From a virus, in IMG/VR virus record IMGVR_UViG_3300045971_000895, positions 64,001 through 128,000 of that record: DNA of 64,000 nucleotides; one strand, written 5' to 3'. How positions within the stretch are numbered: position 1 is the first letter of the stretch; every line of letters starts with the position of its first letter. A model generated the notes under the pieces. That model had not been told where the DNA came from. It did no database searches and saw only the letters and a list, made by a program, of their open reading frames with translations. A program made the translations under genes and the position numbers. Below, one piece after another: positions 1-64,000 of this stretch.

Positions 1-40
1 TCCAGACGGTGCCCCCGATGCTCACGAAGAGGTCCCTCTA

Positions 41-946
41 ATGTCGACCGTGAACATCCTGGTGACCTCGGACGGAACCTCTCCAACCCCCATCGCCGGC
101 GCCGTCGTTTCCATCGTGGACCCTGCCACGGGCCTGGCACTTGTCGCGCGAGCAACAACCAACTCCGCCGGCATCGCAGGCTTCGACATTCCGGACGGCG
201 TCTACGAGCTGCGCCTCTACAAGAGGGAAGTCATCTTCGGTGGGCCCGTGGCCATCACCGTTCTCGGCAACGGGGCCTACACGGTCACGGGGACCTTGCT
301 GACGCTTCCGGTGGCGACAGACCCACTGCTCTGTCGCTGCACGGGACGGCTCGTCGGCTTCTCCGGCCAGCCACTCTCCGGGGTCACTCTCGTCTTCACG
401 CAGCGGGGCGACACCGAGAACGCCCTTCCTCGAGTGTTCGCTTCCCAGCTCGTTGCGCAGTCCGACCTCATCGCGCACTCCAACGATGAGGGCTTCGTTA
501 CTCTCGACCTCATCCGGGGAGGGGAGTTCAAGGTTTCCTTCTCCGGAGAAGAGCTTATCTGGAACTTCACGGTTCCCACCCGCTCTTCCGCAAACCTCAT
601 CGATCTACTTCACCCTCAACCGGCGTCTCTGACGTGGGATCCTACTCTGGCACCGGCGAACGCCATCACGGTGCAGGTGGGGCAAACCATCACGGTCCCG
701 GTGTCCCTCGTACTCTCAAACTACGAGGTCCTCACCAACGGAGCGACCGAGCTATGGCTGGCGTACCTCAACTCAGACTCGACCATCGCCCCCGCGGTAA
801 TCGGGAGCGCAGGAGTGGAAGTGACCGGAGGGGCCGTCGGAACGGCGCAGATCTCCGCGTCTGCACGCCAGGGGTTCTACCCGCGAAGAGTGCCCGACCC
901 GCCGGCGCTGATCACGACTCCGCTGACCATCACCGTTACACCCTGA
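41..946 (+). CDS. virion structural protein, beta-sandwich (carboxypeptidase-regulatory/Ig-like) repeats
   Basis: 301-aa ORF with high GC3 and a weak AGAGG RBS. Repeated 'GxVxxAxVxIVDxxTG/SGVTLVF' beta-sandwich-like segments. Sits at the head of the + strand structural block. Confidence 0.45.
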   Translation: MSTVNILVTSDGTSPTPIAGAVVSIVDPATGLALVARATTNSAGIAGFDIPDGVYELRLYKREVIFGGPVAITVLGNGAYTVTGTLLTLPVATDPLLCRCTGRLVGFSGQPLSGVTLVFTQRGDTENALPRVFASQLVAQSDLIAHSNDEGFVTLDLIRGGEFKVSFSGEELIWNFTVPTRSSANLIDLLHPQPASLTWDPTLAPANAITVQVGQTITVPVSLVLSNYEVLTNGATELWLAYLNSDSTIAPAVIGSAGVEVTGGAVGTAQISASARQGFYPRRVPDPPALITTPLTITVTP

Positions 947-1026
947 CCAACTTCGTCTTCGGCCTCATCGAGCGGGGGAAGCTGTATCCCTCGACGGAGC
1001 GGCACGCCGGCATTCGGACCCTCTGG

Positions 1027-1332
1027 GTGAAGGTCGTCATCCGGGCGGTCTTCGATTGGGTCTCCTACCGAGACTCCTCGAAGCTCATGCAGCTCAAGCT
1101 GGCCGAGAGCGCCCAAGCCTGGCTCTTCAAGGAGAGCGAGGTCTTCAACAGCTTCGAGAACGTGTGCTTCTACCTCGACATGTCTCCCTCGAACATCCGC
1201 AACTGGGCCAAGGCGCTCTCTCGGGACCAGGTGCTGAAGATCGAGTTGGCTGACCGCGCGCCCTCCCCGAAGCAGATCTACGAAGCGCTCAACCTGAAGT
1301 ACCTCGCCGACGAAGAAGACCTCGACCTCTGA
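1027..1332 (+). CDS. small acidic protein, or C-terminal extension of 41..946 reached by a -1 frame change
   Basis: GC3 shows frame-1 coding from about 940. The first in-frame ATG/GTG/TTG is GTG at 1027. The acidic C-terminus reads ...ADEEDLDL. See the finding on the frame switch. Confidence 0.3.
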   Translation: MKVVIRAVFDWVSYRDSSKLMQLKLAESAQAWLFKESEVFNSFENVCFYLDMSPSNIRNWAKALSRDQVLKIELADRAPSPKQIYEALNLKYLADEEDLDL

Positions 1333-3482
1333 TGGCCCTCTTGACGGTACAGGAGCAGATCTCCACCCTCCTCCAACGGAATCTCGTTGAGGACAAGACT
1401 CGAGGCACGCCCTCGGTCCAGGTGGAGGCTGCCGCCGTCATGGATTCGGTGGCGCTGAACTTCGTGTTCAACCCGCGCACCGTCCTCTACTTTGCCCACC
1501 TCGCCAGGAACGCGCTGTTCAGGCTCGTCGACGTTGAGCGCCTTACGGCGCTGGCGCTGATGCAGACCGTCCGCGACCTCGGCAACCAGAGCTTCGCACT
1601 CCGGGAACTGAAGGCACTTGAGCGAGCCAAGACCTCCCTCCTCCAGATCGAGACGCAAGGACAGATCCTTTCCACTGAGGGCGCCTTCCAGGGCTTCGAC
1701 TCTGCTGCGAAAGAGTTCCTCGACAAGCAACTCTCGAAGAACGTTCGTCGTCAGGGGACGTCAAGCCTCGTACGCCCAAGCGTAGAAGCTGCCGCAACGC
1801 TCCCCTCAGAGTATGCGACGGTGACGGCGCTGCATTCTCAGGTAGCTGCGAGGCTCAAATACCTGATGCGTGGAGTGAGAGAGTTCTCGATCTCAAGCCT
1901 TGCCGGGACACTGGGCATCAACGCGGCCTTCAGAGTGCGGAAGGACGTCGAGAGCATCATCACTGACCTCGAGGCAGACCCTACGGCGGCCGGCTCCAGA
2001 GAATACGCTGTTCGGTTGAGCGCGGCGCGGACGGCTCTTCGATTGCTGGGAACGCCTCCAGGGATCTTCGACCCCAAGGTCAGCACCACGAAGAGCTTGC
2101 CTTATGGTTACTCTTTGTCGGGAGCTTCTGCTGCTTCGTCGTTTGAGCAGATCTCTTCCACGCCTGAGCCGTGGTCTGTCCCGTTCGGTACGGTGTTCCA
2201 GTATACGGTAGGCCCAGTGGCTGGGGTGTTCCCCATCTACTCCCTGACCTACGCGTTGGACTCTACGCCGTCGATGCGGAGCCCCGCCTCGCCGGGCTAT
2301 AACATCCCACCTCAGGGAGGGCTCTTCTTCGATATGGGGGGAGGTACGACCTTCCGAGTCGTTATCAACGACACAAGTTCTTGGTTCTTTAAGACTCCTG
2401 GAGATGTCGTAGCGGCAATCAACGCGCAAGCGTCCGCGTATGTGGTCGCTCGAGTGGTACCGCAGAACATTCCAGGTGCCATCATTCTCCTGGACAGTGT
2501 TGGAATCAGCTCCCTTACGATGTCCCCTTTCCGGTTGACCGATACCATCTCGGTGCCGCACTCCGGGTCTACGAGCGGTAGCCCTACTGTATGGACGAAC
2601 TCGGCCCGGACGCTCTTGGGGCTGCCAGAAGGATCCGACGATGGGGTCCGAACTGCGTCGGACATGGCGGCCTACTTGAATGGCTGTTTTGGTGTCTCCT
2701 TCTTCTCTTCGGAGAACGCGCACCTCGTGGCTCGCGTCCCGTTGGCGCCGGGCCAGACCGCGAGCATCGTTGCTCCCGGCATCTTCGCCAGCGTGCCACC
2801 GGCGCCGGCATACTCTGCGGAAGTCTCTCTCGTCGGAACCTACCTCGGTAAAGCGATAGCTCCGCCGGCACCTTCTTTGGTGAGTCGCGGGGATGTACTC
2901 ACAGCTTCTACTGGAACGTCGAAGGTCTCTTCTGCCACAGGAAGCACCGTGCTTCTCGAGGATGTCCTGCCCGTCTTCGAGGGCCCCATCGCCGTCGAGA
3001 GCGGGCTCGTCAAGATGTGGCAGTCCCTTCAGCTCGCGCTCGATGCCTTCTCCGGCGCATGGGCCAAGGGGGGAAGCGTGGATCGGATGGATTCAACCAT
3101 CGCGTCCCTCTACAGCTCCCCAACACCGGCGCGGCGGAACGACGCGATCAAGGCACTACAAGTTCTTGTAGATACTCTCGAGTCCTTGCAGACTGTCCTC
3201 TCAAGCAGCCCCCTCTCCTCGGATGTCTCGGCGGAGAGGGCAATCGCAGAGGGGATCATGTCCACGCTGACGGAGAGGAAGTTCGACAGAGCTCAGTCCT
3301 TCCTTCTCCAGGGAAGGTTCGTGGAGGTCTTCTCTCTCGATTGGCAGACTGCTTCCTTCTCTGGGGAGCTCTTGTCTTCCGCTACTGAGGTGGCTCAGAA
3401 CGACCTCACTTGGCCCCAAGGCAACAGTGAAGAGCAGTCGAATGTCCCCTACGCCACCGACGACTCTCTCGAGGTCCAGTGA
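1332..3482 (+). CDS. hypothetical virion structural protein (716 aa)
   Basis: Long ORF with GC3 bias. Its start overlaps the upstream stop (TGATG). Ser/Thr/Ala-rich, typical of structural proteins. Confidence 0.5.
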   Translation: MALLTVQEQISTLLQRNLVEDKTRGTPSVQVEAAAVMDSVALNFVFNPRTVLYFAHLARNALFRLVDVERLTALALMQTVRDLGNQSFALRELKALERAKTSLLQIETQGQILSTEGAFQGFDSAAKEFLDKQLSKNVRRQGTSSLVRPSVEAAATLPSEYATVTALHSQVAARLKYLMRGVREFSISSLAGTLGINAAFRVRKDVESIITDLEADPTAAGSREYAVRLSAARTALRLLGTPPGIFDPKVSTTKSLPYGYSLSGASAASSFEQISSTPEPWSVPFGTVFQYTVGPVAGVFPIYSLTYALDSTPSMRSPASPGYNIPPQGGLFFDMGGGTTFRVVINDTSSWFFKTPGDVVAAINAQASAYVVARVVPQNIPGAIILLDSVGISSLTMSPFRLTDTISVPHSGSTSGSPTVWTNSARTLLGLPEGSDDGVRTASDMAAYLNGCFGVSFFSSENAHLVARVPLAPGQTASIVAPGIFASVPPAPAYSAEVSLVGTYLGKAIAPPAPSLVSRGDVLTASTGTSKVSSATGSTVLLEDVLPVFEGPIAVESGLVKMWQSLQLALDAFSGAWAKGGSVDRMDSTIASLYSSPTPARRNDAIKALQVLVDTLESLQTVLSSSPLSSDVSAERAIAEGIMSTLTERKFDRAQSFLLQGRFVEVFSLDWQTASFSGELLSSATEVAQNDLTWPQGNSEEQSNVPYATDDSLEVQ

Positions 3483-3763
3483 GCAGCGCTACTGACAGAG
3501 ACGTCAGGGAGATTCTCCACTCGGCGTTTGCCTTCGTGCGCTCCGTAGAAGCCAATCGCGCCTCTGCCGCCATCACTCTCGACCACGTCATCCAGCAGCA
3601 GGTGAAGTTCTTGAAGTCCGGAGAGGCTCGTCCCATCGTCGACCCTATGGGGGCGCAGGGCGTTCGCATCTCTCGCTACGATGAGCTCAAGCAGCTCAAG
3701 GACCAGGTCGACAAGCTCGTCTCTGTGGCCAAGGAGTACTTCGGATCGGAGACCGCAGTATGA
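3479..3763 (+). CDS. hypothetical protein (94 aa)
   Basis: GTG start overlapping the upstream stop (GTGA), with GAGGT upstream. GC3 bias. Confidence 0.45.
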   Translation: MSSATDRDVREILHSAFAFVRSVEANRASAAITLDHVIQQQVKFLKSGEARPIVDPMGAQGVRISRYDELKQLKDQVDKLVSVAKEYFGSETAV

Positions 3764-4407
3764 AGGACCTCCGCGTCGTCACAGCCAGGGCGGTACTGCC
3801 CATCCAGTCCGTCGCTCCGGTGCGCGGGTTCTACCCGCCTTCCCTTCTCGTACAGGGCAAGAATCTCGCACAGACCACCGAGGTCGAGGTCAACGGAATC
3901 TTGGCGAAAGAGTTCATCATCCAGTCTGCCACCAATCTCATCGTGCGTATTCCTGAGACCCAGGTAGGGCAGGTGCTGACCTCGATCAAGGCTTACGCCC
4001 AGATCTCGCCGTCGGTCGACAAGGCAGCCTTGAACCTTGGTGTGATTCGTCCCATCAAGTTCATCTCCGGCATCGACCGGCTGGTTCAGGCGTGGCTGCT
4101 TCTCTTCTTCTCCTCTCCGGGGACCGACATCTTCTCGCCCAACAGTGGGGGCGGAGCCCGCAGCCTCATTGGCAAGACCACCGATGCGGGGCACCAGAGC
4201 GTTGCGGCTGATCTGGCGCTCTGCATCGACCGCACGAAGATGGAGCTGATGAAGCTCCAGGCCAACGCCCCCTACTTGCCGATGGAGGAGAGGCTCATGA
4301 GCAGCAGCCTCGTCGGCGTCAACTTCAACAGGGAGTCCTCGACTCTCTTCGCGGACGTCTCGCTCATCAGCATGGCCGGAACGGCCGCACAGCTCTCCTT
4401 GGGGTAA
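3760..4407 (+). CDS. hypothetical virion protein (215 aa)
   Basis: ATGA overlap with the upstream stop. GC3 bias. Confidence 0.45.
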   Translation: MKDLRVVTARAVLPIQSVAPVRGFYPPSLLVQGKNLAQTTEVEVNGILAKEFIIQSATNLIVRIPETQVGQVLTSIKAYAQISPSVDKAALNLGVIRPIKFISGIDRLVQAWLLLFFSSPGTDIFSPNSGGGARSLIGKTTDAGHQSVAADLALCIDRTKMELMKLQANAPYLPMEERLMSSSLVGVNFNRESSTLFADVSLISMAGTAAQLSLG

Positions 4408-4410
4408 CGC

Positions 4411-7400
4411 ATGGCACAGGCCGAACTGAAGACCTTCGTAGAGGACCGCCTTCAGGCGCTGATCCCCGGCATCGACGTCTCGGCCGGATCTCCGGCGCAG
4501 ACGACCTTCGTCGATCCCCTGATGAGGTACTTGGGGACGGACCCCTTCGAGACGGACATCGACAAGTTCCTCTCGGACCGCTTCCGTCAGGAGTACCCCG
4601 ACATCTACGCCGGCGACCCGAGCGCCATTCGCGATCTCTTCGTGAAGCCGCTCATCACTTTCCTCGAGCCGCTCAAGCGGGAGATCCTGACCGTTCGCAG
4701 GAACCAGTCTCTGAAGGATCCAACGGTGCTCTCGGACGATGACGCCGATGCATTGGTGGCCAACTTCTACGACCAGCGTGCCCAAGGAGCCCTCGCCGGC
4801 GGGACCGTTCGAGCCTACTACTCCAACCCCGCCAACGTTCCCATCGAAGTCACCGTCCGCTTCGCCACGGCCGGCGGCCTCGGGTTCTTCCCGACTGCCT
4901 CCACATCCATCACCGCAGAAGAGATGGTGTTCAACCGGGACGGCGCTCTCTACTACGCTGACATCCCGGTGAAGGCCGAGAAGGAGGGCACGGCGTACAA
5001 CGTCGCCGCAGGATCCATCGTCAACGTCGATGGGCTCTTCGGGGTCGTGAAGGTTACGAACCTTCAAGTCTTCCAGAGCGGGGCCGACAAGATCTCTACG
5101 GACGCCTTCGTCTCTCAGTCCCGTGAGGCGCTGAACGAGAGGTCGCTGCTCAACCGCCGAGGCGCCGTTCCTCGCCTGCGTGACGCCTTCCCGGGCCAGC
5201 TTCGCGCCGTCCAGGTCATCGGCGCGCAAGACGCAGAGATGCAGCGGGACATCTTGGTGGGGCACACCAAGGGCCACACCTGGCTCACGGGAAGAGTCAC
5301 GCTCTACGAGAACATGGCCCTGGTGCAGGCGCGCACCGTGGACGACGGAGCAGAGTCAGCTCCGGTCGCGGGCGACACGCTCTACGTCTACCTCAACAAG
5401 ACTTCCTGGCCCTCTGGGATCTTGCAGAAGGACAGGTTCGTGGAGCTCACCATCGAGGAGACGGTACTCGATGGCATCGGCGGCTCTGGGGCATACCAGT
5501 GCAGCTTCTTGGTGAGGTGGTCTGGTTCCCTCCCGACGGGAATCACTACGCCCCTCTCTGCTGAGGGAGGTTGCGCAAGGAAGGGCACGATCTCCATCAC
5601 TTCGATCCCCGGCATCGGAGCGATCACCGTCGAGGCCCCGGACCGGACGGTGCACGTCTACGGGCACACCGACATCTATGTGCGGCCCTCCGCCGACGTA
5701 GTGGCGAAGTCGGTACTGTCTCCAGTCGTCGATGCCTCTCCGATCATGGAGTACACGACGCTGTCCACCGCGAACTCGGTGCCCACCAACTGGGTGATGG
5801 ATGCGGGGGAGGACGGGAACACCTTCAAGGACTTCGCGGTGGCGGGCGTCTTGCCTGGGGATGTTCTCTACATCGAGTCGGGTGACGCTGCTGGCACCTA
5901 CACCATCGCCGACATCACTGGATCCGGCCCCAGCTCGAGGCTCCTCCTCACCACCAACGTCGAGCGGACGGCAGACAAGGCGCGGTATCGAATCTCCCGC
6001 ACCGTAAAGGTCGATCTCTTCAGCCCCAAGATCCCGAAGCTCCCCTTCTCCGACTTGCCGGCCAACGATCTCACCACGCAGATCGGATCGCTGCTCTTCT
6101 CCTTCGCCACGAACACCGTCAACTACGGTGTTCGCGTTGGTGACACCGTTCGCATCACTTCTGGCCCGGATGTGGGGGACTTCAAGATCACCGGCTTCGA
6201 CAGCGTCCTCGGTGGTCGTGGTGTTCTGGTGGACCGTCGAGCTACCGCAACTGTCGCAGGACTCAAGTACGAGATCTTCACGCCGCTCGAGCCGGTGCAG
6301 AAGCCTCTCATCCGCATCAAGGAGGTCATGCTCCTCGACTCCTCGAAGAAGGCTACCGGAGTCACGGTGCCTCCTGCGCTTCCTGTGGCGGTTCGGTCTG
6401 TAAGCGACTTCACCTCGGCCAGCACCAAGGGGCGCAGTTACCAGAGTGGCGGGATCGTTCTCCCCAAGCTCGACACGATCTTCACCACGACGAATGTGGC
6501 CCTGGCCCCTTCTTCCATAGGTGACCGCAGGTACTCCACGGGAAGCGAGCCGCTCAACGGCGGGCACTACAAGACCTTCTGCACGGACAACACCGCATTC
6601 ACGATGACGGAGATGCTCATCCCCGCCTCCGCCTATGACTCGTGCTCGTGGTTCCTTGCCTTGGTCGAGGACATCGACGCCACGGAAGCCAAGCCCCCAG
6701 TGACCTTCGAGGTCGGTGGGGTACTCAACCTTCTGAGCGGGCCGAACAAGGGCGGGTACTTGATCAAGGAGGTCGTGAAGTTCCGTTACTACCCTCCGGC
6801 GCCTAACTACGTCCCGCACTGGCTCACCTTCGTTCGCATCCACGGGGAGTTCCCTTCGGACACCTTCCGTACCGTCATCGACTTCTTGGCGGCCAACCCG
6901 GTGAGCTTCCCCGGCATCCCGTTCCTGCGCGGTCTGGTCGATGGCAGCGCGGTGTTCGAGTTCCTGTTCCGAGACGTCTTCTGGAACCAGCTCCCAGACT
7001 GGATGAACGAGTCCATCGGCTTGCTGGGCGGTTCGCCTCCAGGCACGACAGCGGCTGCACTCGACACCCTCCTCACCACGGACTACGAGGTGGGCACCCC
7101 TGCCAAGGGAGTCCTTCGCTCCTACTTCCAGCAGCCAACCCTCTTCGAGCAAAGCACCGCAGAGTCCCCTACTCCTACGACCTACGACTTCAAGGCCGTC
7201 ACGGGAGACATCCTCTCCTACCGTCCCGACCCCTTCCGCTACGAAGAGCAGAACATCCTCCCGGCCCGGGAAGCCGCAGATGTCGATGTGTTCAGCTTCC
7301 CCAGAGACGTGCTGCCAGGCAACCCCTTGGCGGACAGCGGGACGACGGCGGCCTTCTCCCTCACGGACAAGCCCAGCGTCTTCTCTATGGGGGTTCGTCC

Positions 7401-8910
7401 GGGTGACCTGCTGGAGTTGTATGAAGAGAAGCCCTTCTTCGCCGTCAACGATTACTCCGACCTGGTGGGCGTCATCACGGAGGTCGACAGCCCGAAGGTG
7501 ACTCGTCCTGCATCGGCTCCGGCGTTTGATCCCTCGCTGGGCGGCTTGCTGTTCTCCATTGTGGACGGTCCGGATGCTGGCCTCTACCGCATCATCGACG
7601 TGCCGGATTCGTACACGTTGGTGCTCGACCGGCCGCTGACTACTTCGACTCCGGAGATTCTCGCCCACGCTTCGAGCGTCTCCTTCGGGTATGGGTTCGG
7701 GCCCGGCATGGGGGGCATGGAGGACCGTATCGGCGCGCCCGGGATCGATTTCTCCCAGCACATCAATCGCTACGTCTCTCTCTACTGCACACACGCGAGT
7801 ACGCATCGCGTGTACCTCGCAGGATCGTTCCGAATCAAGAGTGTCGTTTCCGGTAACGTCAACATGGCTGTGGTTGAACGTACCGCTTTCTTCCCGAGTC
7901 CCTTCGGAGCCGACTCCAGGGCCTGTGTTGTCGTCACTGACGCACCTGCGTCGGCCCCAGAGGCCCGGAGCGGTGCCCAGAGTGGGACGGGTACAGAGGT
8001 TGTTGGCGTCCGGCTGGCACGCTTCTACCAGGACCTGCCCACGCTTCGGACCATCGTCTCGATCGGGTCCGACATTCTCACTTCCACCGTCACCGTCGAT
8101 ACGGCCTTCGGAGCCGGCATCAACAACCCCTACCGCGTCTACCGGAAGGATGTTCGGCGGGTGGGTGCGATGGAGATGTCGGAGAAGAAGGAGAGTTCTC
8201 TCTACTACTTCGACACCGAGGTGATCTCCCTCTCCCCAAGCCTGGCGGCGAACATTCCTGCCAACTCCTACCTCGTGCCGAGGGAGGGGACCTTCGTCTC
8301 CAACGGCTACAAGCACATCGTCGACGACCGGACTCTGACCTATTCGACCAAGGAAGAAGGGAAGCTCGAGCTGCCGCTCCGCATCATCCCTCCCTTCAGC
8401 GCAGACAGGTTGGACAACGCGCTCTCGGTCCCAGGAGCTTCGCTCCAGATCACCTACGACATGTCGACAGTCGTGGAGAGCGTCCAAACCTTCATCGGCT
8501 CCGTCGAGGATCGAGTCACCGCGGCGAACATGCTCGCCAGGCACTTCCTCCCGTCCTACGCCTCTTACGATGCGACGTACCTCGGAGGATCATCTCCGGA
8601 CGTCATCGCGAAGGACATCATCTCCTACATCGAGAGCCTCCCTGTGGAGACTCCCCTCGACGTCTCGGTGGTGCAGGACCTCATCGCCAATCGGGGAGGG
8701 AACCTCCTGACCCCCTCGGCGGTCGTGACCATCATGCACGACTGGAGTCGGAGGATGTGGATGGAGATGTCGCAAAACGAGATTGGAGGAACGAGATCGG
8801 CGGTCCCTTACGATGGGTCCTCTCGAGTCACGTTCTTCGTCCCGGGAGCGGACATCTCACTGAAGACGACGGAGCCCTACGGGGAGCGCATCAAGCTCGT
8901 GAGGAAGTGA
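4411..8910 (+). CDS. giant virion/tail protein (1499 aa) with repeated ~45-aa GD-x-V-x-I...G-x-Y-x-I modules
   Basis: Long ORF with RBS GGGGTAA. Internal repeats, e.g. VLPGDVLYIESGDAAGTYTIADI, VRVGDTVRITSGPDVGDFKITGF, VRPGDLLELY, IVDGPDAGLYRIIDV. Confidence 0.55.
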   Translation: MAQAELKTFVEDRLQALIPGIDVSAGSPAQTTFVDPLMRYLGTDPFETDIDKFLSDRFRQEYPDIYAGDPSAIRDLFVKPLITFLEPLKREILTVRRNQSLKDPTVLSDDDADALVANFYDQRAQGALAGGTVRAYYSNPANVPIEVTVRFATAGGLGFFPTASTSITAEEMVFNRDGALYYADIPVKAEKEGTAYNVAAGSIVNVDGLFGVVKVTNLQVFQSGADKISTDAFVSQSREALNERSLLNRRGAVPRLRDAFPGQLRAVQVIGAQDAEMQRDILVGHTKGHTWLTGRVTLYENMALVQARTVDDGAESAPVAGDTLYVYLNKTSWPSGILQKDRFVELTIEETVLDGIGGSGAYQCSFLVRWSGSLPTGITTPLSAEGGCARKGTISITSIPGIGAITVEAPDRTVHVYGHTDIYVRPSADVVAKSVLSPVVDASPIMEYTTLSTANSVPTNWVMDAGEDGNTFKDFAVAGVLPGDVLYIESGDAAGTYTIADITGSGPSSRLLLTTNVERTADKARYRISRTVKVDLFSPKIPKLPFSDLPANDLTTQIGSLLFSFATNTVNYGVRVGDTVRITSGPDVGDFKITGFDSVLGGRGVLVDRRATATVAGLKYEIFTPLEPVQKPLIRIKEVMLLDSSKKATGVTVPPALPVAVRSVSDFTSASTKGRSYQSGGIVLPKLDTIFTTTNVALAPSSIGDRRYSTGSEPLNGGHYKTFCTDNTAFTMTEMLIPASAYDSCSWFLALVEDIDATEAKPPVTFEVGGVLNLLSGPNKGGYLIKEVVKFRYYPPAPNYVPHWLTFVRIHGEFPSDTFRTVIDFLAANPVSFPGIPFLRGLVDGSAVFEFLFRDVFWNQLPDWMNESIGLLGGSPPGTTAAALDTLLTTDYEVGTPAKGVLRSYFQQPTLFEQSTAESPTPTTYDFKAVTGDILSYRPDPFRYEEQNILPAREAADVDVFSFPRDVLPGNPLADSGTTAAFSLTDKPSVFSMGVRPGDLLELYEEKPFFAVNDYSDLVGVITEVDSPKVTRPASAPAFDPSLGGLLFSIVDGPDAGLYRIIDVPDSYTLVLDRPLTTSTPEILAHASSVSFGYGFGPGMGGMEDRIGAPGIDFSQHINRYVSLYCTHASTHRVYLAGSFRIKSVVSGNVNMAVVERTAFFPSPFGADSRACVVVTDAPASAPEARSGAQSGTGTEVVGVRLARFYQDLPTLRTIVSIGSDILTSTVTVDTAFGAGINNPYRVYRKDVRRVGAMEMSEKKESSLYYFDTEVISLSPSLAANIPANSYLVPREGTFVSNGYKHIVDDRTLTYSTKEEGKLELPLRIIPPFSADRLDNALSVPGASLQITYDMSTVVESVQTFIGSVEDRVTAANMLARHFLPSYASYDATYLGGSSPDVIAKDIISYIESLPVETPLDVSVVQDLIANRGGNLLTPSAVVTIMHDWSRRMWMEMSQNEIGGTRSAVPYDGSSRVTFFVPGADISLKTTEPYGERIKLVRK

Positions 8911-9190
8911 CCCGGGTGGCCATCCCCGTGTAGGCGTCGTACTCCGTCTTGCACTCTACGCAGCGCAGGAGACGGTGGGGGAGGGCGGAGCCGGCGATGA
9001 AGGGGCGAGAGGGATCGACAAAGGCCTCGTGAGAGGGGCCTCTACAGTTCGGGCAGGAGGCACGCTGGAAGACAGCCTCCTCCTTCGCGATGAGAGGAGT
9101 GAGGATGTCTTGGTGGACCTTGGCACCTGACGCGTCCGTCTCCTCGAGGATTCGCCGGATCTCTTCTGGGTCCATCGGCTTGAAGTTCAT
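8891..9190 (-). CDS. zinc-ribbon protein (99 aa), antisense to the late operon
   Basis: Strong GC3 bias on the minus strand. Two CxxC pairs (CPNC...CVEC). Embedded between + strand structural genes. Confidence 0.45.
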   Translation of the reverse strand: MNFKPMDPEEIRRILEETDASGAKVHQDILTPLIAKEEAVFQRASCPNCRGPSHEAFVDPSRPFIAGSALPHRLLRCVECKTEYDAYTGMATRVTSSRA

Positions 9191-9205
9191 GTTCCTTCCC
9201 CCGCT

Positions 9206-11524
9206 GTGTCCCGAAGTCTATACTCATTCCACCTTGAACTTCAGGGACTTCTAGTGCCCCTTCGTCTCGTGAACACAGTGCCAGGGAAGAGCCAGGATGC
9301 CGTGTGGCCTGGTGGCCCTTACCATTTCGGCCTTCGTTCCGTGCCTCCGGCTGCTCGCGTAGCCATCGGGGGTACGCTCCTACACGTTGGCACCTCCGAT
9401 GTTCGGCGCCACCCTACCGACCTTCCAGAGACGGATGAAGCCCTCATCTCCTACGGGACCGAGGTCTCCTTTCGTTCCATGGAGGGGCTCTCGCCAGAGG
9501 TCCCCGGCGTCTGCGTCGTGACCGAGACCTCGAGCGCTCTCACGATGGCCCGAACTAGCGGGAACCCTTTCGGTCAGAGCGTATACGAAGTCAAGCAGGC
9601 GACACCGGCCGACGCCAGCGTCATGGGCCACGTTCGTCTCCGTAAGACGGCGTGGCCTCTCTCGCAGCCTGACTGGTTCTACAAGCCCAACATCGCCAGC
9701 CCCTACGTCGGGCTTCGACACAACCAGTACATCTCCGGAGTCGATGTCTTCTTCCAGGGCGGTGGGTCGCCTGGCATCTGGCTCGTCGGTCCACTGCAAG
9801 CGTTCCAGCAGGCCCGGTACTACGAGCACTTCATCGCGTTCGACTGGGTGAGCATCCCTGACGGGACGCCAATTGATATCTGGATCGTGGTGGCGCCCAC
9901 AGGATTCATTCCCCCGGAGTCGCCGGCGCATGCACCGACAATCGAAGTGTGGTTGAGCGCCGGTAGCTACTTCCCCATGAGTCGTGCACTGCGCCTTCCT
10001 GTCGGCAACTTCGGGTCGGTGTACGCCGGGGTGGCCGAGGATTCCGTCTCCCTCTTCATTGGGAATGGGGCCGCAGTTGCGAGCACGCTCTACGTTGAGG
10101 ACTGGGGAGTCTACCCGGACTTCCGCGTGGCCATCGACAACGGGGACCCGCGCACTGCACACGAAGTCGCTTACGCGGTGTCGAGCCCTACCTCCTACAG
10201 AGCCTCCTCCAAGAAGGAGCCGGAAGGGTGGGACTTCGTATCGTCGGGAGTCACCACATCGAGGGCGTTCGGGTACCAGCCAGGCAACCGTGCCGCCTCC
10301 CAGTCGTTGAGGGTGACGAAAGAGGGCTTGGGGTACGCGCGCTACGAGAGAGACGAGCCGCTTCTCGCCAGTGCCGCGGAGTCCTCTCTCGAGGTGTTCT
10401 GCGCCGGCCTTCCCTCCACCTACGACGGCAACGTCTTCGGCGCCGGCATAGAGCTCGATGACGGCACACACATCTTCCGTGTGGCTATGCTGCGAGAAGG
10501 TACCGGAGTCTACAGCCTCGGTATTGCGATCGACGGTGGTCAGAGCTCCGACTCTTCCTACATCGGCCGGTACGTCATCGACTTCCAATCTCTTCGAGTC
10601 ATCCGCCTCACGGTGGACAAGGCACGGGATAGGGTCCGTCTGTACGTGGACGGCAGCTTGGCTCTCAGCATCCCCATCAGCACGACGACGTGGCCCGCCT
10701 CCGCAGGGACCGCTGCCGCAAGGATGGGGCACATCCTCACCGTCAGCTCGTCGGGAAGGTTCGACCTGGTCTTCTCGAACCTCTACACGACGGCGTCGTC
10801 CTTCGATGCTGCCTCGGACGCCGGGCTTCCCCCGTCTCCCTTCGTCCTCGGCGCCACCGCGGGCAACACCGCAGAGGCAGGGCTCGTTCTCCACAAGACG
10901 AACTTCGGTGTTCCCTTCAGTGGGGTGCACTACTCCGCCCCCATCGACATGGACCCTTACTGCGGCGCATGGGCCGAGTTCTCTGTGAAGGTCGAGCACT
11001 ACTCCGACAGCCATGGGACGGACCTGGCGACGATGTCGTCCACTGGCATCGGTGTGACGATGCACTTCGGACAGAGCCTCTTGACGTTCGTCTTCGTCGA
11101 CAGCGGTGCTGCGGGGCGGTACGTCGGAGTCATCCCGGGAAGCGGCTCGATTGACGACCTCGTGAATCAGACGCGGTTGGGGAGGAAGTTCTCAACTCCA
11201 TTCGACTGGATGGAAAAGCAGACCTACCGCATCCACTACAAGCCCTACGACACGATCGAGGTCTGGGTGGGGAGCGTGGTCTCTTCGCCTCAGATCGTGA
11301 TTCCTTGGAGCGAGGGGTTCGACCTTCCTACCGTCTCCGGAACTTCTGGCATTACCTTCGGCCACATCTCCTCGGACGAGTCTGGCCAGAGCCGGTGGGA
11401 CTTCTTCCGCTTCGGCGGCCCAACCGGCTACGACGTCAAGGTCGAGCAGCTCTTTCCGACAGACCCCGCCCCGTATCACTACGGTGGACGGTCTGCCTAC
11501 CTCTTGCAGTTCATCGACGGGTAA
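9206..11524 (+). CDS. virion structural protein (772 aa)
   Basis: Long ORF. GTG start at 9206 with no clear RBS; alternative in-frame GTGs at 9254, 9269 and 9278. AT-richer stretch at 9200-9260 upstream. Confidence 0.5.
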   Translation: MSRSLYSFHLELQGLLVPLRLVNTVPGKSQDAVWPGGPYHFGLRSVPPAARVAIGGTLLHVGTSDVRRHPTDLPETDEALISYGTEVSFRSMEGLSPEVPGVCVVTETSSALTMARTSGNPFGQSVYEVKQATPADASVMGHVRLRKTAWPLSQPDWFYKPNIASPYVGLRHNQYISGVDVFFQGGGSPGIWLVGPLQAFQQARYYEHFIAFDWVSIPDGTPIDIWIVVAPTGFIPPESPAHAPTIEVWLSAGSYFPMSRALRLPVGNFGSVYAGVAEDSVSLFIGNGAAVASTLYVEDWGVYPDFRVAIDNGDPRTAHEVAYAVSSPTSYRASSKKEPEGWDFVSSGVTTSRAFGYQPGNRAASQSLRVTKEGLGYARYERDEPLLASAAESSLEVFCAGLPSTYDGNVFGAGIELDDGTHIFRVAMLREGTGVYSLGIAIDGGQSSDSSYIGRYVIDFQSLRVIRLTVDKARDRVRLYVDGSLALSIPISTTTWPASAGTAAARMGHILTVSSSGRFDLVFSNLYTTASSFDAASDAGLPPSPFVLGATAGNTAEAGLVLHKTNFGVPFSGVHYSAPIDMDPYCGAWAEFSVKVEHYSDSHGTDLATMSSTGIGVTMHFGQSLLTFVFVDSGAAGRYVGVIPGSGSIDDLVNQTRLGRKFSTPFDWMEKQTYRIHYKPYDTIEVWVGSVVSSPQIVIPWSEGFDLPTVSGTSGITFGHISSDESGQSRWDFFRFGGPTGYDVKVEQLFPTDPAPYHYGGRSAYLLQFIDG

Positions 11525-11527
11525 CCG

Positions 11528-14500
11528 ATGGCGACCTTCAACTCAGGAGGATTCGGAACCATCTCGCCCTTGGTGGAGAGGCCGACAGCTGTCGTAGTCG
11601 GTACGCCTTCCGTGGCTGTGCTGGGAGGGACGGTGCGCCTTGATGGCTCGGGCAGCATCAACCCCACAGCCTCCGACCTTACCTACTCCTGGGCCATCGT
11701 TGCGTCCCCGATCGGCTCAAAGACTCCCTACGAGCCCTTCAGACAGATCACGGAAGATTGGGCCTCCGTCTGGTTCTCTCCGGACCTCGTGGGCGAGTAC
11801 ATCATCGAGCTCACCGTCACCTCTGGCAACTTCGAGAGCAAGGCGCAGGCGCGAGTCTCGGTGCGCGCCATCCTCGTCCCGGACGGCCGAGCCATCGTCC
11901 CGGACGGCAAGTTCATCTGGAGCTACCTGCGCGACGTGTGGCAGCAGGTGGAAGACCGGCAGATCTTCGAAACGCTCTGGTCGGCCCTCATTCAGATCTG
12001 CGGTGCCGAGCTCCTGAAGCTCTACCAGTTCGACTTCAACAAGAGCATCAGGGACATCCAGGAGAAGATGCAGCGTCGGTGGCTGGCCTATGAGCCGCGC
12101 CTCGAGCTCGACCCGGCCGGCATGACTGTCTTCCTTGGGAACGAAGAGGCGGGGCAGGGCGGCTCGACGCAGCTGCTGGGCAGGGAGGCAAAGGCCGTCA
12201 TCTTCTCTTCCAACGAGCTCATCGTCGTCGAGGGGTCTGTTCTCGCAGATGTCCCTCCCTTCCTCGACATCCTCTACAGCCGCTCCTCCTCGAACGTTGG
12301 GGAGTACCGAACCATGGGGACGAACGCCGGGGCGACCGGCTACCGGATCAACGGGAGCATCCCCTCCGCAGTCGCTGACCGCGTCCCAACGACCTCTTCG
12401 GTGTTCTCCCCGCAGTTCCCGTTCCAGTCGAGGACATGGGCGCTACAAGCTCCGCCCGATTCCCAGTACGCGCTGAAGATGTCGATCTACCCGCCAACGG
12501 TGGACCAGCTTTCCGACATCTACAGCATCGCCGGGGCCATCGGGGACGTTCGCGTTGGGGACGTGGCGTACATCGCGACAGGCGTCAACGTCGGCTTCTA
12601 CCGCATCACCGCCTCCACCGGCATCTTCATCGAAGTGGACCGCGCTCCTCCGAGCTCTTCCCAGCCCACAGACCAGGTGATCATCTTCCGGCCGGTGGGC
12701 ATCAAGTTCGCCCCTCTCCCAAGCGCCTTGTCGGCAAGCTTTACCGTACCGCAGCTCGTAGGTTCTTCAGCCATCGCCAGCCTCGCCAAGGGCCGGCTCG
12801 TCACGATCGGCGGTCGGGCCTACCCTGTCCTGCGGTCGATGCTCGACATCCGACAGCCCGTTCCAACGTTCATCGTCACGACGGACGATGCCGAGGTCGT
12901 TACTGGAAGGTCGAACCTGAACTGGAGAGTGCCACACACTCTCGTGTCTCCTTCTGTCGACTTCGAGGCGGAGGGGGTGACCTCTGGTGACCTTCTTCTC
13001 TTCGACGTCAGGTTGGGGGGTAGGGGCGGCGTCGCTCAGTTCTCTGCGCAAGTCATCGGTGTGCATGGGCGCCGACTCGCCTTCGTACTGACGACCGAGG
13101 TGCTGGCCGCAGGAGAGGGCTACACCGTCCCAGACTCCGTCATCGCAGACACGCTCAACGCCATGGGCGTCGGCACCGTTAAGGTCTCTCCCGTCGGGGC
13201 GGTGAGCTTCACTGGGGATGCGGCGAACCTGTATTCCTTCGTGAAGAGCGGCCTCTTCGCGCAGCAGTTCTGGAACACCGAGATCGACCTGTCGACGGGG
13301 TTTGTCACTCCGGTAGGCCGCGTCTTTGTCTCCCCGAGAGCCGTCATCAGGAACAGCAAGATCCCTGTGGACGATACCGTCCTTTCCATTCCCGTTCTCC
13401 AGGAGTGGGTGGCGCAGCCGACGCTCGTCGAGAAGAACGGCAAGGTCTACCAGAAGAAGGGTAACGCCGAGTTCGAACTTCCACGGCGTCCCGTGATGCT
13501 GGTGGAAGGGAACGACTACCTCACCGACGGCACCACAGCCTTCGATGACACCGTCCCGTTCCGTACAGGAACTTCGACGCTAGAGGTGGAGGGCGCCGGC
13601 TTCCTCTCTCGGCAGGTGGCGCCTGGGGATAGGGTGTCTATCCCCACCGCCATCAGCCTGAACTTGCCCTACATCGTCGTGGAGGTCGTGTCCGAGGACA
13701 AGCTCCTGCTCTCGACACCGATTCCGGAGCTGCTTGTTCCAGTGACTACGGAGAGAGTCGTCGTTACGCGCAGGTCTGGCGGCAAGTACCTTCGACTCCT
13801 CCCCGGCGGGTTCACCGCGGCGAAGCCGGCGCCGGACCGCTTCTGGGCCGAGGTCAGCTACTTCGACAACTCGGATGCCATCGAATCGAACTTCGGCATC
13901 ATGGTGGGGCTTCGGAAGGAGGACCTCGACAAGATCACGACTCGAGTCTCCTACCGTCAGGCAGTGGCCGGACTGATGTTCGCCTACACCCGAGGCTCCA
14001 CCATCGAGAAGGTACGGCTCGGCGCCCAGATCCTTCTCGGCCTTCCCTTCGCAGAGCACCGCGGTGTTGTCCGGTCGATGGAGAGCAACTACCGTACGGA
14101 CGCGTCTGGTGTGTCCGTCCTCGGGAGACTCCTCATCGAAGACGTGGACGATGCCGGCGTCCCTTCCGGCATTCAGCGCGTCTACACCTACCCCATCGAC
14201 CACCAGTCCTCAGACCTCTCAGGGGTCGAGGTCAATCCTGCGACTGGGGTCACCTATGCTGTCGACGATGTCGTCGAAGCCTTCGCCCCGCTCGCGAAGG
14301 GCGTTGGGGTCAGCGACTACTTGACCGACCCGCTCAAGGGTCAGGCTTCCGGTATCTCGCAGCTTCAGAAGTTCCACTCATTCAGGCTGCGAGCCAACGA
14401 CAACCTCTTCAACATCGAAGAGATCACTCTCGTCTCTTCCTTCCTCCGCCGCATCACTCCCTCCTACGTGGCCTTTGTCCTTTTGGAGGTGACGCAGCTC

Positions 14501-15805
14501 GGAGACGACGTTTCTATCTCGGACTCCATTGGAATGGTGCTCCGTCGTGGCGGCATCGCCGGACTTGTCGACGACGTTGGAACAGGTCTCGGCACTCCCT
14601 TCATGTTCGACCAGAGAGACTTCTCGGGCCACAGTCTGGTTCGTTGGGACGATGGTGTATTCAAGCTGCGACGCTCTGGGAAGGACGCCATCGTTGTAGA
14701 CGTCGACCAGGTGACTGGTACCGTCAACTTCTCGGGAGACATCGTCTCCACGGTCATGCCGGGCGAGCTCATCAAGGTCGGCGACTACGTCATCTTCTCC
14801 GGTGGCCCAAATGCTGGGACCTACCCCATTACGGTAGTGACTGAGGGCGTGGGGGTGACGATCGATACGACGGGGAAGGCGCTTACGCCGGGCATCGACC
14901 AACCCTTCATCGTCGCCAGGAAGGTGAGCGAGGTCATCCGTTCTGGCTTCTGCTGGCGCCTCCGGAACGTAGATGCCAGCGGAGTCATGGGGACGACGCG
15001 GTACGGGGCAATCACCGCAGACCCCCACGGCTTCGTCATCGACGCGGGAGATGTCATCACCGACATCTCGAGCTCCCCTACACGAACCGCATCGTTCTCC
15101 GAGACAGGAAACATCCTGGACGGGGTCATGCCGGGGGATTGGCTCTTCACTTGCGGGGGCCGGCTCCTCATCACAGACGTGCAGAACATGGTCGTGACCG
15201 TCATCGGAGAGACAGGATTCAGCCCAGAAGGGAACGTCCCCTACACCATCATTCGCCCCAGCCTGCTCCCCTCCCCCTCGGAGAGCTCGTGGTCCATTAT
15301 CTCGGACGGCTCCTCGTACTCTTGCAATGACGACCTTCGGTTGATGGCCGACCCGGGGGACTACCTCGAGATCGTGTCTCCTGCCGGCTTCGCGGAGATC
15401 TTCGTCGCCGACGCGGGGTGGAACAATTACCTTCCAGTCCTTCCGGCGAATACCTACACCGTCCGGCTGAAGAAGAAGAACCGTCCTCAGGGACCCCTTG
15501 GCTTCGACTTCATCCTGAACGGCAACATCAACGACCAAGTGGACATCTACCTTCGGTCCCCCAACCTCATTGACTCCGACGCTACTGGGACGATCACCAT
15601 CCCGGCACATGAAGCGCTCAGCATGGGCGCGCAGATCGGGGACTTCATTCGCCTCTACGACATCACCCAGATCGACAACGGTTACGGCCTCGGGGTCTAC
15701 CCAATCGCCTCTATCACTGCCAGCGGAGGGGATGATGTTGTTGTACTCTCTGGTGGGATGGTCGACGGTGGGACGACCGCTTGGTCCCTTCTCAGGAGAC
15801 GATGA
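11528..15805 (+). CDS. giant virion/tail protein (1425 aa) with the same GD-x-V-x-I...G-x-Y-x-I modules
   Basis: Long ORF. Motif instances: VRVGDVAYIATGVNVGFYRITAS, MPGELIKVGDYVIFSGGPNAGTYPITVV, ADPGDYLEIVSPAGFAEIFV, IGDFIRLYDITQIDNGYGLGVYPIASI. Confidence 0.55.
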   Translation: MATFNSGGFGTISPLVERPTAVVVGTPSVAVLGGTVRLDGSGSINPTASDLTYSWAIVASPIGSKTPYEPFRQITEDWASVWFSPDLVGEYIIELTVTSGNFESKAQARVSVRAILVPDGRAIVPDGKFIWSYLRDVWQQVEDRQIFETLWSALIQICGAELLKLYQFDFNKSIRDIQEKMQRRWLAYEPRLELDPAGMTVFLGNEEAGQGGSTQLLGREAKAVIFSSNELIVVEGSVLADVPPFLDILYSRSSSNVGEYRTMGTNAGATGYRINGSIPSAVADRVPTTSSVFSPQFPFQSRTWALQAPPDSQYALKMSIYPPTVDQLSDIYSIAGAIGDVRVGDVAYIATGVNVGFYRITASTGIFIEVDRAPPSSSQPTDQVIIFRPVGIKFAPLPSALSASFTVPQLVGSSAIASLAKGRLVTIGGRAYPVLRSMLDIRQPVPTFIVTTDDAEVVTGRSNLNWRVPHTLVSPSVDFEAEGVTSGDLLLFDVRLGGRGGVAQFSAQVIGVHGRRLAFVLTTEVLAAGEGYTVPDSVIADTLNAMGVGTVKVSPVGAVSFTGDAANLYSFVKSGLFAQQFWNTEIDLSTGFVTPVGRVFVSPRAVIRNSKIPVDDTVLSIPVLQEWVAQPTLVEKNGKVYQKKGNAEFELPRRPVMLVEGNDYLTDGTTAFDDTVPFRTGTSTLEVEGAGFLSRQVAPGDRVSIPTAISLNLPYIVVEVVSEDKLLLSTPIPELLVPVTTERVVVTRRSGGKYLRLLPGGFTAAKPAPDRFWAEVSYFDNSDAIESNFGIMVGLRKEDLDKITTRVSYRQAVAGLMFAYTRGSTIEKVRLGAQILLGLPFAEHRGVVRSMESNYRTDASGVSVLGRLLIEDVDDAGVPSGIQRVYTYPIDHQSSDLSGVEVNPATGVTYAVDDVVEAFAPLAKGVGVSDYLTDPLKGQASGISQLQKFHSFRLRANDNLFNIEEITLVSSFLRRITPSYVAFVLLEVTQLGDDVSISDSIGMVLRRGGIAGLVDDVGTGLGTPFMFDQRDFSGHSLVRWDDGVFKLRRSGKDAIVVDVDQVTGTVNFSGDIVSTVMPGELIKVGDYVIFSGGPNAGTYPITVVTEGVGVTIDTTGKALTPGIDQPFIVARKVSEVIRSGFCWRLRNVDASGVMGTTRYGAITADPHGFVIDAGDVITDISSSPTRTASFSETGNILDGVMPGDWLFTCGGRLLITDVQNMVVTVIGETGFSPEGNVPYTIIRPSLLPSPSESSWSIISDGSSYSCNDDLRLMADPGDYLEIVSPAGFAEIFVADAGWNNYLPVLPANTYTVRLKKKNRPQGPLGFDFILNGNINDQVDIYLRSPNLIDSDATGTITIPAHEALSMGAQIGDFIRLYDITQIDNGYGLGVYPIASITASGGDDVVVLSGGMVDGGTTAWSLLRRR

Positions 15806-15807
15806 GC

Positions 15808-16446
15808 ATGAAGATCAGCGACGCAGTTCGAGTCAGCGACGCCGGTATTGTCCGGGCCGGCACCACTGAGCGCAGCTGGGGCTCGGAGAAGAGCGTTGTC
15901 GAGGTGAAGGGCTGGGTGAAGCTGGTCCTGCGTGAACGGGGCAAGAAGATCACCGAGCGCGAAGGGCACAACGTCTGGACCAACACCGGGCGCGAGTTCC
16001 TGACCCAGCGAATCAGCCTCGACCTCGCGTCTCCCTCGAGTACCATTCGGACGGATGCCGTCGCCTTCATCGGAGTCGGCATCGGGGCGAAGACAGAGGA
16101 GCCGGGCGTTCTCTCCTTGCAGACCCCCATCGCATACGACACCTCCCTCTTCCTGGCGGAGATCACCGGGGTGTCCTTCCCAGCCTATCCAGTTCGTACC
16201 ACTGTCGAGTACCAGCGGACCTTCGCCGAGACCGAGATCACCATCATTCCCGGAACTGTTCTTGTCTCAGAGCTTGGGCTCTTTACGAACGGCGACCCCG
16301 CCGGCACCCCCGCCAATGGTTTCGGGACCAGGCTCCGAGGGACTACCGACATGGGCGCCGTCGCTCCCGTGGCTTACAAGAGCTTTGAGCCAGTGGCCAA
16401 GACCGAGAACATGCAGCTCGAAATCTTCTGGCAGATCCGTTTCTAG
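15808..16446 (+). CDS. virion structural protein (about 212 aa)
   Basis: AGGAGA RBS. ATG at 15802 gives an ATGA overlap with the upstream stop; ATG at 15808 has better RBS spacing. GC3 bias. Confidence 0.45.
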   Translation: MKISDAVRVSDAGIVRAGTTERSWGSEKSVVEVKGWVKLVLRERGKKITEREGHNVWTNTGREFLTQRISLDLASPSSTIRTDAVAFIGVGIGAKTEEPGVLSLQTPIAYDTSLFLAEITGVSFPAYPVRTTVEYQRTFAETEITIIPGTVLVSELGLFTNGDPAGTPANGFGTRLRGTTDMGAVAPVAYKSFEPVAKTENMQLEIFWQIRF

Positions 16447-16455
16447 GAGTGAACC

Positions 16456-19400
16456 ATGTCGATGGACTTCTACAGGCGGCCGCAGCTTGCCGGTACCGCT
16501 CTCCGATTCCCTGACTACCCGATGCTGCGGGGGTCTGTGCATCGCCACGACCCAGACGGTGTGTCGTCTGCGCCATACTTCCCTCTCGCGACGGGTGGGG
16601 ACCTCACGCTCCTGGTTGACGGCACGCCCTTCACTGTCACGCTGACGGCGAATCCCTCGGCGCAGACGGTCGTCACGGCCATCAATGCCGTGATCTCCAG
16701 CAAGGGCTACGCTTACGACGAAGGGGGCGTGGTGCACGTCCGAACCCTGTCGAGGGTCGGCAGCGTCGAGGTGACGGGCACCCCGAGCGTGGCTCTTGCC
16801 CTCGGATTCGACCTGAGGCTGGGAGCACTGCGTACCTACGCTGGTGATGTGGCAGGCGCTGGAGAGGGCAGGATCAACAACCTCTTCGGCGCAGTGATGC
16901 CCGTCCCCGGCGAGAGTCTCAACTCTGAGAGCTTCGTTCGCGCACTGGCTCGCCTCTCAGCGAACCTGGACGTCCTGCTGTCGGACGGGAACAGGACGAC
17001 CCCGCAGTTCGTGGAGTGGGGGACGGTCACCTCCATCGATGACACCTCCGGCAACTACTCTCTCGTTTCGATCACACCGAACGCTCCATACGTCGGGCTC
17101 GGCGTCTCCAATGGCCTGGGCTCCTTGCGTGCAGGGGTCACTCTCGTCAAGGCCGCGATCGCTCCCTTCTTCTACCTGACCGCCGCTTCGGGCTATTACC
17201 CGTCCCCACACCAGGCGGTCGGTGTGGTGAAGGCCGCGTTCTTGTCCGAGCTCACTGGGGCCGCTCCCTACGCCAATGCCACCTCCGCAGCCGGTCCCGG
17301 GAATGTCTTCGGGCTCAGCTTGGTGAAGGCAGGCCCCTACCAGATCGATGAGATCCTCGGTGGTCGAGTCGTCTACCGCTCCGGCGGTTTCGGCGCCGCG
17401 CGAGTGGGCGACTACGTAGAGATCCGTCCCGACGCCAACACCACGAAGCTCCCGTGGGCCAACAACGGCATTCGCTGGAAGGTGGAGGCCGTCATCGGGA
17501 ACGGGCTGAGCCTGGCTCCGCTGTCGAAGGCAGAGCTCACCGATGCGGGACTTTCCGGGGCCAATGAGGTCCAACCGATCGTCAGCCTCAACGGCACGCG
17601 AGGCAACACCGAGAACTTCGGCGGGCTCTACCTCTGGACGGGCCCCACCATCGACGCTCCAAAGCTCGTAGTCTCACCCCCGATGGCTCCCTCCGCCATT
17701 GGCACTGTGGTGTGGGCAGCCGTTCCCTCCTCCCCACGTTCCCGAGCGCACGGCGAGGGGATGAACAACCCTGCCTTGAACATCCTCGCGCAAGGGTTCC
17801 CCCACAACGATGTCATCGTCACCAAGGGGACGATGTCGCTCACCGTGGGCACTCTTACGGTCTCCGGGATGGTGATCCGGAAGAACGGGTTCCGTAACGA
17901 CGTGAGTTCGACGCTCACAGGGCTGGGCAGCTACACCGGCTACATCATCCTCACAACCTCTGGTGCCGCGACTCTTGCGACATCCGCCGGCACTTTGCTG
18001 CCCGGCACCGGCATCCCTATCGCCAAGGTGGTCAGCGGCGCCATCACGCACGACCTACGCATCGCCGGAGAAGTCACGGAGCATGTGACCGTGGGCGGGG
18101 CCTACGCGATGCTCCCCGACATCCAGACGGCGATCTACTACTGCGCGCTGCGCGCTGTCGACGTGACGGAGATCGTCGTCACCTACGACCAAGCGAGCCC
18201 AGTCGGTGGATGGGTTACCGCGGGGTATCCCATCATGATTCGGGGGGAGAACCCTTCAATCTCTCTGGCGAGGAACGGGAGCAGTCCGCTCCTCACCTCG
18301 TCCGACTCCCAGAAGGTCATCCTCAAGAACCTCACCCTCCCGGTCTCCGACCCCAAGGTTGGGGAGCTCTTCGTCTCTCCCAGCAGCACCATCTTCGCCG
18401 TCGACTGCTTCGACTCGATCACGGGTGATCTCGTCTCGATGGCAAACCTCTCCACCGGAGTCGGTGGAGAGGTGGCCATCTACGGCGGACAGGGGACGCT
18501 CAGCCTCTTCGGAGCGACCAGCACTCGCGTCGGAGATGGGTCCATCACCGTGTACCTCGGCACCAACGCCACTACGGTGAGCCTCGGAGGCGCGAGTACC
18601 TCGACGGTGGTCCTCGGCACCCTGGCGGTGACGTTGTCGATCTCCGGAGCAAGCATCACGGTCACGGGAAGCGCCCAAGCGTCGACGCTCATCGGCACCA
18701 CCAAGGTCTCCACTCCGGTGGTCGAGGGCTATGCGGGAACGCTTAGCCTCTTCGGGACAACCTCCACGACCGTGGGCACCGGGTCCGCCAACACGTACGT
18801 GGGAGTCTCCAACGTTGGTGTCTACCTTGGGACCAACGCCACCTTGGTGGCCATTGGCGCGGTGTCTACGACGGTTTCCGGAACCTTGGCAGTGACCCAG
18901 TCGATCTCTTCTTCCTCGGCCACGGTCACCAACGCCAACGGCACCGTGAGTCTCGTGGACGGAAGCGCAATCCTCACTAGGGGGTTGCGCGTCGGAGCCG
19001 CGGGAGCGGCCCCAGCTACAGGAGAGGCGATCCTCTCTGCGAAGCTCACGGTCCCCGTGATCGAGAGCGGCTACGTGCCGGCGCAGAGCGTGAGCGGAGT
19101 GGTCATCGCGTTCACTGTCGAGTCTTTCCAGATGAGCCTGACCGATGTCGCCAAGTTCCGGACGGGGGACACTGTCACTGACACCCTTAACGCAGATGAC
19201 CATGGCGTGATCACCGGTATCAACTACTCCACCGGCTGGGTGACGACCGATCCTGGAGGGCTGTGGACGTCTTGGGAGACGGGGCACACCCTCACGGCCA
19301 ACCAAGCCACGATTGGGGTCTCCCCGCTGACTCTCCGGGCCAACACGGTGGGGGACGGGCCCGTCCGCGTGGCACCAAAGGATGGTCCGAAGACTGACAC

Positions 19401-20826
19401 CTCTCCGCTCTTCCGTGTCGCCAATGATGTGGCCGCGAGCGTGCCCGTCATGGACGTCACCAAGGACGGATTCACCCTCTACGAAAACGGCTCCCAGTAC
19501 ACGTCCATGGAGCTCATCGAACGGATCTGGAGAAGGATCGCCAGGTACGGGACGGTTGGGTCGGCCGGCGTCCAGTACTTCTGGCGCGGCAACATCTCGG
19601 CTCAGGTCATGGGGGGCTGCCCCAACATCACCAAGCTGACGGCCACGAAGCAGGTCTGGGACACCACCCTCAAGGCGGGTGCTCTCCTGCTCACGTTGCA
19701 GCCTTCCTCGAACTCGGACAACCTCGAGGCGATGCGGCACGCCACGGTCGAGTGGTACACGATGGACCGGGCCTGGGACCGCAGCACGTACCCGACCCAG
19801 TACAAGGACACCGGAGGGACGAACGGCACGGTCAGTGCGGTGCTTCTCAAGTCCTTCCACTCGATCTCAGATCGGCTCTTCGCGTCGCTCACCTCATCGG
19901 ATGCGGTGAACGCAACCGGCATCACGGCAACCATGTGCCTCCCCACCATGGGAGCGGGCACCGTACCGGCTGCCCGCATCACCATCTACAACGCCTTCGG
20001 GGGCTCCAGCACCTACTGGTTCGTCACCACCACGACGGACTCGACGCTCTACATGATCCCGGGCGGCGCCGGCTTGCCGACGCCACTCCCTGACGTCTAC
20101 CTGACTCCTGCTGCGCAGACCGTCTGGCAGAACGACGGAGAGACCGCGTTCCTCTCCATCGTGGGAGGGACTGGTCCATTCACTCTCTCCACCCCCACAG
20201 GTGGTGCGAATGGCCACTGGATCACGTCCAGCCCGACGGCGAGCAGGTCGGTATCGTGGCAGCCGACTGCGGCGTCCTTCCCCTCCGGCGCTACCGTCCA
20301 GGTGACCGACGCCAACGGCAAGACGGCGACCGCGACCATCACCGTCAATGACACCGCCGCAGGCGCGGACCCAGTAACGGACTGCTGCCTCTGTGTGGTG
20401 CCAGGCACTCCAATCCTCCTGCCCGACAATCGGGTGGTGGCGGTCGAGACCCTCAAGGTGGGAGACCAGGTCTGGACCAAGCCAGACTCCGGAGTCGACG
20501 TCTGGGGATCCTTCCCGATCAAGGCTGTGAACATCAACAAGCTTCCCATCGTTCGAGTGGAGCTCGAGGACGGGCGCATCCTTCGCGTCACCCCGAGCCA
20601 TCGCTTCTTCTCGGGTGGTGGTTGGCTCATGGCCTACGACCTCGAGCCCGGAGAGATCCTCGATGGCTCGCAGCCTGGGGTGGTGAAGCAGATCGTGGAT
20701 GAGAAGGTCACCGCCGTGACCGTGTCCATCACCGTGGCGGGGGCCAGGACCTACGTGTCCGATGGGCTCCTCTCGCACAACATCTCGAACCCGCACTGCC
20801 CCGGCGGCCTCAACGCGGGCTGCTAA
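16456..20826 (+). CDS. tail fibre/receptor-binding-like giant protein (1456 aa) with C-terminal Hint (intein-like) autoprocessing domain
   Basis: RBS GGAGTGA. Ser/Thr/Gly/Val-rich beta-structure and an internal 81-aa tandem repeat. The C-terminus begins with Cys (DCCLCVVPGTPILLPDN..), has a TxxH block (RVTPSH), and ends ...VSDGLLSHN-ISNPHCPGGLNAGC. Confidence 0.6.
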   Translation: MSMDFYRRPQLAGTALRFPDYPMLRGSVHRHDPDGVSSAPYFPLATGGDLTLLVDGTPFTVTLTANPSAQTVVTAINAVISSKGYAYDEGGVVHVRTLSRVGSVEVTGTPSVALALGFDLRLGALRTYAGDVAGAGEGRINNLFGAVMPVPGESLNSESFVRALARLSANLDVLLSDGNRTTPQFVEWGTVTSIDDTSGNYSLVSITPNAPYVGLGVSNGLGSLRAGVTLVKAAIAPFFYLTAASGYYPSPHQAVGVVKAAFLSELTGAAPYANATSAAGPGNVFGLSLVKAGPYQIDEILGGRVVYRSGGFGAARVGDYVEIRPDANTTKLPWANNGIRWKVEAVIGNGLSLAPLSKAELTDAGLSGANEVQPIVSLNGTRGNTENFGGLYLWTGPTIDAPKLVVSPPMAPSAIGTVVWAAVPSSPRSRAHGEGMNNPALNILAQGFPHNDVIVTKGTMSLTVGTLTVSGMVIRKNGFRNDVSSTLTGLGSYTGYIILTTSGAATLATSAGTLLPGTGIPIAKVVSGAITHDLRIAGEVTEHVTVGGAYAMLPDIQTAIYYCALRAVDVTEIVVTYDQASPVGGWVTAGYPIMIRGENPSISLARNGSSPLLTSSDSQKVILKNLTLPVSDPKVGELFVSPSSTIFAVDCFDSITGDLVSMANLSTGVGGEVAIYGGQGTLSLFGATSTRVGDGSITVYLGTNATTVSLGGASTSTVVLGTLAVTLSISGASITVTGSAQASTLIGTTKVSTPVVEGYAGTLSLFGTTSTTVGTGSANTYVGVSNVGVYLGTNATLVAIGAVSTTVSGTLAVTQSISSSSATVTNANGTVSLVDGSAILTRGLRVGAAGAAPATGEAILSAKLTVPVIESGYVPAQSVSGVVIAFTVESFQMSLTDVAKFRTGDTVTDTLNADDHGVITGINYSTGWVTTDPGGLWTSWETGHTLTANQATIGVSPLTLRANTVGDGPVRVAPKDGPKTDTSPLFRVANDVAASVPVMDVTKDGFTLYENGSQYTSMELIERIWRRIARYGTVGSAGVQYFWRGNISAQVMGGCPNITKLTATKQVWDTTLKAGALLLTLQPSSNSDNLEAMRHATVEWYTMDRAWDRSTYPTQYKDTGGTNGTVSAVLLKSFHSISDRLFASLTSSDAVNATGITATMCLPTMGAGTVPAARITIYNAFGGSSTYWFVTTTTDSTLYMIPGGAGLPTPLPDVYLTPAAQTVWQNDGETAFLSIVGGTGPFTLSTPTGGANGHWITSSPTASRSVSWQPTAASFPSGATVQVTDANGKTATATITVNDTAAGADPVTDCCLCVVPGTPILLPDNRVVAVETLKVGDQVWTKPDSGVDVWGSFPIKAVNINKLPIVRVELEDGRILRVTPSHRFFSGGGWLMAYDLEPGEILDGSQPGVVKQIVDEKVTAVTVSITVAGARTYVSDGLLSHNISNPHCPGGLNAGC
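18493..18960 (+). repeat. in-frame tandem repeat (two ~81-aa units: GTLSLFG[AT]TST.VG.GS...YLGTNAT.V..G..ST.V.GTLAVT.SIS) within the fibre gene
   Basis: Unit 1 spans 18493-18735 and unit 2 starts at 18736 (offset 243 nt). Unit 2 carries a short insertion. Confidence 0.5.
20383..20826 (+). other. Hint/intein-like domain at the C-terminus of the fibre protein
   Basis: N-terminal Cys block, TxxH block, and a terminal HN followed by a short 14-aa tail. Confidence 0.5.
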
Positions 20827-20838
20827 TAAGGAGGAAGT

Positions 20839-21180
20839 ATGAAGGCCAAGGCGACGTACAAGCAGTTCCAGAAGGGCATCAAGCCCTACAAGCAGAGCAT
20901 TCGTGCCTTCTTGGGCTGGCTCTCCGGTCTGCTGCTCCAGATCATCCCGCAGGGCGGCTACGACGCGGCCATCACCTGGCCCTGGAAGAAGTGGGCCTTC
21001 ACCCTCGGGGTCGCCGCCATTCCCGGCTTCATGGGTCTCATGAAGGGTGGGGACACCAACCCCACCGACGAGGAGATGTTCGAGAAGGTGCGTGCCGTGA
21101 AGCTGGCCAAGAAGGCGGCCGCCGGCGTGGAGACCACCGGAGAGCTTCCTCTTCCTGCCCCCGTCTTGCCCAAGGACTGA
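20839..21180 (+). CDS. small membrane protein, holin-like (2 predicted TM helices)
   Basis: Strong RBS AAGGAGGA. Hydrophobic segments AFLGWLSGLLLQIIP and WAFTLGVAAIPGFMGLM. Charged C-terminus. Confidence 0.4.
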   Translation: MKAKATYKQFQKGIKPYKQSIRAFLGWLSGLLLQIIPQGGYDAAITWPWKKWAFTLGVAAIPGFMGLMKGGDTNPTDEEMFEKVRAVKLAKKAAAGVETTGELPLPAPVLPKD

Positions 21181-21181
21181 C

Positions 21182-21544
21182 ATGGCAGACCTTCCGCGCA
21201 TCCTCTGGGGAATGACCTACACCCAAGCGACCTGGGTGTTCCTCGGCGTCGCTCTGCTCATCGTCGAGGTCATCGCGCTCGTCCGGGGCGACCCGCCGCT
21301 CACCGACGCGATGAGGAGTGGTGCAGAGAGGTGGATGCTGTGGCCCGCGCTCTGGGGCACCCTCTGCGGCCACTTCTTCGGCAGCAAGGGCGGCCCCGCC
21401 TGGGGGCCCTTCATCCTCATCGGCCTCGCCCTCCTCGTCATCTACCGAGACTTCTTCCTCCGTGACCGCGTGCCCTCCGCCACGCACCTCGAGGTCTGCC
21501 TCATCTTCATGGGCCTCGGGGCCTGGCTCTGGGGGAGCCGGTGA
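21182..21544 (+). CDS. polytopic membrane protein (3-4 TM), second holin/antiholin candidate
   Basis: Several hydrophobic helices, e.g. WVFLGVALLIVEVIALV, FILIGLALLVIY and LIFMGLGAWLWG. Confidence 0.4.
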   Translation: MADLPRILWGMTYTQATWVFLGVALLIVEVIALVRGDPPLTDAMRSGAERWMLWPALWGTLCGHFFGSKGGPAWGPFILIGLALLVIYRDFFLRDRVPSATHLEVCLIFMGLGAWLWGSR

Positions 21545-22305
21545 TCTCCTTCGAGAAGGTCAAGCCCTTCATCCCGTGGGTGCCGGTGATACTGCTGGCG
21601 GTGGCCATCTTCCTTTTCGTCTCCGCGCTCAACCGGGCCCGTTCCGCAGAGGACGCGTTGGGCAAGGCGGAGGAGAGGGAGAAGCTGCTCAAGGCCAACC
21701 TCACCGTGGAGGCTGAGAGGTCGAAGAAGGACCTCACCGCGGCCGAGAAGCTCATCGCCAGCAAGGATGCCGACTTCACCGCGGAGCGGGCGAAGCTCTG
21801 GAAGGCGCTGGGCGAGAAGCCCAAGGTCATCACGGTGGTGGAGTGGCGGACCATCCCAAGCCCCACCCTCCCCGCGGCGCCAGGCACGCCGGCTCGGGAG
21901 TGTCCCGTGGCGGGCCCGGATGGGAAGAAGCCGGACATCTTGGTGGTGGAGGGCGACACGGGGCACGTCGAGATCTCCGAGGTCACCTACGAGACCAAGA
22001 ACAACAACCACGTCTTCATCGGTACGGGCTCCTGCTGGCGCGACACACCGACCGGCCGGAAGCTCTGGGCAAGTGCTGTGCAGGGACAGGCGCCTGTGGC
22101 ATTGAGAGAGAAGGAGCCCACACCGTTCCGCTGGGGAGTTGGCGGCACCGTGGTGGCTACGTCAGACAAGCTGGGGGCGGGACCGGTTCTACTCTTCCCT
22201 CCATTCGAGACGTGGGGGCTCCAGTGGGATGGTTCAGCTGGCGCCGCCTTCAGCGCCAAAGGATTCGTTGCCGCACAGGGCCAGCTCGGGGTGCGGTGGA
22301 GATAG
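21541..22305 (+). CDS. N-terminal TM plus coiled-coil protein (spanin-like?)
   Basis: GTGA overlap with the upstream gene. N-terminal TM (FIPWVPVILLAVAIFLFVSAL) followed by a K/E/A-rich helical region. Confidence 0.3.
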   Translation: MISFEKVKPFIPWVPVILLAVAIFLFVSALNRARSAEDALGKAEEREKLLKANLTVEAERSKKDLTAAEKLIASKDADFTAERAKLWKALGEKPKVITVVEWRTIPSPTLPAAPGTPARECPVAGPDGKKPDILVVEGDTGHVEISEVTYETKNNNHVFIGTGSCWRDTPTGRKLWASAVQGQAPVALREKEPTPFRWGVGGTVVATSDKLGAGPVLLFPPFETWGLQWDGSAGAAFSAKGFVAAQGQLGVRWR

Positions 22306-22350
22306 CGGCCTCCCGCAGGATTGGCCTGCGGGGTAACAAGGAGGTCGCAG

Positions 22351-22656
22351 ATGGACAGGAAGCTCGAGGTTGGCAGCAGCATCATCTTCGTGGATGCGAA
22401 GGCGGTTCGTCACAACGCGCTGGTCACCATCGTGTGGGATCAGGTGGCCGAGTACGCGGGTCGCTGGGAGAAGGACGCCGAGGGCAAGGATGTCTGGAAG
22501 CAGGTCTCGGCATGGCCCGGTTGCAACCTGGTCTTCATCAGTGGGGACCCGGAGCGCAAGGACTCGTGTGGTCGGCAGATGGAGCGCCAGACCAGCGTGA
22601 TTCACAAGACGATGCAGCCCGCCCACGGGATGTACTGGTGCTGGCCGGATGAGTAG
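22351..22656 (+). CDS. hypothetical protein (101 aa)
   Basis: Strong RBS AAGGAGG 6 nt before ATG 22351. The track ORF begins at 22321, but this ATG fits the RBS better. Confidence 0.35.
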   Translation: MDRKLEVGSSIIFVDAKAVRHNALVTIVWDQVAEYAGRWEKDAEGKDVWKQVSAWPGCNLVFISGDPERKDSCGRQMERQTSVIHKTMQPAHGMYWCWPDE

Positions 22657-22721
22657 CCACTAGGGGCGAACGGGAACCTTCCAATGGGACCTGGGACCTC
22701 CACTATCTGCGACCACCAATC

Positions 22722-23198
22722 ATGTTGAAACTCGCCAAGGTCAGACCTCACCAACAGGAGACGCAGCGGACCTGCTCTGCGGCCTGCCTTCGCGCCGTGC
22801 TGCTGCACCATGGTAAGGATGTCCCAGAGGCCTTGCTGGCGAAGGCCATCGGAGTAGCGCACTACGGGGCCGAGCTCTACCAGATCGTGGGGGCGGCGCG
22901 GGCGTTGGGGTTCACAGCGAAGCAAGTCGAGTTCAAGAGCTTGTCGGACGCCTTCAAGCTCCTCGAGCAGGACGTCCCCCTCATCTGCGATGTGCAGAGC
23001 TGGACGAAGAAGGGGAGCGGGCACTACGTCGTTCTCGTGAACGAGAGCGGCGGCCGGGTCAACATCATGGACCCGAACGTCTCAGGCAACTGGCGCACCT
23101 TGTCCGTGAAGGACTTCGATGAGCGCTGGTGGGACGGAGACAACGTCTACAGGGGTCGTGTACTTCGTCGGCCTGCTGTCATCGTTCGACCGAGGTAA
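22722..23198 (+). CDS. papain-like cysteine peptidase, C39-like domain (possible lysis or processing peptidase)
   Basis: Q-x6-C-S-A-A-C-L motif (QQETQRTCSAACLRAVL), a downstream GHYVVL His block and an Asp. Confidence 0.5.
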   Translation: MLKLAKVRPHQQETQRTCSAACLRAVLLHHGKDVPEALLAKAIGVAHYGAELYQIVGAARALGFTAKQVEFKSLSDAFKLLEQDVPLICDVQSWTKKGSGHYVVLVNESGGRVNIMDPNVSGNWRTLSVKDFDERWWDGDNVYRGRVLRRPAVIVRPR

Positions 23199-23201
23199 CA
23201 C

Positions 23202-23378
23202 ATGGCAGGAACAGACAAGCGCAAGCAGTCGCTGTACTTCCCCGAAGACATGCTCGACGAGATGCAGGCGGAGGCCAACCGGCAGGACCGGTCTCTTTCC
23301 TGGATCGTCCAGCAGGCCTGGCGGGTGGCGAAAGAGAAGATCTACGAGTACCCGGGCATCAACGACCTGACCAAGTAG
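23202..23378 (+). CDS. ribbon-helix-helix (CopG/Arc-like) DNA-binding protein, 58 aa
   Basis: Not in the ORF track (under 60 aa). RBS GAGG upstream. Predicted N-terminal beta-strand KRKQSLYFPEDM followed by two helices. Confidence 0.55.
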   Translation: MAGTDKRKQSLYFPEDMLDEMQAEANRQDRSLSWIVQQAWRVAKEKIYEYPGINDLTK

Positions 23379-23386
23379 GAGAACAC

Positions 23387-23692
23387 ATGGCTCTGCAACT
23401 CAACCTCACCGCTGATAGGACCGCCGTGGGTCTCGCGGCCCCAGAGGCGTACGCTCGAATCGTGCACCTCGCCTTCGACACCAAGACGGGGCAGGTCACT
23501 CTGGCCGTCGACGTGCACGCGGACGCGGCCGCACGGGAGGCAGAGAAGTCCCCGGTGACAGGGGGCATCTACCGCGGCGTCACGGGCGTCGACATGCCCA
23601 ACATCGACGACGCACTCGCTGCCGGGGTGCGCTCTTCGCTCTACACCTGGCTGAAGAGCTTGCCGGACTTCGCTGGAGCGGTCGACGTCTGA
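23387..23692 (+). CDS. hypothetical protein (101 aa)
   Basis: Internal ATG with an AGGA RBS, inside the longer track ORF 23129..23692. GC3 bias from this ATG onward. Confidence 0.4.
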   Translation: MALQLNLTADRTAVGLAAPEAYARIVHLAFDTKTGQVTLAVDVHADAAAREAEKSPVTGGIYRGVTGVDMPNIDDALAAGVRSSLYTWLKSLPDFAGAVDV

Positions 23693-23705
23693 GGGCTAAG
23701 AAAGA

Positions 23706-23735
23706 GGGGAGGCACTCAGGACCGAGTGCCTCCCC
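23706..23735. terminator. bidirectional stem-loop terminator at the convergent + / - boundary
   Basis: Perfect 12-bp stem GGGGAGGCACTC / GAGTGCCTCCCC with loop AGGACC. Lies between the last + gene and the first - gene. Confidence 0.45.
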
Positions 23736-23897
23736 GTTCTGCCTCTTAGGTGTGTCGTGCCGGCGAGCGGAGGTTTAGGTAGTTGCAGCCTCTCCGGTTG
23801 ACCCTCGCTGCACAGTCCCTACGGCTCCTGAACAAAGCGGTTCCACATCAGCTGAGCCACCTAAGCCGAAGGGTCCGCAACTGCTTACCCGCAGATC

Positions 23898-24782
23898 CTA
23901 CACCTGCGGCTGCTTCTTATTGTGGGCCTTGTGGAAGTACTTGAACGTCTCGTTGATGGCCACCTCGCCGGTCATGGCCTCCTGCTTGATGACGAGGAGG
24001 GTCTGCTTCTTCAGGTGAGCCATGAGGGCGCGCAGGACCACCACGACGATGCCGTTCCGCTCCCGGTTGTTGGCGGCCTCCGTACGGATGAGCCACTCGC
24101 GCAGCGTGTACGCCGGGCTCCCCTTGTGCCACCCATCCCCCGTGCCGTCGCGCAGGAGGATTGCGAAGTTGTTCACTTCCTCTGGGGCAGTGGGGTAGGC
24201 GTAGGCCATGGCGCCGATGATGGGGGCACGCGCCAGGGGCTCACGGGTGAGGACACCGATGGCCCACTCGAGACCGCTCTTGTGCCTCGAGATGATGTCG
24301 CGAGCCATGTCGACGGTCAGCTTGCCGCCGTACTCCCTCTTCTCGATGAAGCGGATGACCCGGCAGCCGGCCTCGTAGCGCCGGCCGTTCTCCAGGCCGT
24401 CGAAGAGGTGGAGCTGGTCCCCGATCTTCCGGACCAGCATGCCATCGATGACGACCATGGCTTCCCTGCGGACGCCCCAGGTCACCATCATGGGGATGCT
24501 GATCTTCTTCTCCTCGCCGGCCACCTCCTGGGCGAGGACGACCGCCATGAGCCGGTGCTGCCCATCCATCAGCACTCCCGCGTTGTCGAAGGCGAGGCCC
24601 TGGTGGGTGAGGTGCCACTTGTCGGCCAGCATGTCGGTGGCGTAGGTGTCCACCCGGTTCTGGCTGAAGTTGCGGTTGTGTGAGTTCGTCGCCAACCACT
24701 TCTTGGCGATGGTCATGGTGATGTTGACGACCTCCTGTCGGAGGACGCCGGACTTCAAGGCAATCACGTTCGTGGAGGACAT
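23898..24782 (-). CDS. ParB/sulfiredoxin-like nuclease-domain protein with DGQHR motif (DndB/DpdB-like)
   Basis: LMDGQHRLMAV motif in the N-terminal domain. 294 aa, with a GGAAGG RBS. Confidence 0.55.
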   Translation of the reverse strand: MSSTNVIALKSGVLRQEVVNITMTIAKKWLATNSHNRNFSQNRVDTYATDMLADKWHLTHQGLAFDNAGVLMDGQHRLMAVVLAQEVAGEEKKISIPMMVTWGVRREAMVVIDGMLVRKIGDQLHLFDGLENGRRYEAGCRVIRFIEKREYGGKLTVDMARDIISRHKSGLEWAIGVLTREPLARAPIIGAMAYAYPTAPEEVNNFAILLRDGTGDGWHKGSPAYTLREWLIRTEAANNRERNGIVVVVLRALMAHLKKQTLLVIKQEAMTGEVAINETFKYFHKAHNKKQPQV

Positions 24783-24811
24783 CGTTACCTTCCATCCCGA
24801 GAAGAAAGAAA

Positions 24812-24840
24812 GAGGCCCGCCTCAGACTAGCGCGGGCCTC
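24812..24840. terminator. stem-loop downstream of the basic-protein gene
   Basis: GAGGCCCGC-ctcagactag-GCGGGCCTC, a 9-bp stem. Confidence 0.4.
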
Positions 24841-24863
24841 CGGGTGATTCCGCTACTTCTCGG

Positions 24864-25046
24864 CTAGGCCGTGGGGGCGACCTTGGCCTGGAGCTTCGCC
24901 AGCTTCTCGCCGACCTTCACGGCCTTGGCGGAGAGGCGGTCGGTCGTCTTGCTGCTCTTCTCGACGGCCTTGGTGAGCGCCTTCAGGTCCTTCGAGGCGG
25001 CGCGGATCTTCTGGTTCAGCGAGGGCTTCGTGGTGTTCTTTGCCAT
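24864..25046 (-). CDS. small Lys/Ala-rich basic protein (H1/Hc1-like nucleoid protein?)
   Basis: 60 aa, about 30% Lys, AKAVK-type composition. GC3 bias. Confidence 0.4.
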   Translation of the reverse strand: MAKNTTKPSLNQKIRAASKDLKALTKAVEKSSKTTDRLSAKAVKVGEKLAKLQAKVAPTA

Positions 25047-25095
25047 GGTGTAGTTCTCCTTCGGGGTAGTGAACGGCCATCCGGGCCGTGCGGTT

Positions 25096-25536
25096 CTACG
25101 TTGCTACTGGGGCTTCTTCCTCGTCCTGCAAGAAGAGCTCATGAGCGAGCAGCATCTTCCTAGCATCTTCCAAGTCCTTTGCGTGATGAACTGAGTGCAA
25201 ATGATAGAAGATGTTCTTCGGCTTCTCGGGATGCTTACCGTCGAGAACGACGATGAACTTCCCTGCGGCCAGGGCCATTCCGAACTCCGTGAAGCCCCCA
25301 GCCATTCCGGCGTAGTTCAACAGCACGAAGGCGTCGCAGGAGAGAACCCCATCGACGTCCTTCTCGGCGCAGCCTTCGAGATAGGCCTCGAGGAACTTGC
25401 CGTGGAGACCTTCTGCGTTCTCTTCGGTCCAGTCGTGGGTGATGGTGTGCCCGTCCTCCCTGAGGGCGAGGTACACTTCGTGGACCGCCTTGGTGTTCTC
25501 GAACTTGGTACCACAGTAAACTCTCACGTCTTGCAT
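25096..25536 (-). CDS. nucleoside 2-deoxyribosyltransferase-like (Rcl/DNPH1-like) protein
   Basis: Internal ATG at 25536 with a GAAGGG RBS. Rossmann-like VYCG..., DGHTITHDW, VLLNYAGMAGGFTEFGMALAAGKFIVVL. The longer track ORF upstream of this ATG has junk-like composition. Confidence 0.5.
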   Translation of the reverse strand: MQDVRVYCGTKFENTKAVHEVYLALREDGHTITHDWTEENAEGLHGKFLEAYLEGCAEKDVDGVLSCDAFVLLNYAGMAGGFTEFGMALAAGKFIVVLDGKHPEKPKNIFYHLHSVHHAKDLEDARKMLLAHELFLQDEEEAPVAT

Positions 25537-25742
25537 CCCTTCGGAATGGCGGCGAGGCAGGCTTTGCACTGCTGCTCTGCCTCTGGCGGGTAGGGCTTCG
25601 GTCTTCCTTCTTGGATGGTGCTGATCCACTCGCGCCAACAGAGCGATGAGAAGACCATACCCAGGTTGCTGTTCTTGGCGGTGCGAGTGAAGAGGTGGTA
25701 GTTGCGGTCCTCTCCTCCACCTCTTCTCCAGAAGGCCTTCAT
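25524..25742 (-). CDS. small Cys-containing protein (72 aa)
   Basis: Its 13-nt overlap with the downstream start suggests translational coupling. Contains a CKAC motif. Confidence 0.35.
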   Translation of the reverse strand: MKAFWRRGGGEDRNYHLFTRTAKNSNLGMVFSSLCWREWISTIQEGRPKPYPPEAEQQCKACLAAIPKGCKT

Positions 25743-25748
25743 GCTCCC

Positions 25749-26246
25749 TCAGTCGATGAGGCCATACAGGCTGACCTCGTCGTGCTTGGGTGCCCTGGTG
25801 TTGAGGATGGAGCGCAACTCCTTCTCGTTCTCCACCAGGTACTTCTCGACCGTGGTCCCTACCGGCCCCACGAAGACGATGAAGCGAGGCTTCCTCTCTC
25901 CGATCCTCATGCCTTGCAGCGCAGGGAACAGGTCCCCCAGCTGAATGCCCAACCCCACCTTCCCTTCCGAGACTTCCTTCTCGAAGAGAACTCCGATGAC
26001 GGCCATCTCGGCTTCGTAGTCGGTGGTGTTGGGCCCGATGGAAAGGAAGAGAACTGTCTCGCCTGACTTGAAGGGAACCACCCGCCTGTTGGCAACCAGG
26101 GGGTGGTCCTTCACGACTCCAAGACGGAGTCCATCCTCGACGATCTTGCGGACCTGTCGACGGATGGACTCCTCTTGGAACCCCTTCGCCCCTTCGACCC
26201 TCTCTCGGAAGCGGTCGACGGCGTGCTTCGTGACTGCGATTCTCAT
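25749..26246 (-). CDS. hypothetical protein (165 aa)
   Basis: GC3 bias. N-terminal MRIAVTKHAVDRFRER. Confidence 0.45.
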   Translation of the reverse strand: MRIAVTKHAVDRFRERVEGAKGFQEESIRRQVRKIVEDGLRLGVVKDHPLVANRRVVPFKSGETVLFLSIGPNTTDYEAEMAVIGVLFEKEVSEGKVGLGIQLGDLFPALQGMRIGERKPRFIVFVGPVGTTVEKYLVENEKELRSILNTRAPKHDEVSLYGLID

Positions 26247-26470
26247 CTGCCATCCCTGACGGTCACCGAGGAGTTGATGATCCTCGTGATGATGGTCGAC
26301 TTCTTCGTGCCCAGCGGGATGACGATGCCGAGGATCCTGTCTGCGAACTCAACGAGCTGTGGCTCCGTCATCGCGAGGAGGTCAGCGTCGGTGAGGGACA
26401 GGTACGTGGTTGGGGCGACGGTGTTGGGGCGCCGACCCATGGGAGGAAGTGGGACCTCTTCGGCCTTCAC
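26243..26470 (-). CDS. hypothetical protein (75 aa)
   Basis: Overlaps the downstream start by 4 nt. Confidence 0.4.
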   Translation of the reverse strand: MKAEEVPLPPMGRRPNTVAPTTYLSLTDADLLAMTEPQLVEFADRILGIVIPLGTKKSTIITRIINSSVTVRDGR

Positions 26471-26502
26471 TTCCTCCCGGGGGCTGATGGCTGCCGACGC
26501 CC

Positions 26503-27462
26503 CTACTGGGGGTTTCCGGCGTACCTGTCGAGGTGGCGGGTGAACTCGGTGATGTTGGTCACCTTCGCCTCGGACAGGACCGGTCCCAGGCTCGGGACCG
26601 AGCCGTACATGTGGTGGAGCGCCGCGAGCAGCCGGCCGGCGGTGATGGCCTCGTTCCGCTCCATGGTCACGACGCGCTGCGACAGCTTCTCGAGGTCAGC
26701 CGAGATGACGGTCAGCCCGCGACCCAGCTCGACCACGAGGGCCTCCAGCCGCTGGAGGGCGGCCGGGTCCACGCTCGACACGCCGCCCGTGGGGGCGTAC
26801 TGCGGCGCCGGGGCGGGCGCCTGGATGGCCGGAGCCGCCTGGGGGACGTACGCCCCGGGGGCGGTCATCAGCGGCGCCTGGACGGGCGCTGGCGCGGCCG
26901 CAGGGGTCATCTGCTGCTGCGGCGCGGCCAGAGGCTGCCCGGCCGGTGCGGGGGCCCCGCCCGCGGCGCCGCGGCGCTTGCGGCCGGTCGTGGTGGCTGC
27001 CGGGGCCTCCTGCTGCTGCGGGGTGCCCATCTGGGCCACCTGCTGGGCCGACGGGGGCGCCGGCGGCGTCATCTGCGGCGCGGCGTAGGCGGCGGCGGGT
27101 GCCATCTGCGGCGGCCCGGCCTGGGGGGCGAACTGCGGCGGCGCGGCCTGCGGCACGCCGTTGCCCTGGACACCCCCCATCTGGGGCGTGGGGGCGCCCA
27201 TCATCTGCGCCGCGGCCGGGGCAGCCCCGCGGTCATCGACGATGAGGCCCTTGGCGATCTCGTGGGCGATGATGGTGGTCTTCACCAGCTCGCGGTCCTC
27301 GAGGGTCTGCTGGTACGTCATCAGCGGCTGGTCGTTCGGCCCCTTGTAGACCATGTAGGCCAGGTTGCGGACGGCCACGAAGCGGGCGTTGTCGAGCTGC
27401 GACTTGCGCAGGCTCGCGGTCATACCCGGGGTGGGCGACAGTTCGGTGTTGGCTTCAGACAT
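26503..27462 (-). CDS. protein with folded N- and C-terminal domains and a long Pro/Gln/Ala-rich low-complexity core
   Basis: Strong RBS AAGGAGA. Roughly 170 aa of PQ/AP repeats in the middle. Confidence 0.5.
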   Translation of the reverse strand: MSEANTELSPTPGMTASLRKSQLDNARFVAVRNLAYMVYKGPNDQPLMTYQQTLEDRELVKTTIIAHEIAKGLIVDDRGAAPAAAQMMGAPTPQMGGVQGNGVPQAAPPQFAPQAGPPQMAPAAAYAAPQMTPPAPPSAQQVAQMGTPQQQEAPAATTTGRKRRGAAGGAPAPAGQPLAAPQQQMTPAAAPAPVQAPLMTAPGAYVPQAAPAIQAPAPAPQYAPTGGVSSVDPAALQRLEALVVELGRGLTVISADLEKLSQRVVTMERNEAITAGRLLAALHHMYGSVPSLGPVLSEAKVTNITEFTRHLDRYAGNPQ

Positions 27463-27682
27463 CGTCTTCTCCTTCGAGTGGTGTGGAGTTGTCGAGCATG
27501 CCGCGAATCGCAGCGCGCTCTCCGTGCTTCGACATCATGAATGCCCTGGCGCGGTCGACCGCCTCAGGGACTGCTTTGAACAGGATGCAGGTGTAGCCGC
27601 TGAGGACTCGCTCGAGGTTTGTCTCTCGGCAGGTCCCCAGCTTGGTGCAGGCGAGGCACTCCCCAACAGCGGCTCTCACAGG
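27455..27682 (-). CDS. small Cys-containing protein (~75 aa)
   Basis: GTG start overlapping the upstream TGA (GTGA), with GAGGA 5 nt upstream. ECLAC...C motif. Confidence 0.3.
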   Translation of the reverse strand, partial: PVRAAVGECLACTKLGTCRETNLERVLSGYTCILFKAVPEAVDRARAFMMSKHGERAAIRGMLDNSTPLEGEDDV

Positions 27683-28020
27683 AGGTCCTCGTTCACGCCG
27701 AAGCAGGCGGCGTGCTGTCCTTCGGTGCAGGGCCAGGTGGTGCAGTGCCCGTCGCATCCGGGCAGCTGGCTCCTGGCTCGGGCCCAGTTCTCCTCGATGT
27801 GCTTCTGGAGTCTGAACCTCGTCTCGGTGGTCTGGGAGATGTGGTCCGCAGTGACGGCAACCCTCCCAGCGAGGATGCCCTCAAGGACGTCACGGGGGAG
27901 CCCTCTTCGGACCCTCCCGATGCCGCACTTCTTGATCATCTCGAGCAGCTCGGTCTCGTTGAAGGCCCGCATCCTCGCGGTGTCTTCTACAGTGAGCCGG
28001 TCAGTCGTCGACATCTTCAT
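27676..28020 (-). CDS. Cys-rich protein (115 aa)
   Basis: RBS AGAGAGG. C-terminal CDGHCTTWPCTEGQHAAC cluster. Confidence 0.4.
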   Translation of the reverse strand: MKMSTTDRLTVEDTARMRAFNETELLEMIKKCGIGRVRRGLPRDVLEGILAGRVAVTADHISQTTETRFRLQKHIEENWARARSQLPGCDGHCTTWPCTEGQHAACFGVNEDLL

Positions 28021-28471
28021 CCTCTCTTGTCGTGAAGCGACGCCACCGTCCATACCATCCAGCACTGACCTTGTTGGCGCCGATGTCGATGAGGACTTCG
28101 GAGGAGGGGCAGCTGGGGCAGAACGTGTAGGGCTTCGTGGAACAGAGGGCTCTCTCCACCGGCATGTAGTACTCGGGAGGGTACCCTCTCATTCGGTCTG
28201 TCTCTGCCCGCCAGCGCGGGCAAGCTAGCTGTTCGTAGGGATCCAGAGGCTGCGACTTGAAGACTAAGGTGAACGTCGAATGCAGGCAGGTAGGGCAGGC
28301 CGGGTACGGTCTCGTGAGGCAGACTGCCCGGTGCTGCACCTGCGTGATCGTGGGGTCGTAGGGGTTGGGGCGGCACGAAACGTTGATGCCGTTCCCCAGG
28401 ATCCCAGTGCCTCTCTGACGCTCCCTCGTCTCCTCGTCACTCTCTGGCAGCAGAGTGAAGGGGTTGATCAC
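28001..28471 (-). CDS. Cys-rich protein (156 aa)
   Basis: GTG start with AGGAGA 9 nt upstream. Multiple CP..C pairs. Confidence 0.45.
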   Translation of the reverse strand: MINPFTLLPESDEETRERQRGTGILGNGINVSCRPNPYDPTITQVQHRAVCLTRPYPACPTCLHSTFTLVFKSQPLDPYEQLACPRWRAETDRMRGYPPEYYMPVERALCSTKPYTFCPSCPSSEVLIDIGANKVSAGWYGRWRRFTTREDEDVDD

Positions 28472-28483
28472 ATGAGGGCTCTC

Positions 28484-28924
28484 CTAGATGCCGAAGTCGG
28501 TAGGGTCGACTTCTTGAACGTAGACTTCCACCCGTGCGTTCTCGGGGATGGGGTCATGGTGCTTCTCTTGGCTGCCTGCGAAGAAGCGTGAGTCGTCGAT
28601 GTCGATGGCGTCACGCACGCAGTCGGTCAAGAGCTTGATTCGGTTGTCCAGGTCGATTCTCTTATACCGATCTTTCGCCCTTCTTGATGGGGCGACATCG
28701 GGGTTGTTCCAGGACAGGTTCACGAGCTCCATGAAGAAGCGCAGGTGGACGGCGTAGAGGCCGTCTCGGTTCAGCCTGCTGATCTCGTGGAGGTGGTTCT
28801 GGGCCGAGTACTTGGCGAAGCTCTCGGCGAACTCACGGGCCTTCGCGGTGAGCTGCGTTCCGCGGAAGTAGATATGATTTGAGGTCGGCGGCAGGCCCGG
28901 GTAGACGATCTTCAGGGTGGGCAC
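28484..28924 (-). CDS. rusA: RusA-family Holliday junction resolvase
   Basis: LPPTSNHIYF, a lysine and the D-x-D-N motif (RIDLDNRIK). GTG start at 28924 with a GGGGG RBS. The N-terminal extension in the track ORF is junk-like. Confidence 0.6.
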   Translation of the reverse strand: MPTLKIVYPGLPPTSNHIYFRGTQLTAKAREFAESFAKYSAQNHLHEISRLNRDGLYAVHLRFFMELVNLSWNNPDVAPSRRAKDRYKRIDLDNRIKLLTDCVRDAIDIDDSRFFAGSQEKHHDPIPENARVEVYVQEVDPTDFGI

Positions 28925-29103
28925 TTGGCCCCCATGATCACCGGCTTCTCCTTCTTCAGGATGGGGCCGGCGCACTCAGCACAGACGTTGAGTGTCTTGG
29001 ATATCTTGATACCAGCGGGGTCCTCCACGACTCCGCTCACTTGAATGACCGCTGGCTTCTTGTCGCGGCACGTAGCCGCTTCGCATCTCACAGGCTCAGG
29101 CAT
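28912..29103 (-). CDS. zinc-ribbon mini-protein (63 aa)
   Basis: CEAATC...CAEC motifs. Confidence 0.4.
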   Translation of the reverse strand: MPEPVRCEAATCRDKKPAVIQVSGVVEDPAGIKISKTLNVCAECAGPILKKEKPVIMGAKCPP

Positions 29104-29338
29104 CGAGAGTAGCGAGCTCCTGGCGCAGGCGTTCGAGGTCCTTGTATCCGGGGATGCCTTCGAAGGCCACTTTGGTGGGGGTGACCCCGTGCTGCCCGCT
29201 CATCTGGACGAAGACGTAGGTGATCCCCGCCACCGAGGTCAGACGAACGAGCGCGTGCTTCCGCCCTTCCTGCACGAGCGAGGGGCGGAGCACGGGCACA
29301 TACTGCGGGCCGTAGTACTTCTTCAGCCAATCCTTCAT
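29096..29338 (-). CDS. hypothetical protein (80 aa)
   Basis: GC3 bias. Overlaps the next gene. Confidence 0.4.
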   Translation of the reverse strand: MKDWLKKYYGPQYVPVLRPSLVQEGRKHALVRLTSVAGITYVFVQMSGQHGVTPTKVAFEGIPGYKDLERLRQELATLDA

Positions 29339-29550
29339 CTCTTGATCCCCAATCCGAGGGTTTCGGCAGCCGCTCTTACGGCTCCCTTGTCAGGCCAGTT
29401 GGCTTCAACGTACCGCAAGGCGTCCTCTTCCGTCATCGGCTCTTTGCTCTGGAGCGTGATGAGCTCTTGAGCGTGCCGGGTCAGGGAGTCGACCTCGTAG
29501 AGCCTGAGTTCTTTGCCATCGGAGGCGAGGGTCCAAACGGTCTGCTTCAT
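29335..29550 (-). CDS. hypothetical protein (71 aa)
   Basis: ATGA overlap with the dNMP kinase stop. The upstream part of track ORF 29335..29958 is junk. Confidence 0.4.
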   Translation of the reverse strand: MKQTVWTLASDGKELRLYEVDSLTRHAQELITLQSKEPMTEEDALRYVEANWPDKGAVRAAAETLGLGIKR

Positions 29551-30269
29551 CCCGCAGACTCTACCTTCTCCCATGGCCATTGGGGACGGATCTTGCGCAT
29601 CAAGCTGTCGATGGCCGGGTAGTAGTAGAGGAGGCCGGCAGGGTTCTCGATGACATGATCGAAGTAGGAGTCGGGGACCTCCTTCTGCTCCGCCTCCGAG
29701 GCGTGGCCGGAGATGCCCACTGCTCCCTCGTAGCCCTCGCGCTTGATGCGGATGAGGATGCCTCCAGCCTTCCTCACCGCCTCGAACTCGTTCTTGAAGC
29801 GCAGGTCGGAGAAGACGGCGCCGCCGATCTCGCCGACGTCCTTCTCCGTGAACTTGAGGCCGTCCTTCTCGCTGTAGGTCGAGTAGCCCTTGATGAGCTC
29901 CTGGGCGATGCGAACCCCGTACTCGATCCAGACGCTCTGGTAGCAGTCCCGTCCCCACTCGGTGCCCAGCGTCTGGAGGGCGTAGCGGGGCGTGAGGTGC
30001 GTCTCACCGATGTAGTGGTCGCAGCGGAACTCGCAGGTCTGGCAGCCGTGGCACCTCTCGAGCCTTGGGTAACGAGGATCTGGGGCGTCCCGGCTGCTGC
30101 CGTAGAGCTGCTCGTCGGAGAAGAAGAAGATCTCCTTGCAGAACCGCTTCATCGGATCGGCCAAACCGACTCGAGTGAAGCGGTAGTTCTTCACGATGTA
30201 GTCGGCGAAGGTGTCTTTCCCGACTCGAGCCTGTCCTGCCAGCCCGATGATGAGACCCTTGTTGCTCAA
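29547..30269 (-). CDS. T4 gp1-like deoxynucleoside monophosphate kinase
   Basis: TTG start with AAGGA 7 nt upstream, overlapping the upstream stop. P-loop GQARVGKDTFADYIV, LADPMK, QTLGTEWGR and ISGHASE blocks resemble T4 Dnk. Confidence 0.6.
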   Translation of the reverse strand: MSNKGLIIGLAGQARVGKDTFADYIVKNYRFTRVGLADPMKRFCKEIFFFSDEQLYGSSRDAPDPRYPRLERCHGCQTCEFRCDHYIGETHLTPRYALQTLGTEWGRDCYQSVWIEYGVRIAQELIKGYSTYSEKDGLKFTEKDVGEIGGAVFSDLRFKNEFEAVRKAGGILIRIKREGYEGAVGISGHASEAEQKEVPDSYFDHVIENPAGLLYYYPAIDSLMRKIRPQWPWEKVESAG

Positions 30270-30601
30270 GCTGTCATCCTTTGTGGGCCTGACTTGGCCC
30301 ACGCGGTGGTCTGGTTGTTGGGGGAGTAGGAGAGCCTGACGCGGCTCCCCTCCTGAATGCAGTTCCAGTCTCCGTGCATGAGGCCCTGGCGGTAGATCTT
30401 CTCGAGCTCCACCACCTGGTAGGAGACGAACTTCTTCGTGTCTGGAGGGGCGCCTTGGAGGTTGTCCCAGGCGCTCTCCAGATCGGAGTCGGAGAGGTCC
30501 CGCATGATGCGGTGGGGGTCGATGGGCGCATCCGACCCGACCAGCTCCCACTCGATGATCTTCGACAACTGGTCCTGCCCACGGTTGCTGACCACGCCCA
30601 T
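30266..30601 (-). CDS. hypothetical protein (111 aa)
   Basis: GC3 bias. Confidence 0.45.
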   Translation of the reverse strand: MGVVSNRGQDQLSKIIEWELVGSDAPIDPHRIMRDLSDSDLESAWDNLQGAPPDTKKFVSYQVVELEKIYRQGLMHGDWNCIQEGSRVRLSYSPNNQTTAWAKSGPQRMTA

Positions 30602-30609
30602 GATTCCCC

Positions 30610-31203
30610 CTACTGCGGCCGGCGCACGAACGCCCGCCCGTGTACCGGAGTGTTGGAGACGTTGATGTCACGTCGGTTGCGGTTCACTTCCTGACCTCGC
30701 TGCGTGATGCGCCGAGAGATGGTGTCCCAGTCCTTCTGGGCCTTGTCCCTCTCGCCCCTCACCACGGACCAGACGGTGAAGTGGTAGAGCTCCTGGTAGC
30801 TGGCTTCGACGACACGGGGGTCGACTTCGACCTGATCGTTCTTGTCGGAGTCGGTCAGCTTCTTCCCGTCGCTGTCGACCCTGAGGGTCAGCCGCACACG
30901 GGCCATCGTCTTGGCGAGATGCACCTCAGCCTGCTTCTTGTAGGCCGCGGCCAAGGTGAGCTCGGTGTCGAGGTAGCCGCACCACCGAGACAGGCTGTTC
31001 AGCAGGTCGCCGAGAGCGGTGTCGTCCAGCGACGACAGATCGGCGGGCAGCTCCCCAGTCACGCCCTGGGGCCTTCCAGCGTGGATGATCCCCTTCTTCG
31101 ATACAGCCTCGAGACCATCCTTCACGGCGAGGGTCATGCTCTCGTCGATGGTCTCGAAGGATTCAGGAGGAAGGAGATCGAGTCTTCCAAGGATGCCGGG
31201 CAT
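30610..31203 (-). CDS. hypothetical protein (197 aa)
   Basis: ATG at 31203 with RBS GGAGGTGA. The upstream Arg-rich stretch of the track ORF is junk-like. Confidence 0.4.
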   Translation of the reverse strand: MPGILGRLDLLPPESFETIDESMTLAVKDGLEAVSKKGIIHAGRPQGVTGELPADLSSLDDTALGDLLNSLSRWCGYLDTELTLAAAYKKQAEVHLAKTMARVRLTLRVDSDGKKLTDSDKNDQVEVDPRVVEASYQELYHFTVWSVVRGERDKAQKDWDTISRRITQRGQEVNRNRRDINVSNTPVHGRAFVRRPQ

Positions 31204-31204
31204 G

Positions 31205-32074
31205 TCACCTCCGCTTGGTGCGTTGAGCCTGGAAGGCTTTGTAGGCCTCACAGGAGAATGCGAACCCACACTCTTCGCAGCCGTAGCCCGTCGTCGCCGG
31301 CGGCTCCTGCTGCCGGTTGTAGTGGTCGACGAGTACCCGGGCCTTGGATTCCATGCCACCCCAGATCGCGGGGTCGAACTCGACAGGGAAGTCGGCGAGG
31401 TTGGAGTCGTTCTTCGAGAGGTAGAGGAAGACGACGACGGGCCTGTTGAGGACCGCCGAGTAGACAGTCGCCTGCTGCTTGTGCTCTGGCTTGGGCCTGG
31501 TGAGCTTGGCGAAGTTGTTGCTGTTCATCGTCTTGTACTCGTGAACGACCCCCACCTCGTAGATGGGTGCGTTGGGGATGTCGTCGACGATCATGATGCA
31601 CTCGGCGTCGGCGGATCCCTCGATCATGAGCTCAGTTGCGAGCGGGTGGGAACCTTCCGTCATCCGGACTTCTGGGACGTACTGCGCGCCCCAGGCCCCA
31701 TCCAAGCCGTAGTTCTGGAACATGCCGTGGACGGCGTGGCCCAGGTCGAAGATGAGGAGCAGGCGGTTGTTGTGCTTCTCGTGCTCCTCCTTGCCCTCCA
31801 TCTGCCAGTAGATCTTGAGGAGGCAGGAGTTGATGATCTGCGAGGGGTGGAGCCCGGCGTGGCGTGGCGTCTTGAGGAGCCAGCCCTTCTTGTCGCACTT
31901 GTTGCAGGGCACCCACTTCCCCTCGTCAGGGATGGGCGGCCTGTTCTTCTTGCCCTGGAGGTAGCGGTAGAGCCGGTCCTTCACCTTCAAGCTCTGGAGG
32001 ATGAGGGACCGGATCTCTGGGCTGATCTGCACCCACTGCTCGATGGTGTGGAGCTGCACGACGGGGCGGCTCAT
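31205..32074 (-). CDS. PD-(D/E)XK exonuclease, Cas4/RecB-like, with an N-terminal Cys and a C-terminal CxxC...C cluster
   Basis: ATGA overlap start. Motifs IFDLGHAVHG, IVDDIP and YEVGVVHEYK. Cys at VPCNKCDKKGW and GYGCEECGFAFSC. Confidence 0.55.
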   Translation of the reverse strand: MSRPVVQLHTIEQWVQISPEIRSLILQSLKVKDRLYRYLQGKKNRPPIPDEGKWVPCNKCDKKGWLLKTPRHAGLHPSQIINSCLLKIYWQMEGKEEHEKHNNRLLLIFDLGHAVHGMFQNYGLDGAWGAQYVPEVRMTEGSHPLATELMIEGSADAECIMIVDDIPNAPIYEVGVVHEYKTMNSNNFAKLTRPKPEHKQQATVYSAVLNRPVVVFLYLSKNDSNLADFPVEFDPAIWGGMESKARVLVDHYNRQQEPPATTGYGCEECGFAFSCEAYKAFQAQRTKRR

Positions 32075-32415
32075 GACTTGCTCCCGCTCTGCATGTTGCG
32101 CAGCGAGAGGTAGTCGTACCAGCCGAGGACGGCCAGCTTGGTGTGCATGCCGGCGGCGCCCTGGAACTCGATCTGCATGACGGGAGACTCCCCGCCCTGG
32201 TGTGCCTCCTCCTGGATCTTCCGCCACTCGGCGAGCTTCAAGGAGTACGACTTGGCCGAGGTGGTCTTGCACTCGGCTCGGACATCGAGCGCGGCACGGA
32301 CGTCGCCCTTGGCGAACCCCGTTGCCCCGCTGCCCTTCTGTACGCGGCCGCCGAGATCCTTGGCGGTGCGACGCTCCTGGTTCTGGCTGCGTCGCTGATG
32401 GATAGTGCGGGCCAT
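32071..32415 (-). CDS. Hjc/restriction-endonuclease-fold (PD-(D/E)XK) nuclease, possible second junction resolvase
   Basis: Pattern ERRTAKDLGGRVQKGSG...KGDV...DVRAECKTTS resembles the archaeal Hjc-like core. Confidence 0.35.
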   Translation of the reverse strand: MARTIHQRRSQNQERRTAKDLGGRVQKGSGATGFAKGDVRAALDVRAECKTTSAKSYSLKLAEWRKIQEEAHQGGESPVMQIEFQGAAGMHTKLAVLGWYDYLSLRNMQSGSKS

Positions 32416-32422
32416 GGTGAAA

Positions 32423-32495
32423 GGGAAGAGCTGGGCCGTGTGTCTCTGGAGGGTTAGTCCGACTCGGGTAGCGGTACGCTCACCCAGCTCTTCCC
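32423..32495. promoter_or_regulatory. long-range hairpin (13-bp perfect arms, ~47-nt loop) in an intergenic region
   Basis: GGGAAGAGCTGGG (32423-32435) pairs with CCCAGCTCTTCCC (32483-32495). Lies between the histone gene and the nuclease gene. Confidence 0.3.
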
Positions 32496-32502
32496 AATCT
32501 CT

Positions 32503-32688
32503 CTAGAGGTCCGACGGCCTGACCGTCTTGCGGTCGTTGCCCTTGGCGCGCGTGATGGCGTCCTCGAGCAGGCACTCGACTTCGGCGTTGATGGCGTCCA
32601 TGAGGGACCCGTCGCAGCGCATGTCGTCGCCGCCCTTCGCTCTGATGAACTCCTTGACCCGCGTCTCGATGACGATGTTGACAGGCAT
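32503..32688 (-). CDS. singlet histone-fold protein, DUF1931/HBb-like bacterial histone
   Basis: 61 aa. IVIETRVKEFIRAKGG...LMDAINAEVECLLEDAITRAKGNDRKTVRPSDL. The C-terminal AKxxxRKTV motif and its spacing match bacterial and archaeal histone folds. Confidence 0.55.
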   Translation of the reverse strand: MPVNIVIETRVKEFIRAKGGDDMRCDGSLMDAINAEVECLLEDAITRAKGNDRKTVRPSDL

Positions 32689-32692
32689 GGTG

Positions 32693-34048
32693 TTAGTCCT
32701 CTCCTTCGAACATGGTTGCGTAGTTGACGTTGATGTCTGCCCTCTGAAGGCAGACGGTGCGGATGTAGTTCATGTAGCTGTTCGGGTCGCCAGCCTCCGC
32801 TCTGGCGAGAACGTCCTCCTCCAACATCATGGCGAACTTGCCCTTGCTGTTCGCCTTCAGCAGCTCCTCGCCGTTCGGGCCGACGAGCGTGTGCCACGAG
32901 CCACTCACCTGCACGATGCCGTACGTCGCTCCCACCGTGGCGTAGTCGAGGTAGAAGTTGGCGTTGTTGACGGGGATGATGGGCTCGGAGGGGTGAGAGC
33001 GCTCCTTGAAGAACTGGTAGATGTACCGGCCCCTCTCCCCTTCGTGGATGCCGGCCTTACCCTTCTTGATCTCCCAGTTGACGTCCTTGCCCCAGACGTC
33101 CTTCGCCTGCTGCTGGCCGATGGCGCTGGGGAACATCATCTCCTTGCCGTGGGCGGCGCCGGAGGTGATGAACAGGTCCACGAACTTCGCGTGCTCGAGC
33201 GCGTTGCCGCCCGAGGACTTGTAGGCCTTGTTGGGGTTCTTGATGTCGTCCCGGATCTGGTTGATGCCGAGAACGCAGGTGTCTCGGGACTCTCCCTCCT
33301 CGGTCCGCATGGTGAGGAGGGCGTTCAGCTTGTGGAGGAACTGAGTGTTGGGCCCAGCCGTGCCGGCGTAGGTCTTCTCCCGCAGCGACTCCGACTCCGC
33401 CTCGGCGCCCGACATGATGGAGCCGAAGGAGTTGATGACGACCAGGTGGTACACCCTGCTCTCGATGCCGCGGAGGATGATGTCGTAGAGGTCCTCGACC
33501 GCGTAGCCGTGAGCCTCGTGGATCTCGCCGATGGAGTGCTTGAGCTGGGCCCGGTGCTCCTTCGTGAACGGAGGACGTCCGTTGGCGACGTTGGCACGGT
33601 CGAGCGTCTCGATGTCTCTATCGGAGAGCGCCACGGCGCAGCCCACCTTCTGAGCCTGCGTGCGGTCGGCCCTCATCTCGGTCTGGGCGAGGAGGACGTG
33701 GAGCTTCTTCCCCAGGATTCCCTGCAACTGGCGGATGGTCTGCCAGATGAGGTAGTCCTTGCCGGCGTTCTTGGGGCCGATGATCTGGGAGATGGCCCCA
33801 GCGGGCCACCCTCCTCCCAGCTTGATGTCGAGTGAGAGGATGCCGGTCGGCAGTCTCTTCGTGTAGTACGGCAGCGTGTAGTCGCTGGCGAGGCAGAGCT
33901 CGGCGCGACCGTCCATCTTGTCGCCCACGTACTGGAGCAGGTCCGCGGCACGGCTGGCCCTGCTTGCGGTTGGCTCCTTCTGCTTCGGTGCCTTGCCCTT
34001 TGCCTTGGGCGCAGCCTTCTCCTCAGCCGTCTTCTTCTTGGGAGGCAT
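32693..34048 (-). CDS. RecA/UvsX-family recombinase with Lys-rich N-terminal tail
   Basis: LPTGILSLDIKLGGGWPAGAISQIIGPKNAGKDYL matches the RecA core and Walker A. 451 aa. Confidence 0.7.
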   Translation of the reverse strand: MPPKKKTAEEKAAPKAKGKAPKQKEPTASRASRAADLLQYVGDKMDGRAELCLASDYTLPYYTKRLPTGILSLDIKLGGGWPAGAISQIIGPKNAGKDYLIWQTIRQLQGILGKKLHVLLAQTEMRADRTQAQKVGCAVALSDRDIETLDRANVANGRPPFTKEHRAQLKHSIGEIHEAHGYAVEDLYDIILRGIESRVYHLVVINSFGSIMSGAEAESESLREKTYAGTAGPNTQFLHKLNALLTMRTEEGESRDTCVLGINQIRDDIKNPNKAYKSSGGNALEHAKFVDLFITSGAAHGKEMMFPSAIGQQQAKDVWGKDVNWEIKKGKAGIHEGERGRYIYQFFKERSHPSEPIIPVNNANFYLDYATVGATYGIVQVSGSWHTLVGPNGEELLKANSKGKFAMMLEEDVLARAEAGDPNSYMNYIRTVCLQRADINVNYATMFEGED

Positions 34049-34071
34049 CTACTCTCCTGTGGTGGGGTTGG

Positions 34072-34233
34072 TTACGGCTGCTTCGGGACCTTCTCCCATG
34101 GCTCGGTGCCACAGACCCGACACTTCGGGATCTCCTGTCTGGGGTCCAGCGCCCTTCCACACTTGGGGCACTGCTGGTCCTTGCCCGCTGTCTTGGTCTT
34201 CTCTTCATCCAGCTCAACGCCTAGCTTCTCCAT
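34072..34233 (-). CDS. zinc-ribbon mini-protein (53 aa), not in the ORF track
   Basis: MEKLGVELDEEKTKTAGKDQQCPKCGRALDPRQEIPKCRVCGTEPWEKVPKQP. RBS GAGGTGA. The ATG follows the HU stop. Confidence 0.4.
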   Translation of the reverse strand: MEKLGVELDEEKTKTAGKDQQCPKCGRALDPRQEIPKCRVCGTEPWEKVPKQP

Positions 34234-34236
34234 GTG

Positions 34237-34485
34237 TCACCTCAGGCTGCGGCTCTGTCGAAAGCGAATCTTACGACGGAGGGCTGACTTCTTGCCTTCC
34301 CCGAACAGCTCCTTCGGCTTCAGGTCGACCGGGTAGAAGGCACCAAAGCCAGGGAGCGTAACAGACTCCCCAGCCCTGATGGCCTCGATGATGCTGACGG
34401 GAAGCACCTCGATGACGGCAGCGACAATCCGCCTCGGGAGCTTCGTCCTCTTCCCGATGTCTGCGACCAGCTCTGAGCGAGTCAT
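34237..34485 (-). CDS. HU/IHF-family DNA-binding protein
   Basis: MTRSELVADIGKRTKLPRRIVAAVIEVL...VTLPGFGAFYPV matches the HU fold. Confidence 0.65.
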   Translation of the reverse strand: MTRSELVADIGKRTKLPRRIVAAVIEVLPVSIIEAIRAGESVTLPGFGAFYPVDLKPKELFGEGKKSALRRKIRFRQSRSLR

Positions 34486-34501
34486 GTGTACACTCGTTCG
34501 T

Positions 34502-36475
34502 TTACTTCGCTTCGGCCCACGAGTAGCCGCAGTGCGCGGACACCGGAAGGCCGACCGACAGTGGGGTGCCGAAGGGGTCCGACATGATCTCGTTGACCCT
34601 CTTGAGTGCGCGCCTCTCGATCTCCGGGTCGTCAGGGACCTCGAAGATGAGCTCGTCGTGGATCTGGAGGAGCATCTGGCAGTCGAGCTCCTTCAGCTCC
34701 CGGTCGTTCTCCGCCACGATCATGGAGTACTTGCAGGCCTCGGCAGCGGTGCCTTGAATCTCCGAGTTGACGCCCTGACGTTCAGCAGCAGCTCGGTCGC
34801 GCCGGCTCATGTTGTTGAGGTCACCGAAGCGGCGAGGACGACCCGTGATGGTGATGACTTGGCCGAACCTGGCCATGTCGTTCTTCACGTCCGCGATGTG
34901 GGTCTCCACGTCGGGATAGACGGCCAGCCACTTCTTGATGAGACCCCAGCCCTCTTCTTCAGTCACGAGCTTCTTGGTCTCTCTCGTGAGCTTGCGTGCC
35001 AGCTTGGGACCGCCGATGCCGTAGACGATGCCGAAGCCTGTGGACTTGTTGTTCTGGCGCTTGAGGAGCAGCTCGATGATCTCCTGCGTGTACTGGTCCT
35101 TCGGAGCCTTCTTGGCACGCACCACATCATCGTACGGGATGCCCTCGATCTCGGCCGTCGTGAGGCTGTGGATGTCCATGCCGCTGTTGATGGCGTCCTG
35201 CATCTTCTTCGACTTGCTGAAGTGCGCCAGCAGGCGCATCTCGAGCTGTTCGTAGTCGGCCACCAGGAGCTTCTTGTTGGCGCCGGGGATGAACGCCTCA
35301 CGGATCTTGAACTCATCCTCGTCGGGGCGAGGGATGTTCTGGAGGTTCGGCTCAGAAGAAGAGAGGCGACCGGTGACGGTGCCCGTCTGGTTCAGGGTGG
35401 TGTGGATGCGGCAGTACGGGTCGAGCCAGTTGGAGAGGCCCTCGACGTAGGTGCCGTAGATCTTGGCGATGCTCCGGTAGATGAGGAGCTTCTCTGCCCA
35501 CTCGCTCCCCTGGCCAGCCCACTCCTCGAGCGCCTCGGCGTCCGTGGAGGGCTGCTTGTTCCCGCTCTTCCCGCCCTTGGTGTACGAGACGATCGGAAGC
35601 TTGAGGGTATCGAAGAAGAGCTTCTGGAGCTGCTTCGGAGACTTCGGGTTGAAGACGCCGCCCACGAGATGGTTGAAGTCCCTCTCGATGGCGGTCATCC
35701 GCGTTTCCATCGGGCCCTTCAGGGACAGCAGGTAGCCCTTGTCCACCGTGATGCCGCGACGCTCCATCTTGTAGAGCACCTTCGCGAAGGGGACCTCGAC
35801 GCGGTAGTAGTAGTCCTTCAGCGAGCCCCACTGGAGGCTGGTGCGGTCCAGCAGCTCGTCGAAGTGGTGGCGCAGGATGGTGGAGTCGTAAGCATCAAGA
35901 CTCGCGTAGTCGATGGCTCGGTCGAAGGCATCCATGCCCTTGTGTCCCTCGACGACCTCCCGGATGATCTGCCCAATGGTCTTGCGGATCTCGCCCTTCT
36001 TCGCCTTGGGGATCTCGCCGAAGGTCTCCTCGAAGGTGGGGACGTGCCGGTTGAAGTGGTCGAACATGCACTCCTTGAGGCCGTGCCGTCCGACGTTGTT
36101 CTCGTTGTAGAGCCAGCTCTGGGTGAGGGTGCAGCGAAGATCCCCGGCGTTGACGATGTCGATGCCCGAGTTGGCGAGCATGTGCATGTCGAACTTCACG
36201 TTGGTGAGGTCGAAGTTGACCTCAGGGTTCTCGAGGATCGGCGCCTTGAAGAGGCCCAAGAACTTCCGGTCCAAGCAGATGCGAGTCTTGCCGTCCGAGA
36301 GCGACCAGATGATGACGTAGTCGCGGAGGCGGTCGAGGCCAGAGGTCTCGGTGTCGAGGCCCAGTCCCCCGTTCTCGCGGTGGGAGATGAGGTAGCGGTC
36401 GATCCACCGGCGCGCCTCATACTCGGTGTCGACGAAGTGAGGCTCAGGAATGGTGAGGTCGAAGGCGTGAGGCAT
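34502..36475 (-). CDS. family A DNA polymerase (3'-5' exo plus polymerase domains)
   Basis: Motif A VADYEQLEMRLLAHFS, motif B RAKKAPK..NNKSTGFGIVYGIG, motif C QIHDELIFEV. 657 aa. Confidence 0.8.
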   Translation of the reverse strand: MPHAFDLTIPEPHFVDTEYEARRWIDRYLISHRENGGLGLDTETSGLDRLRDYVIIWSLSDGKTRICLDRKFLGLFKAPILENPEVNFDLTNVKFDMHMLANSGIDIVNAGDLRCTLTQSWLYNENNVGRHGLKECMFDHFNRHVPTFEETFGEIPKAKKGEIRKTIGQIIREVVEGHKGMDAFDRAIDYASLDAYDSTILRHHFDELLDRTSLQWGSLKDYYYRVEVPFAKVLYKMERRGITVDKGYLLSLKGPMETRMTAIERDFNHLVGGVFNPKSPKQLQKLFFDTLKLPIVSYTKGGKSGNKQPSTDAEALEEWAGQGSEWAEKLLIYRSIAKIYGTYVEGLSNWLDPYCRIHTTLNQTGTVTGRLSSSEPNLQNIPRPDEDEFKIREAFIPGANKKLLVADYEQLEMRLLAHFSKSKKMQDAINSGMDIHSLTTAEIEGIPYDDVVRAKKAPKDQYTQEIIELLLKRQNNKSTGFGIVYGIGGPKLARKLTRETKKLVTEEEGWGLIKKWLAVYPDVETHIADVKNDMARFGQVITITGRPRRFGDLNNMSRRDRAAAERQGVNSEIQGTAAEACKYSMIVAENDRELKELDCQMLLQIHDELIFEVPDDPEIERRALKRVNEIMSDPFGTPLSVGLPVSAHCGYSWAEAK

Positions 36476-36540
36476 GTGTCCTCGGAAGAGAAGAAGGGAC
36501 GGCCCTTGCGGACCGTCCCTTCGGGTTCACTGCATCGGTG

Positions 36541-37923
36541 CTACGTCCCCGGCGGCCGCCCGAAGTTGGGCTGCATCATCGGCTGCGGCGCCGCGGGGCC
36601 GGGCGCCGAAGGCGGACCGACCGGCGGGTACGGCTGCTGTGAGGGAGCCTGCTGGTACGCCCCGGGCTGCGCGTAGCCCTGGCCCGGGGGCGGGCCCATC
36701 TGCTGCATCGGAGCCTGCTGGTACCCACCCGGAGCCTGCTGGTAGCCCTGCGCCGGCGCAGGACCGTTGCCCTGGAGGTCCAGCTCCTTCATCTGCTCGG
36801 AGAGGGTCTTCGGGGCGAAGAGCGCGGCGAAGTCGTACGGCTTCGCGAGCTCGGCGAGGAGAGCGTCCGGGGTCTTGCCCGCGAGCAGCTGCGGCGGGAC
36901 CCGAGAGAAGAACTCCTGGATGGCCTCGTGGCGGTGGAGGACCATCGTGCTGGCGGTCTGCTCGCCCTGACGCATCCCCCACAGCACTCGGCTGAACATC
37001 GTGTGCTGCGCCGGCTGCCGGTTGGCCGCCTCGCACACCTCGCAGGCCACGACCTCCTCGAGGAAGACGGGGCGGTTGCAGCGGAGGCACGGGTAGGGCC
37101 GGCTGACGGCCTCCTTGATCTGCTCGTCGGTCCGGGTGTCCTGGATCATGTCGATGACCATGGACTGGCAGCTCGGGCACTTGAAGCCGTCCGTGATGAG
37201 CTGCGACCCGTCGTTGCCGCACAGCGAGGAGATGGTGGCATCCCAGCCGATGAGCGCCTGGAGGTGGTTCTTCCCCATCTTCAGGTACCGACGCTTCCCG
37301 AAGAACGTCTGGATGTCCTGCGGCCGGTAGTTGGGCCACGGGTTCTGCGGGTCGTTGATGGGCGGCTCGCCCCTCTGCACGCGGCAGAAGTTGCAGGTGC
37401 GCCCCTCGCACTCGTTGTCGACCATCATGGGCTCGGCCGGGCGGTTGCCGTAGGCCTGCTTCATGACGATGCCACCAGTGCGGCGGTCGAGCAGCGGGTG
37501 CTTGTGGTACAGCGCGAGGTGCACGATCCCCATGACCGTCTGGTAGGACGCCGGCGAGACGGACCGGTCACCCTGGTCGATGGCGGCGCACCCGGCGCAG
37601 GGCTGCGGGGAGTGAGGGTTGGTGCCCGCGGAGCAGATGCTCTTGGGGAACCGCTCCGTCCCGTTCTTCATGACCTGCCGGGTGTGCTCGAGGAAGCGGT
37701 AGTACTCCTTCTTGACCTCCTTCGGCCGCCCGGTGGCGGGGTCGATCTCGATCTCCTCGGGGGCCGGGTTCGAGTCGACGTACTCGGACTTGATGAGGAT
37801 GAACGGGGTCGGGGAGGTGGTCGGGAGCTTCAGCTGCTCGTAGAAGTTCCCCTTGCGGCCCTTGCCTCCGGACCTCTTGGTGTCGTTCTGGAGCGAACGG
37901 CGGAACGGCGTTGTCATCGGCAT
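36541..37923 (-). CDS. multi-Cys (zinc-finger) protein with Gln/Pro/Gly/Tyr-rich prion-like C-terminal tail
   Basis: CAGC, CxxC (CNFC) and CPSC...CLRC...CEVC clusters. C-terminal QGYQQAPGGYQQAP... Sits between the polymerase and the primase. Confidence 0.4.
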   Translation of the reverse strand: MPMTTPFRRSLQNDTKRSGGKGRKGNFYEQLKLPTTSPTPFILIKSEYVDSNPAPEEIEIDPATGRPKEVKKEYYRFLEHTRQVMKNGTERFPKSICSAGTNPHSPQPCAGCAAIDQGDRSVSPASYQTVMGIVHLALYHKHPLLDRRTGGIVMKQAYGNRPAEPMMVDNECEGRTCNFCRVQRGEPPINDPQNPWPNYRPQDIQTFFGKRRYLKMGKNHLQALIGWDATISSLCGNDGSQLITDGFKCPSCQSMVIDMIQDTRTDEQIKEAVSRPYPCLRCNRPVFLEEVVACEVCEAANRQPAQHTMFSRVLWGMRQGEQTASTMVLHRHEAIQEFFSRVPPQLLAGKTPDALLAELAKPYDFAALFAPKTLSEQMKELDLQGNGPAPAQGYQQAPGGYQQAPMQQMGPPPGQGYAQPGAYQQAPSQQPYPPVGPPSAPGPAAPQPMMQPNFGRPPGT

Positions 37924-39008
37924 TGCGTGGATCTCCTCGTCTGGTGGAAGTGTTCTGAATACGAAATGGTGTTCTCCGCGAGAGTGCGGAGAGCGTCCAG
38001 CTCGTAGTCGTCTGGCTGCGTCTTCTGGGTCTCGTCTTGCACCGCTGCAAGGACGTCGGCCTCTGGGTACCGCATCACTTGTACCTTGCTGCGCATCGGG
38101 AGCCAGAGACGCTCGCCGACGTTGAGGGTGGCCTCTCTGCCTGGCTGGTCATTGTCCAGGAAGAGAACGATCGGACACCCGAAGCGGTGGATCATGCGCT
38201 GCTGAATCTCTGAGATGTAAGAGCCCATGAGCGCCACCGTGTTCCAGAATCCTGCCATCTGCATCCACAGGCAGGCCTTGAAGCCTTCGACGATGAACAC
38301 CCTAGCCTTCGGGTCTGACGCCGACACGACGCGTGGGTAGACGTTGTCGAAGTTCCACAGGAAGTTGTGGTTCTCGCAAACGTAGTTCGGATGCATCTCG
38401 TCGAAGCCCTCCCCGAAGTCCCCGACGAGGAACCTGCCGTTCACCGTCTTGCCTCCTTGGTAGACCTTGTACTTTGGCTGCACGCCCTTGCTGATGGCGC
38501 CGCCAGAGATGCCCGCAAGGTTCCCGTAGAGGTCACGCAGTGGGTACGTGACTCTCTGCGCCCTCGAGTCGAAGCCGATGTCCATCTCCTTGAGCAGCCT
38601 CGGGTCGAAGCCGTCTTGGATGAGGGTGGTCGGTTCGTTGTCGAAGATGCCAAGGATGGACTCTTCGAGGATCGGTTTGGCCTCGAAGGGGTCGCTGATG
38701 GAGAAGAGGTTCTTCTTCTTCCGTTCTGCTTGCTCGACGTTCCTCTGGAGGATGTCGGCGACTCCCTGCGTCGCGGAGTCGATCTGCTCCCTCGTGAGGC
38801 CAACCTTCTTCAGCAGCTTCTTCAACGAGCCTGCTTCGTGGCAGGTGAAGCAGTGGAAGACCCCCTTCTCCACGTTCACCGAGAACGAGGGGGTCTTCTC
38901 CTCCCCTCCTTTGTGGAAGGGGCAGGTCGTTGTGTAGTTGTCCCTCCCTGATGGCTTGAGCTTGTTGGGAAGGTGGCGCTGGAAGATCGCTAGGATCCTG
39001 TCGCGCAT
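37914..39008 (-). CDS. DnaG-like DNA primase (CHC2 zinc finger plus TOPRIM)
   Basis: CPFHKGGEEKTPSFSV..HCFTCH zinc finger. TOPRIM VFIVEGFKA...LFLDNDQPG. Confidence 0.7.
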   Translation of the reverse strand: MRDRILAIFQRHLPNKLKPSGRDNYTTTCPFHKGGEEKTPSFSVNVEKGVFHCFTCHEAGSLKKLLKKVGLTREQIDSATQGVADILQRNVEQAERKKKNLFSISDPFEAKPILEESILGIFDNEPTTLIQDGFDPRLLKEMDIGFDSRAQRVTYPLRDLYGNLAGISGGAISKGVQPKYKVYQGGKTVNGRFLVGDFGEGFDEMHPNYVCENHNFLWNFDNVYPRVVSASDPKARVFIVEGFKACLWMQMAGFWNTVALMGSYISEIQQRMIHRFGCPIVLFLDNDQPGREATLNVGERLWLPMRSKVQVMRYPEADVLAAVQDETQKTQPDDYELDALRTLAENTISYSEHFHQTRRSTQCR

Positions 39009-39015
39009 TGCTTGC

Positions 39016-40449
39016 TCACAACGGAACCTTGGGGTCCTTCAGGGTTCCATCGTTGCGGAAGGAGCTCGACCTGAAGCGGGCAACTGGCCGCGGGGTCGAA
39101 GATCCTCCAGTGGGTGCCTCTCCGTAGTTCGACCTCTCGTCGGCATCGAGCCCAGTGAGGACCTTGCGCAACTCGAAGGTGTGGCCGGGGTCTGCCCGGA
39201 TGACCATGCCTTCGAAGACTCCTGACTCTCGAACGCCAGGAGCGGTGATGAGGAGGTCGACCACCTTCTTCTTCAGCACCGGGTCGACGTGGAACTTCTT
39301 CGAGACCCGGAAGACGCAGTCAGCGTCCATGCCGATGGAGTCGGCAAAGGCGAGCTCTGTGAGGTCCTCGCCGTGCGACTGCTCTGCGGACCGCTTCGCC
39401 TGAGTGATGCCCACGACAGGGATGTCGAAGCGGCGGGCGGTGAGCTTCAAGTCCTGCGAGATGTGGGAGATGTTCTTCCAGTCGATGCTGCGGGACTTGG
39501 TCCGGTCATCCTTCATCAGGTACATGCCGTCGACGAAGGCGATGTCGGGCTCGGTCTCTTCGATCTTCGCCTGGAGCCACGAGACGCCACCGCCATCTTC
39601 TGCATCGCGGTCGGTGGTGACGATGAAGAACGGATTGCGACCACCGTTGTTGGCACCGGCGTACTTCTCGTCCTCGACGAGGTCTGCAAGAACCCCGAAG
39701 AGGTGGTCCCGAACCTGGGGCTGGAGCCGGCCGTTGAGGTACTCGTGGTAGTCGACCTCGGCCAGGATGCATGCAGCGCGGCCCAGGATCTCATCATGTG
39801 ACATCTCTCTGGAGTAGAAGAGCACCCTGCGCCGGGACTCGACGTAGGCCGACACCGCGATCTTGAGGGCCCACCAGGTCTTCATCGACTTGGGGCGGCC
39901 GTAGACCACGATGAAGTTCTGCCTCTTCATTCCCTGCGTGGCTTCGTTCAGCGGCTGCCAAGGGTAAGGGATACCGATGACACCCTTCGAGCCTTGCACC
40001 ATCTCGTAGCGGGCCTTCAGCATGTTGTAGGCGGCCGCCATCGAGAAGTCCTCGCTCTGATCCGCCAGCGCGGATAGGCCAGGAGTTGCTGCTCGGAGAT
40101 CTGCAAGAGCTTCCAGCGGGTTCGTGCCGACCGTCATCATCAGACGTTCGGCGAGCATCTGAACCTCTACAGCGATCTTCCCCTTGCGCAGGATCTCGGT
40201 GAGGACAGCGACGTCGTCATTCGAGTTGAAGAAGGGGAAGGAACGGAACTGCTGCTGAACCAGCTCTCGGCTTGGAACACTGCCAGCGGTTGCGGTCGCG
40301 TGGTAGATGTCTCTGATGAAGCGGTAGACCTCCTGCCCTTCTGGCGTGAAGAAGTACGACTCGTCGATCTTCGCCTTCTCGAGGATGCGGAACTCTCGCG
40401 TCTCGATGACCTTGGAAAGCAATGCGTGTTCGATGTTGTTGTCGTGCAC
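39016..40449 (-). CDS. DnaB-family replicative helicase
   Basis: GTG start. RecA-like core with a Walker A-like VVYGRPKSMKT block, and DnaB-like blocks (FVDGMYLM, GITQAKR). Confidence 0.7.
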   Translation of the reverse strand: MHDNNIEHALLSKVIETREFRILEKAKIDESYFFTPEGQEVYRFIRDIYHATATAGSVPSRELVQQQFRSFPFFNSNDDVAVLTEILRKGKIAVEVQMLAERLMMTVGTNPLEALADLRAATPGLSALADQSEDFSMAAAYNMLKARYEMVQGSKGVIGIPYPWQPLNEATQGMKRQNFIVVYGRPKSMKTWWALKIAVSAYVESRRRVLFYSREMSHDEILGRAACILAEVDYHEYLNGRLQPQVRDHLFGVLADLVEDEKYAGANNGGRNPFFIVTTDRDAEDGGGVSWLQAKIEETEPDIAFVDGMYLMKDDRTKSRSIDWKNISHISQDLKLTARRFDIPVVGITQAKRSAEQSHGEDLTELAFADSIGMDADCVFRVSKKFHVDPVLKKKVVDLLITAPGVRESGVFEGMVIRADPGHTFELRKVLTGLDADERSNYGEAPTGGSSTPRPVARFRSSSFRNDGTLKDPKVPL

Positions 40450-40478
40450 GGTCCCTCCTAAGGACCCATCAAAGCATT

Positions 40479-40509
40479 GGGGGCTGACCTCGTGTGGAAG
40501 TCAGCCCCC
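40479..40509. terminator. stem-loop (10-bp stem) between the hypothetical gene and the helicase gene
   Basis: GGGGGCTGAC-ctcgtgtggaa-GTCAGCCCCC. Confidence 0.35.
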
Positions 40510-40537
40510 TTATGCCACCTTCGAATGTGGATTCGAA

Positions 40538-40855
40538 CTACAGACTGGTCACCCCTTCGGCTGGTGGCTCGATGACCGTGTCGGTACTGCCCGTGGTGGG
40601 CACCCCGGCGAAGACCGTCTGGGCGATGTCGAGCTCTGCGCTCTTCAGGAGCTCGCCCAGAAGGCGCAGAGTTCTCTCACTCCAGTCGCTGTTCATGTGG
40701 CCTGCACCGAAGCGCAGGCCGTCTGCCGCACTCGCCAGGGCGTACTTCACCGTCATCATCGGCCCGGAGGCCTCCGACGGTGCTGAGATGGCGTTGACCT
40801 GCAACTCCCCGACTTGGATGGAGTCGATGCGGCACTTCTCGGCAACCGTGATCAC
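40538..40855 (-). CDS. hypothetical protein (105 aa)
   Basis: Moderate GC3 bias. Confidence 0.35.
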   Translation of the reverse strand: MITVAEKCRIDSIQVGELQVNAISAPSEASGPMMTVKYALASAADGLRFGAGHMNSDWSERTLRLLGELLKSAELDIAQTVFAGVPTTGSTDTVIEPPAEGVTSL

Positions 40856-41070
40856 CCAATGACCTCCCTGTAGTTGGCGATGACTGCCTTGCGGATCAGG
40901 GGCGTGATGTGGTGCGTGCGCTCGAGCGAATCCTTCATGCCGGCGAGCAGGTGCTTGCGCCCGTCTGGCAGCTGGCTCGGGTCGAGATCGAGCATGCGGC
41001 CCAGGAGGTACAGGGCCGCGTCCACATCGCGCTTCTCAATGAACCTCTCGATGATGATGGTCTTGGACAC
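40852..41070 (-). CDS. hypothetical protein (72 aa)
   Basis: RBS GGAGGTGA. GC3 bias. Confidence 0.4.
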   Translation of the reverse strand: MSKTIIIERFIEKRDVDAALYLLGRMLDLDPSQLPDGRKHLLAGMKDSLERTHHITPLIRKAVIANYREVIG

Positions 41071-41151
41071 GAGTCACCTCCATTGGTTGGTGACACAGTG
41101 TATGTACACTAGTTCCTGTACTCGGCTCCACCCAATTGGGTAGTTTCTTTT
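41071..41151. promoter_or_regulatory. AT-richer intergenic region with two perfect palindromes (candidate promoter/operator)
   Basis: AGTGTA-TG-TACACT at 41097-41110 and CCCAATTGGG at 41131-41140, immediately upstream of the minus-strand gene starting at 41070. Confidence 0.35.
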
Positions 41152-41535
41152 CTACCGGTACGTTCCCTGAGCCTTCTGCTCGAGAAGTTGCTTGAACGAC
41201 ACTTCCGCCTGGGCGCGCTGCTCGAGGGCGTAACTACGGGCCAAATCCCCAGCGATGCCAATGGCCCGGTCGATGCTGACCTCGTCCTGGTTGCAGGTGA
41301 GGGACACGCTGCACATGGCAGAGGTGCCGTTGCCGTACTCCTTGATGCCGAAGTCGGAGCTCACCGTCACCCGCGCCTTGCCGTCTCCTGCAATCTTCGC
41401 GATCTCGTCCATGATGCTCCTTGGGATCTCGCTCGGCTCGACCTGGAAGGCCTCGCCCGAGCTGATGTTGTGGTCCTTGTTGACTGCCTCTCGGGAGCCA
41501 ACGATCTTGACGTCCTGTCTGAAGACCTCGCTCAT
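41152..41535 (-). CDS. hypothetical protein (127 aa)
   Basis: GC3 bias. Confidence 0.4.
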   Translation of the reverse strand: MSEVFRQDVKIVGSREAVNKDHNISSGEAFQVEPSEIPRSIMDEIAKIAGDGKARVTVSSDFGIKEYGNGTSAMCSVSLTCNQDEVSIDRAIGIAGDLARSYALEQRAQAEVSFKQLLEQKAQGTYR

Positions 41536-41681
41536 GTCTTCTTCCTGTCGAGTTGGGGCTCATGTGCGTGCACCTTCAACTTGGCCTTCCGGACTGGCTC
41601 CGTCGCCTCGCACTTCTCAGCGATGTGCTTCAACAGATTCGGGGCCGGCTCTTTGCAGTAGGGGCACGGGTACGTCTTCAT
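41532..41681 (-). CDS. zinc-finger mini-protein (49 aa)
   Basis: MKTYPCPYCKEPAPNLLKHIAEKC... C-x2-C...H-x3-?-C arrangement, with an AGGAGA RBS. Under the 60-aa track cutoff as a standalone gene. Confidence 0.3.
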   Translation of the reverse strand: MKTYPCPYCKEPAPNLLKHIAEKCEATEPVRKAKLKVHAHEPQLDRKKT

Positions 41682-41683
41682 GA

Positions 41684-41896
41684 CTAATCTATGTCTCCTG
41701 CTTCGACGCTGGTCAGGGTGTAGTTGTCGTACCAGTGCCTCCCGCACGAGACGCACGAGACGCGCTGGTTGGCGTGGGAGCCGTCTACCTCGACGCTCTG
41801 ACCTTCGATGTCCGGAGAGTGACAGAAGGGACACCTCGAAGGATTCTTCAAGTGTCCCTTCTTCTGCTCGTCGGTGAGGTCGACCTTCTTGGCCAT
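41684..41896 (-). CDS. zinc-ribbon mini-protein (70 aa)
   Basis: CPFC...CVSC motifs. Confidence 0.4.
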   Translation of the reverse strand: MAKKVDLTDEQKKGHLKNPSRCPFCHSPDIEGQSVEVDGSHANQRVSCVSCGRHWYDNYTLTSVEAGDID

Positions 41897-42496
41897 CTAC
41901 TTCTCCGCCTTCTTGTCTCCGAGGAAGGCGAGGACCTTGGGCCCCTTCACCTGGGGAGTCCCCTCCTTCTCGTCGTAGGCCACGTCGATGATCTTCTGGA
42001 AGCCGTTGCCCTTGAGCCAGGCGTAGACGCCGGGGTAGTCGACCTCCATCACCTGCTGGACGAGCTTCTCCTCCTTCCCGTCCTTCCCGAGCTGCTTCAG
42101 GTCGAGGAGCCGCTCGTAGATGCCGTTCTCCTTGCACAGGCGAACGAGGTCGTCCGTGTTGAAGGCTCGGAAGGTAACGGAGGTGGTCTTGAAGGGGCCC
42201 GCGGTCAGCACCGTGCCTGCCCCCTCCGGCCCGCGCTGCTTGGTGATGTTCAGCGTCACCTTCTGGCGGAGCTCGTCCTGCGCCGTCTTCAGCGCCACGT
42301 TGCGCTCCTCGAGGGCCTTCTTCACCATTCCCACGAGGACAGCGTACTGGGTCTTCTGCTCCTCCACGGGAAGCCCCGCGAGGTCTTCGAAGAACGTTCC
42401 CAGCAGCCAGCTCTCTTCGAGCTCCGTGTACTTCGCGTCCGCCGCGTTGAAGGCCGCGAGGGCCAGGTCGTGCGGAGTCTTCACTGCTTCTGTCAT
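41897..42496 (-). CDS. hypothetical protein (199 aa), coiled-coil N-terminus
   Basis: GC3 bias. The longer track ORF 41532..42503 in another frame is junk. Confidence 0.45.
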   Translation of the reverse strand: MTEAVKTPHDLALAAFNAADAKYTELEESWLLGTFFEDLAGLPVEEQKTQYAVLVGMVKKALEERNVALKTAQDELRQKVTLNITKQRGPEGAGTVLTAGPFKTTSVTFRAFNTDDLVRLCKENGIYERLLDLKQLGKDGKEEKLVQQVMEVDYPGVYAWLKGNGFQKIIDVAYDEKEGTPQVKGPKVLAFLGDKKAEK

Positions 42497-43401
42497 CGTC
42501 CACCTCTGCGCTTGGGGATGGGGGTGCCGTAGTATTGGAGTCTCAGGAAGTCAACCATTCGCATCGCCGTGCGAAGATCTCTCCTCGTCTTCTGGTACAG
42601 GCCATCGGGGTTGCTGAAGTCGGCGATCCGGCCCAGGTAGCTTGGGTGCAGGATGGGCATGACCGGGTAGTGGATCTCGGCCGACTTGCCGTAGTACGTG
42701 GTGCTGAAGACCTGCCCGCGCGCCTTGGTGATCTGGGCAGAGAGCTTCCGCGTCACGGCCATGAGCGCCGTGTTCCCGCAGGCGATGATGAGGAGCGGGT
42801 CCACGATGTAGATGATGTTCAGCAGGCGCTCCCAGCAGGCCTTCATCTCCGGGAGGTTCGGCTGCCGGTTCTCGGGAGGCTGGCAGGAGATGACGTTCGT
42901 GATGGCGAACTCCTTCTCTCTCCACGCCAGGATCTGCGCGTTGAACTTCTCCGTGGTGTCCCGGCTCCTCTTACCATCGTGGTAGTCCTCCCAGAGCTTC
43001 TGGGTCTCCGGGTCATCCGAGACGGAGGCGAGCAGCATGTTGAGGAGCTGCCCGGACTTCCCGATGAAGGGGATGGCTGCTTGCATCTCCTCTTCGCCAG
43101 GAGCTTCCCCCACGATGAGAACGTGGGCGTCTGGATTCCCGGAGAAGAAGACGATGTCCTCGTGGCCGAGGGCGTGCTTGTTCTGCCCCAGCGGGCAGCG
43201 CTGGCAGTCGTGCCACATCGAGAAGAGCTGCTCGAGCTTCTCCTCGTTGGTCTGGCCGGGGAAGTTGTAGAGCTTGAGCGGGTTCTCCTTGATGAGGTCT
43301 TCCTCCATCGGGGAGTTGGCCTCGAAGGTCTTCGCAGGACGGCCGCGTCCCTTCTTCCCTCGCGGTGGCGCGTAGGGGATGACGAACGGGAAGTCTCCCA
43401 T
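42493..43401 (-). CDS. uracil-DNA glycosylase superfamily, family 4-like
   Basis: Motif A GEAPGEEE and motif B HPSYL. CQRC near the N-terminus. Confidence 0.6.
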   Translation of the reverse strand: MGDFPFVIPYAPPRGKKGRGRPAKTFEANSPMEEDLIKENPLKLYNFPGQTNEEKLEQLFSMWHDCQRCPLGQNKHALGHEDIVFFSGNPDAHVLIVGEAPGEEEMQAAIPFIGKSGQLLNMLLASVSDDPETQKLWEDYHDGKRSRDTTEKFNAQILAWREKEFAITNVISCQPPENRQPNLPEMKACWERLLNIIYIVDPLLIIACGNTALMAVTRKLSAQITKARGQVFSTTYYGKSAEIHYPVMPILHPSYLGRIADFSNPDGLYQKTRRDLRTAMRMVDFLRLQYYGTPIPKRRGGR

Positions 43402-43407
43402 GGTCCC

Positions 43408-43839
43408 CTACACCCTCTGCCCGATACCCGGAGGCGTCTGCGGCTCGGGCAGGATGATGCCTGCCGCGGCGGCCCTCTTCTGCTCCTGCTCCTTGAAGTA
43501 GCGAGCGTAGAGCGCCATCATCCGGAGCCTCGAGTCCTCGCAGACGTCCGAGAGCTTGTAGAAGACCACCGGCCAGAAGGTGATCACTCCCGAGCTGACG
43601 AGGTCGATGTCCAGCAGGAGGATGTCGATGCGCAGGTTCCCGGGCTCCACCTTCTGGAGACGGAGGATCCGGCGGGGGTCCTTCAGCTTCACCCGGACCG
43701 GGGCCACCCCGTCGTCCACGTACTCGACGAGCTCCCCGAAGTACTGCTCGGTGGCGCAGGTCAGGACGCAGAGCTTCTCGGGGTCGACCCCATTCTTGGT
43801 CAGGTCGTCGAGGATGTTCTGCATCATCGCGTCATTCAT
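43408..43839 (-). CDS. hypothetical protein (143 aa)
   Basis: GC3 bias. Confidence 0.4.
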   Translation of the reverse strand: MNDAMMQNILDDLTKNGVDPEKLCVLTCATEQYFGELVEYVDDGVAPVRVKLKDPRRILRLQKVEPGNLRIDILLLDIDLVSSGVITFWPVVFYKLSDVCEDSRLRMMALYARYFKEQEQKRAAAAGIILPEPQTPPGIGQRV

Positions 43840-45295
43840 CTGTGTCGTCCTCTTCCTTGGCTAGTGCCATCATGGTGTTGCGGTAGACCTCAACCAACTC
43901 AGGCGGCAGCTGGCGAGGCGCGTCGTTGGGCTTAACCGTGCTGAAGGGGTAGTTCCAAGTCTTCAGCTCGTGCTTCAGGGACTGGCAGAGCTTCTTCAGT
44001 GGGGGCGCAAGCCAGTCCTCGAAGATGACCACCACCGGCTTCTTCTTGCCCGGGAGCGGCCTCTGGATGCGGCCGAAGGATTGCTGAAGCGCGTTCTTCG
44101 ACTTGTACGGCGTGAGCTGCATGAGGGTGTCGAGCCGCGCGTCGTCGATGCCCTCGTTCCCCAGCTTGGCGATGGCGAAGACGAGCTGGTTGTCCCGTAG
44201 AACGTCCATCCGGTTCTTGGTCTCGGAGACGATGAGGCCCGACCCGGGGAAGAGCGCGTGAAGGATCCTGAGCTGCACCTTCGAGTGAGACAGCGCGATG
44301 ATCTTCCTGCCGGCATCGAGTGCCGTCTTGATGTGCCAGTACCTGAAGGTGTTGGCCGTCAGGTCCTTCGCCAGCAGGGTACGCAGGACGGAGATGTTGA
44401 TCGTGTTGCTCGCCGACCGCGCCTTCTCGTAGTCGATGGTGGAAGGCGTCTGCTGGAAGTAGATGTCCGGGATGATGCGCTGGGTGAGGTCGGAGTAGAA
44501 GGGCTCCCCGATGTTGTAGCGGTAGATCGGGTCGAGCCCATCCTCTCGCTCCGCAGTGGCGGTGAGGCCGATGCGGTCTCCGTAGAAGGGCTTGGCCGTG
44601 ATGGAGAACTTCGGCGCCCCGATGCGATGCACCTCGTCGTAGATGACGAGACCGAAGTAGCGGAAGAACTCCTCTGGCAGCGTTCCATCTTCGATGCGCC
44701 GGTAGAGGGTGGTGACGAGAGCTAAGGTGATCGGGTGTGCCCACTTGCAGACCACACCCTGTACCAGCCCCATCTCGCCATCGAACTTCAGCCCCGGCTT
44801 CAACCCCTTCTCCTCGTTGCCGTAGATGGACTCTACCCACTGCTCGAGGATGCCTGTGTCGGGAACGACTACGAGGGTGGGCACGCCGCGCTGAGCAACC
44901 TTCTTCAGCGACAGCTTGGTCTTCCCCTTACCACAGGCGAGGTTGAGGATTCCGTTGTCGTGCAGCTTGAAGGCTTCCCAGGCCCTTACTTGCTCCTCAT
45001 CCCGAGGGACGACGAGGTCTTCGAACTCGACCCGCTGGAAGCTGGGGCGCAGGTCGACGAACGGGAAGTCGTAGAGAGCGTACTGCGCCGCCGGGAGGAA
45101 CTCTCTCGGACAGATGATGTGGGTCGAAGACTCTTCCCACAGACGGAGCAGGATGTTGGCCTGCTCCGCCTCACTGTAGATGGTGAACTCCAGCGCCCGT
45201 TGAACCGGCCCCTCCCTGATGCCGCTCTTCGGGAGCCAGAGGCTGTTCGACAGGTACGCCTTGCCAGGCTCTTTTGGTACGAAGGAAAGTTCCAT
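43832..45295 (-). CDS. SF2 (DEAD/DEAH-like) helicase
   Basis: Walker A LACGKGKTK, Walker B VIYDEVHRIG, and the later helicase C-domain motif FGRIQRP. Confidence 0.65.
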   Translation of the reverse strand: MELSFVPKEPGKAYLSNSLWLPKSGIREGPVQRALEFTIYSEAEQANILLRLWEESSTHIICPREFLPAAQYALYDFPFVDLRPSFQRVEFEDLVVPRDEEQVRAWEAFKLHDNGILNLACGKGKTKLSLKKVAQRGVPTLVVVPDTGILEQWVESIYGNEEKGLKPGLKFDGEMGLVQGVVCKWAHPITLALVTTLYRRIEDGTLPEEFFRYFGLVIYDEVHRIGAPKFSITAKPFYGDRIGLTATAEREDGLDPIYRYNIGEPFYSDLTQRIIPDIYFQQTPSTIDYEKARSASNTINISVLRTLLAKDLTANTFRYWHIKTALDAGRKIIALSHSKVQLRILHALFPGSGLIVSETKNRMDVLRDNQLVFAIAKLGNEGIDDARLDTLMQLTPYKSKNALQQSFGRIQRPLPGKKKPVVVIFEDWLAPPLKKLCQSLKHELKTWNYPFSTVKPNDAPRQLPPELVEVYRNTMMALAKEEDDTDE

Positions 45296-45338
45296 GGTGG
45301 CGGACTCTAGCAGAGAGGGAGGACATCGTCTGTACAGA

Positions 45339-45902
45339 CTACTTGGGCGGCGTCACTGGAGACATCGGCGTGACGTCCATCGGTTCTCCGGCACCGGGAG
45401 AAGGCTCTGGCCAGATCCACTGGCGAGTGGCCAGGTGGAGCTGCCAGGTGAGGCTACGCATGGCGTCGATGGCGATGTTCTTCCCGAGCCTCTCGATGAA
45501 GGACTCTTCACCGAGCTGCGGGATCATCGGCGGAGGGGAGGCCGCCATGGCGTAGTACATCGGGTCGGTCAGCCAGCCGTAGCCGTACTGTGGCGGCGCC
45601 GGGAAGATCCCGGTCTGCTGCGGCTGCTGCCTGACCTGCACCTGCTGGGGCGGCTGCTGGTACGGCTGGACTTGCAGGGGAGCCTGGACCGCCGGCGGCG
45701 GGACCTGGTACCCGGCCGGCTGCTGATAGCCCACCGGTTGCGGCGGAGCGACGGCCTGATAGTTCCTGGCCCGGACGATGGTGTCCCGGCAGGACGACAT
45801 GACCGTGCAGCCTCGGCACTCTCTGGTGCTGGGGTTGTGGAACCTCTCGTCCCCGAAGCACCTCGGCTGCTGGGCGGGCTGCCCACCAAACTGATACGAC
45901 AT
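45339..45902 (-). CDS. protein with N-terminal Cys cluster and Gln/Pro-rich low-complexity region
   Basis: CFGDERFHNPSTRECRGCTVMSSC, then QP-rich repeats. Confidence 0.4.
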   Translation of the reverse strand: MSYQFGGQPAQQPRCFGDERFHNPSTRECRGCTVMSSCRDTIVRARNYQAVAPPQPVGYQQPAGYQVPPPAVQAPLQVQPYQQPPQQVQVRQQPQQTGIFPAPPQYGYGWLTDPMYYAMAASPPPMIPQLGEESFIERLGKNIAIDAMRSLTWQLHLATRQWIWPEPSPGAGEPMDVTPMSPVTPPK

Positions 45903-46048
45903 GACACCTCCTGGTTTTGGGGTAACTACGCAACGTCAGACGCCTTATCCCACCGACTCAAAGAGAGTTTCCTTGTCATAGAAGGGCCCCAACGCCTACA
46001 CTCGGACCACGGACGAGTCCCTCTCCGCGTGCCTTAAGGAGCCCGACG
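45903..46048. promoter_or_regulatory. divergent intergenic region (lower GC) between the - and + blocks
   Basis: 146 nt without ORFs. Candidate TTGTCA-N18-TACACT element on the + strand. Confidence 0.35.
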
Positions 46049-47632
46049 ATGAAGACCGCAGGGGTGATGTTCGACTTCTACGACGACCCGACAGGTTCGG
46101 TCTTGAAGTCCGTGTTCCCGGATGCTGAAGAGCTTCCGGAGGTCGTGAAGACCGCTCACATCCTCAACGCCGAGGAGCGTGACGTCCTTCGCGACGAGGC
46201 CTACGCCCTCGTGATGCACAACGACGGGCAGGTCTTCCGCAAGTTCGCATGCGTGGACCCCGGCAACACGCTCCTCTCCCTCGTCTACTTCGAGAAGACG
46301 GCGGGCATCCTTCCGCAGGAAGCGCGGGACGCGGCCTACGCGAACATCATGGCCCGCGCCGCGGAGTTCGACCTTCTCGACAAGGAGGCCGAGTCCTCGA
46401 CCCAGAAGACGCTCAACGAGACGCACGGCCTCGGTGCCATGGCGGGGGCTGGTGCGCTGTACGCGCACTTGCACGGGCGGCATCTCGGCCGCGGTGCGGC
46501 CTTCGGTGGGACTGCATGGCTCGCGGCCAAGGGACTGAAGGCGGCCGTGAAGGACAAGAAGGCCTCCCTCGAGAAGTCTGCCGTCAAGAAGGAGGACGAG
46601 GAGGAGGCTCCCAAGAAGGACGAGCCCCGCGGCACTGGCAAGCACCCCCAGCGCAAGCGCGACCCGATGGAGCAGCCCTTCGCCGGCGACGAGGCAGACT
46701 GGGCACAGCGCACCAACCTCCGGTCCATCCAGGCCGGCGGGCCGTCCTCAGGCCGGGTGGGCGAGGCTCTCTCCAACCTCAACACCAAGACGGCTGCTGC
46801 CCCAGGCGTGATGCAGCAGATCGCGGCTCACGGCAAGAAGGCCGTCGACTGGGCCAAGCCGCACGCGGCCAAGGCCGTGGAGGCCGTGAAGGCCAACCCC
46901 GGGCTCGCCGCGGGCGCCGCGGGCGCCGGCATCGTGGCCGGTCGCATGTCGAAGAACGCTTCGGTGGACGTCTCCGGCCAGACGCCGGAGATCCGCTTCG
47001 TGAAGCAAGCCGCCGAGCACCACGCTCTCGGCCACAAGTTCCCCCTCGACAGCTACTCGGACATCCGGGCCGCCGTCGACTACTTCAAGCAGAGCTGGCC
47101 GGACTTCCAGCCTCCCGAGCGGCACGAGTTCGCCGTGAAGGTGGCTGCCCGGGCCGAGGCCATCGGCCTCGAGGTGCCGGAGCTGATGGCCCGCTACGGC
47201 TCCACCAGCTACGCCCCCGACGTCGAGGCCCACCTCGCCAACCGGAAGGCCAACTGCGGCGCCGAGTTCCACGAGGTCTACGACGCCCTGAAGGAGAAGC
47301 GGGCCGAGATCGAGCCGGAGCACTTCGCCGCGCTGCTCTCCAAGGCCGACGTCACCACCGGCCTGAACTGGCACTGGGGCGGGGCGGTCTCCGACCCCTG
47401 GCTGGCCACCTTCGGCGGCACGACTGCTTCCGAGAAGACGGCCTTCGGCTGGGAGGGCGGCGGCTACACGGTCGACGCCGAGAAGCTCCAGGAGGCGGCC
47501 GCCAGCGGCGTCCTCAAGGGCAACTTCACCGACGACATCGTGACGGCCTTCGAGAAGGACCCGGTCACCATCTTCTCCTCGATGCCCGACGACACCAAGC
47601 TCATCATGGCCCGTCTGGCCTCGGAGGCTTAG
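46049..47632 (+). CDS. hypothetical protein (527 aa), possible virion/internal protein
   Basis: GC3 bias. Ala/Lys-rich central region. Confidence 0.45.
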   Translation: MKTAGVMFDFYDDPTGSVLKSVFPDAEELPEVVKTAHILNAEERDVLRDEAYALVMHNDGQVFRKFACVDPGNTLLSLVYFEKTAGILPQEARDAAYANIMARAAEFDLLDKEAESSTQKTLNETHGLGAMAGAGALYAHLHGRHLGRGAAFGGTAWLAAKGLKAAVKDKKASLEKSAVKKEDEEEAPKKDEPRGTGKHPQRKRDPMEQPFAGDEADWAQRTNLRSIQAGGPSSGRVGEALSNLNTKTAAAPGVMQQIAAHGKKAVDWAKPHAAKAVEAVKANPGLAAGAAGAGIVAGRMSKNASVDVSGQTPEIRFVKQAAEHHALGHKFPLDSYSDIRAAVDYFKQSWPDFQPPERHEFAVKVAARAEAIGLEVPELMARYGSTSYAPDVEAHLANRKANCGAEFHEVYDALKEKRAEIEPEHFAALLSKADVTTGLNWHWGGAVSDPWLATFGGTTASEKTAFGWEGGGYTVDAEKLQEAAASGVLKGNFTDDIVTAFEKDPVTIFSSMPDDTKLIMARLASEA

Positions 47633-48061
47633 ATGGCATTCGATTGGAGGTTCGCCGCCAAGGCGGGGCTCGCAGGAAGTGCGGGTGTCGCGGCCACCCT
47701 CGGTGGTGCCTACCTCGCGGACAAGCTGATCCGCAAGGTGGAGAAGCGGCACGGGAAGACCAAGAAGGCCATGTACTCGGCCTTCGCGGACGAGCTCGAG
47801 AAGATCGCTTTCATCTCCCCGGCGGCTGACCTCGCCGGCCTCGGCATCCTCGCCGTTCCTGGCGTGCGGCACCTGATGAAGAAGCCGAAGGGCACCGAGC
47901 AGGACAAGAAGGAGCGCAACACGGCGAAGTACGAGACCGCCGGCCTCGCCACACTGGGCGGCTCCGTCCTCGCCAAGGACCACAAAGAGCTGGGTGCCGG
48001 GATCAAGAAGGGCTTCGGCGCTGTGAAGAACTTCGCAGGCAAGGCTCTTCGGCACGCATGA
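47633..48061 (+). CDS. small protein with FADELEKI motif (paralogue A)
   Basis: KAMYSAFADELEKIAF, similar to KAQYAGFADELEKISAGF in the 49537 gene. Confidence 0.4.
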   Translation: MAFDWRFAAKAGLAGSAGVAATLGGAYLADKLIRKVEKRHGKTKKAMYSAFADELEKIAFISPAADLAGLGILAVPGVRHLMKKPKGTEQDKKERNTAKYETAGLATLGGSVLAKDHKELGAGIKKGFGAVKNFAGKALRHA

Positions 48062-48972
48062 CCCCTGAGGAGCGACTCACGGACCTGCTGGCTGGCGCCA
48101 AGCCGACGGCGCCGGTGGAAGGGCCCGCGCGGAGTGCGGAGCCAGAGGCCTCGAGCCCGGTCACCATCCGCACGCTCTTCTTCCACCAGGACGTCCACCC
48201 GGTGGTCCTCGACTTTGCCCTGCTCCGCACCTTCGGGGTGGCGTGGCACGGCTGGGAAGCCGAGACCATCTGGGCGGAGATCCACCGGGCCTTCAAGTCC
48301 CAGATCTCAGAGATCGTCCGGGCCAAGGTGATGGCGGTGAAGACCTGCCACGTCTCCACCGGTCCTTGGGAGAGCTGGCAAGTCTTCGAGAAGGTCATCC
48401 AGGTCCTCAACAACAACCTGCCTCGCTGGGACTTGATGCAGGCTCCGGGCCTCGAGCAGCTGTATGCCGGAATCGACATCATGGACACGCTGGACAAGCG
48501 GGGCTTCTCCGACGAGGTGAAGCTCTACATCGCCGCGGCGTGCCACAACGAGGACGTCCTCTTCGCTCCTGCCCCTCTCGACTTCGTGCAGGTCGAGGTG
48601 AGTCAGCCCCACTACGTCTGCCAGGACTGTGGCAACGAGGACTCGGCGCTCTTCCACGACGGCATCTGCGACACCTGCACGGAGAAGTGGACCGGAGGGA
48701 CGATGGGTGGCCGTCCCGACACGCAGTTGCTGGCCCAGGGCAAGGGCCACAACCTGAAGACCGTGCTGCGCTTCGACCCCGACTCGACTCAGAAGCTCTG
48801 GGATACGGTGAAGGGCAAGAAGACGGCGGACGTGGCTGACTCGCTCGACGAGACTCCAGAGGGTACTCAGGTCGCCAAGCTTCTCATGGCCCGTGACTAC
48901 CTCAATGTCAGGAGAAGGCAACTCGCCGATCAACTGACTTCCTTGAAGACATGGCTCGGGAGCAACGGATGA
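48058..48972 (+). CDS. hypothetical protein (304 aa) whose last ~20 codons are atypically coded and duplicated downstream
   Basis: C-terminal ...ARDYLNVRRRQLADQLTSLKTWLGSNG uses rare codons (AGG AGA CAA TTG ACA ACT). Confidence 0.45.
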   Translation: MTPEERLTDLLAGAKPTAPVEGPARSAEPEASSPVTIRTLFFHQDVHPVVLDFALLRTFGVAWHGWEAETIWAEIHRAFKSQISEIVRAKVMAVKTCHVSTGPWESWQVFEKVIQVLNNNLPRWDLMQAPGLEQLYAGIDIMDTLDKRGFSDEVKLYIAAACHNEDVLFAPAPLDFVQVEVSQPHYVCQDCGNEDSALFHDGICDTCTEKWTGGTMGGRPDTQLLAQGKGHNLKTVLRFDPDSTQKLWDTVKGKKTADVADSLDETPEGTQVAKLLMARDYLNVRRRQLADQLTSLKTWLGSNG

Positions 48973-49463
48973 CCGAGCGCACATGCACAAGGAAGGGGTG
49001 TCTTGGAAAGCACCGGGCCAAGGGCCTGTGTGCCAAGCACTACTTGAAGGTCTACAACCGGAAGAACAAGGCGAAGATCTCGAAGCAGGTCAGGGCCTAC
49101 TACGAAAGCAACGTCACCGACATCAAGGCGTACTCGAAGAGGTGGCAGGGCGAGACCTTGGATGGGCGCTGGAGCCACTTCAAGGCCCAGGCGAAGGCAC
49201 GCAAGCAGAAGATGCTGCTCACCAAGGAAGAGTTCGCAGACATCACCACCAAGCGGTGTTCCTACTGCGGCGACTTCTCCAAGGACAAGATCTGCGTTGG
49301 GGTCGATCGCATCGACAGTGCTCAGGGCTACCACGCTGGCAACGTCGTTCCGTGCTGCGAGATGTGCAACCTCATGAAGCGCCACTACGATGTGGACGCA
49401 TGGGTTGCCCACCTCAAGAAGGTCATCTCCTTCATCCACAGCGGCGGGAAGGTGACGGCATGA
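48951..49463 (+). CDS. HNH homing endonuclease
   Basis: CSYCGDFSKDKICVGVDRIDSAQGYHAGNVVPCCEMCNLMK matches the HNH motif. Estimated lower GC than neighbours. Its start overlaps the end of the upstream gene. Confidence 0.7.
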   Translation: MAREQRMTERTCTRKGCLGKHRAKGLCAKHYLKVYNRKNKAKISKQVRAYYESNVTDIKAYSKRWQGETLDGRWSHFKAQAKARKQKMLLTKEEFADITTKRCSYCGDFSKDKICVGVDRIDSAQGYHAGNVVPCCEMCNLMKRHYDVDAWVAHLKKVISFIHSGGKVTA

Positions 49464-49540
49464 CGCGCTACATGAACCTTCGTCGTCGCCAGCTGGCTGA
49501 CCAGCTCACCTCGCTCAAGTCCTGGCTCGGTGCTGCATGA
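49462..49540 (+). pseudogene. relic of the original 3' end of the interrupted gene (26 codons, MTRYMNLRRRQLADQLTSLKSWLGAA)
   Basis: Same peptide as the C-terminus of the 48058 gene in native codon usage. Starts with ATGA overlapping the HNH stop. Confidence 0.35.
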
Positions 49541-50070
49541 AGATCGCCTCCATGGTGAAGTACACGGAGAAGGGCAAGCTGGTGAAGAAGGCCCAGTACG
49601 CCGGCTTCGCCGATGAGTTGGAGAAGATCTCTGCCGGCTTCCTGGCCAATGTCGGGACCAAGATCGTCCAGACTGGGCGCAACGCTGCTCAGTGGGCCAA
49701 GGCCCAGCCGGCTGCAACAGGTGCCGCATTCAAGGACCATCTCCAACCCATGGCGATGATGAAGGACAGTTGGAACAAGTCCAAGTGGTGGGGCATGAAG
49801 GGGCTGACGGTTGCTGGTGCAGGGATGGAAGGGGCCTCCGCGCTCAAGAAGAAGGACCCCGAGGGGCGCGGGCGCGGTAGAGGTCAGCGCCTCGGCAGCG
49901 CCATCGCTGGCACGGCCTCTGGCCTCATCACCATGAAGCATGGGATCATTCCAGCTCTGGCTACCGGGCTCGCCGCAAGCTACGCTGGCGGGAAGGTCGG
50001 GAAGCGGTTCGACAAGATGAAGAGCCACGCGCCGGGCGCTGTGCAGGCCCCACCGCCTGAAAGCACTTGA
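49537..50070 (+). CDS. small protein with FADELEKI motif (paralogue B)
   Basis: 177 aa. Shares the motif with the 47633 gene. Gly/Ala-rich. Confidence 0.4.
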   Translation: MKIASMVKYTEKGKLVKKAQYAGFADELEKISAGFLANVGTKIVQTGRNAAQWAKAQPAATGAAFKDHLQPMAMMKDSWNKSKWWGMKGLTVAGAGMEGASALKKKDPEGRGRGRGQRLGSAIAGTASGLITMKHGIIPALATGLAASYAGGKVGKRFDKMKSHAPGAVQAPPPEST

Positions 50071-52130
50071 TGGCCTACGACAACCTCAGCCTCGGCTTCG
50101 GTGGAACCTCCCGCTTCAGCGGGCAGCGCGGCCGCACGGCCGATGGCATGGGGCGCAGCGGCGTCCGCTACCCGTCGCCCTTCTTCGACCTCGGCCAGAC
50201 CTACCTGCCGCCGGACCAGAAGAAGCTGCTGCACTGGTGCCGCTTCTACTACCTGACGAACCCGCTCATCAACTCGGTCGTGCACAAGATGGCGGAGTAC
50301 CCCATCACCGAGATCATCATCGACGAGAAGGACCAGCAGGTGAAGGAGAAGTGGGAGGAGATGCTGGGCAGCCACCTGCGCTACCGGCCCTTCCAGATCG
50401 AAGTGGGGATCGACTACTTCGCCTACGGCATCTGCATCACCACCATCCACTTCCCCTTCACGAAGTGGCTCCAGTGCCGCCACTGCAAGCACAAGGTGCA
50501 GGCCAAGAAGACCGTCTACAAGTGGCGCAACCTGGACTACATCATCCAGTGCGACAAGTGCGGGACGACGGCGCCGGCGAAGGTGCAGGACTTCTACGAG
50601 AAGGACCTGCGCCGCATCCGCCTCATGCGGTGGAATCCGGAGTACGTCCACGTCGACCCTGGCTTCGCTGGCACGGACCCCATCTACACCTTCGAGCTCC
50701 CGCTCCAGGTCCGCAACGACCTGCTGCTCGGCAAGAAGACCCTGCTCGACACCATCCCCGACGTCTTCGTCGAGGCGCTCCGGCGCAACAAGTTCGTCCG
50801 CTTCGCCGACGAGAACATCTTCGTCTTCAAGCGCCCCATCATCAGCCAGAAGGACAACGGCTGGGGGATGCCGCTCATCTTCCCCGTCCTCAAGGACACC
50901 TTCTACCTCCAGGTGCTGCGCAAGGCGCAGGAGGCCATCGCGCAGGAGCACATCGTCCCGCTGCGCATCCTCTTCCCGCAGGCCGGGTCCAACACCTCCG
51001 ACCCCTACACCACGATCAACCTCGACTCCTGGAAGAGCCGGGTCGAGGGCGAGATCGCGAAGTGGAAGTACGACAACAACTACATCCCCATCCTGCCCCT
51101 GCCCATTGGCAACGAGACCATCGGCGGCGACGGGAAGGCGCTCATGCTGCACCAGGAGATGCAGGCCTGGTCCGACCAGATCGTGGCCGGTATGGGCGTG
51201 CCGCGGGAGTTCGTCTTCGGCGGCCTCCAGTACAGCGGCTCCAACGTCTCCATGCGGATGCTGGAGAACTCCTTCATCGGCTACCGCGTCGACCACGAGA
51301 ACATGCTCAACAACTTCGTGATCCGGCGCATCGCCAACTACATGGGCTGGAAGCCCGTGCGCGCCCACATGAAGCGCTTCAAGATGGCGGACGACCTCCA
51401 GCGCACCGCCTTCCTCTTCCAGCTCAACCAGGCCCAGAAGATCTCCGACGTCACCCTGCTCCAGGAGGCTGACCAGGATCCAGCGGTCGAGGAGCAGAGG
51501 AAGAACATCGAGATGGACCGCCAGCTCGAGTACCAGCGCAAGATGACAATCGCGCAGGCTCAGGTGCAGGCAGAGGCTCAGGCCATCCAGATGAAGGCCC
51601 AGGCCGAGGTGCAGCAGGAGATGATGGCCAAGGGGATGGCGATGCCCGGTGCAGAGGGTGCAGCCGGCGGGCAGCCTGGCGCTCCTGGGGGCCAGCCCGG
51701 GGCACAGCCGGGTGCCGAGGGTGGGCAGCCTGGCCAGCAGGGCGAGATGATGGGCGGGGAGCAGGCGGCTCCCGGGATGCCGGAGAACGCCACAGTCTCC
51801 CCCGAAAACGCCCAGCAGGCCCCGACCGAGGGCGTCCCGCAGGAGATGCAGAGCCCCATCACGCAGGGCCAGACGGGTGGCGGGATGAACCTCCTCTACC
51901 TCGCTCGCCGTGCCGTGATCGCGATCCAGGAGACGGAGAAGCAGGACCCCTCCGGCGCGAAGAAGAGCCTCGCGCTCCAGACGATGAAGATGTCCAACCC
52001 CCAGCTCTACTCGCTCGTCATCCGGATGCTCCAGAGCGAACAGGGTTCCCAGGCCAAGCCGCTCGATCCCGTGCAGAGCCCGCTGCCGCAGCAGAAGCCC
52101 GAGAGGCGGCAGTCTCCGGTCGGCGTCTAG
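50067..52130 (+). CDS. portal-like protein (687 aa) with embedded zinc ribbon and Gly/Gln/Pro-rich C-terminal region
   Basis: Size and position suggest a portal. CRHCKHK...CDKCG ribbon. QPGAPGGQPGAQPG repeats at 51650-51800. The assignment is tentative. Confidence 0.35.
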   Translation: MMAYDNLSLGFGGTSRFSGQRGRTADGMGRSGVRYPSPFFDLGQTYLPPDQKKLLHWCRFYYLTNPLINSVVHKMAEYPITEIIIDEKDQQVKEKWEEMLGSHLRYRPFQIEVGIDYFAYGICITTIHFPFTKWLQCRHCKHKVQAKKTVYKWRNLDYIIQCDKCGTTAPAKVQDFYEKDLRRIRLMRWNPEYVHVDPGFAGTDPIYTFELPLQVRNDLLLGKKTLLDTIPDVFVEALRRNKFVRFADENIFVFKRPIISQKDNGWGMPLIFPVLKDTFYLQVLRKAQEAIAQEHIVPLRILFPQAGSNTSDPYTTINLDSWKSRVEGEIAKWKYDNNYIPILPLPIGNETIGGDGKALMLHQEMQAWSDQIVAGMGVPREFVFGGLQYSGSNVSMRMLENSFIGYRVDHENMLNNFVIRRIANYMGWKPVRAHMKRFKMADDLQRTAFLFQLNQAQKISDVTLLQEADQDPAVEEQRKNIEMDRQLEYQRKMTIAQAQVQAEAQAIQMKAQAEVQQEMMAKGMAMPGAEGAAGGQPGAPGGQPGAQPGAEGGQPGQQGEMMGGEQAAPGMPENATVSPENAQQAPTEGVPQEMQSPITQGQTGGGMNLLYLARRAVIAIQETEKQDPSGAKKSLALQTMKMSNPQLYSLVIRMLQSEQGSQAKPLDPVQSPLPQQKPERRQSPVGV

Positions 52131-52139
52131 AGGTAGGGC

Positions 52140-52619
52140 GTGTCCAAGGCCGAAGTGTTCTACGCCAGGGAGAGGTCCCTGTCAGAAGGGGACCTCCCTG
52201 TCTGGGACTACGTCGTCGAGCAGGGGGACGGGTTGGTCGTACTGGCCGGCTACTGTGCGGGCTGGGACGAGTACACCCTCGACGAGCTCAACAAGAAGCA
52301 CGGGAAGTACTACGGCAAGAGCCTCTTCGATCAGCAGGAGTCGCGTCGGAAGTGGCAGCAGAAGTACCACCTCGATGGGCACTCGACGAGGGAGTACGCG
52401 CAGCTCTGCCACCGAGAGTACCGCCTTGACCAGGAGCTCTCGATCACTCCACTCAAGGCCTCCCGGCCTTGTGAGGTGTGCTTGGAGCCGGCCACCTTCT
52501 TGGTCGAGTTCGTGGGAGGGCAGCCTCAGTTCCATCTCTGCGCTGACCACGCGACTCGTGAGTGCGTCGATCTGCTCCTCCCCTCGGAGGTTGCCCCGCA
52601 GCGCATTGTCTTCTACTGA
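52140..52619 (+). CDS. hypothetical Cys/His-containing protein (159 aa)
   Basis: GTG start with RBS GAGGTAGGG. Confidence 0.4.
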   Translation: MSKAEVFYARERSLSEGDLPVWDYVVEQGDGLVVLAGYCAGWDEYTLDELNKKHGKYYGKSLFDQQESRRKWQQKYHLDGHSTREYAQLCHREYRLDQELSITPLKASRPCEVCLEPATFLVEFVGGQPQFHLCADHATRECVDLLLPSEVAPQRIVFY

Positions 52620-52649
52620 AGGCTAAGAGAAGAGCCTCCGACTCCTCTC

Positions 52650-52868
52650 TCACTTCGGTTCCTGCGGGAAGCAGGGGAGCAGATCCATCAAGTCGTCGTA
52701 GAGGCTTGCTGACTGGTCGCGAAGGCGGGTGAGTCGAGCTACCAAGGCCGGAGGCGCTCCTTGGTAGCTCGCTCGTTGGACGAGGTCGTTGAGGACCTTC
52801 ACTTGGTCCTTCATGTAGTCGCCCTGGTCGATGATGTCTTCCTTCCAGATCTGGTCGCCGAGGCTCAT
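52650..52868 (-). CDS. hypothetical protein (72 aa)
   Basis: GC3 bias. Confidence 0.35.
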   Translation of the reverse strand: MSLGDQIWKEDIIDQGDYMKDQVKVLNDLVQRASYQGAPPALVARLTRLRDQSASLYDDLMDLLPCFPQEPK

Positions 52869-53353
52869 GCGCTAGGATCCTCTAGTCGCTGCTTGAGCCT
52901 GGCCTCCTCCTGTTTCTCTTCCTCCATCTCTTCCAGGGACTCCTGGGCCATCTCCATCGCCAGCTGGCTGATGGTCTCGTACCACTCGTCGGGGCAGTAG
53001 GTCTCCGCGTACCACTCGACCATGCAGCGCCCTTCATGGAAGCGGAAGGTGTTCATCTCATCGGCGCACCGAGGATCATCGACGACGGCGGCTAGCCCCG
53101 TCTGCTGGTTGATTCCGCTCATCCCGATGTAGAGCTCGACCGCCTGCTCTTCCGGCATGATGACTCCGCCGCAGTGGTCACACTCCAGCTGCTCGACAGC
53201 AGGCTGGCGGGACAGCTCGGGCCGTGGGGGAGGGTGGCACGGCGCCGGCGGTGGCGGAAGGTAAGCAGAAGGCGGGTAGTACGGTGCTGGGGCAGAAGGC
53301 AGGGGTGCTGGTTGTCCTGCTGCCCTTGGGTAGAACGGCGGAGGGTTAGCCAT
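52865..53353 (-). CDS. protein with Pro-rich N-terminus and acidic C-terminus (162 aa)
   Basis: PPFYPRAAGQPAPLPSAPAPYYPP... then a CDHCGG motif. Confidence 0.4.
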   Translation of the reverse strand: MANPPPFYPRAAGQPAPLPSAPAPYYPPSAYLPPPPAPCHPPPRPELSRQPAVEQLECDHCGGVIMPEEQAVELYIGMSGINQQTGLAAVVDDPRCADEMNTFRFHEGRCMVEWYAETYCPDEWYETISQLAMEMAQESLEEMEEEKQEEARLKQRLEDPSA

Positions 53354-53404
53354 GTGCCTCCGCGAGTAGGGCAGGGAACCAGACCCTGCGACTCGGCTTG
53401 CTCA

Positions 53405-53890
53405 TCAGCGTGCTCTCCGTAGAACGAGTTGAAGGAGTGAGGAGCCTCGACCACAAGACATGCAGCCAGGGAGCAGGCGCTTGTCTGGGTCGTAGTCCTC
53501 GTCACCTGGGTCCAGAGACGGGTCTCGGCCAGCGTGGTAGAAGCCTGCGATGTTGCGCTCCACTTTGGGGTTGTCCTTCTCGTGCCTCCAGGACTCATTG
53601 AGGCAGATGAAGCACTCCCAGCTGGGGGTCCAACCTTTGCTTTCCTCTCCAGCGATCCACTGCTGAAGGAGCTCACAGCTCAAGCAATCGAAGGCCTGTC
53701 CGCACAGCATTTCTTGGAAGACTCGATGCTCTTCGAGGTACAGCGGGTTGCCTTCTGCATCCACCTCCACCTGTTCGTTCTCCTGGAGGAGTGCACGACC
53801 TCCCACGATAGGAAGACCGAGCGCTGTGAACTGCCCTCCATTGGAACGGAAGTAGAGAGGGCAGGCCGCTGTCTTGGTGGGGTGGTCCAT
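53405..53890 (-). CDS. Cys-rich protein (161 aa)
   Basis: Multiple C..C pairs (CGQAFDCLSC, CFIC, CMSC). Confidence 0.4.
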   Translation of the reverse strand: MDHPTKTAACPLYFRSNGGQFTALGLPIVGGRALLQENEQVEVDAEGNPLYLEEHRVFQEMLCGQAFDCLSCELLQQWIAGEESKGWTPSWECFICLNESWRHEKDNPKVERNIAGFYHAGRDPSLDPGDEDYDPDKRLLPGCMSCGRGSSLLQLVLRRAR

Positions 53891-53891
53891 A

Positions 53892-54002
53892 CTAGGCCGG
53901 GATGCCCAGCCTCGAGGCGATGAGGTTCAGGATCGCCTGCGTGACGCGCTGGATGAGCATGCTGAAGATTCGGCCGAAGAACGTAAACACGAAGAGACGC
54001 AT
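53892..54002 (-). CDS. 36-aa hydrophobic peptide (MRLFVFTFFGRIFSMLIQRVTQAILNLIASRLGIPA)
   Basis: RBS AAGAGGA 9 nt upstream. Not in the ORF track. Confidence 0.3.
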   Translation of the reverse strand: MRLFVFTFFGRIFSMLIQRVTQAILNLIASRLGIPA

Positions 54003-54312
54003 GAGGAAGAATCCTCTTCAGATACGGGGTTGGGTGTGGGTTGCTTGGGGGGAAACATCTTGCCGAGAAGTGCGTCCTGCTTCTCGTCTTCCCACAACGA
54101 CGACTGCGTCGGAAGCATCGCACCTCCTTTCGGGCGTGAGAGACTAACATCTACTCCGACAACTCCTTATCCCTAGAGTTCTGGGCATTTCGTTTGACGT
54201 ATCGAACGCTTGGCCGCTATCCTCGAAGCAACTAGAGGCCGCGAAGACCTCGCATGCGTCGAGGTAGCGTACTCTGGAGCTACGTCAGCTCCCTTTCGCG
54301 AAGGGCAGACCC
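54003..54312. promoter_or_regulatory. ~300-nt ORF-poor leader/divergent promoter region upstream of the RNAP gene
   Basis: Lower GC. Short hairpins (ACCTCG-catgcgt-CGAGGT, GGAGCT-acgtc-AGCTCC). Candidate TTGACG-N17-CTATCC element. Confidence 0.3.
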
Positions 54313-57300
54313 TTGGACGAGAACATCCAGCCTGAGCAGGCCTTCGAGTCGCTCAAGAAGAACACGCTCGAAGCCATCAAGTCCTACTTCCCAGACGGCA
54401 AGTACGCTGGCAGGAAGCAAAGCATCCACCTCACCAACCTGCGCGTCGAGGACAACCTCAAGTCCGACGACGTCTCTTCGCAGACCGAGGTGAAGGACAA
54501 GGACGGAACCTGGGGCGTCCCCATCAAGGCCGACATGAAGCTCGTGGACAACACCACGGGCAAGGTGATCGACGAGACGAAGGGCTCCATCCTCGCCCGG
54601 CTCCCCAAGCTGACCAACCGCTACAGCTACATCGTCAACGGCAGCGAGTACCAGGTCGACCACCTGTTCCGCCTGAAGAGCGGCATCTACGCCCGGGTGC
54701 AGGACAACGGTGAGCTCGAGTCGGAGTTCAACCTGGCGAAGGGTGGTCGCCCCTTCTCGGTCCACCTCGACCCCGTGAAGCGCAAGCTGTCGATGAAGTA
54801 CGGCAACTCCCACATCCCGCTCTACCCGATCATGAAGAGCCTCGGGGTGGCGGACGACGACATCGAGAAGAGCTGGGGCAAGGCACTCTTCGAGGCCAAC
54901 AAGCCGAAGACCGACGAGAAGTTCAATGGCTCTCTCGCCAAGCTCGTGAAGCTGGTCTCCGAGGAGCCTGTACCTGCTGACCTCTCCCCCGACGACCTGC
55001 ACAAGCACGTCAACTCCTTCTTCAACCAGCTCTCCGTCCGCCCCGACACCACGAAGCTCACGCTCGGGGAAGCGCACGAGGCGGTGACCGGGAAGACCCT
55101 GCTCCAGGCGGCGCACAAGCTGCTCGGTGTCTCTCGCGGCACGCACCAGCCCGACGACCGCGACAGCCTCGCCTTCAAGGAGACTGCCAGCATCGAGGAC
55201 TTCATCCCCGAGAAGATCCTCCGCGCCGGCGCGCGTACCATCCGGCCCAGGCTTCGCCAGACCATCGACCAGAAGCAGTCGGTCCGAGACATCGTCGCCT
55301 CCAACCTCTTCGGCCGCCCGGTGGGCGAGTTCTTCACGAAGGGCGGCTCGGTGGCGGAACGGTCCGAGCAGACCAACCCCATCCAGATGCTCTCAGCCCA
55401 CCGCAAGACCACGCTCATGTCGCGGGACTTCGGCGGCATCAAGAGCGAGAACTCCCTCACCGAGGGGATGCAGACCATCAACCAGAGCCACTTCGGCTTC
55501 CTGGACCCGATGCACACGCCGGAAGGCGAGAAGATCGGCATCACCCTCCACCTCGCTTCCCACGTCCGGAAGAACGGGAAGGACCTCGAGATCCCCGTCT
55601 TCGACACTCACACAGGGAAGTCCACCTGGGTGAACGCCGTCGACTTCCACGGGGCAGATGCCGTGCTCCCGGACCAGGTGACCTGGGTCGACGGCAAGCC
55701 CAAGCCCATCTCCGCCACGGTCCGCACCAAGACCTCTGGCGGCGACATCGTCAACAAGCCCTTCAAGGACTCGCGCTACGTCATGCCCTCCACCAAGGGC
55801 ATGTGGAACTACGCCTCCAACCTCGTCCCCTTCCTGTCGGCCGACAACGGCAACCGCATCATGATGGCCGACAAGCAGATGGAGCAGGCCATCGGCCTGA
55901 AGCACCGAGAGGTGCCGCTGGTTCAGTCGAAGACGGACCATGGCGATCCCGAGCACACCTTCGAGAAGCTCTTGGGGCACTTCATCGCCTCCCGTGCGCC
56001 CGCCGCGGGGAAGGTCTCGTCCATCAAGGGAGACGTCGTTCACATCGCTGGAGACGACGGCAAGAAGCATGAGGTCCACCTCTACAACAACTTCCCCCTG
56101 AACGATGCGAAGGGGATGCTGCACTCGGACCTGACCGTGAAGGTCGGCGACAAGGTTCGCAAGGGCCAGGTGGTAGCCGACAACAACTTCACCAAGGACG
56201 GCAGCCTCGCCATCGGTACCAACCTGCGGGTCGGCTACATCCCGTACAAGGGCTACAACTTCGAGGACGGCATCGTCATCTCGGAGAGCGCGGCGAAGAA
56301 ACTGACCTCCGAGCACCTGCACAAGAAGATCGTCGAGATCGACCCCGACAACGACCACATCGGCAAGGCGAAGTACCAGGCGTGGGCCATCTCGGAGTCG
56401 CAGGCCATGCCCAAGGCGTACCTCGACGCCCTCGAGGACAACGGCGTCGTGAAGGTCGGCACCAAGGTGAAGCCAGGCCAGGTGCTCGTCGCCGCCATCG
56501 GGAAGAACGACACCAAGAAGGCGTCGCTCATGTCGGCCTACGGCAACAAGCGCGCCTTCAAGCCGGTGAAGAACAAGTCGATGGTCTGGGACGAGGACCA
56601 CGAGGGAACCGTCACCAAGGTGGTGCACGACCCGCAGGGCCGCGGCGTGCGCGTCTACGTCCGCACCGACGAGCCCGTCGTCATCGGCGACAAGCTCACC
56701 GGCCGGCACGGCAACAAGGGCATCGTCTCGCTGATCCTGCCTGACCACGAGATGCCCTTCACGAAGAACGCCAAGGGGGAGCGGGAGTCGCTGCACGTCC
56801 TCCTCAATCCGTCAGGCATCCCCTCCCGCATCAACCCCGGCCAGATGCTGGAGACTGCCGCAGGGAAGATCGCCGAGAAGACGGGCAAGCCCTACATCGT
56901 CGACAACTTCGGTGACGCCCACTCCGACCACCGCACCAAGCTGGAGAAGGAGCTGAAGGCTCACGGGATCACGGACGAGGAGACTGTCTACGACCCGAGC
57001 GATACTCGCCGCGCCCTCGGCTCCGTGCTGGTCGGTCCTCAGTACGTCCTGAAGCTGAAGCACCAGGTGGAGAAGAAGGTCTCGGCTCGAGGCGGAGGGA
57101 CGGACGTCAACGGGCGGAAGCTCGCCGTCGACACCGACCAGCAGCCGGTGAAGGGCGGCGAGCACGGCGGTCAGGGCTTCGGCGCTCTCGAGATGTACTC
57201 GCTGCTCGGCCACAACGCCCGGCACAACATCCGGGAGATGTCGACCTACAAGAGCGACAACCAGGACATGCTCTTCTGGAACATGATCCAGAACGGGCAC

Positions 57301-60300
57301 GAGCCGCCGCCCCCCACTGTCCCCTTCAGCTACCGGAAGTTCGAGGGCCTGCTCCGTGGGCTTGGCGTCAACGTGACGAAGGACGGGACCTCCGTCCGCA
57401 TCCATCCCATCACCAACAAGGAAGTCCTGCGCCTCACCGGGAACCGGGAACTGAAGGACGCAGCGAAGACCCTCCGCTCCAAGGACCTGAAGCCTGTCCC
57501 GGGCGGCCTCTTCGATGAGCAGCTCACCGGTGGCCTCGACGGCGACAAGTGGTCCCACATCAAGCTCGACGAGCCGGTACCCAACCCCATCTTCTGTGGC
57601 GGCGGCAACCAGCCCGGACCTGTGCCTGTTCTCCTCGGCCTCAAGATGAAGGAGTTCGAGGACGTCATGGCGGGGAAGCACTCGATCGGAGGGCTGACCG
57701 GTGGCGCAGCCGTCGAGGCGGCCCTCAAGAAGGTCGACGTCCACAAGGAAGTCGACGCCTTGAAGAGAGCCCTGCCAGGGCTGCGCGCCGACGAGCTGGA
57801 CCGGGCCAACAAGAAGCTCAAGTACCTGCTCGCGCTGAAGGACTTGGACCTCAAGCCCCACGACGCCTACATGATGCACTACGTTCCGGTGGTGCCTCCG
57901 AAGTTCCGTCCGGCCTCGGCCACCCCCTCGGGCGACGTGAACTACTCCCCGCTCAACGGGCACTACAAGAACATCAGCCTCATCAACGAGCACCTCCGCA
58001 ACTTCGACTCGGCCCACTTCGACGACAAGCACAAGCAGCCGCTCCGCACCCAGCTCTGGGACGCCATGAAGGCGCTCCAGGCGGTGGGCACTCATCGAGA
58101 GGTCTACGACACGGACCAGAGCGGCGACCGAGCCCTGAAGGGCATCCTCGACATCATCGGCGGCAAGCCAGGAGTGGAGCAGCCGAAGGAGGGCTACTTC
58201 CAGTCGAAGCTGGTGAAGCGCCGGCAGAACCTCTCTGTCCGCTCGACCATCGTCCCTGAACCGAAGTTGGGCATCGACGAGGTCGGTCTCCCCAAGGGCG
58301 CGGCGATGGAGATGTACAAGCCCTACGTCGTGGCCCAGCTCCAGAAGTGGAACTTCCACCCGCTGGCGGCGCAGGACGAGATCAAGAAGATGACCCCCAT
58401 CGCCTTCCGCGCGCTGGAGAAGGTCGTGGTGGATCGTCCTCTGCTCTTGAAGCGTGATCCGGTGCTGCACAAGTTCGGAGTCATGGCCTTCAAGCCGAAG
58501 CTGGTGGAGGGCAAGGCCATCCAGATCCACCCGCTGGTCTGCGGTGGCTTCAACGCCGACTTCGACGGAGACACGATGGCCGGCACCATCCCCATGTCCA
58601 GAGAGGCCGTGGAGGAAGCGAAGAAGCTCTTCCCTTCCAACAACCTCTTCAGCCCCACCAACTACGGGGCGATGTACCTGCCGGCCAACGAGGCCCTGCT
58701 GGGGCTCCACCTCCTCTCGAAGTGGGGCAAGAAGACAGGCAAGACGTTCGCCAACACGACCGAACTCAACAAGGCCGTGGACGAAGGCCATGCAGATGTC
58801 ACGGACGTCGTCCACCTGAAGGGCATGAAGGAGCCCACCACGCTGGGCCGGCTACTCCTCGAGTCGCGCCTCCCTCGTGGCTACTCCCAGAACTCGAAGG
58901 TCCTCCACAACAGCGAGTTCGAGTTCTCGAAGAGAGAGCTGAAGAAGATGGCCCCGGAGATCGCCAACAAGCACCGGGACCACTACGCCAACACCGTCGA
59001 CTCCCTGAAGAACCTCGGCAACGAGTGGTCCTACAAGCTGGGCTTCTCCATCGGCCTCAAGGATCTGAAGACCATCCCCCAGCGTGACGCCATCATCGGC
59101 AGGGCCGAGAAGAAGGTGCATGAGCTGTCGAGCAAGGGAGAGGCCCACGACGCCGACGTCATCCGCATCTACCAGGGAGCCACGGGAGAGATCGAGGAAG
59201 CCCAGAAACTCCTACACGGCGGGCCGACGCAGGGAGACCACCGCCTTGCCCAGATGGTCTTCTCCGGTGCTCGAGGTGATGCTTCCCAGCTTCGCCAGAT
59301 GATCGCAGCCCCCATGCTGGTGGAGAGTTCCTCCGGCAAGGTGGTGCCCTACCCGCTCAAGCGCTCCTTCGCAGAGGGTCTCGACATCGGGGACTTCTGG
59401 ATGTACCAGCACGGCGCCCGCAAGGGCATGATCCAGAAGGGCCGCGGCACAGCAGACCCTGGCGCCATCACCAAGGACATCATCAACGCCTCCATGTCGA
59501 CCCTCATCGTCTCTCCGGACTGCGGGACGAAGGAAGGTGTTCACATGAAGGTCAACGACGAGGACATCCACGACCGCTACTTGGCGGCTCCCTACAAGCT
59601 GAAGGACGGCACCCACATCAAGGCTGGAGAACTTCTCACGCCTGCCGTGCTCTCTCGGCTCAAGAACTCGAAGATCGAGACGGTCTCCGTCCGCAGCGCG
59701 TTGAAGTGCGCTCACGGAGATGGGATGTGCGCGAAGTGCTTCGGCCTGAATGAGTCCGGAGTTCTCCACAGCAACGGGACCAACATCGGCATCCTGGCCA
59801 GCCAGGCCATGGGAGAGCCGTCGACCCAGCTCTCGATGCGGGCCTTCCACACGGGCGGCGTCGCCGGGTCAGCGGCCGGCAAGTCGATGGACGCCATCAC
59901 CCGTCTCCGCAACCTCCTCGAGATGCCGAAGCGGATCCGGGATGAGGCCACGGTGTCGATGGCGACCGGCAAGGTCAGCGCGGTCCGCAAGGACCCAGCC
60001 GGCGGCGCCGACATCATCGTCACCAGCTACCACAACGACCAGCCGGTGGAGACGAAGCACTACATCCCCCGGCACCTCATCAACGAGGACATCAAGGTGG
60101 GGTCGCAGGTGAAGAGGGGCGACAAGCTCTCTGGTGGGTTCGTCAACCCGCACCGGCTCCTCGAGTCGACGAAGAGCATCCACGCCGTGCAGAACTACCT
60201 GACCGATGAACTCCACGATGGGCTGTTCAAGGGGCTCGGGGTGCGACGCAGGAACATCGAGGTGGCGGTTCGCAACATCACCAACCTGACCAAGGTGAAG

Positions 60301-60624
60301 GACCCGGGCCACTCGGAGTGGCTGCCAGGGGACATCCTTCCTCGCTCCGTGGTCGAGGAGCACAACAGGACGAAGGGGGAGAAGGAAGCCCCCGTCATCC
60401 ACGAGCCGGTGCTCAAGGGCGTCGGAGAGATCCCTCGCAACATCACCACCGACTGGATGGCCAGGCTCAACTACCAGAACCTCCACTCGACGGTTCGTGG
60501 TGCGGCCGCCATGGCCCAGAAGTCCAACATTCACGGGAGCCATCCCATCCCCGGGCTGGCGTATGGTGCGGAGTTTGGTAGGCCACCCGCTGACCTGAAG
60601 TCCAAGAAGCCGCACGTGTACTAG
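54313..60624 (+). CDS. single-polypeptide multisubunit-type RNA polymerase, fused beta and beta-prime (2103 aa)
   Basis: Beta blocks: PMHTPEGEKIGITLHLA, LTGRHGNKGIVS, GGEHGGQGFGALEMYSL. Beta-prime blocks: catalytic NADFDGD, bridge-helix-like GARKGMIQKGRGTADPGAITKD, trigger-loop-like AMGEPSTQLSMRAFHTGGVAG. TTG start at 54313. Confidence 0.8.
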   Translation: MDENIQPEQAFESLKKNTLEAIKSYFPDGKYAGRKQSIHLTNLRVEDNLKSDDVSSQTEVKDKDGTWGVPIKADMKLVDNTTGKVIDETKGSILARLPKLTNRYSYIVNGSEYQVDHLFRLKSGIYARVQDNGELESEFNLAKGGRPFSVHLDPVKRKLSMKYGNSHIPLYPIMKSLGVADDDIEKSWGKALFEANKPKTDEKFNGSLAKLVKLVSEEPVPADLSPDDLHKHVNSFFNQLSVRPDTTKLTLGEAHEAVTGKTLLQAAHKLLGVSRGTHQPDDRDSLAFKETASIEDFIPEKILRAGARTIRPRLRQTIDQKQSVRDIVASNLFGRPVGEFFTKGGSVAERSEQTNPIQMLSAHRKTTLMSRDFGGIKSENSLTEGMQTINQSHFGFLDPMHTPEGEKIGITLHLASHVRKNGKDLEIPVFDTHTGKSTWVNAVDFHGADAVLPDQVTWVDGKPKPISATVRTKTSGGDIVNKPFKDSRYVMPSTKGMWNYASNLVPFLSADNGNRIMMADKQMEQAIGLKHREVPLVQSKTDHGDPEHTFEKLLGHFIASRAPAAGKVSSIKGDVVHIAGDDGKKHEVHLYNNFPLNDAKGMLHSDLTVKVGDKVRKGQVVADNNFTKDGSLAIGTNLRVGYIPYKGYNFEDGIVISESAAKKLTSEHLHKKIVEIDPDNDHIGKAKYQAWAISESQAMPKAYLDALEDNGVVKVGTKVKPGQVLVAAIGKNDTKKASLMSAYGNKRAFKPVKNKSMVWDEDHEGTVTKVVHDPQGRGVRVYVRTDEPVVIGDKLTGRHGNKGIVSLILPDHEMPFTKNAKGERESLHVLLNPSGIPSRINPGQMLETAAGKIAEKTGKPYIVDNFGDAHSDHRTKLEKELKAHGITDEETVYDPSDTRRALGSVLVGPQYVLKLKHQVEKKVSARGGGTDVNGRKLAVDTDQQPVKGGEHGGQGFGALEMYSLLGHNARHNIREMSTYKSDNQDMLFWNMIQNGHEPPPPTVPFSYRKFEGLLRGLGVNVTKDGTSVRIHPITNKEVLRLTGNRELKDAAKTLRSKDLKPVPGGLFDEQLTGGLDGDKWSHIKLDEPVPNPIFCGGGNQPGPVPVLLGLKMKEFEDVMAGKHSIGGLTGGAAVEAALKKVDVHKEVDALKRALPGLRADELDRANKKLKYLLALKDLDLKPHDAYMMHYVPVVPPKFRPASATPSGDVNYSPLNGHYKNISLINEHLRNFDSAHFDDKHKQPLRTQLWDAMKALQAVGTHREVYDTDQSGDRALKGILDIIGGKPGVEQPKEGYFQSKLVKRRQNLSVRSTIVPEPKLGIDEVGLPKGAAMEMYKPYVVAQLQKWNFHPLAAQDEIKKMTPIAFRALEKVVVDRPLLLKRDPVLHKFGVMAFKPKLVEGKAIQIHPLVCGGFNADFDGDTMAGTIPMSREAVEEAKKLFPSNNLFSPTNYGAMYLPANEALLGLHLLSKWGKKTGKTFANTTELNKAVDEGHADVTDVVHLKGMKEPTTLGRLLLESRLPRGYSQNSKVLHNSEFEFSKRELKKMAPEIANKHRDHYANTVDSLKNLGNEWSYKLGFSIGLKDLKTIPQRDAIIGRAEKKVHELSSKGEAHDADVIRIYQGATGEIEEAQKLLHGGPTQGDHRLAQMVFSGARGDASQLRQMIAAPMLVESSSGKVVPYPLKRSFAEGLDIGDFWMYQHGARKGMIQKGRGTADPGAITKDIINASMSTLIVSPDCGTKEGVHMKVNDEDIHDRYLAAPYKLKDGTHIKAGELLTPAVLSRLKNSKIETVSVRSALKCAHGDGMCAKCFGLNESGVLHSNGTNIGILASQAMGEPSTQLSMRAFHTGGVAGSAAGKSMDAITRLRNLLEMPKRIRDEATVSMATGKVSAVRKDPAGGADIIVTSYHNDQPVETKHYIPRHLINEDIKVGSQVKRGDKLSGGFVNPHRLLESTKSIHAVQNYLTDELHDGLFKGLGVRRRNIEVAVRNITNLTKVKDPGHSEWLPGDILPRSVVEEHNRTKGEKEAPVIHEPVLKGVGEIPRNITTDWMARLNYQNLHSTVRGAAAMAQKSNIHGSHPIPGLAYGAEFGRPPADLKSKKPHVY

Positions 60625-60626
60625 CC

Positions 60627-61712
60627 ATGTCACTCTTCCGCCGGCAGCTCGATGCAGCCACCGTACAGCGGGCGCGCGTGCTCGACGTGAACGTTACCAA
60701 CTACACCCTCGTGGTGCAGACGGAGCTGACGCAGAAGACGCTGGCTTGGGTCTCTTGGTCATCCCCCTACATGCACCCCCACAACGGCGAGGGGGTCTAC
60801 TGCATGCCCGAGGTGGGGTCCCTCTGCTGGCTCATGGAGCCGTCGGATGGTGGGATGCCTTTCGTGGTGGGCTGGACGTCCCTGCCTGGGAAGGACCGCA
60901 GCCACCGCAACCGACGACTCGACCTCAACCCGGGGGACATCTACCTCGGTACCCGAGACGAGAACCACATCCTCCTGCGCCGCGGCGGTGTGGTAGAGAT
61001 CGGGGCCACGCCTCTGGCCCAGCGTCTCTTCCTCCCGATCAACAACATGATCAAGGACCTCTGTGCCAACTACTCCCTCCAGACGTTGGGCGGAGAGCTG
61101 AAGTGGACGGTCGGCATCCCGGAGGACAACTCCTACGGGGACAAGCAGACGACCTTCACCATCAACGCCAAGGAGAAGGCCACGGATGCCGAACATGTGG
61201 CCACGGTCCAAATCGGTTCCCACAAGGGTGACGATGCCACTATCCTGAGTCTGGTTCTCCGTGCGTCAGGAGAGAAGGGCGCAGTCGCCAATCTCACGGT
61301 CACGGGGAAGAAGTCCGGAGACTTGGACCTGACATCCAAGGGCGCCATCACCTGGAAGGTGACGGGAGATGTGAAGGTGGATGCTCAGAACATCACGCTC
61401 ACCGCCAAGCAGAAGGCGTCTCTCGTCGGCACGCTGGTCGCCGAGATGACGGGCGGTCTCGTGAACATCATCTCCAAGACCGGGGCTGTGGCTGTTGCGG
61501 CCGCCGGCGGGATGGTGGTCTCAACGTCTGGGCCCGGCCCGGCTCTCGTTGTAGGGGCCGGTACTCCAGAGCCGGTGATGCTGGGGACCTCGGACCTCAT
61601 CAAGTGGCTCACGACGCATGTGCACATCCAGAATCCGCCCGGTAGCATCACCACCGGCACGCCGCCTGAGCCCCCGCCCGCCAAGGCAGCCAAGAACCTG
61701 AAGGCATCGTAG
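60627..61712 (+). CDS. baseplate central spike, gpV/VgrG/gp5-like (OB-fold plus beta-helix)
   Basis: N-terminal YCMPEVGSLCWLMEPSDGGMPFVVGW resembles the gpV OB domain. C-terminal repeats KVTGDVKVDAQNITLTAKQKASLVG. Confidence 0.45.
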   Translation: MSLFRRQLDAATVQRARVLDVNVTNYTLVVQTELTQKTLAWVSWSSPYMHPHNGEGVYCMPEVGSLCWLMEPSDGGMPFVVGWTSLPGKDRSHRNRRLDLNPGDIYLGTRDENHILLRRGGVVEIGATPLAQRLFLPINNMIKDLCANYSLQTLGGELKWTVGIPEDNSYGDKQTTFTINAKEKATDAEHVATVQIGSHKGDDATILSLVLRASGEKGAVANLTVTGKKSGDLDLTSKGAITWKVTGDVKVDAQNITLTAKQKASLVGTLVAEMTGGLVNIISKTGAVAVAAAGGMVVSTSGPGPALVVGAGTPEPVMLGTSDLIKWLTTHVHIQNPPGSITTGTPPEPPPAKAAKNLKAS

Positions 61713-61723
61713 GAGAGGACAAC

Positions 61724-63892
61724 ATGGACCTGTATCTCGACCAGACCCCGGAGAAGAAGGAAGAGGGCCACGAGAAGACGTCGGCCTTCGCCGCACGCCT
61801 CTCGGAGTCCGCGGAGAACTGGCCGCAGGAGTTGACGAGCGAGCTCTTCAAGCAGCTCCCGTACCTCTCCGACTACGACCTGAACGTGAACCTCGACCGC
61901 GCCGATCCTACGCGCGGCTTCGCCTTCGGATACGCTGACGTGTCGAGCCGCACCGAGCGCCCTGACATCGAGCACGGCGACATGGGCATCCCACACCTCC
62001 GCATCCCGGTCATCGGGATCGAGCGCCAGGTGAAGCCCTTCTCGGTCTTCCTCGACGGCGACAGCGTCTTCCCGCTGACCGAGGAGCGGGTCCGCGAGAC
62101 CCTCTTCAATCCCTCGACCTTCGACCTCTCGGCGACGGTGCCCCGCGATCCCAGCCTCATCGAGCCGCTCATGCCCCCGCAGCGCTCCAGCATGGGCCAG
62201 GGCGGTGAGACGAAGATGGCGTCGGCGCGAAGCCTGCTGCACGCCATCGCCCCCACCATCTCCGAGCGGGATGCCACAGCCTTCATCGAGAAGGTCGCCA
62301 CCGACGCCACCATCCGTTCCGGCTTCAAGCGTTCCGGCGTGGTTGGGGACCTGGTCGAGATCTTCGACAAGACCAAGCGCGCCTCCGCCAACGACCGCTT
62401 CGCCTACATCGCCGAGCAGATCCAGCCGACGGTGGTCACCCTCCAGAAGCTCCCCGGTGGGGAGTTCCTGGTGAAGCACGCCAACGTCGGGGCGGTGAAT
62501 CCCGTCACCCTGCGCGGCGAAGCCGTGCCGGGCGAGGAGGCCGCCGAGGCCATCGGCCCAGATGCCGCGCAGGCCATGGTGCCTGGGCAGACGGCGACCA
62601 TGACGGCGGAGCCCATCGAGCTCGAGGAAGCCTTCGAGCAGGTGGCGAAGCCCGTCGAGTCCTTCGGCGAGTACAAGGTCATGGACACCATGGAGAACCA
62701 GCTCATGGGCTGGGTCTTCCCCTTCACCCTCGCCTGGGACGGCAACTTCACCAAGCAGCCGCTGGCCCTCTTCACCAACGGCTCCGCCTACGCGCTCCAG
62801 GACTCCATCGTGGGCGACATGGTGGGCAAGAGCACCAACCTGCCGGGCGAGTCCAAGCCGGTGGGTGAGGGCGTTCTCTTCACCACGCAGGGTGGCAACG
62901 CCATCTGCACCCAGCCCATCACCATCCGCTCGGCCATGTCCGGCCCCGACGGCTCCCCGACGCTGGTCGCCCTCGACATGATGGGCCAGCACCTCCAGAT
63001 CTCCTTCACGGACGGCCTCTCCCAACCGCAGCGCATCAGCGATGTGGAGTACGCCTTCCCGAAGACCTGGAACTTCATGCGCCTGAACAACCAGACCCAG
63101 CTCCAGGGCGGTGGCCAGGACATGGGCGAGGACCCGGCGATGCAGGAGGGCCAGGGTGGCCAGAGCGACGGCGCTCCCAAGCCTCCGGCCAAGAAGCCGG
63201 CTGCCGGCAAGCCCGGGGAGAAGAAGCCGGGTGGCGAGAAGAAGCCCGAGAAGAAGGAGGGCAAGCCGGCCGAGAAGAAGGAGAAGCCCACCGTGCAGGT
63301 GAACGTGGGCGAGGCGGCCAAGAAGGAGAAGACCTCTGCTACCCTCTTCTACAACGGCGCCTTCCAGCTGGTGGGCGGCTGCGGCCTCGACAAGCTGGCC
63401 ACGGAGTTCCGCCATGATCTTTCCCCGGTTGATGCTGAATGCATGCTTGGTCTTCTTGGAGTTGATGGCCTCGTCGCGAAGAAGAAGGTCGCGGAAGCAC
63501 GTCGTACTGGCTCTGTGAAGATGGCAGGGCTGAAGACCATCACCACCCTCGGCGAGCGGTACCAGGGCGCCACCAAGACCGCGGCCGCGCTGATGGCCGA
63601 CATCCCGAACCTTCGGGTCGACCTCATCAAGGAGGCGGCGGAGCTTCAGGACCAGAGCTCGGTCAACAACGTGCTGGCCCTGAACTTCATCAACCCGGAG
63701 AACCTGTCGACCTTCATCGACTACATCCCGGAGCTGGCGCAGACCAGCGAGAAGCTCTCCGAGATGCTACTCTTCTCCTACCTCGGCATGAACGAGCTGC
63801 CCGAAGGGCCGATGGAGCGCAGCATCAAGAACATCGAGAACGTCATCTCCGGCCTGAAGAGCGTGGCGGAGACGGGCCCCCGAGAGGACTGA
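61724..63892 (+). CDS. hypothetical virion protein (722 aa) with Lys/Pro/Glu-rich linker
   Basis: GC3 bias. KKPAAGKPGEKKPGGEKKPEKKEGKPAEKKEKP low-complexity segment. Confidence 0.45.
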   Translation: MDLYLDQTPEKKEEGHEKTSAFAARLSESAENWPQELTSELFKQLPYLSDYDLNVNLDRADPTRGFAFGYADVSSRTERPDIEHGDMGIPHLRIPVIGIERQVKPFSVFLDGDSVFPLTEERVRETLFNPSTFDLSATVPRDPSLIEPLMPPQRSSMGQGGETKMASARSLLHAIAPTISERDATAFIEKVATDATIRSGFKRSGVVGDLVEIFDKTKRASANDRFAYIAEQIQPTVVTLQKLPGGEFLVKHANVGAVNPVTLRGEAVPGEEAAEAIGPDAAQAMVPGQTATMTAEPIELEEAFEQVAKPVESFGEYKVMDTMENQLMGWVFPFTLAWDGNFTKQPLALFTNGSAYALQDSIVGDMVGKSTNLPGESKPVGEGVLFTTQGGNAICTQPITIRSAMSGPDGSPTLVALDMMGQHLQISFTDGLSQPQRISDVEYAFPKTWNFMRLNNQTQLQGGGQDMGEDPAMQEGQGGQSDGAPKPPAKKPAAGKPGEKKPGGEKKPEKKEGKPAEKKEKPTVQVNVGEAAKKEKTSATLFYNGAFQLVGGCGLDKLATEFRHDLSPVDAECMLGLLGVDGLVAKKKVAEARRTGSVKMAGLKTITTLGERYQGATKTAAALMADIPNLRVDLIKEAAELQDQSSVNNVLALNFINPENLSTFIDYIPELAQTSEKLSEMLLFSYLGMNELPEGPMERSIKNIENVISGLKSVAETGPRED

Positions 63893-63924
63893 GGACACAT
63901 GCCATCGAAGCACCCCGTGCACTA

Positions 63925-64000
63925 TGGGCGCCGTCACCGCTGAAGCCAGAGAGAACGCTCGGCAGTACACCAAGCGATGGGTGCGTCGGAACAAGCGACG
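63925..64000 (+). CDS. 5' fragment of a further + strand gene (truncated by the window edge)
   Basis: ATG at 63925; the reading frame stays open to the window end. Confidence 0.2.

Follow-up and report, generated by a model that had tools for sequence, protein, structure and literature searches.

A CTG codon in a -4 nt stop/start overlap as the probable start of a small gene in the tail/baseplate region of an uncultured large phage

How is a small phage gene translated when its reading frame takes over directly at the stop codon of the preceding gene and no canonical start codon lies at that place? This question is raised by the junction around nucleotides 940 to 946 of the stretch analysed here, which we call the window: 64,000 nt of the IMG/VR virus record IMGVR_UViG_3300045971_000895 (positions 64,001 to 128,000 of the record), with a G+C content of 63%. 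The first 24 kb of the window are a plus-strand run of phage tail/baseplate genes, and the upstream gene of the junction is one of them. The run includes a Baseplate_J-like protein of 1499 aa and, further on, a Phage_base_V-like protein. The upstream protein has an N-terminal domain of the carboxypeptidase-regulatory/Ig-like type, for which the Pfam match (CarboxypepD_reg, E=2.2e-5) is weak and under the curated cutoff, and its C-terminus reads TITVTP directly before the stop. The features on which the argument turns are these.

41..946, plus strand: upstream gene in frame 2, 301 aa, ending at TGA 944-946 (from the ORF list)
943..1332, plus strand: small gene, 129 codons plus the stop TGA 1330-1332
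943..946, plus strand: CTGA, the proposed CTG start of the small gene over the upstream TGA (-4 nt overlap)
946..1026, plus strand: 27 codons from the upstream stop to the first canonical start, apparently translated in frame 1 (synonymous changes, GC3 0.9)
967..969, plus strand: ATC, an alternative near-cognate restart codon 21 nt past the stop, with no Shine-Dalgarno (SD) motif
1027..1029, plus strand: GTG, the first canonical frame-1 start past the stop
1330..1334, plus strand: TGATG, -1 nt overlap of the small-gene stop with the ATG of the next gene
1332..3482, plus strand: next gene, 716 aa

The small gene occupies the second place in a chain of five consecutive stop/start overlaps (TAATG 39-43, CTGA 943-946, TGATG 1330-1334, GTGA 3479-3482 and ATGA 3760-3763). 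Strong SD motifs (AAGGAGG, GGAGG and similar) are found on the stand-alone genes of the window, and no SD motif was found at its overlapped genes, CTG 943 included. No tRNA genes are encoded in the window, so it supplies no unusual initiator tRNA.

No stop interrupts frame 1 between 490 and the TGA at 1330-1332. Its GC3 was 0.90-0.97 in each 90-nt interval from 930-1019 through 1200-1289 and dropped toward the stop, and the GC3 of frame 2 went from 0.73-0.87 to about 0.6 across the junction. The preliminary description had read frame 2 as coding up to the TGA at 944-946 and frame 1 as coding right after it, and both the GC3 scan and the substitution analysis given below agree with that reading. 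A crude GC3 scan placed the coding onset in frame 1 at about 937, and the first canonical start is at 1027; this 90-nt gap between coding onset and start is the only case among the real genes of the window. Other large onset-to-start gaps in the window-wide scan proved to be antisense shadows and do not make a second case. The start-like codons of frame 1 are GTG 634, ATG 754 and GTG 1027, and its near-cognates are CTG 943, ATC 967, CTG 982 and ATT 1012. The earlier statement that frame 1 has no start between 634 and 1027 had missed the ATG at 754, and it holds for 946-1026, where no canonical start occurs. GTG 634 and ATG 754 both lie deep within the upstream gene, in an unconstrained out-of-frame overlap, and since frame 1 has no protein-level conservation before 943, ATG 754 is irrelevant here. 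In the part of the ORF that is under constraint, the conserved N-terminal region and the codons before it thus offer no canonical start. Reassignment of TGA was ruled out, because the conserved downstream frame differs from the frame of the TGA.

The closest relative, locus L016 (IMG/VR UViG_3300045747_000694, 153 kb), is 95% identical to the 129-aa product, and locus L001 (JGI 3300031746) shows 92% identity to the small protein. Between 943 and 1026 the window and L016 differ at 7 nucleotides, and all 7 changes are synonymous in frame 1; when the same changes were read in frames 2 and 3, 0/6 changed codons were synonymous, and random placement of 7 substitutions gave an all-synonymous outcome in 0/20,000 cases. 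The comparison with L001 over the same codons gave 7 synonymous and 3 non-synonymous codon changes in frame 1. For the 28 codons of frame 1 before 943, the counts were 1 synonymous and 4 non-synonymous against L016, and 1 and 16 against L001. In the upstream gene as a whole, the substitutions between the window and L016 number 28, 17 and 79 at the three codon positions. This analysis indicates that protein-level constraint in frame 1 begins at the upstream stop codon and that 946-1026 is, as judged from its substitutions, translated in frame 1. Given 7/7 synonymous changes as against 0/6 in the other frames, the 0/20,000 placements and a conserved motif upstream of V1027, the observation of a frame switch is far beyond chance, and the frame-1 peptide before 1027, which had been called protein-like on its appearance, is supported by the same synonymous changes and motif.

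The small protein was aligned with 14 homologues (E 1e-60 to 1e-22). All 14 share the block RYxGxRALWxKVIIRAVFDWVSYRDS, which begins about 9 codons before V1027 (at about 997). The AlphaFold (AF2) model of the protein has a pLDDT of 79 and is all-helical with an acidic C-terminal tail; its first 16 residues are of low confidence (pLDDT <50), and predicted helix 1 spans residues 18-42 of the 943-based protein, so that it starts 11 residues before V1027. Scans of Pfam and PHROG gave no family, and Foldseek against the PDB gave nothing significant, the XRE/HTH-like matches having E>1. The structural neighbours in BFVD are only uncharacterised Caudovirales proteins from uncultured phages. No match was found in cultured-phage GenBank records, searched by protein and by 12 kb of DNA, and no relative of the small protein was found among 185,579 bacterial and archaeal genomes.

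Related loci were collected from JGI, ENA, Logan and IMG/VR. The 27 loci correspond to about 22 distinct contigs, which come from uncultured large phages and reach up to 209 kb. Wherever the upstream part was assembled, the gene order is constant, with a protein of about 300 aa ending in TVTP, the small gene, and a gene of about 650-716 aa; the syntenic homologues of the upstream gene end in TVTP in all related loci. Of the roughly 22 loci, 16 provide the small gene with a separate ATG or GTG that lies at the upstream stop or within 8 nt of it. The junctions fall into the following states.

ATGA junction, seven loci: L006, L007, L012, L014, L018, L019, L020
GTGA junction, three loci: L009/L010, L013, L023/L024
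TGATG junction, two loci: L021, L027
Short spacer and then ATG or GTG, four loci: L004 (+3), L005 (+4), L022 (+8), L025 (+2)
CTGA junction: the window, L016 and L001/L003; also L015, where the last codon is AAC and not CCC
ATA-A junction: L017
CTA-G junction: L002

At every locus that has a stop/start overlap or lacks a canonical start, the small gene is read in the -1 frame with respect to the upstream gene; two short-spacer loci depart from this relation (L005, +1; L004, same frame). The distribution of states indicates that an ordinary -4 nt stop/start overlap is the ancestral and usual junction. The junction of the window keeps this NTGA geometry with a C in place of the A or G of the start, and the variable base is at the same time the wobble position of the last proline codon of the upstream gene, CCA giving ATG, CCG giving GTG and CCC giving CTG. 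CTG 943 is thus a one-base variant of ATG at the start position of the relatives, and it is kept in the close ones: it is common to the window, L016 and L001, even though the upstream genes of the window and L001 differ at 44% of third codon positions. These three loci have no canonical start position in common. The only nearby GTG of L001 corresponds to window position 994, where the window and L016 both have ACG. In a rough neighbour-joining tree of the small proteins (92 columns, indicative only), the non-canonical junctions fall at at least three separate positions, and L015 with its CTGA lies on a branch apart from the clade of the window. A canonical start has apparently been lost at least three times (CTGA in the clade of the window, CTGA in L015 and ATA-A in L017), and the N-terminal peptide is under selection each time. 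L002 belongs to the clade of the window and reads FVVGIIER right after the stop, where the window reads FVFGLIER, with 19/24 nt identical, and its first canonical start falls inside the conserved motif.

We consider it probable, from these comparisons, that the small gene encodes a separate 129-aa protein whose translation starts at the near-cognate CTG 943 by termination-reinitiation coupling. Ribosomes would end the 301-aa protein at TGA 944-946 and step two nucleotides back onto the CTG, which initiator tRNA would decode, so that restart would depend on termination of the upstream gene. The product would be a 129-aa protein beginning M-T-N-F-V-F-G-L-I-E-R, made in small amount, and the weak codon probably holds its output low relative to the upstream protein. 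CTG 943 is favoured because it sits where the NTGA of the relatives has ATG or GTG, because it is kept in the close relatives, and because these share no canonical start; the non-canonical initiator at 943, listed in the preliminary description as one of several options, is therefore the best supported of them. The two genes are co-directional, and their stop and start triplets share nucleotides as in other -4 nt coupled pairs, but the start triplet is non-canonical in the window, L016, L001, L015, L017 and L002. Folding of 900-990 against 200 shuffles gave z=+2.33, and the junction was less structured than 199/200 of the shuffles, which is as expected of an accessible restart site.

Two points temper this reading. 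CTG initiates poorly and is not preceded by an SD in the window, so that output could be very low unless reinitiation relaxes the choice of codon. In addition, CTGA could come partly from base composition, given the wobble C in a GC3-rich genome.

A separate product could also arise if ribosomes scanned on for about 20 nt after termination and restarted at another near-cognate, chiefly ATC 967 (CTG 982 is found in the window only). Terminated ribosomes have been documented to scan to the nearest start (PMC12548453), AUC belongs to the four near-cognates (bioRxiv 10.1101/063800), and the codon is kept as ATC in five loci, namely the window, L016, L001, L002 (as ATC ATC) and L015, while L017 has an ATC about 20 nt past its stop. 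Restart at ATC would also cover L002, which has no near-cognate at the overlap. However, ATC is the preferred isoleucine codon in a GC-rich genome and stands at a conserved isoleucine. The codons before it (F-V-x-G) are conserved between the clade of the window and L002 with synonymous changes (GGC/GGG, GTC/GTA), the codons ahead of it have G or C at the third position in 7/7 cases, and a start at 967 would leave the conserved FVxG peptide untranslated. The starts of the relatives, moreover, lie at the overlap and not 20 nt downstream. As for CTG 982, it is preceded by GGGGGAAG, and the called start of P0002 falls at that position, but the codon is CTC in L016 and TTC in L001. On balance, we regard a restart downstream of the overlap, the main alternative to CTG 943, as unlikely.

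L002 bears on the preferred CTG start in another way. Its CTA is not a near-cognate, yet the peptide is kept, so decoding of CTG does not explain every member of the clade. L002 may restart at its ATC ATC pair; otherwise the triplet would have to matter less for restart at the junction than it does for standard initiation. That restart after termination at this junction is largely independent of the identity of the start triplet seems to us rather improbable; if true, it would be natural evidence that SD-less -4 nt reinitiation tolerates, or is tuned by, non-AUG triplets, and the junction variants would be a ready-made test set.

A programmed -1 frameshift at the last upstream codons, which would fuse 129 residues onto the 301-aa protein, was suggested by the frame of the small gene, which is -1 to the upstream gene with no canonical start on hand, and L002 has a junction without even a near-cognate. 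A stop codon in the A site can also promote slippage in the P site. The scan of the last 150 nt of the upstream gene for X XXY YYZ heptamers, however, found none in the window, L016, L002, L015 or L017, which confirms the earlier remark that no classic slippery heptamer is visible, and after a -1 slip the last sense codon would re-pair poorly, and differently in each lineage (CCC to ACC, GTC to GGT, AAC to GAA, CCA to ACC). A stimulator is missing too: the 100 nt past the stop (947-1046) folded no better than shuffles (z=+0.77), the 900-990 segment was the loosely folded one described above, the consensus fold of the six non-canonical junctions reached -3.47 kcal/mol with a positive (unfavourable) covariation term, and an Rfam search found nothing. 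The downstream RNA structure raised in the preliminary description was thus looked for by folding, alignment and Rfam, and none stable or conserved was seen. In 16 relatives, moreover, the small gene has an ATG or GTG of its own in the corresponding place, and the start-less arrangement is not conserved across homologues, which argues against a fusion. Programmed -1 frameshifting is known in phage tail genes from the tail assembly chaperones of the lambda G/GT type, and the present locus resembles them in having a small -1-frame ORF after a tail-module gene with no obvious start. Unlike G/GT, it has no heptamer or stimulator, the shift would have to take place at the stop itself, the relatives have independent starts, and the pair is not the chaperones before the tape-measure gene. 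Taken together, a frameshift is very unlikely. As a side observation, L001 has a single heptamer, CCCAAAT, 76 nt before its stop, which is absent from the window and L016.

The true start might instead be GTG 1027, the first canonical start past the stop, with the 27 upstream codons as an untranslated remnant. Many relatives have ATG at the equivalent of 1027 (RALWMKV), and gene callers sometimes choose internal starts (P0003). The 7/7 synonymous changes against L016 upstream of 1027 are hard to reconcile with a remnant, no SD precedes the GTG, and a start there would lose the RYxGxRALW part of the invariant block and of predicted helix 1. GTG 1027 lies within the conserved LWxKVIIRA block and within that helix, and L001 has GTC in its place. 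The codon most likely specifies an internal valine, and its use as the true start is highly improbable.

Bypassing of the gene 60 type was considered as well, in which peptidyl-tRNA-Pro would leave CCC 941-943 and land 47 nt on, at CCC 988-990 in frame 1. Translational bypassing of T4 gene 60 is mentioned in PMC11194080, and the junction resembles it in that a sense codon is followed by the stop and an identical codon lies 47 nt downstream in the other frame. The take-off codon is adjoined by the stop, and take-off and landing codons match in the window and L016 (CCC...CCC) and in L002 (GTC...GTC), with a near-match in L001 (CCC...CCT). The supposed gap at 946-987 is nevertheless under coding selection, with 4 synonymous and 0 non-synonymous changes against L016 and a peptide conserved in L002, which differs from gene 60; a matching landing codon, and with it the whole arrangement, is absent in L015 and L017; and there is no take-off hairpin, the junction region being unusually unstructured. 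With ordinary starts in the relatives as well, bypassing appears extremely unlikely, and of the -1 shift or hop that the preliminary description had offered to explain a fused product, neither is supported.

A single-base assembly or sequencing indel near 940 that splits one 430-aa ORF, also put forward earlier, draws its sole support from the look of a frame switch without a start codon and can practically be dismissed, as the same stop position and -1 relation recur in about 22 independently assembled contigs from different samples, most of which have ATG or GTG there.

The preferred CTG start can be set beside known systems of coupling. Overlaps of -4 nt with NTGA are the commonest coupling geometry, and SD-less termination with restart nearby has been reported (PMC12548453, PMC6728339, PMC9955659); NTGA coupling is reviewed in PMC12548453 and was tested in PMC6728339, and the coat-lysis UAAUG of phage GA is a case of SD-less coupling (PMC9955659). 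The latter paper (PMC9955659) reports reading of a downstream gene independently of a start codon only with RRF inactivated. The junction of the window is like NTGA coupling in that both genes run in the same direction, two bases of the TGA are also part of the start triplet, no SD is present and the pair belongs to an overlap chain in a structural operon, and the homologous junctions of the relatives are canonical ATGA or GTGA. It is unlike NTGA coupling in that the start triplet would be CTG and not ATG, GTG or TTG. The coupling literature that we found treats spacing, SD and structure and does not discuss the identity of the start codon, and in our literature search no experiment turned up that examines near-cognate codons in pairs coupled by an overlap.

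Near-cognate starts themselves are known in bacteria. E. coli infC starts at AUU, and regulated near-cognate starts of its kind depend on an SD and on discrimination by IF3. In the window, the likeness lies in a triplet one base away from AUG at the place of the homologues' AUG or GUG, kept over substantial divergence; unlike infC, the junction has no SD, the codon lies inside a stop/start overlap, and its use is putative. In E. coli, the four near-cognates CUG, AUA, AUU and AUC, which include the overlap triplets of the window (CTG) and L017 (ATA), reach about 1-2% of the initiation at AUG, or about 0.02-3% according to the construct (Hecht et al., bioRxiv 10.1101/063800). Among phages, ORF10 of Bacteroides phage phiB124-14 has been annotated with a CTG start (PMC3338817). 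What the window most likely presents is an unusual use of a start codon within an ordinary coupled pair, a new instance of a near-cognate start in an overlap and no new mechanism. The CTGA overlap may be a simple means to keep the small protein scarce relative to its upstream partner.

The locus matters mainly for annotation and as a natural case in which to test how strict termination-reinitiation is about the start codon. The conserved CTG in CTGA, together with ATA and CTA in sister lineages, makes a natural series on this question. The junction may also be mistaken for recoding. Standard gene callers trim 17-28 residues from the small protein, and the false starts that they call differ by relative: P0001 is started at the equivalent of 994, P0003 at 1012 and the window at 1027. 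The truncated N-terminus of P0014 is an artefact of the contig end.

Public gene calls of the small protein disagree on its start: in three close relatives, each call uses a GTG codon that is not homologous to the other two (at window-equivalent positions 994 for the homolog P0001, 1012 for the homolog P0003, and 1027 for the window itself), and all three calls cut off its conserved N-terminus. The differing start calls are a systematic annotation error, which arises from the probable non-canonical start. At the homologous junction of L002, a locus from another uncultured large phage (L002:3921-4003, Logan SRR11674002_16412), we found GTC-TAG with CTA in the frame of the small gene, and the overlap there lacks a near-cognate start; the peptide directly after the stop was kept in common with the window despite this, and the first canonical GTG of L002 falls within the conserved motif.

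The last 28 codons of the 301-aa protein (window 859-942) were highly variable compared with the close relative L001, with 3 synonymous and 13 non-synonymous codon changes, and only the terminal ...TITVTP was an exception to this variable end. The small gene, which follows directly, was strongly conserved. RNA around the stop/start junction (window 900-990) was predicted to be unusually unstructured, with a minimum free energy of -17.5 kcal/mol, whereas shuffled sequences averaged -24.7 kcal/mol (z=+2.33). The tail/baseplate operon of the window has five stop/start overlaps in a row:

Window 39-43, TAATG
Window 943-946, CTGA
Window 1330-1334, TGATG
Window 3479-3482, GTGA
Window 3760-3763, ATGA

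None of these five overlaps in the window had a good Shine-Dalgarno motif; strong motifs were found at stand-alone genes elsewhere in the window, for example at 20839, 25046, 27462 and 45902.

The window also contains four very large ORFs, and the Pfam search covered the 1499-, 1425- and 1456-aa ORFs:

Window 4411-8910, 1499 aa, marginal Pfam match to Baseplate_J
Window 11528-15805, 1425 aa, no Pfam match at E<=0.001
Window 16456-20826, 1456 aa, no Pfam match at E<=0.001
Window 54313-60624, 2103 aa, start codon TTG

One homologous contig, L025 (ENA ERZ27299977 k141_934912), carries GTCGGCAGCGTCAGATGTGTATAAGAGACAG at its very start (L025:1-31), which resembles a Nextera transposase adapter and suggests that the assembly contains untrimmed adapter. 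The window begins too late to cover the genes upstream of the 301-aa gene, and these were read in close relatives. In L001 (L001:1-3048, JGI Ga0315293_10001193), the genes immediately upstream are those for a glycosyltransferase, a B12-binding radical SAM enzyme and an uncharacterized 393-aa protein, and the contig of P0002, another homolog of the small protein, showed the same upstream gene order. Such neighbors in close relatives are unusual for a phage tail module.

What the first reader, a model, noticed from the sequence alone, without database searches (positions are those of the whole stretch)
20383..20826. Hint (intein/hedgehog-like) autoprocessing domain at the C-terminus of a 1456-aa fibre protein
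The last ~145 aa carry the blocks of a Hint module.
- It begins with a Cys followed by a hydrophobic beta-strand (CLCVVPGTPILLPDN).
- It has a TxxH block (RVTPSH).
- It has a terminal HN immediately before a 14-aa tail (HN-ISNPHCPGGLNAGC).

Phage fibres usually use S74 intramolecular-chaperone peptidases for C-terminal maturation, so a Hint domain in that role would be a different self-cleavage solution. Alternatively it could be a bacterial-intein-like (BIL) domain.
Basis: partly seen in the sequence, partly recalled or inferred. Interest (0 to 1): 0.65.

Follow-up and report, generated by a model that had tools for sequence, protein, structure and literature searches.

The report
Self-cleaving Hint domain capping phage fibre
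The last 144 residues of this large phage tail-fibre protein form a real intein/Hedgehog-type (Hint) self-processing domain, and the same uncharacterised module sits at the very end of many unrelated phage tail proteins, pointing to an unstudied way of maturing or chemically activating phage tails.

Summary
ORF 16456-20826 (1456 aa) ends in a 130-aa Hint domain (C1313-N1442) plus a 14-aa tail, then TAA TAA. Cys1, block-B T-P-S-H and the terminal His-Asn are all present. The AlphaFold model (pLDDT 90) matches mini-inteins and bacterial intein-like (BIL) domains at TM 0.75-0.82.

It is not an intein. Residue +1 is Ile, there is no C-extein and no endonuclease. It fits type-A BIL chemistry best.

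An exhaustive search found 1,800 relatives. In 154 domains, Cys1 (150), the block-B His (153) and His-Asn (154) are near-invariant. About 40% of these domains sit at the extreme C-terminus, mostly on phage tail proteins of several unrelated classes. They usually follow a poly-Gly linker and end in a 3-10 aa tail with a conserved Lys. I found no cultured-phage example and no paper.

The query is atypical: no Gly linker, no Lys, a C-x-x-C that includes Cys1, and two more Cys in the tail.

Most likely it forms a thioester at L1312-C1313 and removes itself from the fibre. Whether that serves maturation, ligation or mere passenger survival is untested.

The parts
16456..20826 (+). Carrier gene: 1456-aa baseplate-associated fibre / receptor-binding-type protein (the N-extein is aa 1-1312)
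   Evidence: ORF. It is 100% identical to a JGI metagenome protein whose longest recorded contig is about 198 kb. It lies downstream of the Baseplate_J/phrog_6 gene at 4411-8910. It has no Pfam or PHROG hit outside the Hint region.
16456..18726 (+). Conserved N-terminal (attachment) portion shared with the fibre homologues P0004-P0009, none of which has a Hint
   Evidence: P0004 is 72% identical over 52% of the query, and P0005 is 55% identical over 46%. The sequences diverge after that point. Local phmmer found no Hint in P0004-P0009.
20242..20376 (+). Probable Ig-like beta-sandwich domain just before the Hint (aa ~1263-1307)
   Evidence: Weak, sub-threshold Pfam hits only: FlgD_ig at 0.0042 and Big_9 at 0.0048. 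Treat as tentative.
20383..20394 (+). N-terminal junction C1310-C1311-L1312-|-C1313. The predicted scissile bond is L1312-C1313. C1310 and C1313 form a C-x-x-C (Cys-3/Cys1)
   Evidence: Read directly from the sequence. C1313 aligns to the Cys1 column, which is Cys in 150/154 domains, and to position 1 of TIGR01445. The Cys-3/Cys1 spacing matches documented intein redox traps (PMC3922620). No disulfide has been shown here.
20392..20781 (+). Hint domain proper, C1313-N1442 (130 aa, mini-intein size, no endonuclease insert)
   Evidence: AF2 model pLDDT 90.4. Foldseek matches DnaB and RecA mini-inteins, BUBL BIL2 and CthBIL at TM 0.75-0.82. Leave-one-out profile score 146 bits. It is the only Hint found in a six-frame scan of the window.
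20590..20601 (+). Block B T1379-P-S-H1382 (assists the N-S acyl shift)
   Evidence: In the family alignment the Thr/Ser column is T 78 / S 71 of 154 and the His column is 153/154.
20776..20781 (+). Terminal H1441-N1442 (Asn cyclisation site). The predicted second scissile bond is N1442-I1443
   Evidence: His-Asn is present in 154/154 family domains.
20782..20823 (+). 14-aa C-terminal tail ISNPHCPGGLNAGC. +1 is Ile (no nucleophile). Cys at +6 and +14. It lacks the family's conserved Lys
   Evidence: The model is disordered here, pLDDT <50. Among 63 terminal-form domains, 60 have a Lys at +1..+3, and only the query has Cys on both flanks.
20824..20841 (+). Tandem stop codons TAA TAA, an AGGAGG ribosome-binding site and the ATG of the next gene (113-aa small protein)
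   Evidence: Sequence. This rules out a lost or read-through C-extein.

Best explanation
The C-terminal 144 residues are a catalytically complete, endonuclease-free Hint domain of the type-A bacterial-intein-like (BIL) kind. It is fused as an end-cap to a phage baseplate fibre.

Proposed mechanism:
1. After the Hint folds, Cys1313, assisted by block B T1379/H1382, attacks the L1312 carbonyl (N-S acyl shift). The fibre-Hint peptide bond becomes a thioester.
2. H1441 and N1442 drive Asn cyclisation, which cuts off the 14-aa tail.
3. Because +1 is Ile, no branched intermediate and no classical splicing can occur.
4. The thioester is resolved in one of two ways. Hydrolysis or thiolysis would give a mature fibre of aa 1-1312 plus a free 130-aa Hint. 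Alternatively, as shown for type-A BILs, the freed alpha-amine of the tail peptide could attack the thioester and ligate the tail back on.

Either way the Hint removes itself from the fibre. It would act as a transient C-terminal pro-domain, functionally analogous to the S74 intramolecular-chaperone domains of other fibres but unrelated to them.

Shown: the fold, the catalytic residues, the terminal position, the membership of a tail-protein-associated family, and the absence of a C-extein. Inferred: that cleavage actually happens, when it happens, and what it is for.
For: - Fold and motifs.
- Family-wide near-invariance of exactly the residues needed for both cleavage reactions: Cys1 150/154, block-B His 153/154, His-Asn 154/154. 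Carriers and flanks vary freely, which indicates selection for catalysis.
- +1 is a non-nucleophile in 53/63 terminal forms.
- Terminal architecture (tail <=20 aa) in 63/154 domains from the top 150 hits, and in 18/18 independently fetched viral or genomic loci.
- Carriers are phage tail proteins of several unrelated classes: Phage-tail_3/phrog_1101 in 15/46, plus J-like, lambda-I-like phrog_32, phrog_376 and phrog_5616.
- For the lambda-I-like carrier, the phrog_32 profile is matched end to end (positions 3-198 of 203) before the linker. There the Hint is a pure add-on.
- One Corallococcus prophage has two different tail-tip genes that each end in the cassette.
- Type-A BIL chemistry is established: thioester, Asn cyclisation, cleavage products dominant (PMC4031507).
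- There is no S74 domain in the fibre.
Against: - There is no experimental evidence of cleavage for any member.
- If simple removal by N-terminal cleavage were the whole story, the absolute conservation of His-Asn, and of a short Lys-containing tail, would be unnecessary. This hints at a coupled or ligation-type reaction.
- The query lacks the family's poly-Gly linker and the Lys, so it may behave differently from typical members.
- The block-F His is Arg in the query (ARTY vs AHTY), although several other members share this.
- Hint domains are monomeric and flexibly tethered, so a chaperone role like S74 is not implied.
Confidence: 0.6

Rival explanations
1. Thioester-driven ligation module. 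The Hint activates the fibre's C-terminus as a thioester so that an amine or hydroxyl captures it. The nucleophile could be a Lys of the tail peptide, another virion protein, or a host envelope component. The result would be a covalent (iso)peptide or ester bond made without ATP, as in Tetrahymena BUBL BIL2 or Hedgehog cholesterol transfer.
For: - BUBL BIL2 is among the top structural matches (ranks 2-3) and a profile hit at 2e-11. It conjugates the upstream Gly C-terminus to a Lys epsilon-amine of the C-extein (PMC8616854).
- Typical family members have poly-Gly just before Cys1 (mean 5 Gly in positions -12..-1). A Lys lies within +1..+3 in 60/63 terminal forms and in 18/18 loci.
- His-Asn invariance argues that the tail takes part in the reaction.
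- Small carriers consist of an adaptor domain plus a long Pro/Gly tether plus the Hint (P0001, L012-L020). That makes more sense if the tether end becomes attached to something.
Against: - The query has neither the Gly linker nor the Lys.
- No adduct-recognition region follows the Hint, only a 14-aa tail.
- No conserved acceptor or partner gene recurs across loci.
- Ligating a 4-aa tail back onto the protein would have no obvious benefit.
Confidence: 0.15
2. Selfish or neutral passenger. A mini-intein-like cassette hitch-hikes at the 3' ends of recombination-prone tail-fibre genes. It is tolerated because it cuts itself off. Its catalytic residues are conserved only because failure to self-remove would cripple the fibre.
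For: - The same cassette sits on unrelated carriers.
- Only the query among its fibre homologues has it.
- It is mini-intein sized.
- Tail-fibre C-termini are mosaic in this very family.
- Intein-like conservation of catalytic residues is expected under this model too.
Against: - There is no homing endonuclease or other drive.
- His-Asn and the Lys tail would not be needed for self-removal by N-cleavage.
- Among annotatable carriers the association is overwhelmingly with tail-tip or fibre proteins, not arbitrary genes.
- Two cassettes occur in one tail module.
- GC content in the query's Hint (0.62-0.64) matches the rest of the gene, so there is no sign of recent acquisition.
Confidence: 0.17
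3. Retained, non-processing distal knob. The Hint fold stays on the fibre tip as a structural or binding domain, possibly locked by disulfides among the flanking cysteines in the oxidising extracellular milieu.
For: - The query uniquely has Cys at -3 and -2, at position 1, and at +6 and +14.
- A Cys-3/Cys1 disulfide is known to block N-cleavage in inteins (PMC3922620).
- Hint N- and C-termini lie next to each other, so the flanking Cys could pair.
Against: - The protein is made in a reducing cytoplasm, where the trap would be open.
- A full catalytic set is retained in the query and is invariant in the family, which is unexpected for a purely structural domain.
- Most members have no flanking Cys at all.
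Confidence: 0.07

Closest known systems
Type-A bacterial intein-like (BIL) domains (Amitai 2003; Dassa 2004; Clostridium thermocellum BIL, PDB 2lwy)
   Same: - Hint fold: Foldseek TM 0.75/0.82 to 2lwy and family profile E 1.7e-12.
- Cys1, block B and a C-terminal His-Asn are present.
- There is no +1 nucleophile and no endonuclease.
- It resides in the variable part of a non-conserved surface or extracellular protein.
- The expected chemistry is a thioester plus Asn cyclisation, with cleavage dominant (PMC4031507).
   Different: - Here the domain is at the extreme C-terminus with only a 14-aa tail, rather than internal between two protein segments.
- The carrier is a phage virion tail protein.
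- The subfamily has its own signature (C-[PV]-A-P-x-T-P-I-L...A-H-T-Y-V-S-x-G-L-L-S-H-N-x-K), which Pfam Hint models mostly miss.
- Formal membership of the published A-type motif set was not tested.
Pretoxin HINT (PF07591) of polymorphic toxins
   Same: It is one of the two best Pfam matches (about 5e-5; on the 152-aa trim Intein_splicing is marginally better). It is an autoproteolytic Hint near the C-terminus of large secreted or surface filamentous proteins, some with tail-fibre-like repeats (PMC3482391).
   Different: PT-HINT precedes a C-terminal toxin domain that it releases. Here nothing but 14 residues follows. The score of 23.7-24.0 bits is below the gathering cut-off of 27.7.
Hedgehog C-terminal autoprocessing (Hog-Hint) domain
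   Same: It has a C-terminal position in the precursor. Cys1 thioester chemistry releases the N-terminal functional protein. The fold matches: 1at0 and 6tyy at TM about 0.72-0.76.
   Different: Hedgehog has a sterol/adduct-recognition region after the Hint and no terminal His-Asn. The phage module has His-Asn (154/154) and no adduct region.
Tetrahymena BUBL BIL2 (PDB 6y75/6tmm)
   Same: It is a top structural neighbour. It is a BIL that converts an upstream Gly-rich C-terminus to a thioester, which a Lys then captures. Typical phage-family members share the Gly-rich -1 region and a nearby downstream Lys.
   Different: BUBL is flanked by ubiquitin-like domains in a eukaryote. The query lacks both the Gly linker and the Lys. 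No conjugation has been shown for any phage member.
Peptidase S74 intramolecular chaperone domains of phage fibres and tailspikes (endosialidase, T5 pb1)
   Same: It is a C-terminal, self-removing module on phage fibres. This is an analogy of role only.
   Different: The fold and chemistry are unrelated: S74 is a Ser-Lys dyad peptidase that is trimeric and drives trimer folding. There is no S74 hit in this protein. The Hint is monomeric and, in most family members, joined by a flexible Gly/Pro linker.
Classical mini-inteins (Ssp/Npu DnaB, Mtu RecA)
   Same: They are the best structural matches, at TM 0.75-0.82 and rmsd about 2 A. Blocks A, B and G are present.
   Different: There is no +1 Cys/Ser/Thr, no C-extein, and no insertion in a conserved site of an essential enzyme.

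Membership tests
Hint (Hedgehog/intein) superfamily | Hint beta-fold | tested here: met
   AF2 model pLDDT 90.4. Foldseek probability 1.00 and TM 0.75-0.82 to many solved inteins, BILs and Hedgehog.
Hint (Hedgehog/intein) superfamily | Nucleophile (Cys/Ser) at position 1 and block-B T-x-x-H | tested here: met
   C1313 and T1379-P-S-H1382. These columns are conserved at 150/154 and 153/154 in the family.
Classical class-1 intein | Cys/Ser/Thr nucleophile at +1 of a C-extein that is ligated to the N-extein | tested here: not met
   +1 is Ile1443. Only 14 residues follow, and then TAA TAA.
Classical class-1 intein | Insertion in a conserved site of a host protein whose intein-less homologues are contiguous across the site | tested here: not met
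   Homologues P0004-P0009 lack the Hint and are unrelated in their C-terminal halves.
Type-A BIL domain | Hint domain with a C-terminal His-Asn but no C'-flanking nucleophile | tested here: met
   H1441-N1442 followed by Ile. The definition is taken from PMC4031507 and PMC7765530.
Type-A BIL domain | Located in variable regions of non-conserved bacterial or secreted proteins | tested here: met
   It lies in the variable C-terminal part of a mosaic fibre. However, the carrier is a phage protein and the domain is terminal rather than internal.
Type-A BIL domain | Sequence membership of the published A-type motif blocks | tested here: inconclusive
   The family profile hits CthBIL 2lwy at 1.7e-12, but it hits inteins equally well. 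No BIL-A-specific model was available.
Type-A BIL domain | Auto-cleavage at the N and/or C junction (with minor splicing) in vitro | not testable with these tools
   This needs expression and mass spectrometry.
Pretoxin HINT (PF07591) | Score at or above Pfam's gathering threshold | tested here: not met
   23.7-24.0 bits against a cut-off of 27.7. Only 12/32 family domains hit at E<=0.01.
Pretoxin HINT (PF07591) | Followed by a C-terminal toxin domain | tested here: not met
   A 14-aa tail and tandem stops follow.
Hedgehog Hog domain | Adduct/sterol-recognition region C-terminal to the Hint, and no terminal His-Asn | tested here: not met
   Only a disordered 14-aa tail follows, and His-Asn is present.
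Peptidase S74 intramolecular chaperone | S74 domain at the fibre C-terminus | tested here: not met
   There is no S74 hit in the Pfam scan of the whole protein at E<=1.
Tail-protein terminal Hint cassette (family delineated here) | Hint at the extreme C-terminus (tail <=20 aa) of a phage tail protein, with Cys1, T/S-x-x-H and His-Asn | tested here: met
   Leave-one-out profile score 146 bits. The tail is 14 aa. The gene lies in a baseplate module.
Tail-protein terminal Hint cassette (family delineated here) | Poly-Gly/Pro linker before Cys1 and a Lys within +1..+3 after His-Asn | tested here: not met
   The query has AAGADPVTDCCL before Cys1 and ISN... after His-Asn. It is one of 3/63 terminal forms without the Lys.

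The most novel reading that the evidence does not exclude
The terminal Hint cassettes on phage tail-tip and fibre proteins are not just self-removing caps. They would be ATP-independent protein-ligation devices. Each turns the tail protein's C-terminus into a thioester, which is then captured by a specific nucleophile: the conserved Lys of the tail peptide, a neighbouring virion protein, or a host-envelope amine or hydroxyl. This would covalently lock the tail tip during assembly or adsorption. In the query, the unique Cys-3/Cys1 C-x-x-C and the Cys-containing tail would add a redox gate, so that the reaction fires only in a reducing compartment.
Probability: 0.15. Interest if true: 0.85.

Novelty: new variant of a known kind. 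Interest (0 to 1): 0.6.

Why it matters
Phage receptor-binding proteins are the main determinants of host range. Their maturation is known mainly through separate chaperones or S74 intramolecular-chaperone peptidases.

A large family of catalytically intact Hint domains caps the C-termini of at least four unrelated classes of tail protein. The family has 1,800 representatives at 50% identity clustering. It seems to be unstudied: there is no cultured-phage example in INPHARED, no paper in the searchable library, and only automatic names such as 'Hedgehog/intein hint domain protein'.

If these domains self-cleave, they define a second, chemically different route of fibre maturation. That would affect how fibre genes are annotated, expressed and engineered, because the real C-terminus is not the encoded one.

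If they ligate, they would be the first thioester-based covalent chemistry in phage tails. They would also be a source of compact, naturally C-terminal self-cleaving or ligating tags.

They also broaden the known biology of BIL domains, whose natural roles remain poorly understood.

Tried and rejected
1. Classical intein. Rejected: +1 is Ile, there is no C-extein, tandem stops follow, and homologues are not contiguous across the site.
2. Lost, frameshifted or read-through C-extein or toxin. The next ORF is in the same frame, but TAA TAA plus AGGAGG plus ATG separates them, so this is rejected.
3. PT-HINT membership. The score is below the gathering cut-off and no toxin follows.
4. S74 chaperone. 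No hit.
5. Recent horizontal acquisition judged by composition. GC in the Hint is the same as in the rest of the gene, so this is uninformative or negative.
6. A conserved partner or acceptor gene next to Hint-tipped tail genes. All-vs-all comparison of the ORFs of 16 loci (L003 and 15 of the 18 fetched loci) plus the window found only lineage-specific synteny.
7. Other Hint modules in the window. None in a six-frame scan.
8. Cultured-phage examples. tblastn of the query Hint and of a typical member against 50,697 phage records gave only partial hits to mycobacteriophage intein/HNH genes, plus one unannotated gut metagenomic phage, MT835519.
9. Word-indexed protein searches were of little use. 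The query gave 2 hits, and the profile gave mostly PT-HINT proteins of Paenibacillus and Cohnella.
10. The search for related loci with the broad alignment failed because no block was conserved enough. A tighter alignment worked.
11. Literature searches for Hint, intein-like or BIL together with tail fibre or phage tail returned only classical inteins and polymorphic-toxin papers.
12. The redox-trap primary paper PMC3087850 is not held. A review was used instead.
Full report
**1. What is in the sequence**

The window has an ORF at 16456-20826 on the + strand encoding 1456 aa.
- CCLCVVPGTPILLPDN
- RVTPSH
- LLSHN followed by ISNPHCPGGLNAGC

The gene ends with two consecutive stop codons (TAA TAA). 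An AGGAGG ribosome-binding site and the ATG of the next gene follow directly. The 14-residue tail is therefore the true C-terminus. There is no missing, frameshifted or read-through C-extein, even though the next ORF happens to be in the same frame.

**2. Is it a Hint domain?**

Single-sequence Pfam scans hit only Hint-clan families, all below their gathering scores:
- PT-HINT, about 5e-5
- Intein_splicing, about 4e-5
- Hint_2
- Vint

NCBIfam TIGR01445 (intein N-terminal splicing region) passes its cut-off on the trimmed query, at 27.6 vs 24.5 bits. Its model position 1 falls on C1313.

An exhaustive phmmer search of 1.84 billion cluster representatives with aa 1300-1456 returned 1,800 proteins at E<=1e-3 and 131 at E<=1e-10. 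The best non-self hit was 2.9e-25.

A profile built from 31 relatives without the query scores the query at 146 bits (E 5e-38 at that database size). The best of 2,000 shuffles of the same residues scores 8 bits.

The family profile matches solved Hint proteins:

| Target | E-value |
|---|---|
| 8w20 | 2e-15 |
| NpuDnaB intein | 2.5e-13 |
| C. thermocellum BIL, 2lwy | 1.7e-12 |
| RecA mini-intein | about 3e-12 |
| Tetrahymena BUBL BIL2 | 2e-11 |
| Hedgehog | 3e-5 |

AlphaFold2 with this alignment gives pLDDT 90.4 and pTM 0.84. It is an all-beta domain, and only the last residues are disordered. Foldseek against the PDB puts DnaB and RecA mini-inteins, BUBL BIL2 and CthBIL on top, at E about 2e-9, TM 0.75-0.82 and rmsd about 2-3 A.

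By alignment, Cys1 is C1313, the third Cys of 'CCLC'. The domain is C1313-N1442 (nt 20392-20781).

**3. What kind of Hint?**

It has the residues for the N-S acyl shift: Cys1 and block B T1379-x-x-H1382. It also has the residues for Asn cyclisation: H1441-N1442.

It differs from an intein in several ways:
- Residue +1 is Ile.
- There is no C-extein.
- There is no endonuclease insert.
- The six fibre homologues lack the module altogether.

That excludes a classical intein. It fits the definition of type-A bacterial intein-like domains, which have His-Asn but no C'-flanking nucleophile. These form the thioester and cyclise the Asn, mostly yield cleavage products, and can ligate via the freed alpha-amine (PMC4031507; PMC7765530).

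It is not a PT-HINT member, because the score is below threshold and no toxin follows. It is not a Hedgehog Hog domain, because His-Asn is present and there is no adduct-recognition region. It is not an S74 chaperone, because there is no hit.

**4. The carrier and its context**

The window matches a JGI metagenome protein at 100% identity, from a contig of about 198 kb.

Upstream lies a 1499-aa Baseplate_J / phrog_6 baseplate-wedge protein at 4411-8910. ORFs of 772, 1425 and 221 aa follow it.

Downstream are two small proteins, one DUF456-like. A Peptidase_C39 protein follows at 22722-23198.

The fibre has no family hit of its own. However, its homologues share the N-terminal part of the protein (up to 72% identity; best local alignments cover 29-52% of the query). 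They then carry unrelated distal parts, some with BNR-like or beta-helix-like repeat motifs on reading the sequences. This is the mosaic pattern of receptor-binding proteins.

A weak Ig-like signal lies just before the Hint. The Hint region has the same GC content as the rest of the gene. It is the only Hint in the window.

**5. The wider family (the main new result)**

I aligned 154 full-length domains from the top 150 hits.

| Position | Conservation |
|---|---|
| Cys1 | 150/154 |
| Block-B Thr/Ser | 149/154 |
| Block-B His | 153/154 |
| Terminal His-Asn | 154/154 |

Sixty-three of the 154 domains sit at the extreme C-terminus. Their tails are 1-19 aa, most often 4-5 aa, and typically follow a poly-Gly or Pro linker. 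Sixty of the 63 have a Lys within +1..+3, usually as HN-x-K. Only 10 have Ser or Thr at +1, and none has Cys.

The remaining domains are of two kinds:
- tandem arrays of the form ...HN-K-GGG-C...
- domains followed by longer extensions

I scanned 46 terminal-form carriers:
- 15 are Phage-tail_3 / phrog_1101 tail proteins.
- Others match central tail fibre J, Rcc01698_C, carbohydrate-binding modules or collagen.

Eighteen further loci were fetched from IMG/VR and from GTDB genomes. All show the same terminal arrangement. Their carriers fall into several classes:
- lambda-I-like tail-tip assembly proteins (phrog_32, profile matched end to end before the linker)
- J-like hub or fibre proteins
- phrog_376 tail proteins
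- phrog_5616 tail fibres
- unclassified proteins

A Corallococcus carmarthensis prophage carries two different tail-tip genes that each end in the cassette.

One member is an Anaeromyxobacter dehalogenans 2CP-1 chromosomal gene. It is automatically named 'phage tail protein' / 'Hedgehog/intein hint domain protein'.

Among 50,697 deposited phage records, the only full-length match is an unannotated gut metagenomic phage, MT835519. There a 734-aa tail protein ends ...GGGY-C...SHN-IKQQEQLQ.

BFVD structural neighbours are classical inteins plus a few auto-named 'Hint domain containing protein' entries from uncultured phages.

Nine literature searches found no description of this architecture. The searchable library is incomplete, so this is absence of evidence only.

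**6. How the query differs from its family**

- It has no Gly linker. Positions -12..-1 read AAGADPVTDCCL.
- It has no Lys after His-Asn. The tail reads ISNPHCPGGLNAGC.
- It is the only terminal-form member with cysteines on both flanks.
- C1310-x-x-C1313 has the Cys-3/Cys1 spacing of the disulfide 'redox trap' that blocks N-terminal cleavage. That trap was engineered into the Ssp DnaE intein and occurs natively in the P. abyssi MoaA intein (PMC3922620).

The redox-trap resemblance is a lead, not a finding.

**7. Mechanism**

Best-supported reading (about 0.6): the Hint folds and Cys1313 forms a thioester with L1312. Asn1442 cyclises and releases the tail. The thioester then resolves by hydrolysis, or by aminolysis from the tail peptide. 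Either way the 130-aa Hint leaves the fibre. It would be a transient C-terminal pro-domain, analogous in role to S74 domains but unrelated to them.

The invariance of the catalytic residues across unrelated carriers supports catalysis. The equally strict conservation of His-Asn and the Lys-bearing tail is not explained by simple N-cleavage. That keeps a ligation-type reaction open (about 0.15), as in BUBL-like Lys capture.

Two further rivals remain:
- A selfish or neutral passenger (about 0.17). This fits the cassette's promiscuity. It does not fit the His-Asn/Lys conservation, the restriction to tail proteins, or the presence of two copies in one tail module.
- A retained, disulfide-locked knob (about 0.07).

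No conserved partner gene was found. None of these readings can be settled without expression and mass spectrometry.

**8. Verdict**

BIL is the more precise label. It is a divergent member of a large, essentially uncharacterised family of terminal Hint cassettes on phage tail proteins.

- Novelty: new variant of a known kind.
- Interest: 0.6.

Noticed in passing
window 54313-60624 (+): A single 2103-aa ORF carries RNA polymerase beta domains (Rpb2 domains 3 and 6, aa 351-930) followed by beta' domains (Rpb1 domains 1, 2, 3 and 5, aa 1171-1999). It is a fused beta-beta' multisubunit RNAP on a phage-like contig of about 198 kb.
   Followed up: no
window 20839-23198 (+): Directly after the fibre come two small proteins (113 aa; 120 aa, DUF456-like), a 254-aa protein, and then a 158-aa Peptidase_C39 protein at 22722-23198 (Pfam 3e-18). 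This may be a lysis or processing cassette. C39 enzymes cut after Gly-Gly, and typical family members have poly-Gly before Cys1, though the query does not.
   Followed up: partly
L019 719-1777 and 4270-6405 (Corallococcus carmarthensis CA043D; same as viral contig L008): Two different tail-tip genes in one prophage each end in the Hint cassette. One is a lambda-I-like assembly protein and the other is a 711-aa protein. This organism is a cultured host in which the chemistry could be tested.
   Followed up: partly
proteins P0011, P0027, P0061, P0070, P0089, P0093, P0125: These proteins are built of 2-5 tandem Hint domains joined head to tail as ...HN-K-GGG-C.... Several begin with ...ARGGGG-C and are followed by Gly-rich tails. 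This looks like a self-dicing poly-Hint architecture of unknown purpose.
   Followed up: no
proteins P0087, P0097, P0102, P0117, P0100: A recurrent C-terminal extension of about 63 aa follows the Hint (HN-KFYGGLITNVSGPDPAGPDEGQVN..RGEY). This suggests a small conserved C-extein that the Hint releases or ligates in another branch of the family.
   Followed up: no
window 16456-18726 vs proteins P0004-P0009: The fibre's N-terminal half is conserved (up to 72% identity) in contigs of 150-210 kb. The distal halves are swapped for unrelated modules, some with BNR-like or beta-helix-like repeat motifs on reading the sequences. This is a clear case of receptor-binding-protein mosaicism among related large phages.
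   Followed up: partly
window 18256-19860 (-) and other long antisense ORFs: Several long ORFs lie antisense to or overlap the fibre gene, for example a 534-aa ORF on the minus strand. They have Arg/Gly/Pro-rich translations typical of spurious ORFs in 63% GC DNA. They should not be annotated as genes.
   Followed up: no

Follow-up and report, generated by a model that had tools for sequence, protein, structure and literature searches.

The window, that is the whole stretch of 64,000 nucleotides analysed here from the virus record IMGVR_UViG_3300045971_000895, carries between positions 23898 and 45902 a minus-strand block of genes that encodes a DEAD/ResIII helicase, a UDG, DnaB, a primase, PolA, a RecA-like recombinase, a dNMP kinase and RusA. 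Other parts of the window contain baseplate and portal genes, which confirms that we are dealing with a phage, and a protein identical to the histone discussed below is encoded on a contig of 198 kb; the source is an uncultured large tailed phage. An earlier note had singled out in this block three open reading frames, for an HU homologue, a histone and a Lys/Ala-rich protein, and all three are confirmed at the coordinates listed here, where the features are read leftward:

36493 to 36522, minus strand: terminator-like hairpin of 13 pairs, 9 of them G-C, just upstream of PolA (consensus scan)
34502 to 36475, minus strand: family A DNA polymerase (PolA) with 3'-5' exonuclease (PF00476, E 6e-97; PF01612)
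34237 to 34485, minus strand: HU/IHF-fold (DNABII) protein, 82 aa, pI 11.2, net charge +10 (PF00216, PF18291, phrog_379, PDB HU chains)
34072 to 34233, minus strand: zinc-ribbon protein, 53 aa, CxxC...CxxC (weak zinc-ribbon Pfam matches)
32693 to 34048, minus strand: RecA/UvsX-like recombinase, 451 aa (PF00154, E 7e-8)
32503 to 32688, minus strand: alpha3-truncated histone matching the face-to-face (FtF) type, 61 aa, no tail, pI 4.95 (PDB sequence matches HLp and HTkC)
32071 to 32415, minus strand: Holliday-junction resolvase, 114 aa (phrog_2002, E 3.5e-27)
31205 to 32080, minus strand: Cas4-domain / PD-(D/E)XK exonuclease, 291 aa (phrog_1706, E 5e-19; phrog_1990, E 3e-16)
24864 to 25046, minus strand: orphan basic protein, 60 aa (no family or PDB match)

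The HU, histone and Lys/Ala-rich frames are real genes, judging by their GC3 (0.76, 0.95 and 0.98, respectively), by the AAGGAG Shine-Dalgarno sequence that lies 8-13 nt 5' of the histone and Lys/Ala-rich start codons, by the orthologues of all three that independent metagenome contigs carry, and by dN/dS ratios below 1 for each of them, estimated from about 43 synonymous sites. HU and histone genes are each present as a single copy in the whole window, and both proteins would therefore act as homo-oligomers.

These two genes flank the recombinase gene at a distance of 1.5 kb from one another, in what appears to be a single operon, the full leftward order being PolA, HU, zinc ribbon, RecA-like recombinase, histone, Holliday-junction resolvase and Cas4-like exonuclease. 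PolA, directly upstream of HU, is the first gene after the terminator-like hairpin and retains its position in the relatives L001, L004, L008 and L014; the hairpin is a possible operon boundary, and the total of terminator-like sites that the consensus scan returned across the region was not above shuffle expectation. The order from PolA to the resolvase is retained in L001, L002, L003, L004, L014 and L015, and again in the distant L016 (54% identity for RecA, 48% for the histone), where a single 134-aa frame (L016:1711-2115) joins HU to a C-terminal zinc ribbon. The resolvase gene comes after the histone gene in all relatives, and directly after the recombinase gene where the histone is missing. 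This synteny around the recombinase, kept in diverged lineages, is the new point of the present analysis.

The recombinase, whose tblastn matches are phage genes annotated as RecA or UvsX-like, has an N-terminal tail rich in Lys, Ala and Pro (MPPKKKTAEEKAAPKAKGKAPKQKEP); its MPPKKK start is kept in L008 and L011, and L016 has a comparable Lys-rich MAKKEKK. Its stop codon lies 4 nt from the histone start, and the histone Shine-Dalgarno sequence is inside its coding sequence, an arrangement in which the histone is, in all probability, translationally coupled to it. This coupling is not conserved, since the recombinase-histone gap is 48 nt in L016.

That an HU/IHF homologue is present is fully borne out, by PF00216 (E 2.2e-10, 41 bits for a cutoff of 22.4, the alignment covering profile positions 1-60 of 90 only), PF18291 (E 6e-7), phrog_379 (E 5e-11) and PDB HU chains (best E 4e-5). 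Its DNA-binding arm is shortened, very basic and atypical, and the arm and C-terminus, residues 55-82, are almost invariant among relatives. In canonical HU an intercalating proline is carried by an RNPxT motif, which is not seen in the arm of the phage protein. The gene is strongly constrained (dN/dS 0.09-0.27).

The histone had been described as HBb-like, and what stands of this description is the alpha3-truncated fold; the type is FtF rather than HBb. A single-sequence search gives E 6e-7 for HLp (9qt0) and 8e-7 for HTkC (9f2c), the best PDB sequence matches, HBb reaching 0.02; a profile built from phage sequences only brings the three to 1e-9, 2e-8 and 4e-5, the last being significant as well, and HBb scores 10-15 bits below the FtF structures in these searches. 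The database name of the identical protein is 'histone H3/H4'. As far as sequence can tell, the nearer kin of the phage histone are the FtF histones HLp and HTkC, which form tetramers and wrap DNA, and not the dimeric HBb. R47, N51 and the motif RxTxxxxD (R53, T55, D60) are invariant in 17 of 17 homologues and correspond to R49, N53, R55 and the RD clamp of HLp, which tetrameric FtF histones are described as sharing (PMC12701072). The HLp residues with the highest DNA-binding energy (S14, K15, K17, K21 and R59) align to T9, R10, K12, R16 and R57, so that the five main contact positions are matched by four basic residues and one hydroxyl. The AF2 monomer is of low confidence (pLDDT 62), and a Foldseek search found nothing.

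The charge of this histone sets it apart. Its net charge is -2, every allele found in the phage group falling between -2 and 0, against a median of +2 for tail-less homologues, about 5% of 58 of which are as acidic as -2; its pI is 4.95, that of HLp and HTkC, over their aligned parts, about 9. Loop L1 contains a three-residue acidic insertion, GGDD, and D52 occupies the position of the DNA-contacting K54 of HLp. E8, D21, D22 and D52 lie near the DNA-contacting positions of HLp, so that the histone may bind DNA weakly. Where homologues have extra N-terminal sequence, Lys-rich tails, often Lys/Ala/Pro-rich, were found in 28 of 60 inspected (about 45%).

The histone slot is also labile. The gene is absent from L008, which retains HU, zinc ribbon, RecA and resolvase, and in L009 the protein is 54% identical while the flanking RecA and HU are 94% and 93% identical, with nucleotide identity falling exactly across the histone gene; there dS (0.40) is similar to that of the neighbour genes, dN is about nine times higher than theirs, and dN/dS is 0.89. 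Overall the ratio ranges from 0.37 to 0.89, at about 0.8-0.9 against two close relatives and 0.37 against a third. A histone of FtF type without a tail, acidic, missing from one relative in which HU is kept, and near-neutral in comparison with two others does not, for these reasons, fit the role of a core bulk chromatin protein.

The third protein had been likened to H1 and Hc1, and its basic Lys/Ala-rich composition is indeed as described (13 K and 11 A in 60 residues, net +11, pI 10.5). 'H1-like' refers here to composition only: PF07432 and PF00538, the Hc1 and H1 profiles, gave no match even at E up to 10, the KK, AKKA and SPKK (S/TPKK) motifs are absent, and the protein has no relative in Pfam, NCBIfam, PHROG or PDB. 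AF2 predicts a helix over residues 10-56 (mean pLDDT 83), the heptad a/d positions read LIALLVSTLAVLLV, and this pattern was reached in 0 of 20000 shuffles, consistent with one continuous amphipathic heptad helix over these residues. The protein, by this prediction a small basic coiled coil and no low-complexity tail of Lys, Ala and Pro, is without detectable relation to H1 or Hc1; its charge may allow it to bind nucleic acid. Its three known orthologue types are all from close relatives (two database proteins and one from a related contig), and no homologue was detected in the available contigs of distant relatives, which are short. Its gene is at the far end of the block, 7.5 kb from the histone gene; nothing ties it to HU or the histone, and it is a separate orphan.

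The locus thus holds two probable architectural DNA-binding proteins in a recombination/replication operon and one unrelated orphan. Gene identities, signature residues, synteny and evolutionary rates are observed here, while oligomeric state, DNA binding and the link to recombination are inferred. Of the three nucleoid-protein types that the earlier note had grouped in one module, two are real, close to one another and conserved across diverged lineages, while the third is unrelated. The reading that we put forward, giving it about an even chance, is that the HU-like protein and the histone are two architectural accessory factors of the phage recombination-dependent replication and repair machinery, the Lys/Ala-rich protein standing apart. 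The set from PolA to the Cas4-like gene would form an early or middle leftward operon; HU would be a dimer bending DNA and the histone, by analogy with HLp, a homotetramer wrapping or bridging some 60 bp, and both would act on the architecture of replication and recombination intermediates, or organise phage DNA locally. HU would be the older, strongly constrained component and the histone a later, dispensable, fast-evolving addition, coupled in translation to the recombinase, since HU has the low rates given above and is kept in L008, where the histone, with its higher rates, is missing. That these genes are embedded between recombinase and resolvase points to a specialised part in recombination or replication more than to chromatin across the whole genome. 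Phage genomes being mosaic, however, a position next to recombination genes is no proof of a shared function.

The lability of the histone slot can be read otherwise. The histone, possibly with HU and the basic coiled coil, might be made early as a weapon against the host, compacting, silencing or remodelling its nucleoid, or countering its nucleoid proteins or DNA-sensing defences. The loss in L008 amid retained neighbours and the dip of identity confined to the histone gene in L009, with its excess of dN at similar dS, are a pattern typical of conflict genes; HLp expressed heterologously reorganises the E. coli nucleoid (PMC12701072), and the expression of Hc1 brings macromolecular synthesis to a halt (summarised in PMC12619734). 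Yet the genes are inside a replication/recombination operon and not grouped with early genes for host takeover, HU evolves under strong constraint, and the histone may owe its fast rate to a relaxation of constraint and not to positive selection; we regard this explanation as rather unlikely. Somewhat less likely still is a histone fold that serves as a protein-protein module and does not wrap DNA, for instance one that mediates or regulates the action of the recombinase and is produced in stoichiometric amounts with it. The acidity of the group alleles, the GGDD insertion and D52 point that way, as do the apparent coupling to the recombinase, whose Lys-rich tail could pair with an acidic partner, and the caution of Schwab et al. 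that not every histone-fold protein organises genomes (PMC11390915). Against it stand the matched HLp contact positions, the invariant tetramer and RD-clamp residues, and a coupling that is lost in L016.

The three-part phage chromatin proposed in the earlier note, which would compact the phage genome, packaging being one possible purpose, is unsupported and seems to us very improbable. All three genes are conserved together in close relatives (the window phage, L001/L002/L010 and L004/L006/L007), two of the three proteins are strongly basic, the Lys-rich tails that homologues have in cis make a basic partner in trans conceivable, and GC3 and Shine-Dalgarno sequences of the histone and Lys/Ala-rich genes are compatible with good expression. 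But the Lys/Ala-rich protein is a predicted heptad coiled coil and not a disordered tail, it shares no homology with H1 or Hc1, its gene is remote from that of the histone with no evident link, and it went undetected in the short contigs of distant relatives; moreover, L008 does without the histone, which evolves fast, and the genes are in the replication block, not in a late structural one.

Among known systems, HU homologues of phages, for instance SPO1 TF1, which PMC6606824 lists with the nucleoid proteins that phages encode, or PHROG 379 members, likewise place a DNABII fold in a nucleic-acid-metabolism module; here the beta-arm is shorter, RNPxT is missing from it, and a zinc ribbon adjoins. 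With chlamydial Hc1, eukaryotic H1 and PF07432 proteins, of which 'moraphages' provide a phage precedent (PMC12619734), the orphan shares small size, Lys and Ala richness and strong basicity, and differs in its single structured helix and in its want of their profiles and motifs.

The nearest likeness of the histone is to HLp of Leptospira perolatii (PDB 9QT0) and HTkC of Thermococcus kodakarensis (9F2C), bare histone folds of about 60 aa, alpha3-truncated and with the same RxTxxxxD/RD clamp. It differs from them in being phage-encoded and acidic, with the L1 insertion and D52, and from HLp, the proposed principal DNA organiser of species reported without HU and Dps (PMC12701072), in sitting in a multi-gene recombination operon. 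The rarity claimed for the combination is weakened, phage FtF-like and Bd0055-like histones (bioRxiv 10.1101/2024.12.06.627149) and phage Hc1-like proteins (PMC12619734) having already been catalogued, separately. [quoted passage not shown] HBb/Bd0055 of Bdellovibrio (PDB 8CMP, 8FVX), a bacterial dimer histone, belongs to the same alpha3-truncated superfamily and has S and D at the positions of R47 and N51, the absence of such residues defining the bacterial dimer group (Schwab et al. 2024, PMC11390915). As for genomic setting, a parallel is that of the IHF-related and RdgC histones, found consistently in multi-gene operons with an IHF/HU-fold gene or a recombination-associated protein, and taken for this reason to have specialised functions and not to organise the genome globally (PMC11390915). 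These are bacterial or archaeal, belong to other sequence groups and carry structured C-terminal extensions, whereas the phage protein is a bare FtF fold with partners of its own, an HU-like protein with its zinc ribbon and a RecA-like recombinase.

The three open reading frames in which the earlier note had seen a possible phage chromatin system, namely an HU/IHF homologue, an HBb-like histone and an H1/Hc1-like basic protein, lie exactly where it had placed them, all on the minus strand:

34237-34485, minus: HU-like protein, 82 aa
32503-32688, minus: histone, 61 aa
24864-25046, minus: Lys/Ala-rich protein, 60 aa

They belong to a contiguous minus-strand block (23898-45902) that also encodes a DEAD/ResIII helicase, a UDG-family protein, a DnaB-like helicase, a DnaG-like primase, PolA, a RecA-like recombinase, a dNMP kinase and RusA. 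All three look like real genes: their GC3 values are 0.76, 0.95 and 0.98, respectively, where the background is near 0.85, the histone and Lys/Ala-rich genes have AAGGAG ribosome-binding sites in front of them, and orthologues of each are found in several independent metagenome contigs, with dN/dS below 1. A scan for promoter and terminator consensus sequences gave sites at a frequency not above shuffle expectation. Other parts of the window have plus-strand genes that match a baseplate wedge and a portal protein, and we are therefore dealing with a tailed phage. A JGI contig of 198 kb carries an identical histone protein, and a relative is found on a contig of 196 kb. Megablast of the module revealed no DNA-level similarity to GenBank phages and tblastn of the histone no match among them, so that, within GenBank, the phage is without cultured relatives; a scan of GTDB genomes found no phage or prophage copy, and hence provided no clue to the host.

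The HU/IHF homologue is confirmed. The protein matches PF00216 (Bac_DNA_binding) at 41.1 bits, above the curated cutoff of 22.4 (E 2.2e-10), as well as HU-HIG, PHROG 379 and HU chains of the PDB (E 4e-5 to 6e-3). Residues 1-59 are colinear with Anabaena HU, comprising the N-terminal helical dimerisation body and then G46-F47-G48 leading into the beta-sheet, and the alignment to PF00216 covers only profile positions 1-60 of 90. In full-length HU the beta-ribbon arm bears an intercalating proline (RNPxT); the arm that follows GFG in the phage protein is several residues shorter than that of HU, reads DLKPKELFGEGKKSALRRKIRF, and shows no RNP/RNPxT proline motif. Residues 55-82 are very basic and make up the part most conserved among relatives, and the dN/dS of the gene (0.09-0.27) indicates strong constraint. 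Judged by its sequence, this is a genuine but divergent member of the DNABII family.

The histone fold given by the earlier note is borne out, in its alpha3 form, and only the likeness to the HBb type (Bd0055, the dimer histone of Bdellovibrio) has to be abandoned. It was searched against solved structures, both as a single sequence and as a phage-only profile, and HBb scored 10-15 bits below the structures of face-to-face (tetrameric) histones, HLp from Leptospira perolatii and HTkC from Thermococcus kodakarensis.

Matches of the phage histone to solved structures (E-values)
Query: HLp (9QT0); HTkC (9F2C); HBb/Bd0055
Single sequence: 6e-7; 8e-7; 0.02
Phage-only profile: 2e-8; 1e-9; 4e-5

In alpha3 histones the third helix is of 3-4 residues; face-to-face histones retain R48 and N52 (logo numbering) for tetramerisation, while bacterial dimers lack both, and the 'phage histones' of Schwab lack RxTxxxxD and possess a C-terminal helix (PMC11390915). 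The tetramer residues of HLp are R49, N53 and R55, with a clamp between R55 and D62 (PMC12701072). The phage protein, which ends one residue past D60, is colinear with HLp and HTkC; its alpha2 is shortened and its alpha3 has 3-4 residues. Its RxTxxxxD motif (the RD clamp: R53, T55, D60) and its tetramer-interface residues (R47, N51, R53) are invariant among 17 homologues, and together with V37 they make up the sole invariant columns in this alignment of the closest sequences. The HLp residues that dominate the energy of DNA binding (S14, K15, K17, K21, R59) align to T9, R10, K12, R16 and R57, the last encoded by AGG; HLp S52 is replaced by G50, and F63 by L61. Because R47, N51, R53, T55 and D60 are in place, because the DNA contacts align, and because HBb holds S and D in the first two of these columns, besides its lower scores, we conclude that the histone is of the face-to-face type and not of the HBb type. 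Nor is it a Schwab 'phage histone' (VTTH type), as RxTxxxxD is present and a C-terminal extension, in those proteins a long tetramerisation helix, is not; the IHF-related histones of the same authors, with their two-helix structured C-terminal tail, were ruled out for want of such a tail. The latter have an IHF-like gene in their operon, where here an HU-like gene stands in the same apparent operon. An AF2 monomer built from 3 sequences places helices at 2-17, 27-51 and 58-60, the layout expected for a histone, at low confidence (pLDDT 62), and Foldseek found no usable match in the PDB for this low-confidence model.

The histone is unusual in having no tail. It is also acidic (pI 4.95, net charge -2, other alleles of the phage group ranging from -2 to 0), where tail-less homologues (n=58) have a median charge of +2 and only 5% of them are at -2 or below. 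Its L1 loop contains an acidic GGDD insertion, and D52 occupies the position of HLp K54. An exhaustive HMMER search recovered 381 cluster representatives at E ≤ 0.001, many of them tandem doublets; Lys-rich, often Lys/Ala/Pro-rich, N-terminal tails were present in 28 (~45%) of the 60 N-terminally extended homologues inspected. Among proteins P0006-P0012, P0019 and P0061, those that score best in the database with the phage histone profile are tandem face-to-face doublets of 119-126 aa, and the relatives P0011, P0012, P0019 and P0061 start with signal-peptide-like hydrophobic segments, which would be an odd feature for DNA-binding proteins. P0009, the closest Lys-tailed homologue (53% identical), is encoded at L012:2-463 (minus), on a contig of only 1 kb; the adjoining gene contains the motif HIDHDHKTG...CPQCN, which resembles endonuclease VII and is a hint that the surroundings are those of a phage. 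Scans of IMG/VR with the histone family alignment, the homologue P0013 or P0009 returned only one already known contig or nothing. A second histone or an HU paralogue was also considered as a heterodimer partner, and was rejected, since a local hmmsearch of all six-frame ORFs of the window found neither.

Around these two genes the order is: a terminator-like hairpin, PolA, HU, a 53-aa Zn-ribbon, the RecA-like recombinase, the histone, a Holliday-junction resolvase (phrog_2002, E 3.5e-27) and a Cas4-domain exonuclease. Four nucleotides separate the stop of the recombinase from the start of the histone, whose Shine-Dalgarno sequence is encoded by the last codons of the recombinase gene, and the histone is predicted to be translationally coupled to it. 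At its other end (window 33971-34048) the recombinase has a Lys/Ala/Pro-rich N-terminal tail, MPPKKKTAEEKAAPKAKGKAPKQKEP. Its first residues, MPPKKK, are kept both in the relative L008 and in the low-GC outgroup L011, and L016 has a comparably Lys-rich start (MAKKEKK); in composition the tail resembles H1 more closely than the 60-aa Lys/Ala-rich protein does. A metagenome scan with the RecA alignment, in which the low-complexity N-terminus was used as pattern, yielded 3 loci only.

Composition and a high positive charge (13 Lys and 11 Ala in 60 residues, net +11, pI 10.5) are what the Lys/Ala-rich protein does share with H1 and Hc1. No match to the families PF00538, PF07432 or PF07382 was listed in Pfam at E up to 10, a search in which HMMER filters can drop very weak matches; NCBIfam, PHROGs and the PDB gave no relevant match, only sub-threshold coiled-coil noise; and the sequence contains no KK, AKKA or S/TPKK motif. 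In place of low-complexity disordered repeats, AF2 proposes a single continuous helix (10-56, mean pLDDT 83). The heptad a/d positions read LIALLVSTLAVLLV, none of them charged, a pattern matched by none of 20000 shuffles. Foldseek of the helix against BFVD produced chance matches only, and the window holds no paralogue. The known homologues, two in the database and a third seen on a related contig, are without exception those of close relatives; the JGI name 'CheD' given to one of them (P0001) was set aside as a spurious automatic label. The protein is thus modelled as a basic amphipathic coiled coil, its likeness to H1/Hc1 being one of composition only, and it may possibly bind nucleic acid through its charge.

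Its gene lies 7.5 kb downstream, close to the end of the block, and the contigs of distant relatives are too short to cover its position. The last gene of the block (23898-24782, minus) encodes a 294-aa protein with a DGQHR motif, a weak match to TIGR03187 and a strong one to phrog_5931; in the related contig L004 a different gene follows that of the Lys/Ala-rich protein. A 319-aa protein (26503-27462, minus; 313-320 aa in relatives) has a long Ala/Pro/Gln-rich low-complexity centre and no family match. Just downstream of the Lys/Ala-rich gene, relatives have a conserved tRNA (L004:10277-10351, L001:17936-18010; Rfam 51 bits), with compensatory stem changes between the two copies and A rather than U at position 33; ARAGORN assigns it a CUA anticodon, which would make it amber-suppressor-like. 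L004 also holds a 17-tRNA array, and the 64-kb window is without tRNA. Read-through of the histone TAG into the resolvase was considered and rejected: the two are in frame in three of five relatives, as could arise by chance, and of the 58 genes of the window 22 end in TAG.

Gene order is the same in close relatives, and it is retained in L016-L018, a distant lineage with 54% identity in RecA and 48% in the histone. In the L016 lineage HU and the Zn-ribbon form one 134-aa fusion ORF (L016:1711-2115; compare window 34072-34485), which suggests that the separate proteins of the window work together. L008, at a similar distance (RecA 57% identity), keeps HU, Zn-ribbon, RecA and resolvase and has no histone; L011 has neither HU nor histone near the recombinase. 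Relative L009 is 94% identical to the window in RecA, 93% in HU and only 54% in the histone, and the drop in nucleotide identity, from 90-98% to 63-80%, coincides exactly with the histone gene. There dS is 0.40, for 0.25-0.44 in the neighbours, and dN some nine times that of the neighbours, for a dN/dS of 0.89 (0.80 against L004), figures based on some 43 synonymous sites. The Zn-ribbon gene (window 34060-34223, L009:430-591) is a second local hot spot of divergence between these near-identical phages, with 57-75% nucleotide identity, saturated dS (1.5) and a dN/dS of 0.22. It has the appearance of a gene exchanged through recombination and not of one evolving rapidly in situ.

The evidence supports the view that HU and the histone are two putative architectural DNA-binding proteins set within a recombination/replication operon, HU as its constrained core component and the face-to-face histone as a later, dispensable and fast-evolving addition. 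We would give an even chance to the idea that they act on intermediates of replication and recombination, or on phage DNA at a local scale, HU as a putative DNA-bending dimer and the histone as a putative HLp-like tetramer wrapping or bridging DNA. The lability of the histone and its rate of evolution would rather suggest a role directed at the host, which we regard as unlikely; an acidic histone fold engaged with protein partners and not with DNA is somewhat less likely still.

A more elaborate construction, which must be deemed improbable, would have HU (with the Zn-ribbon), the RecA-like recombinase and the histone make a conserved recombination-chromatin unit, in which histone-wrapped, HU-bent DNA is the substrate of the recombinase, and the Lys/Ala-rich coiled coil or the Lys-rich tail of the recombinase stands in, in trans, for the basic tail present in cis in many face-to-face histones of cells and viruses. 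The three-component chromatin of the earlier note does not survive these checks, its third member having no H1/Hc1 family match and no repeats, and we see very little chance that it is correct. The locus does offer a testable hypothesis: a bare face-to-face histone coupled to a recombinase, near an HU-fold protein, in a position kept in diverged phages, would place the histone fold in recombination-dependent replication and not in bulk chromatin. Nature provides variation for experiments, with the histone present or absent, its alleles diverging fast, and HU and Zn-ribbon separate or fused. Our literature search found no functional data for alpha3 (bacterial-type) histones of tailed phages, tailed-phage histones being described only from metagenomic catalogues.

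The system itself is not of a new kind. Its individual parts are already of known kinds, because phage alpha3 histones, with 'viral face-to-face' and 'Bd0055-like' groups among those catalogued from IMG/VR (bioRxiv 10.1101/2024.12.06.627149), Hc1-like PF07432 proteins of 'moraphages' (PMC12619734), the phage HU homologue TF1, listed with phage-encoded nucleoid proteins (PMC6606824), and operon-embedded histones beside IHF-like or RdgC-like genes of cellular genomes (PMC11390915) have all been reported. Two features appear to be new: the synteny of HU (with its Zn-ribbon), recombinase and face-to-face histone, which is conserved in phages, and the tail-less acidic form of the histone.
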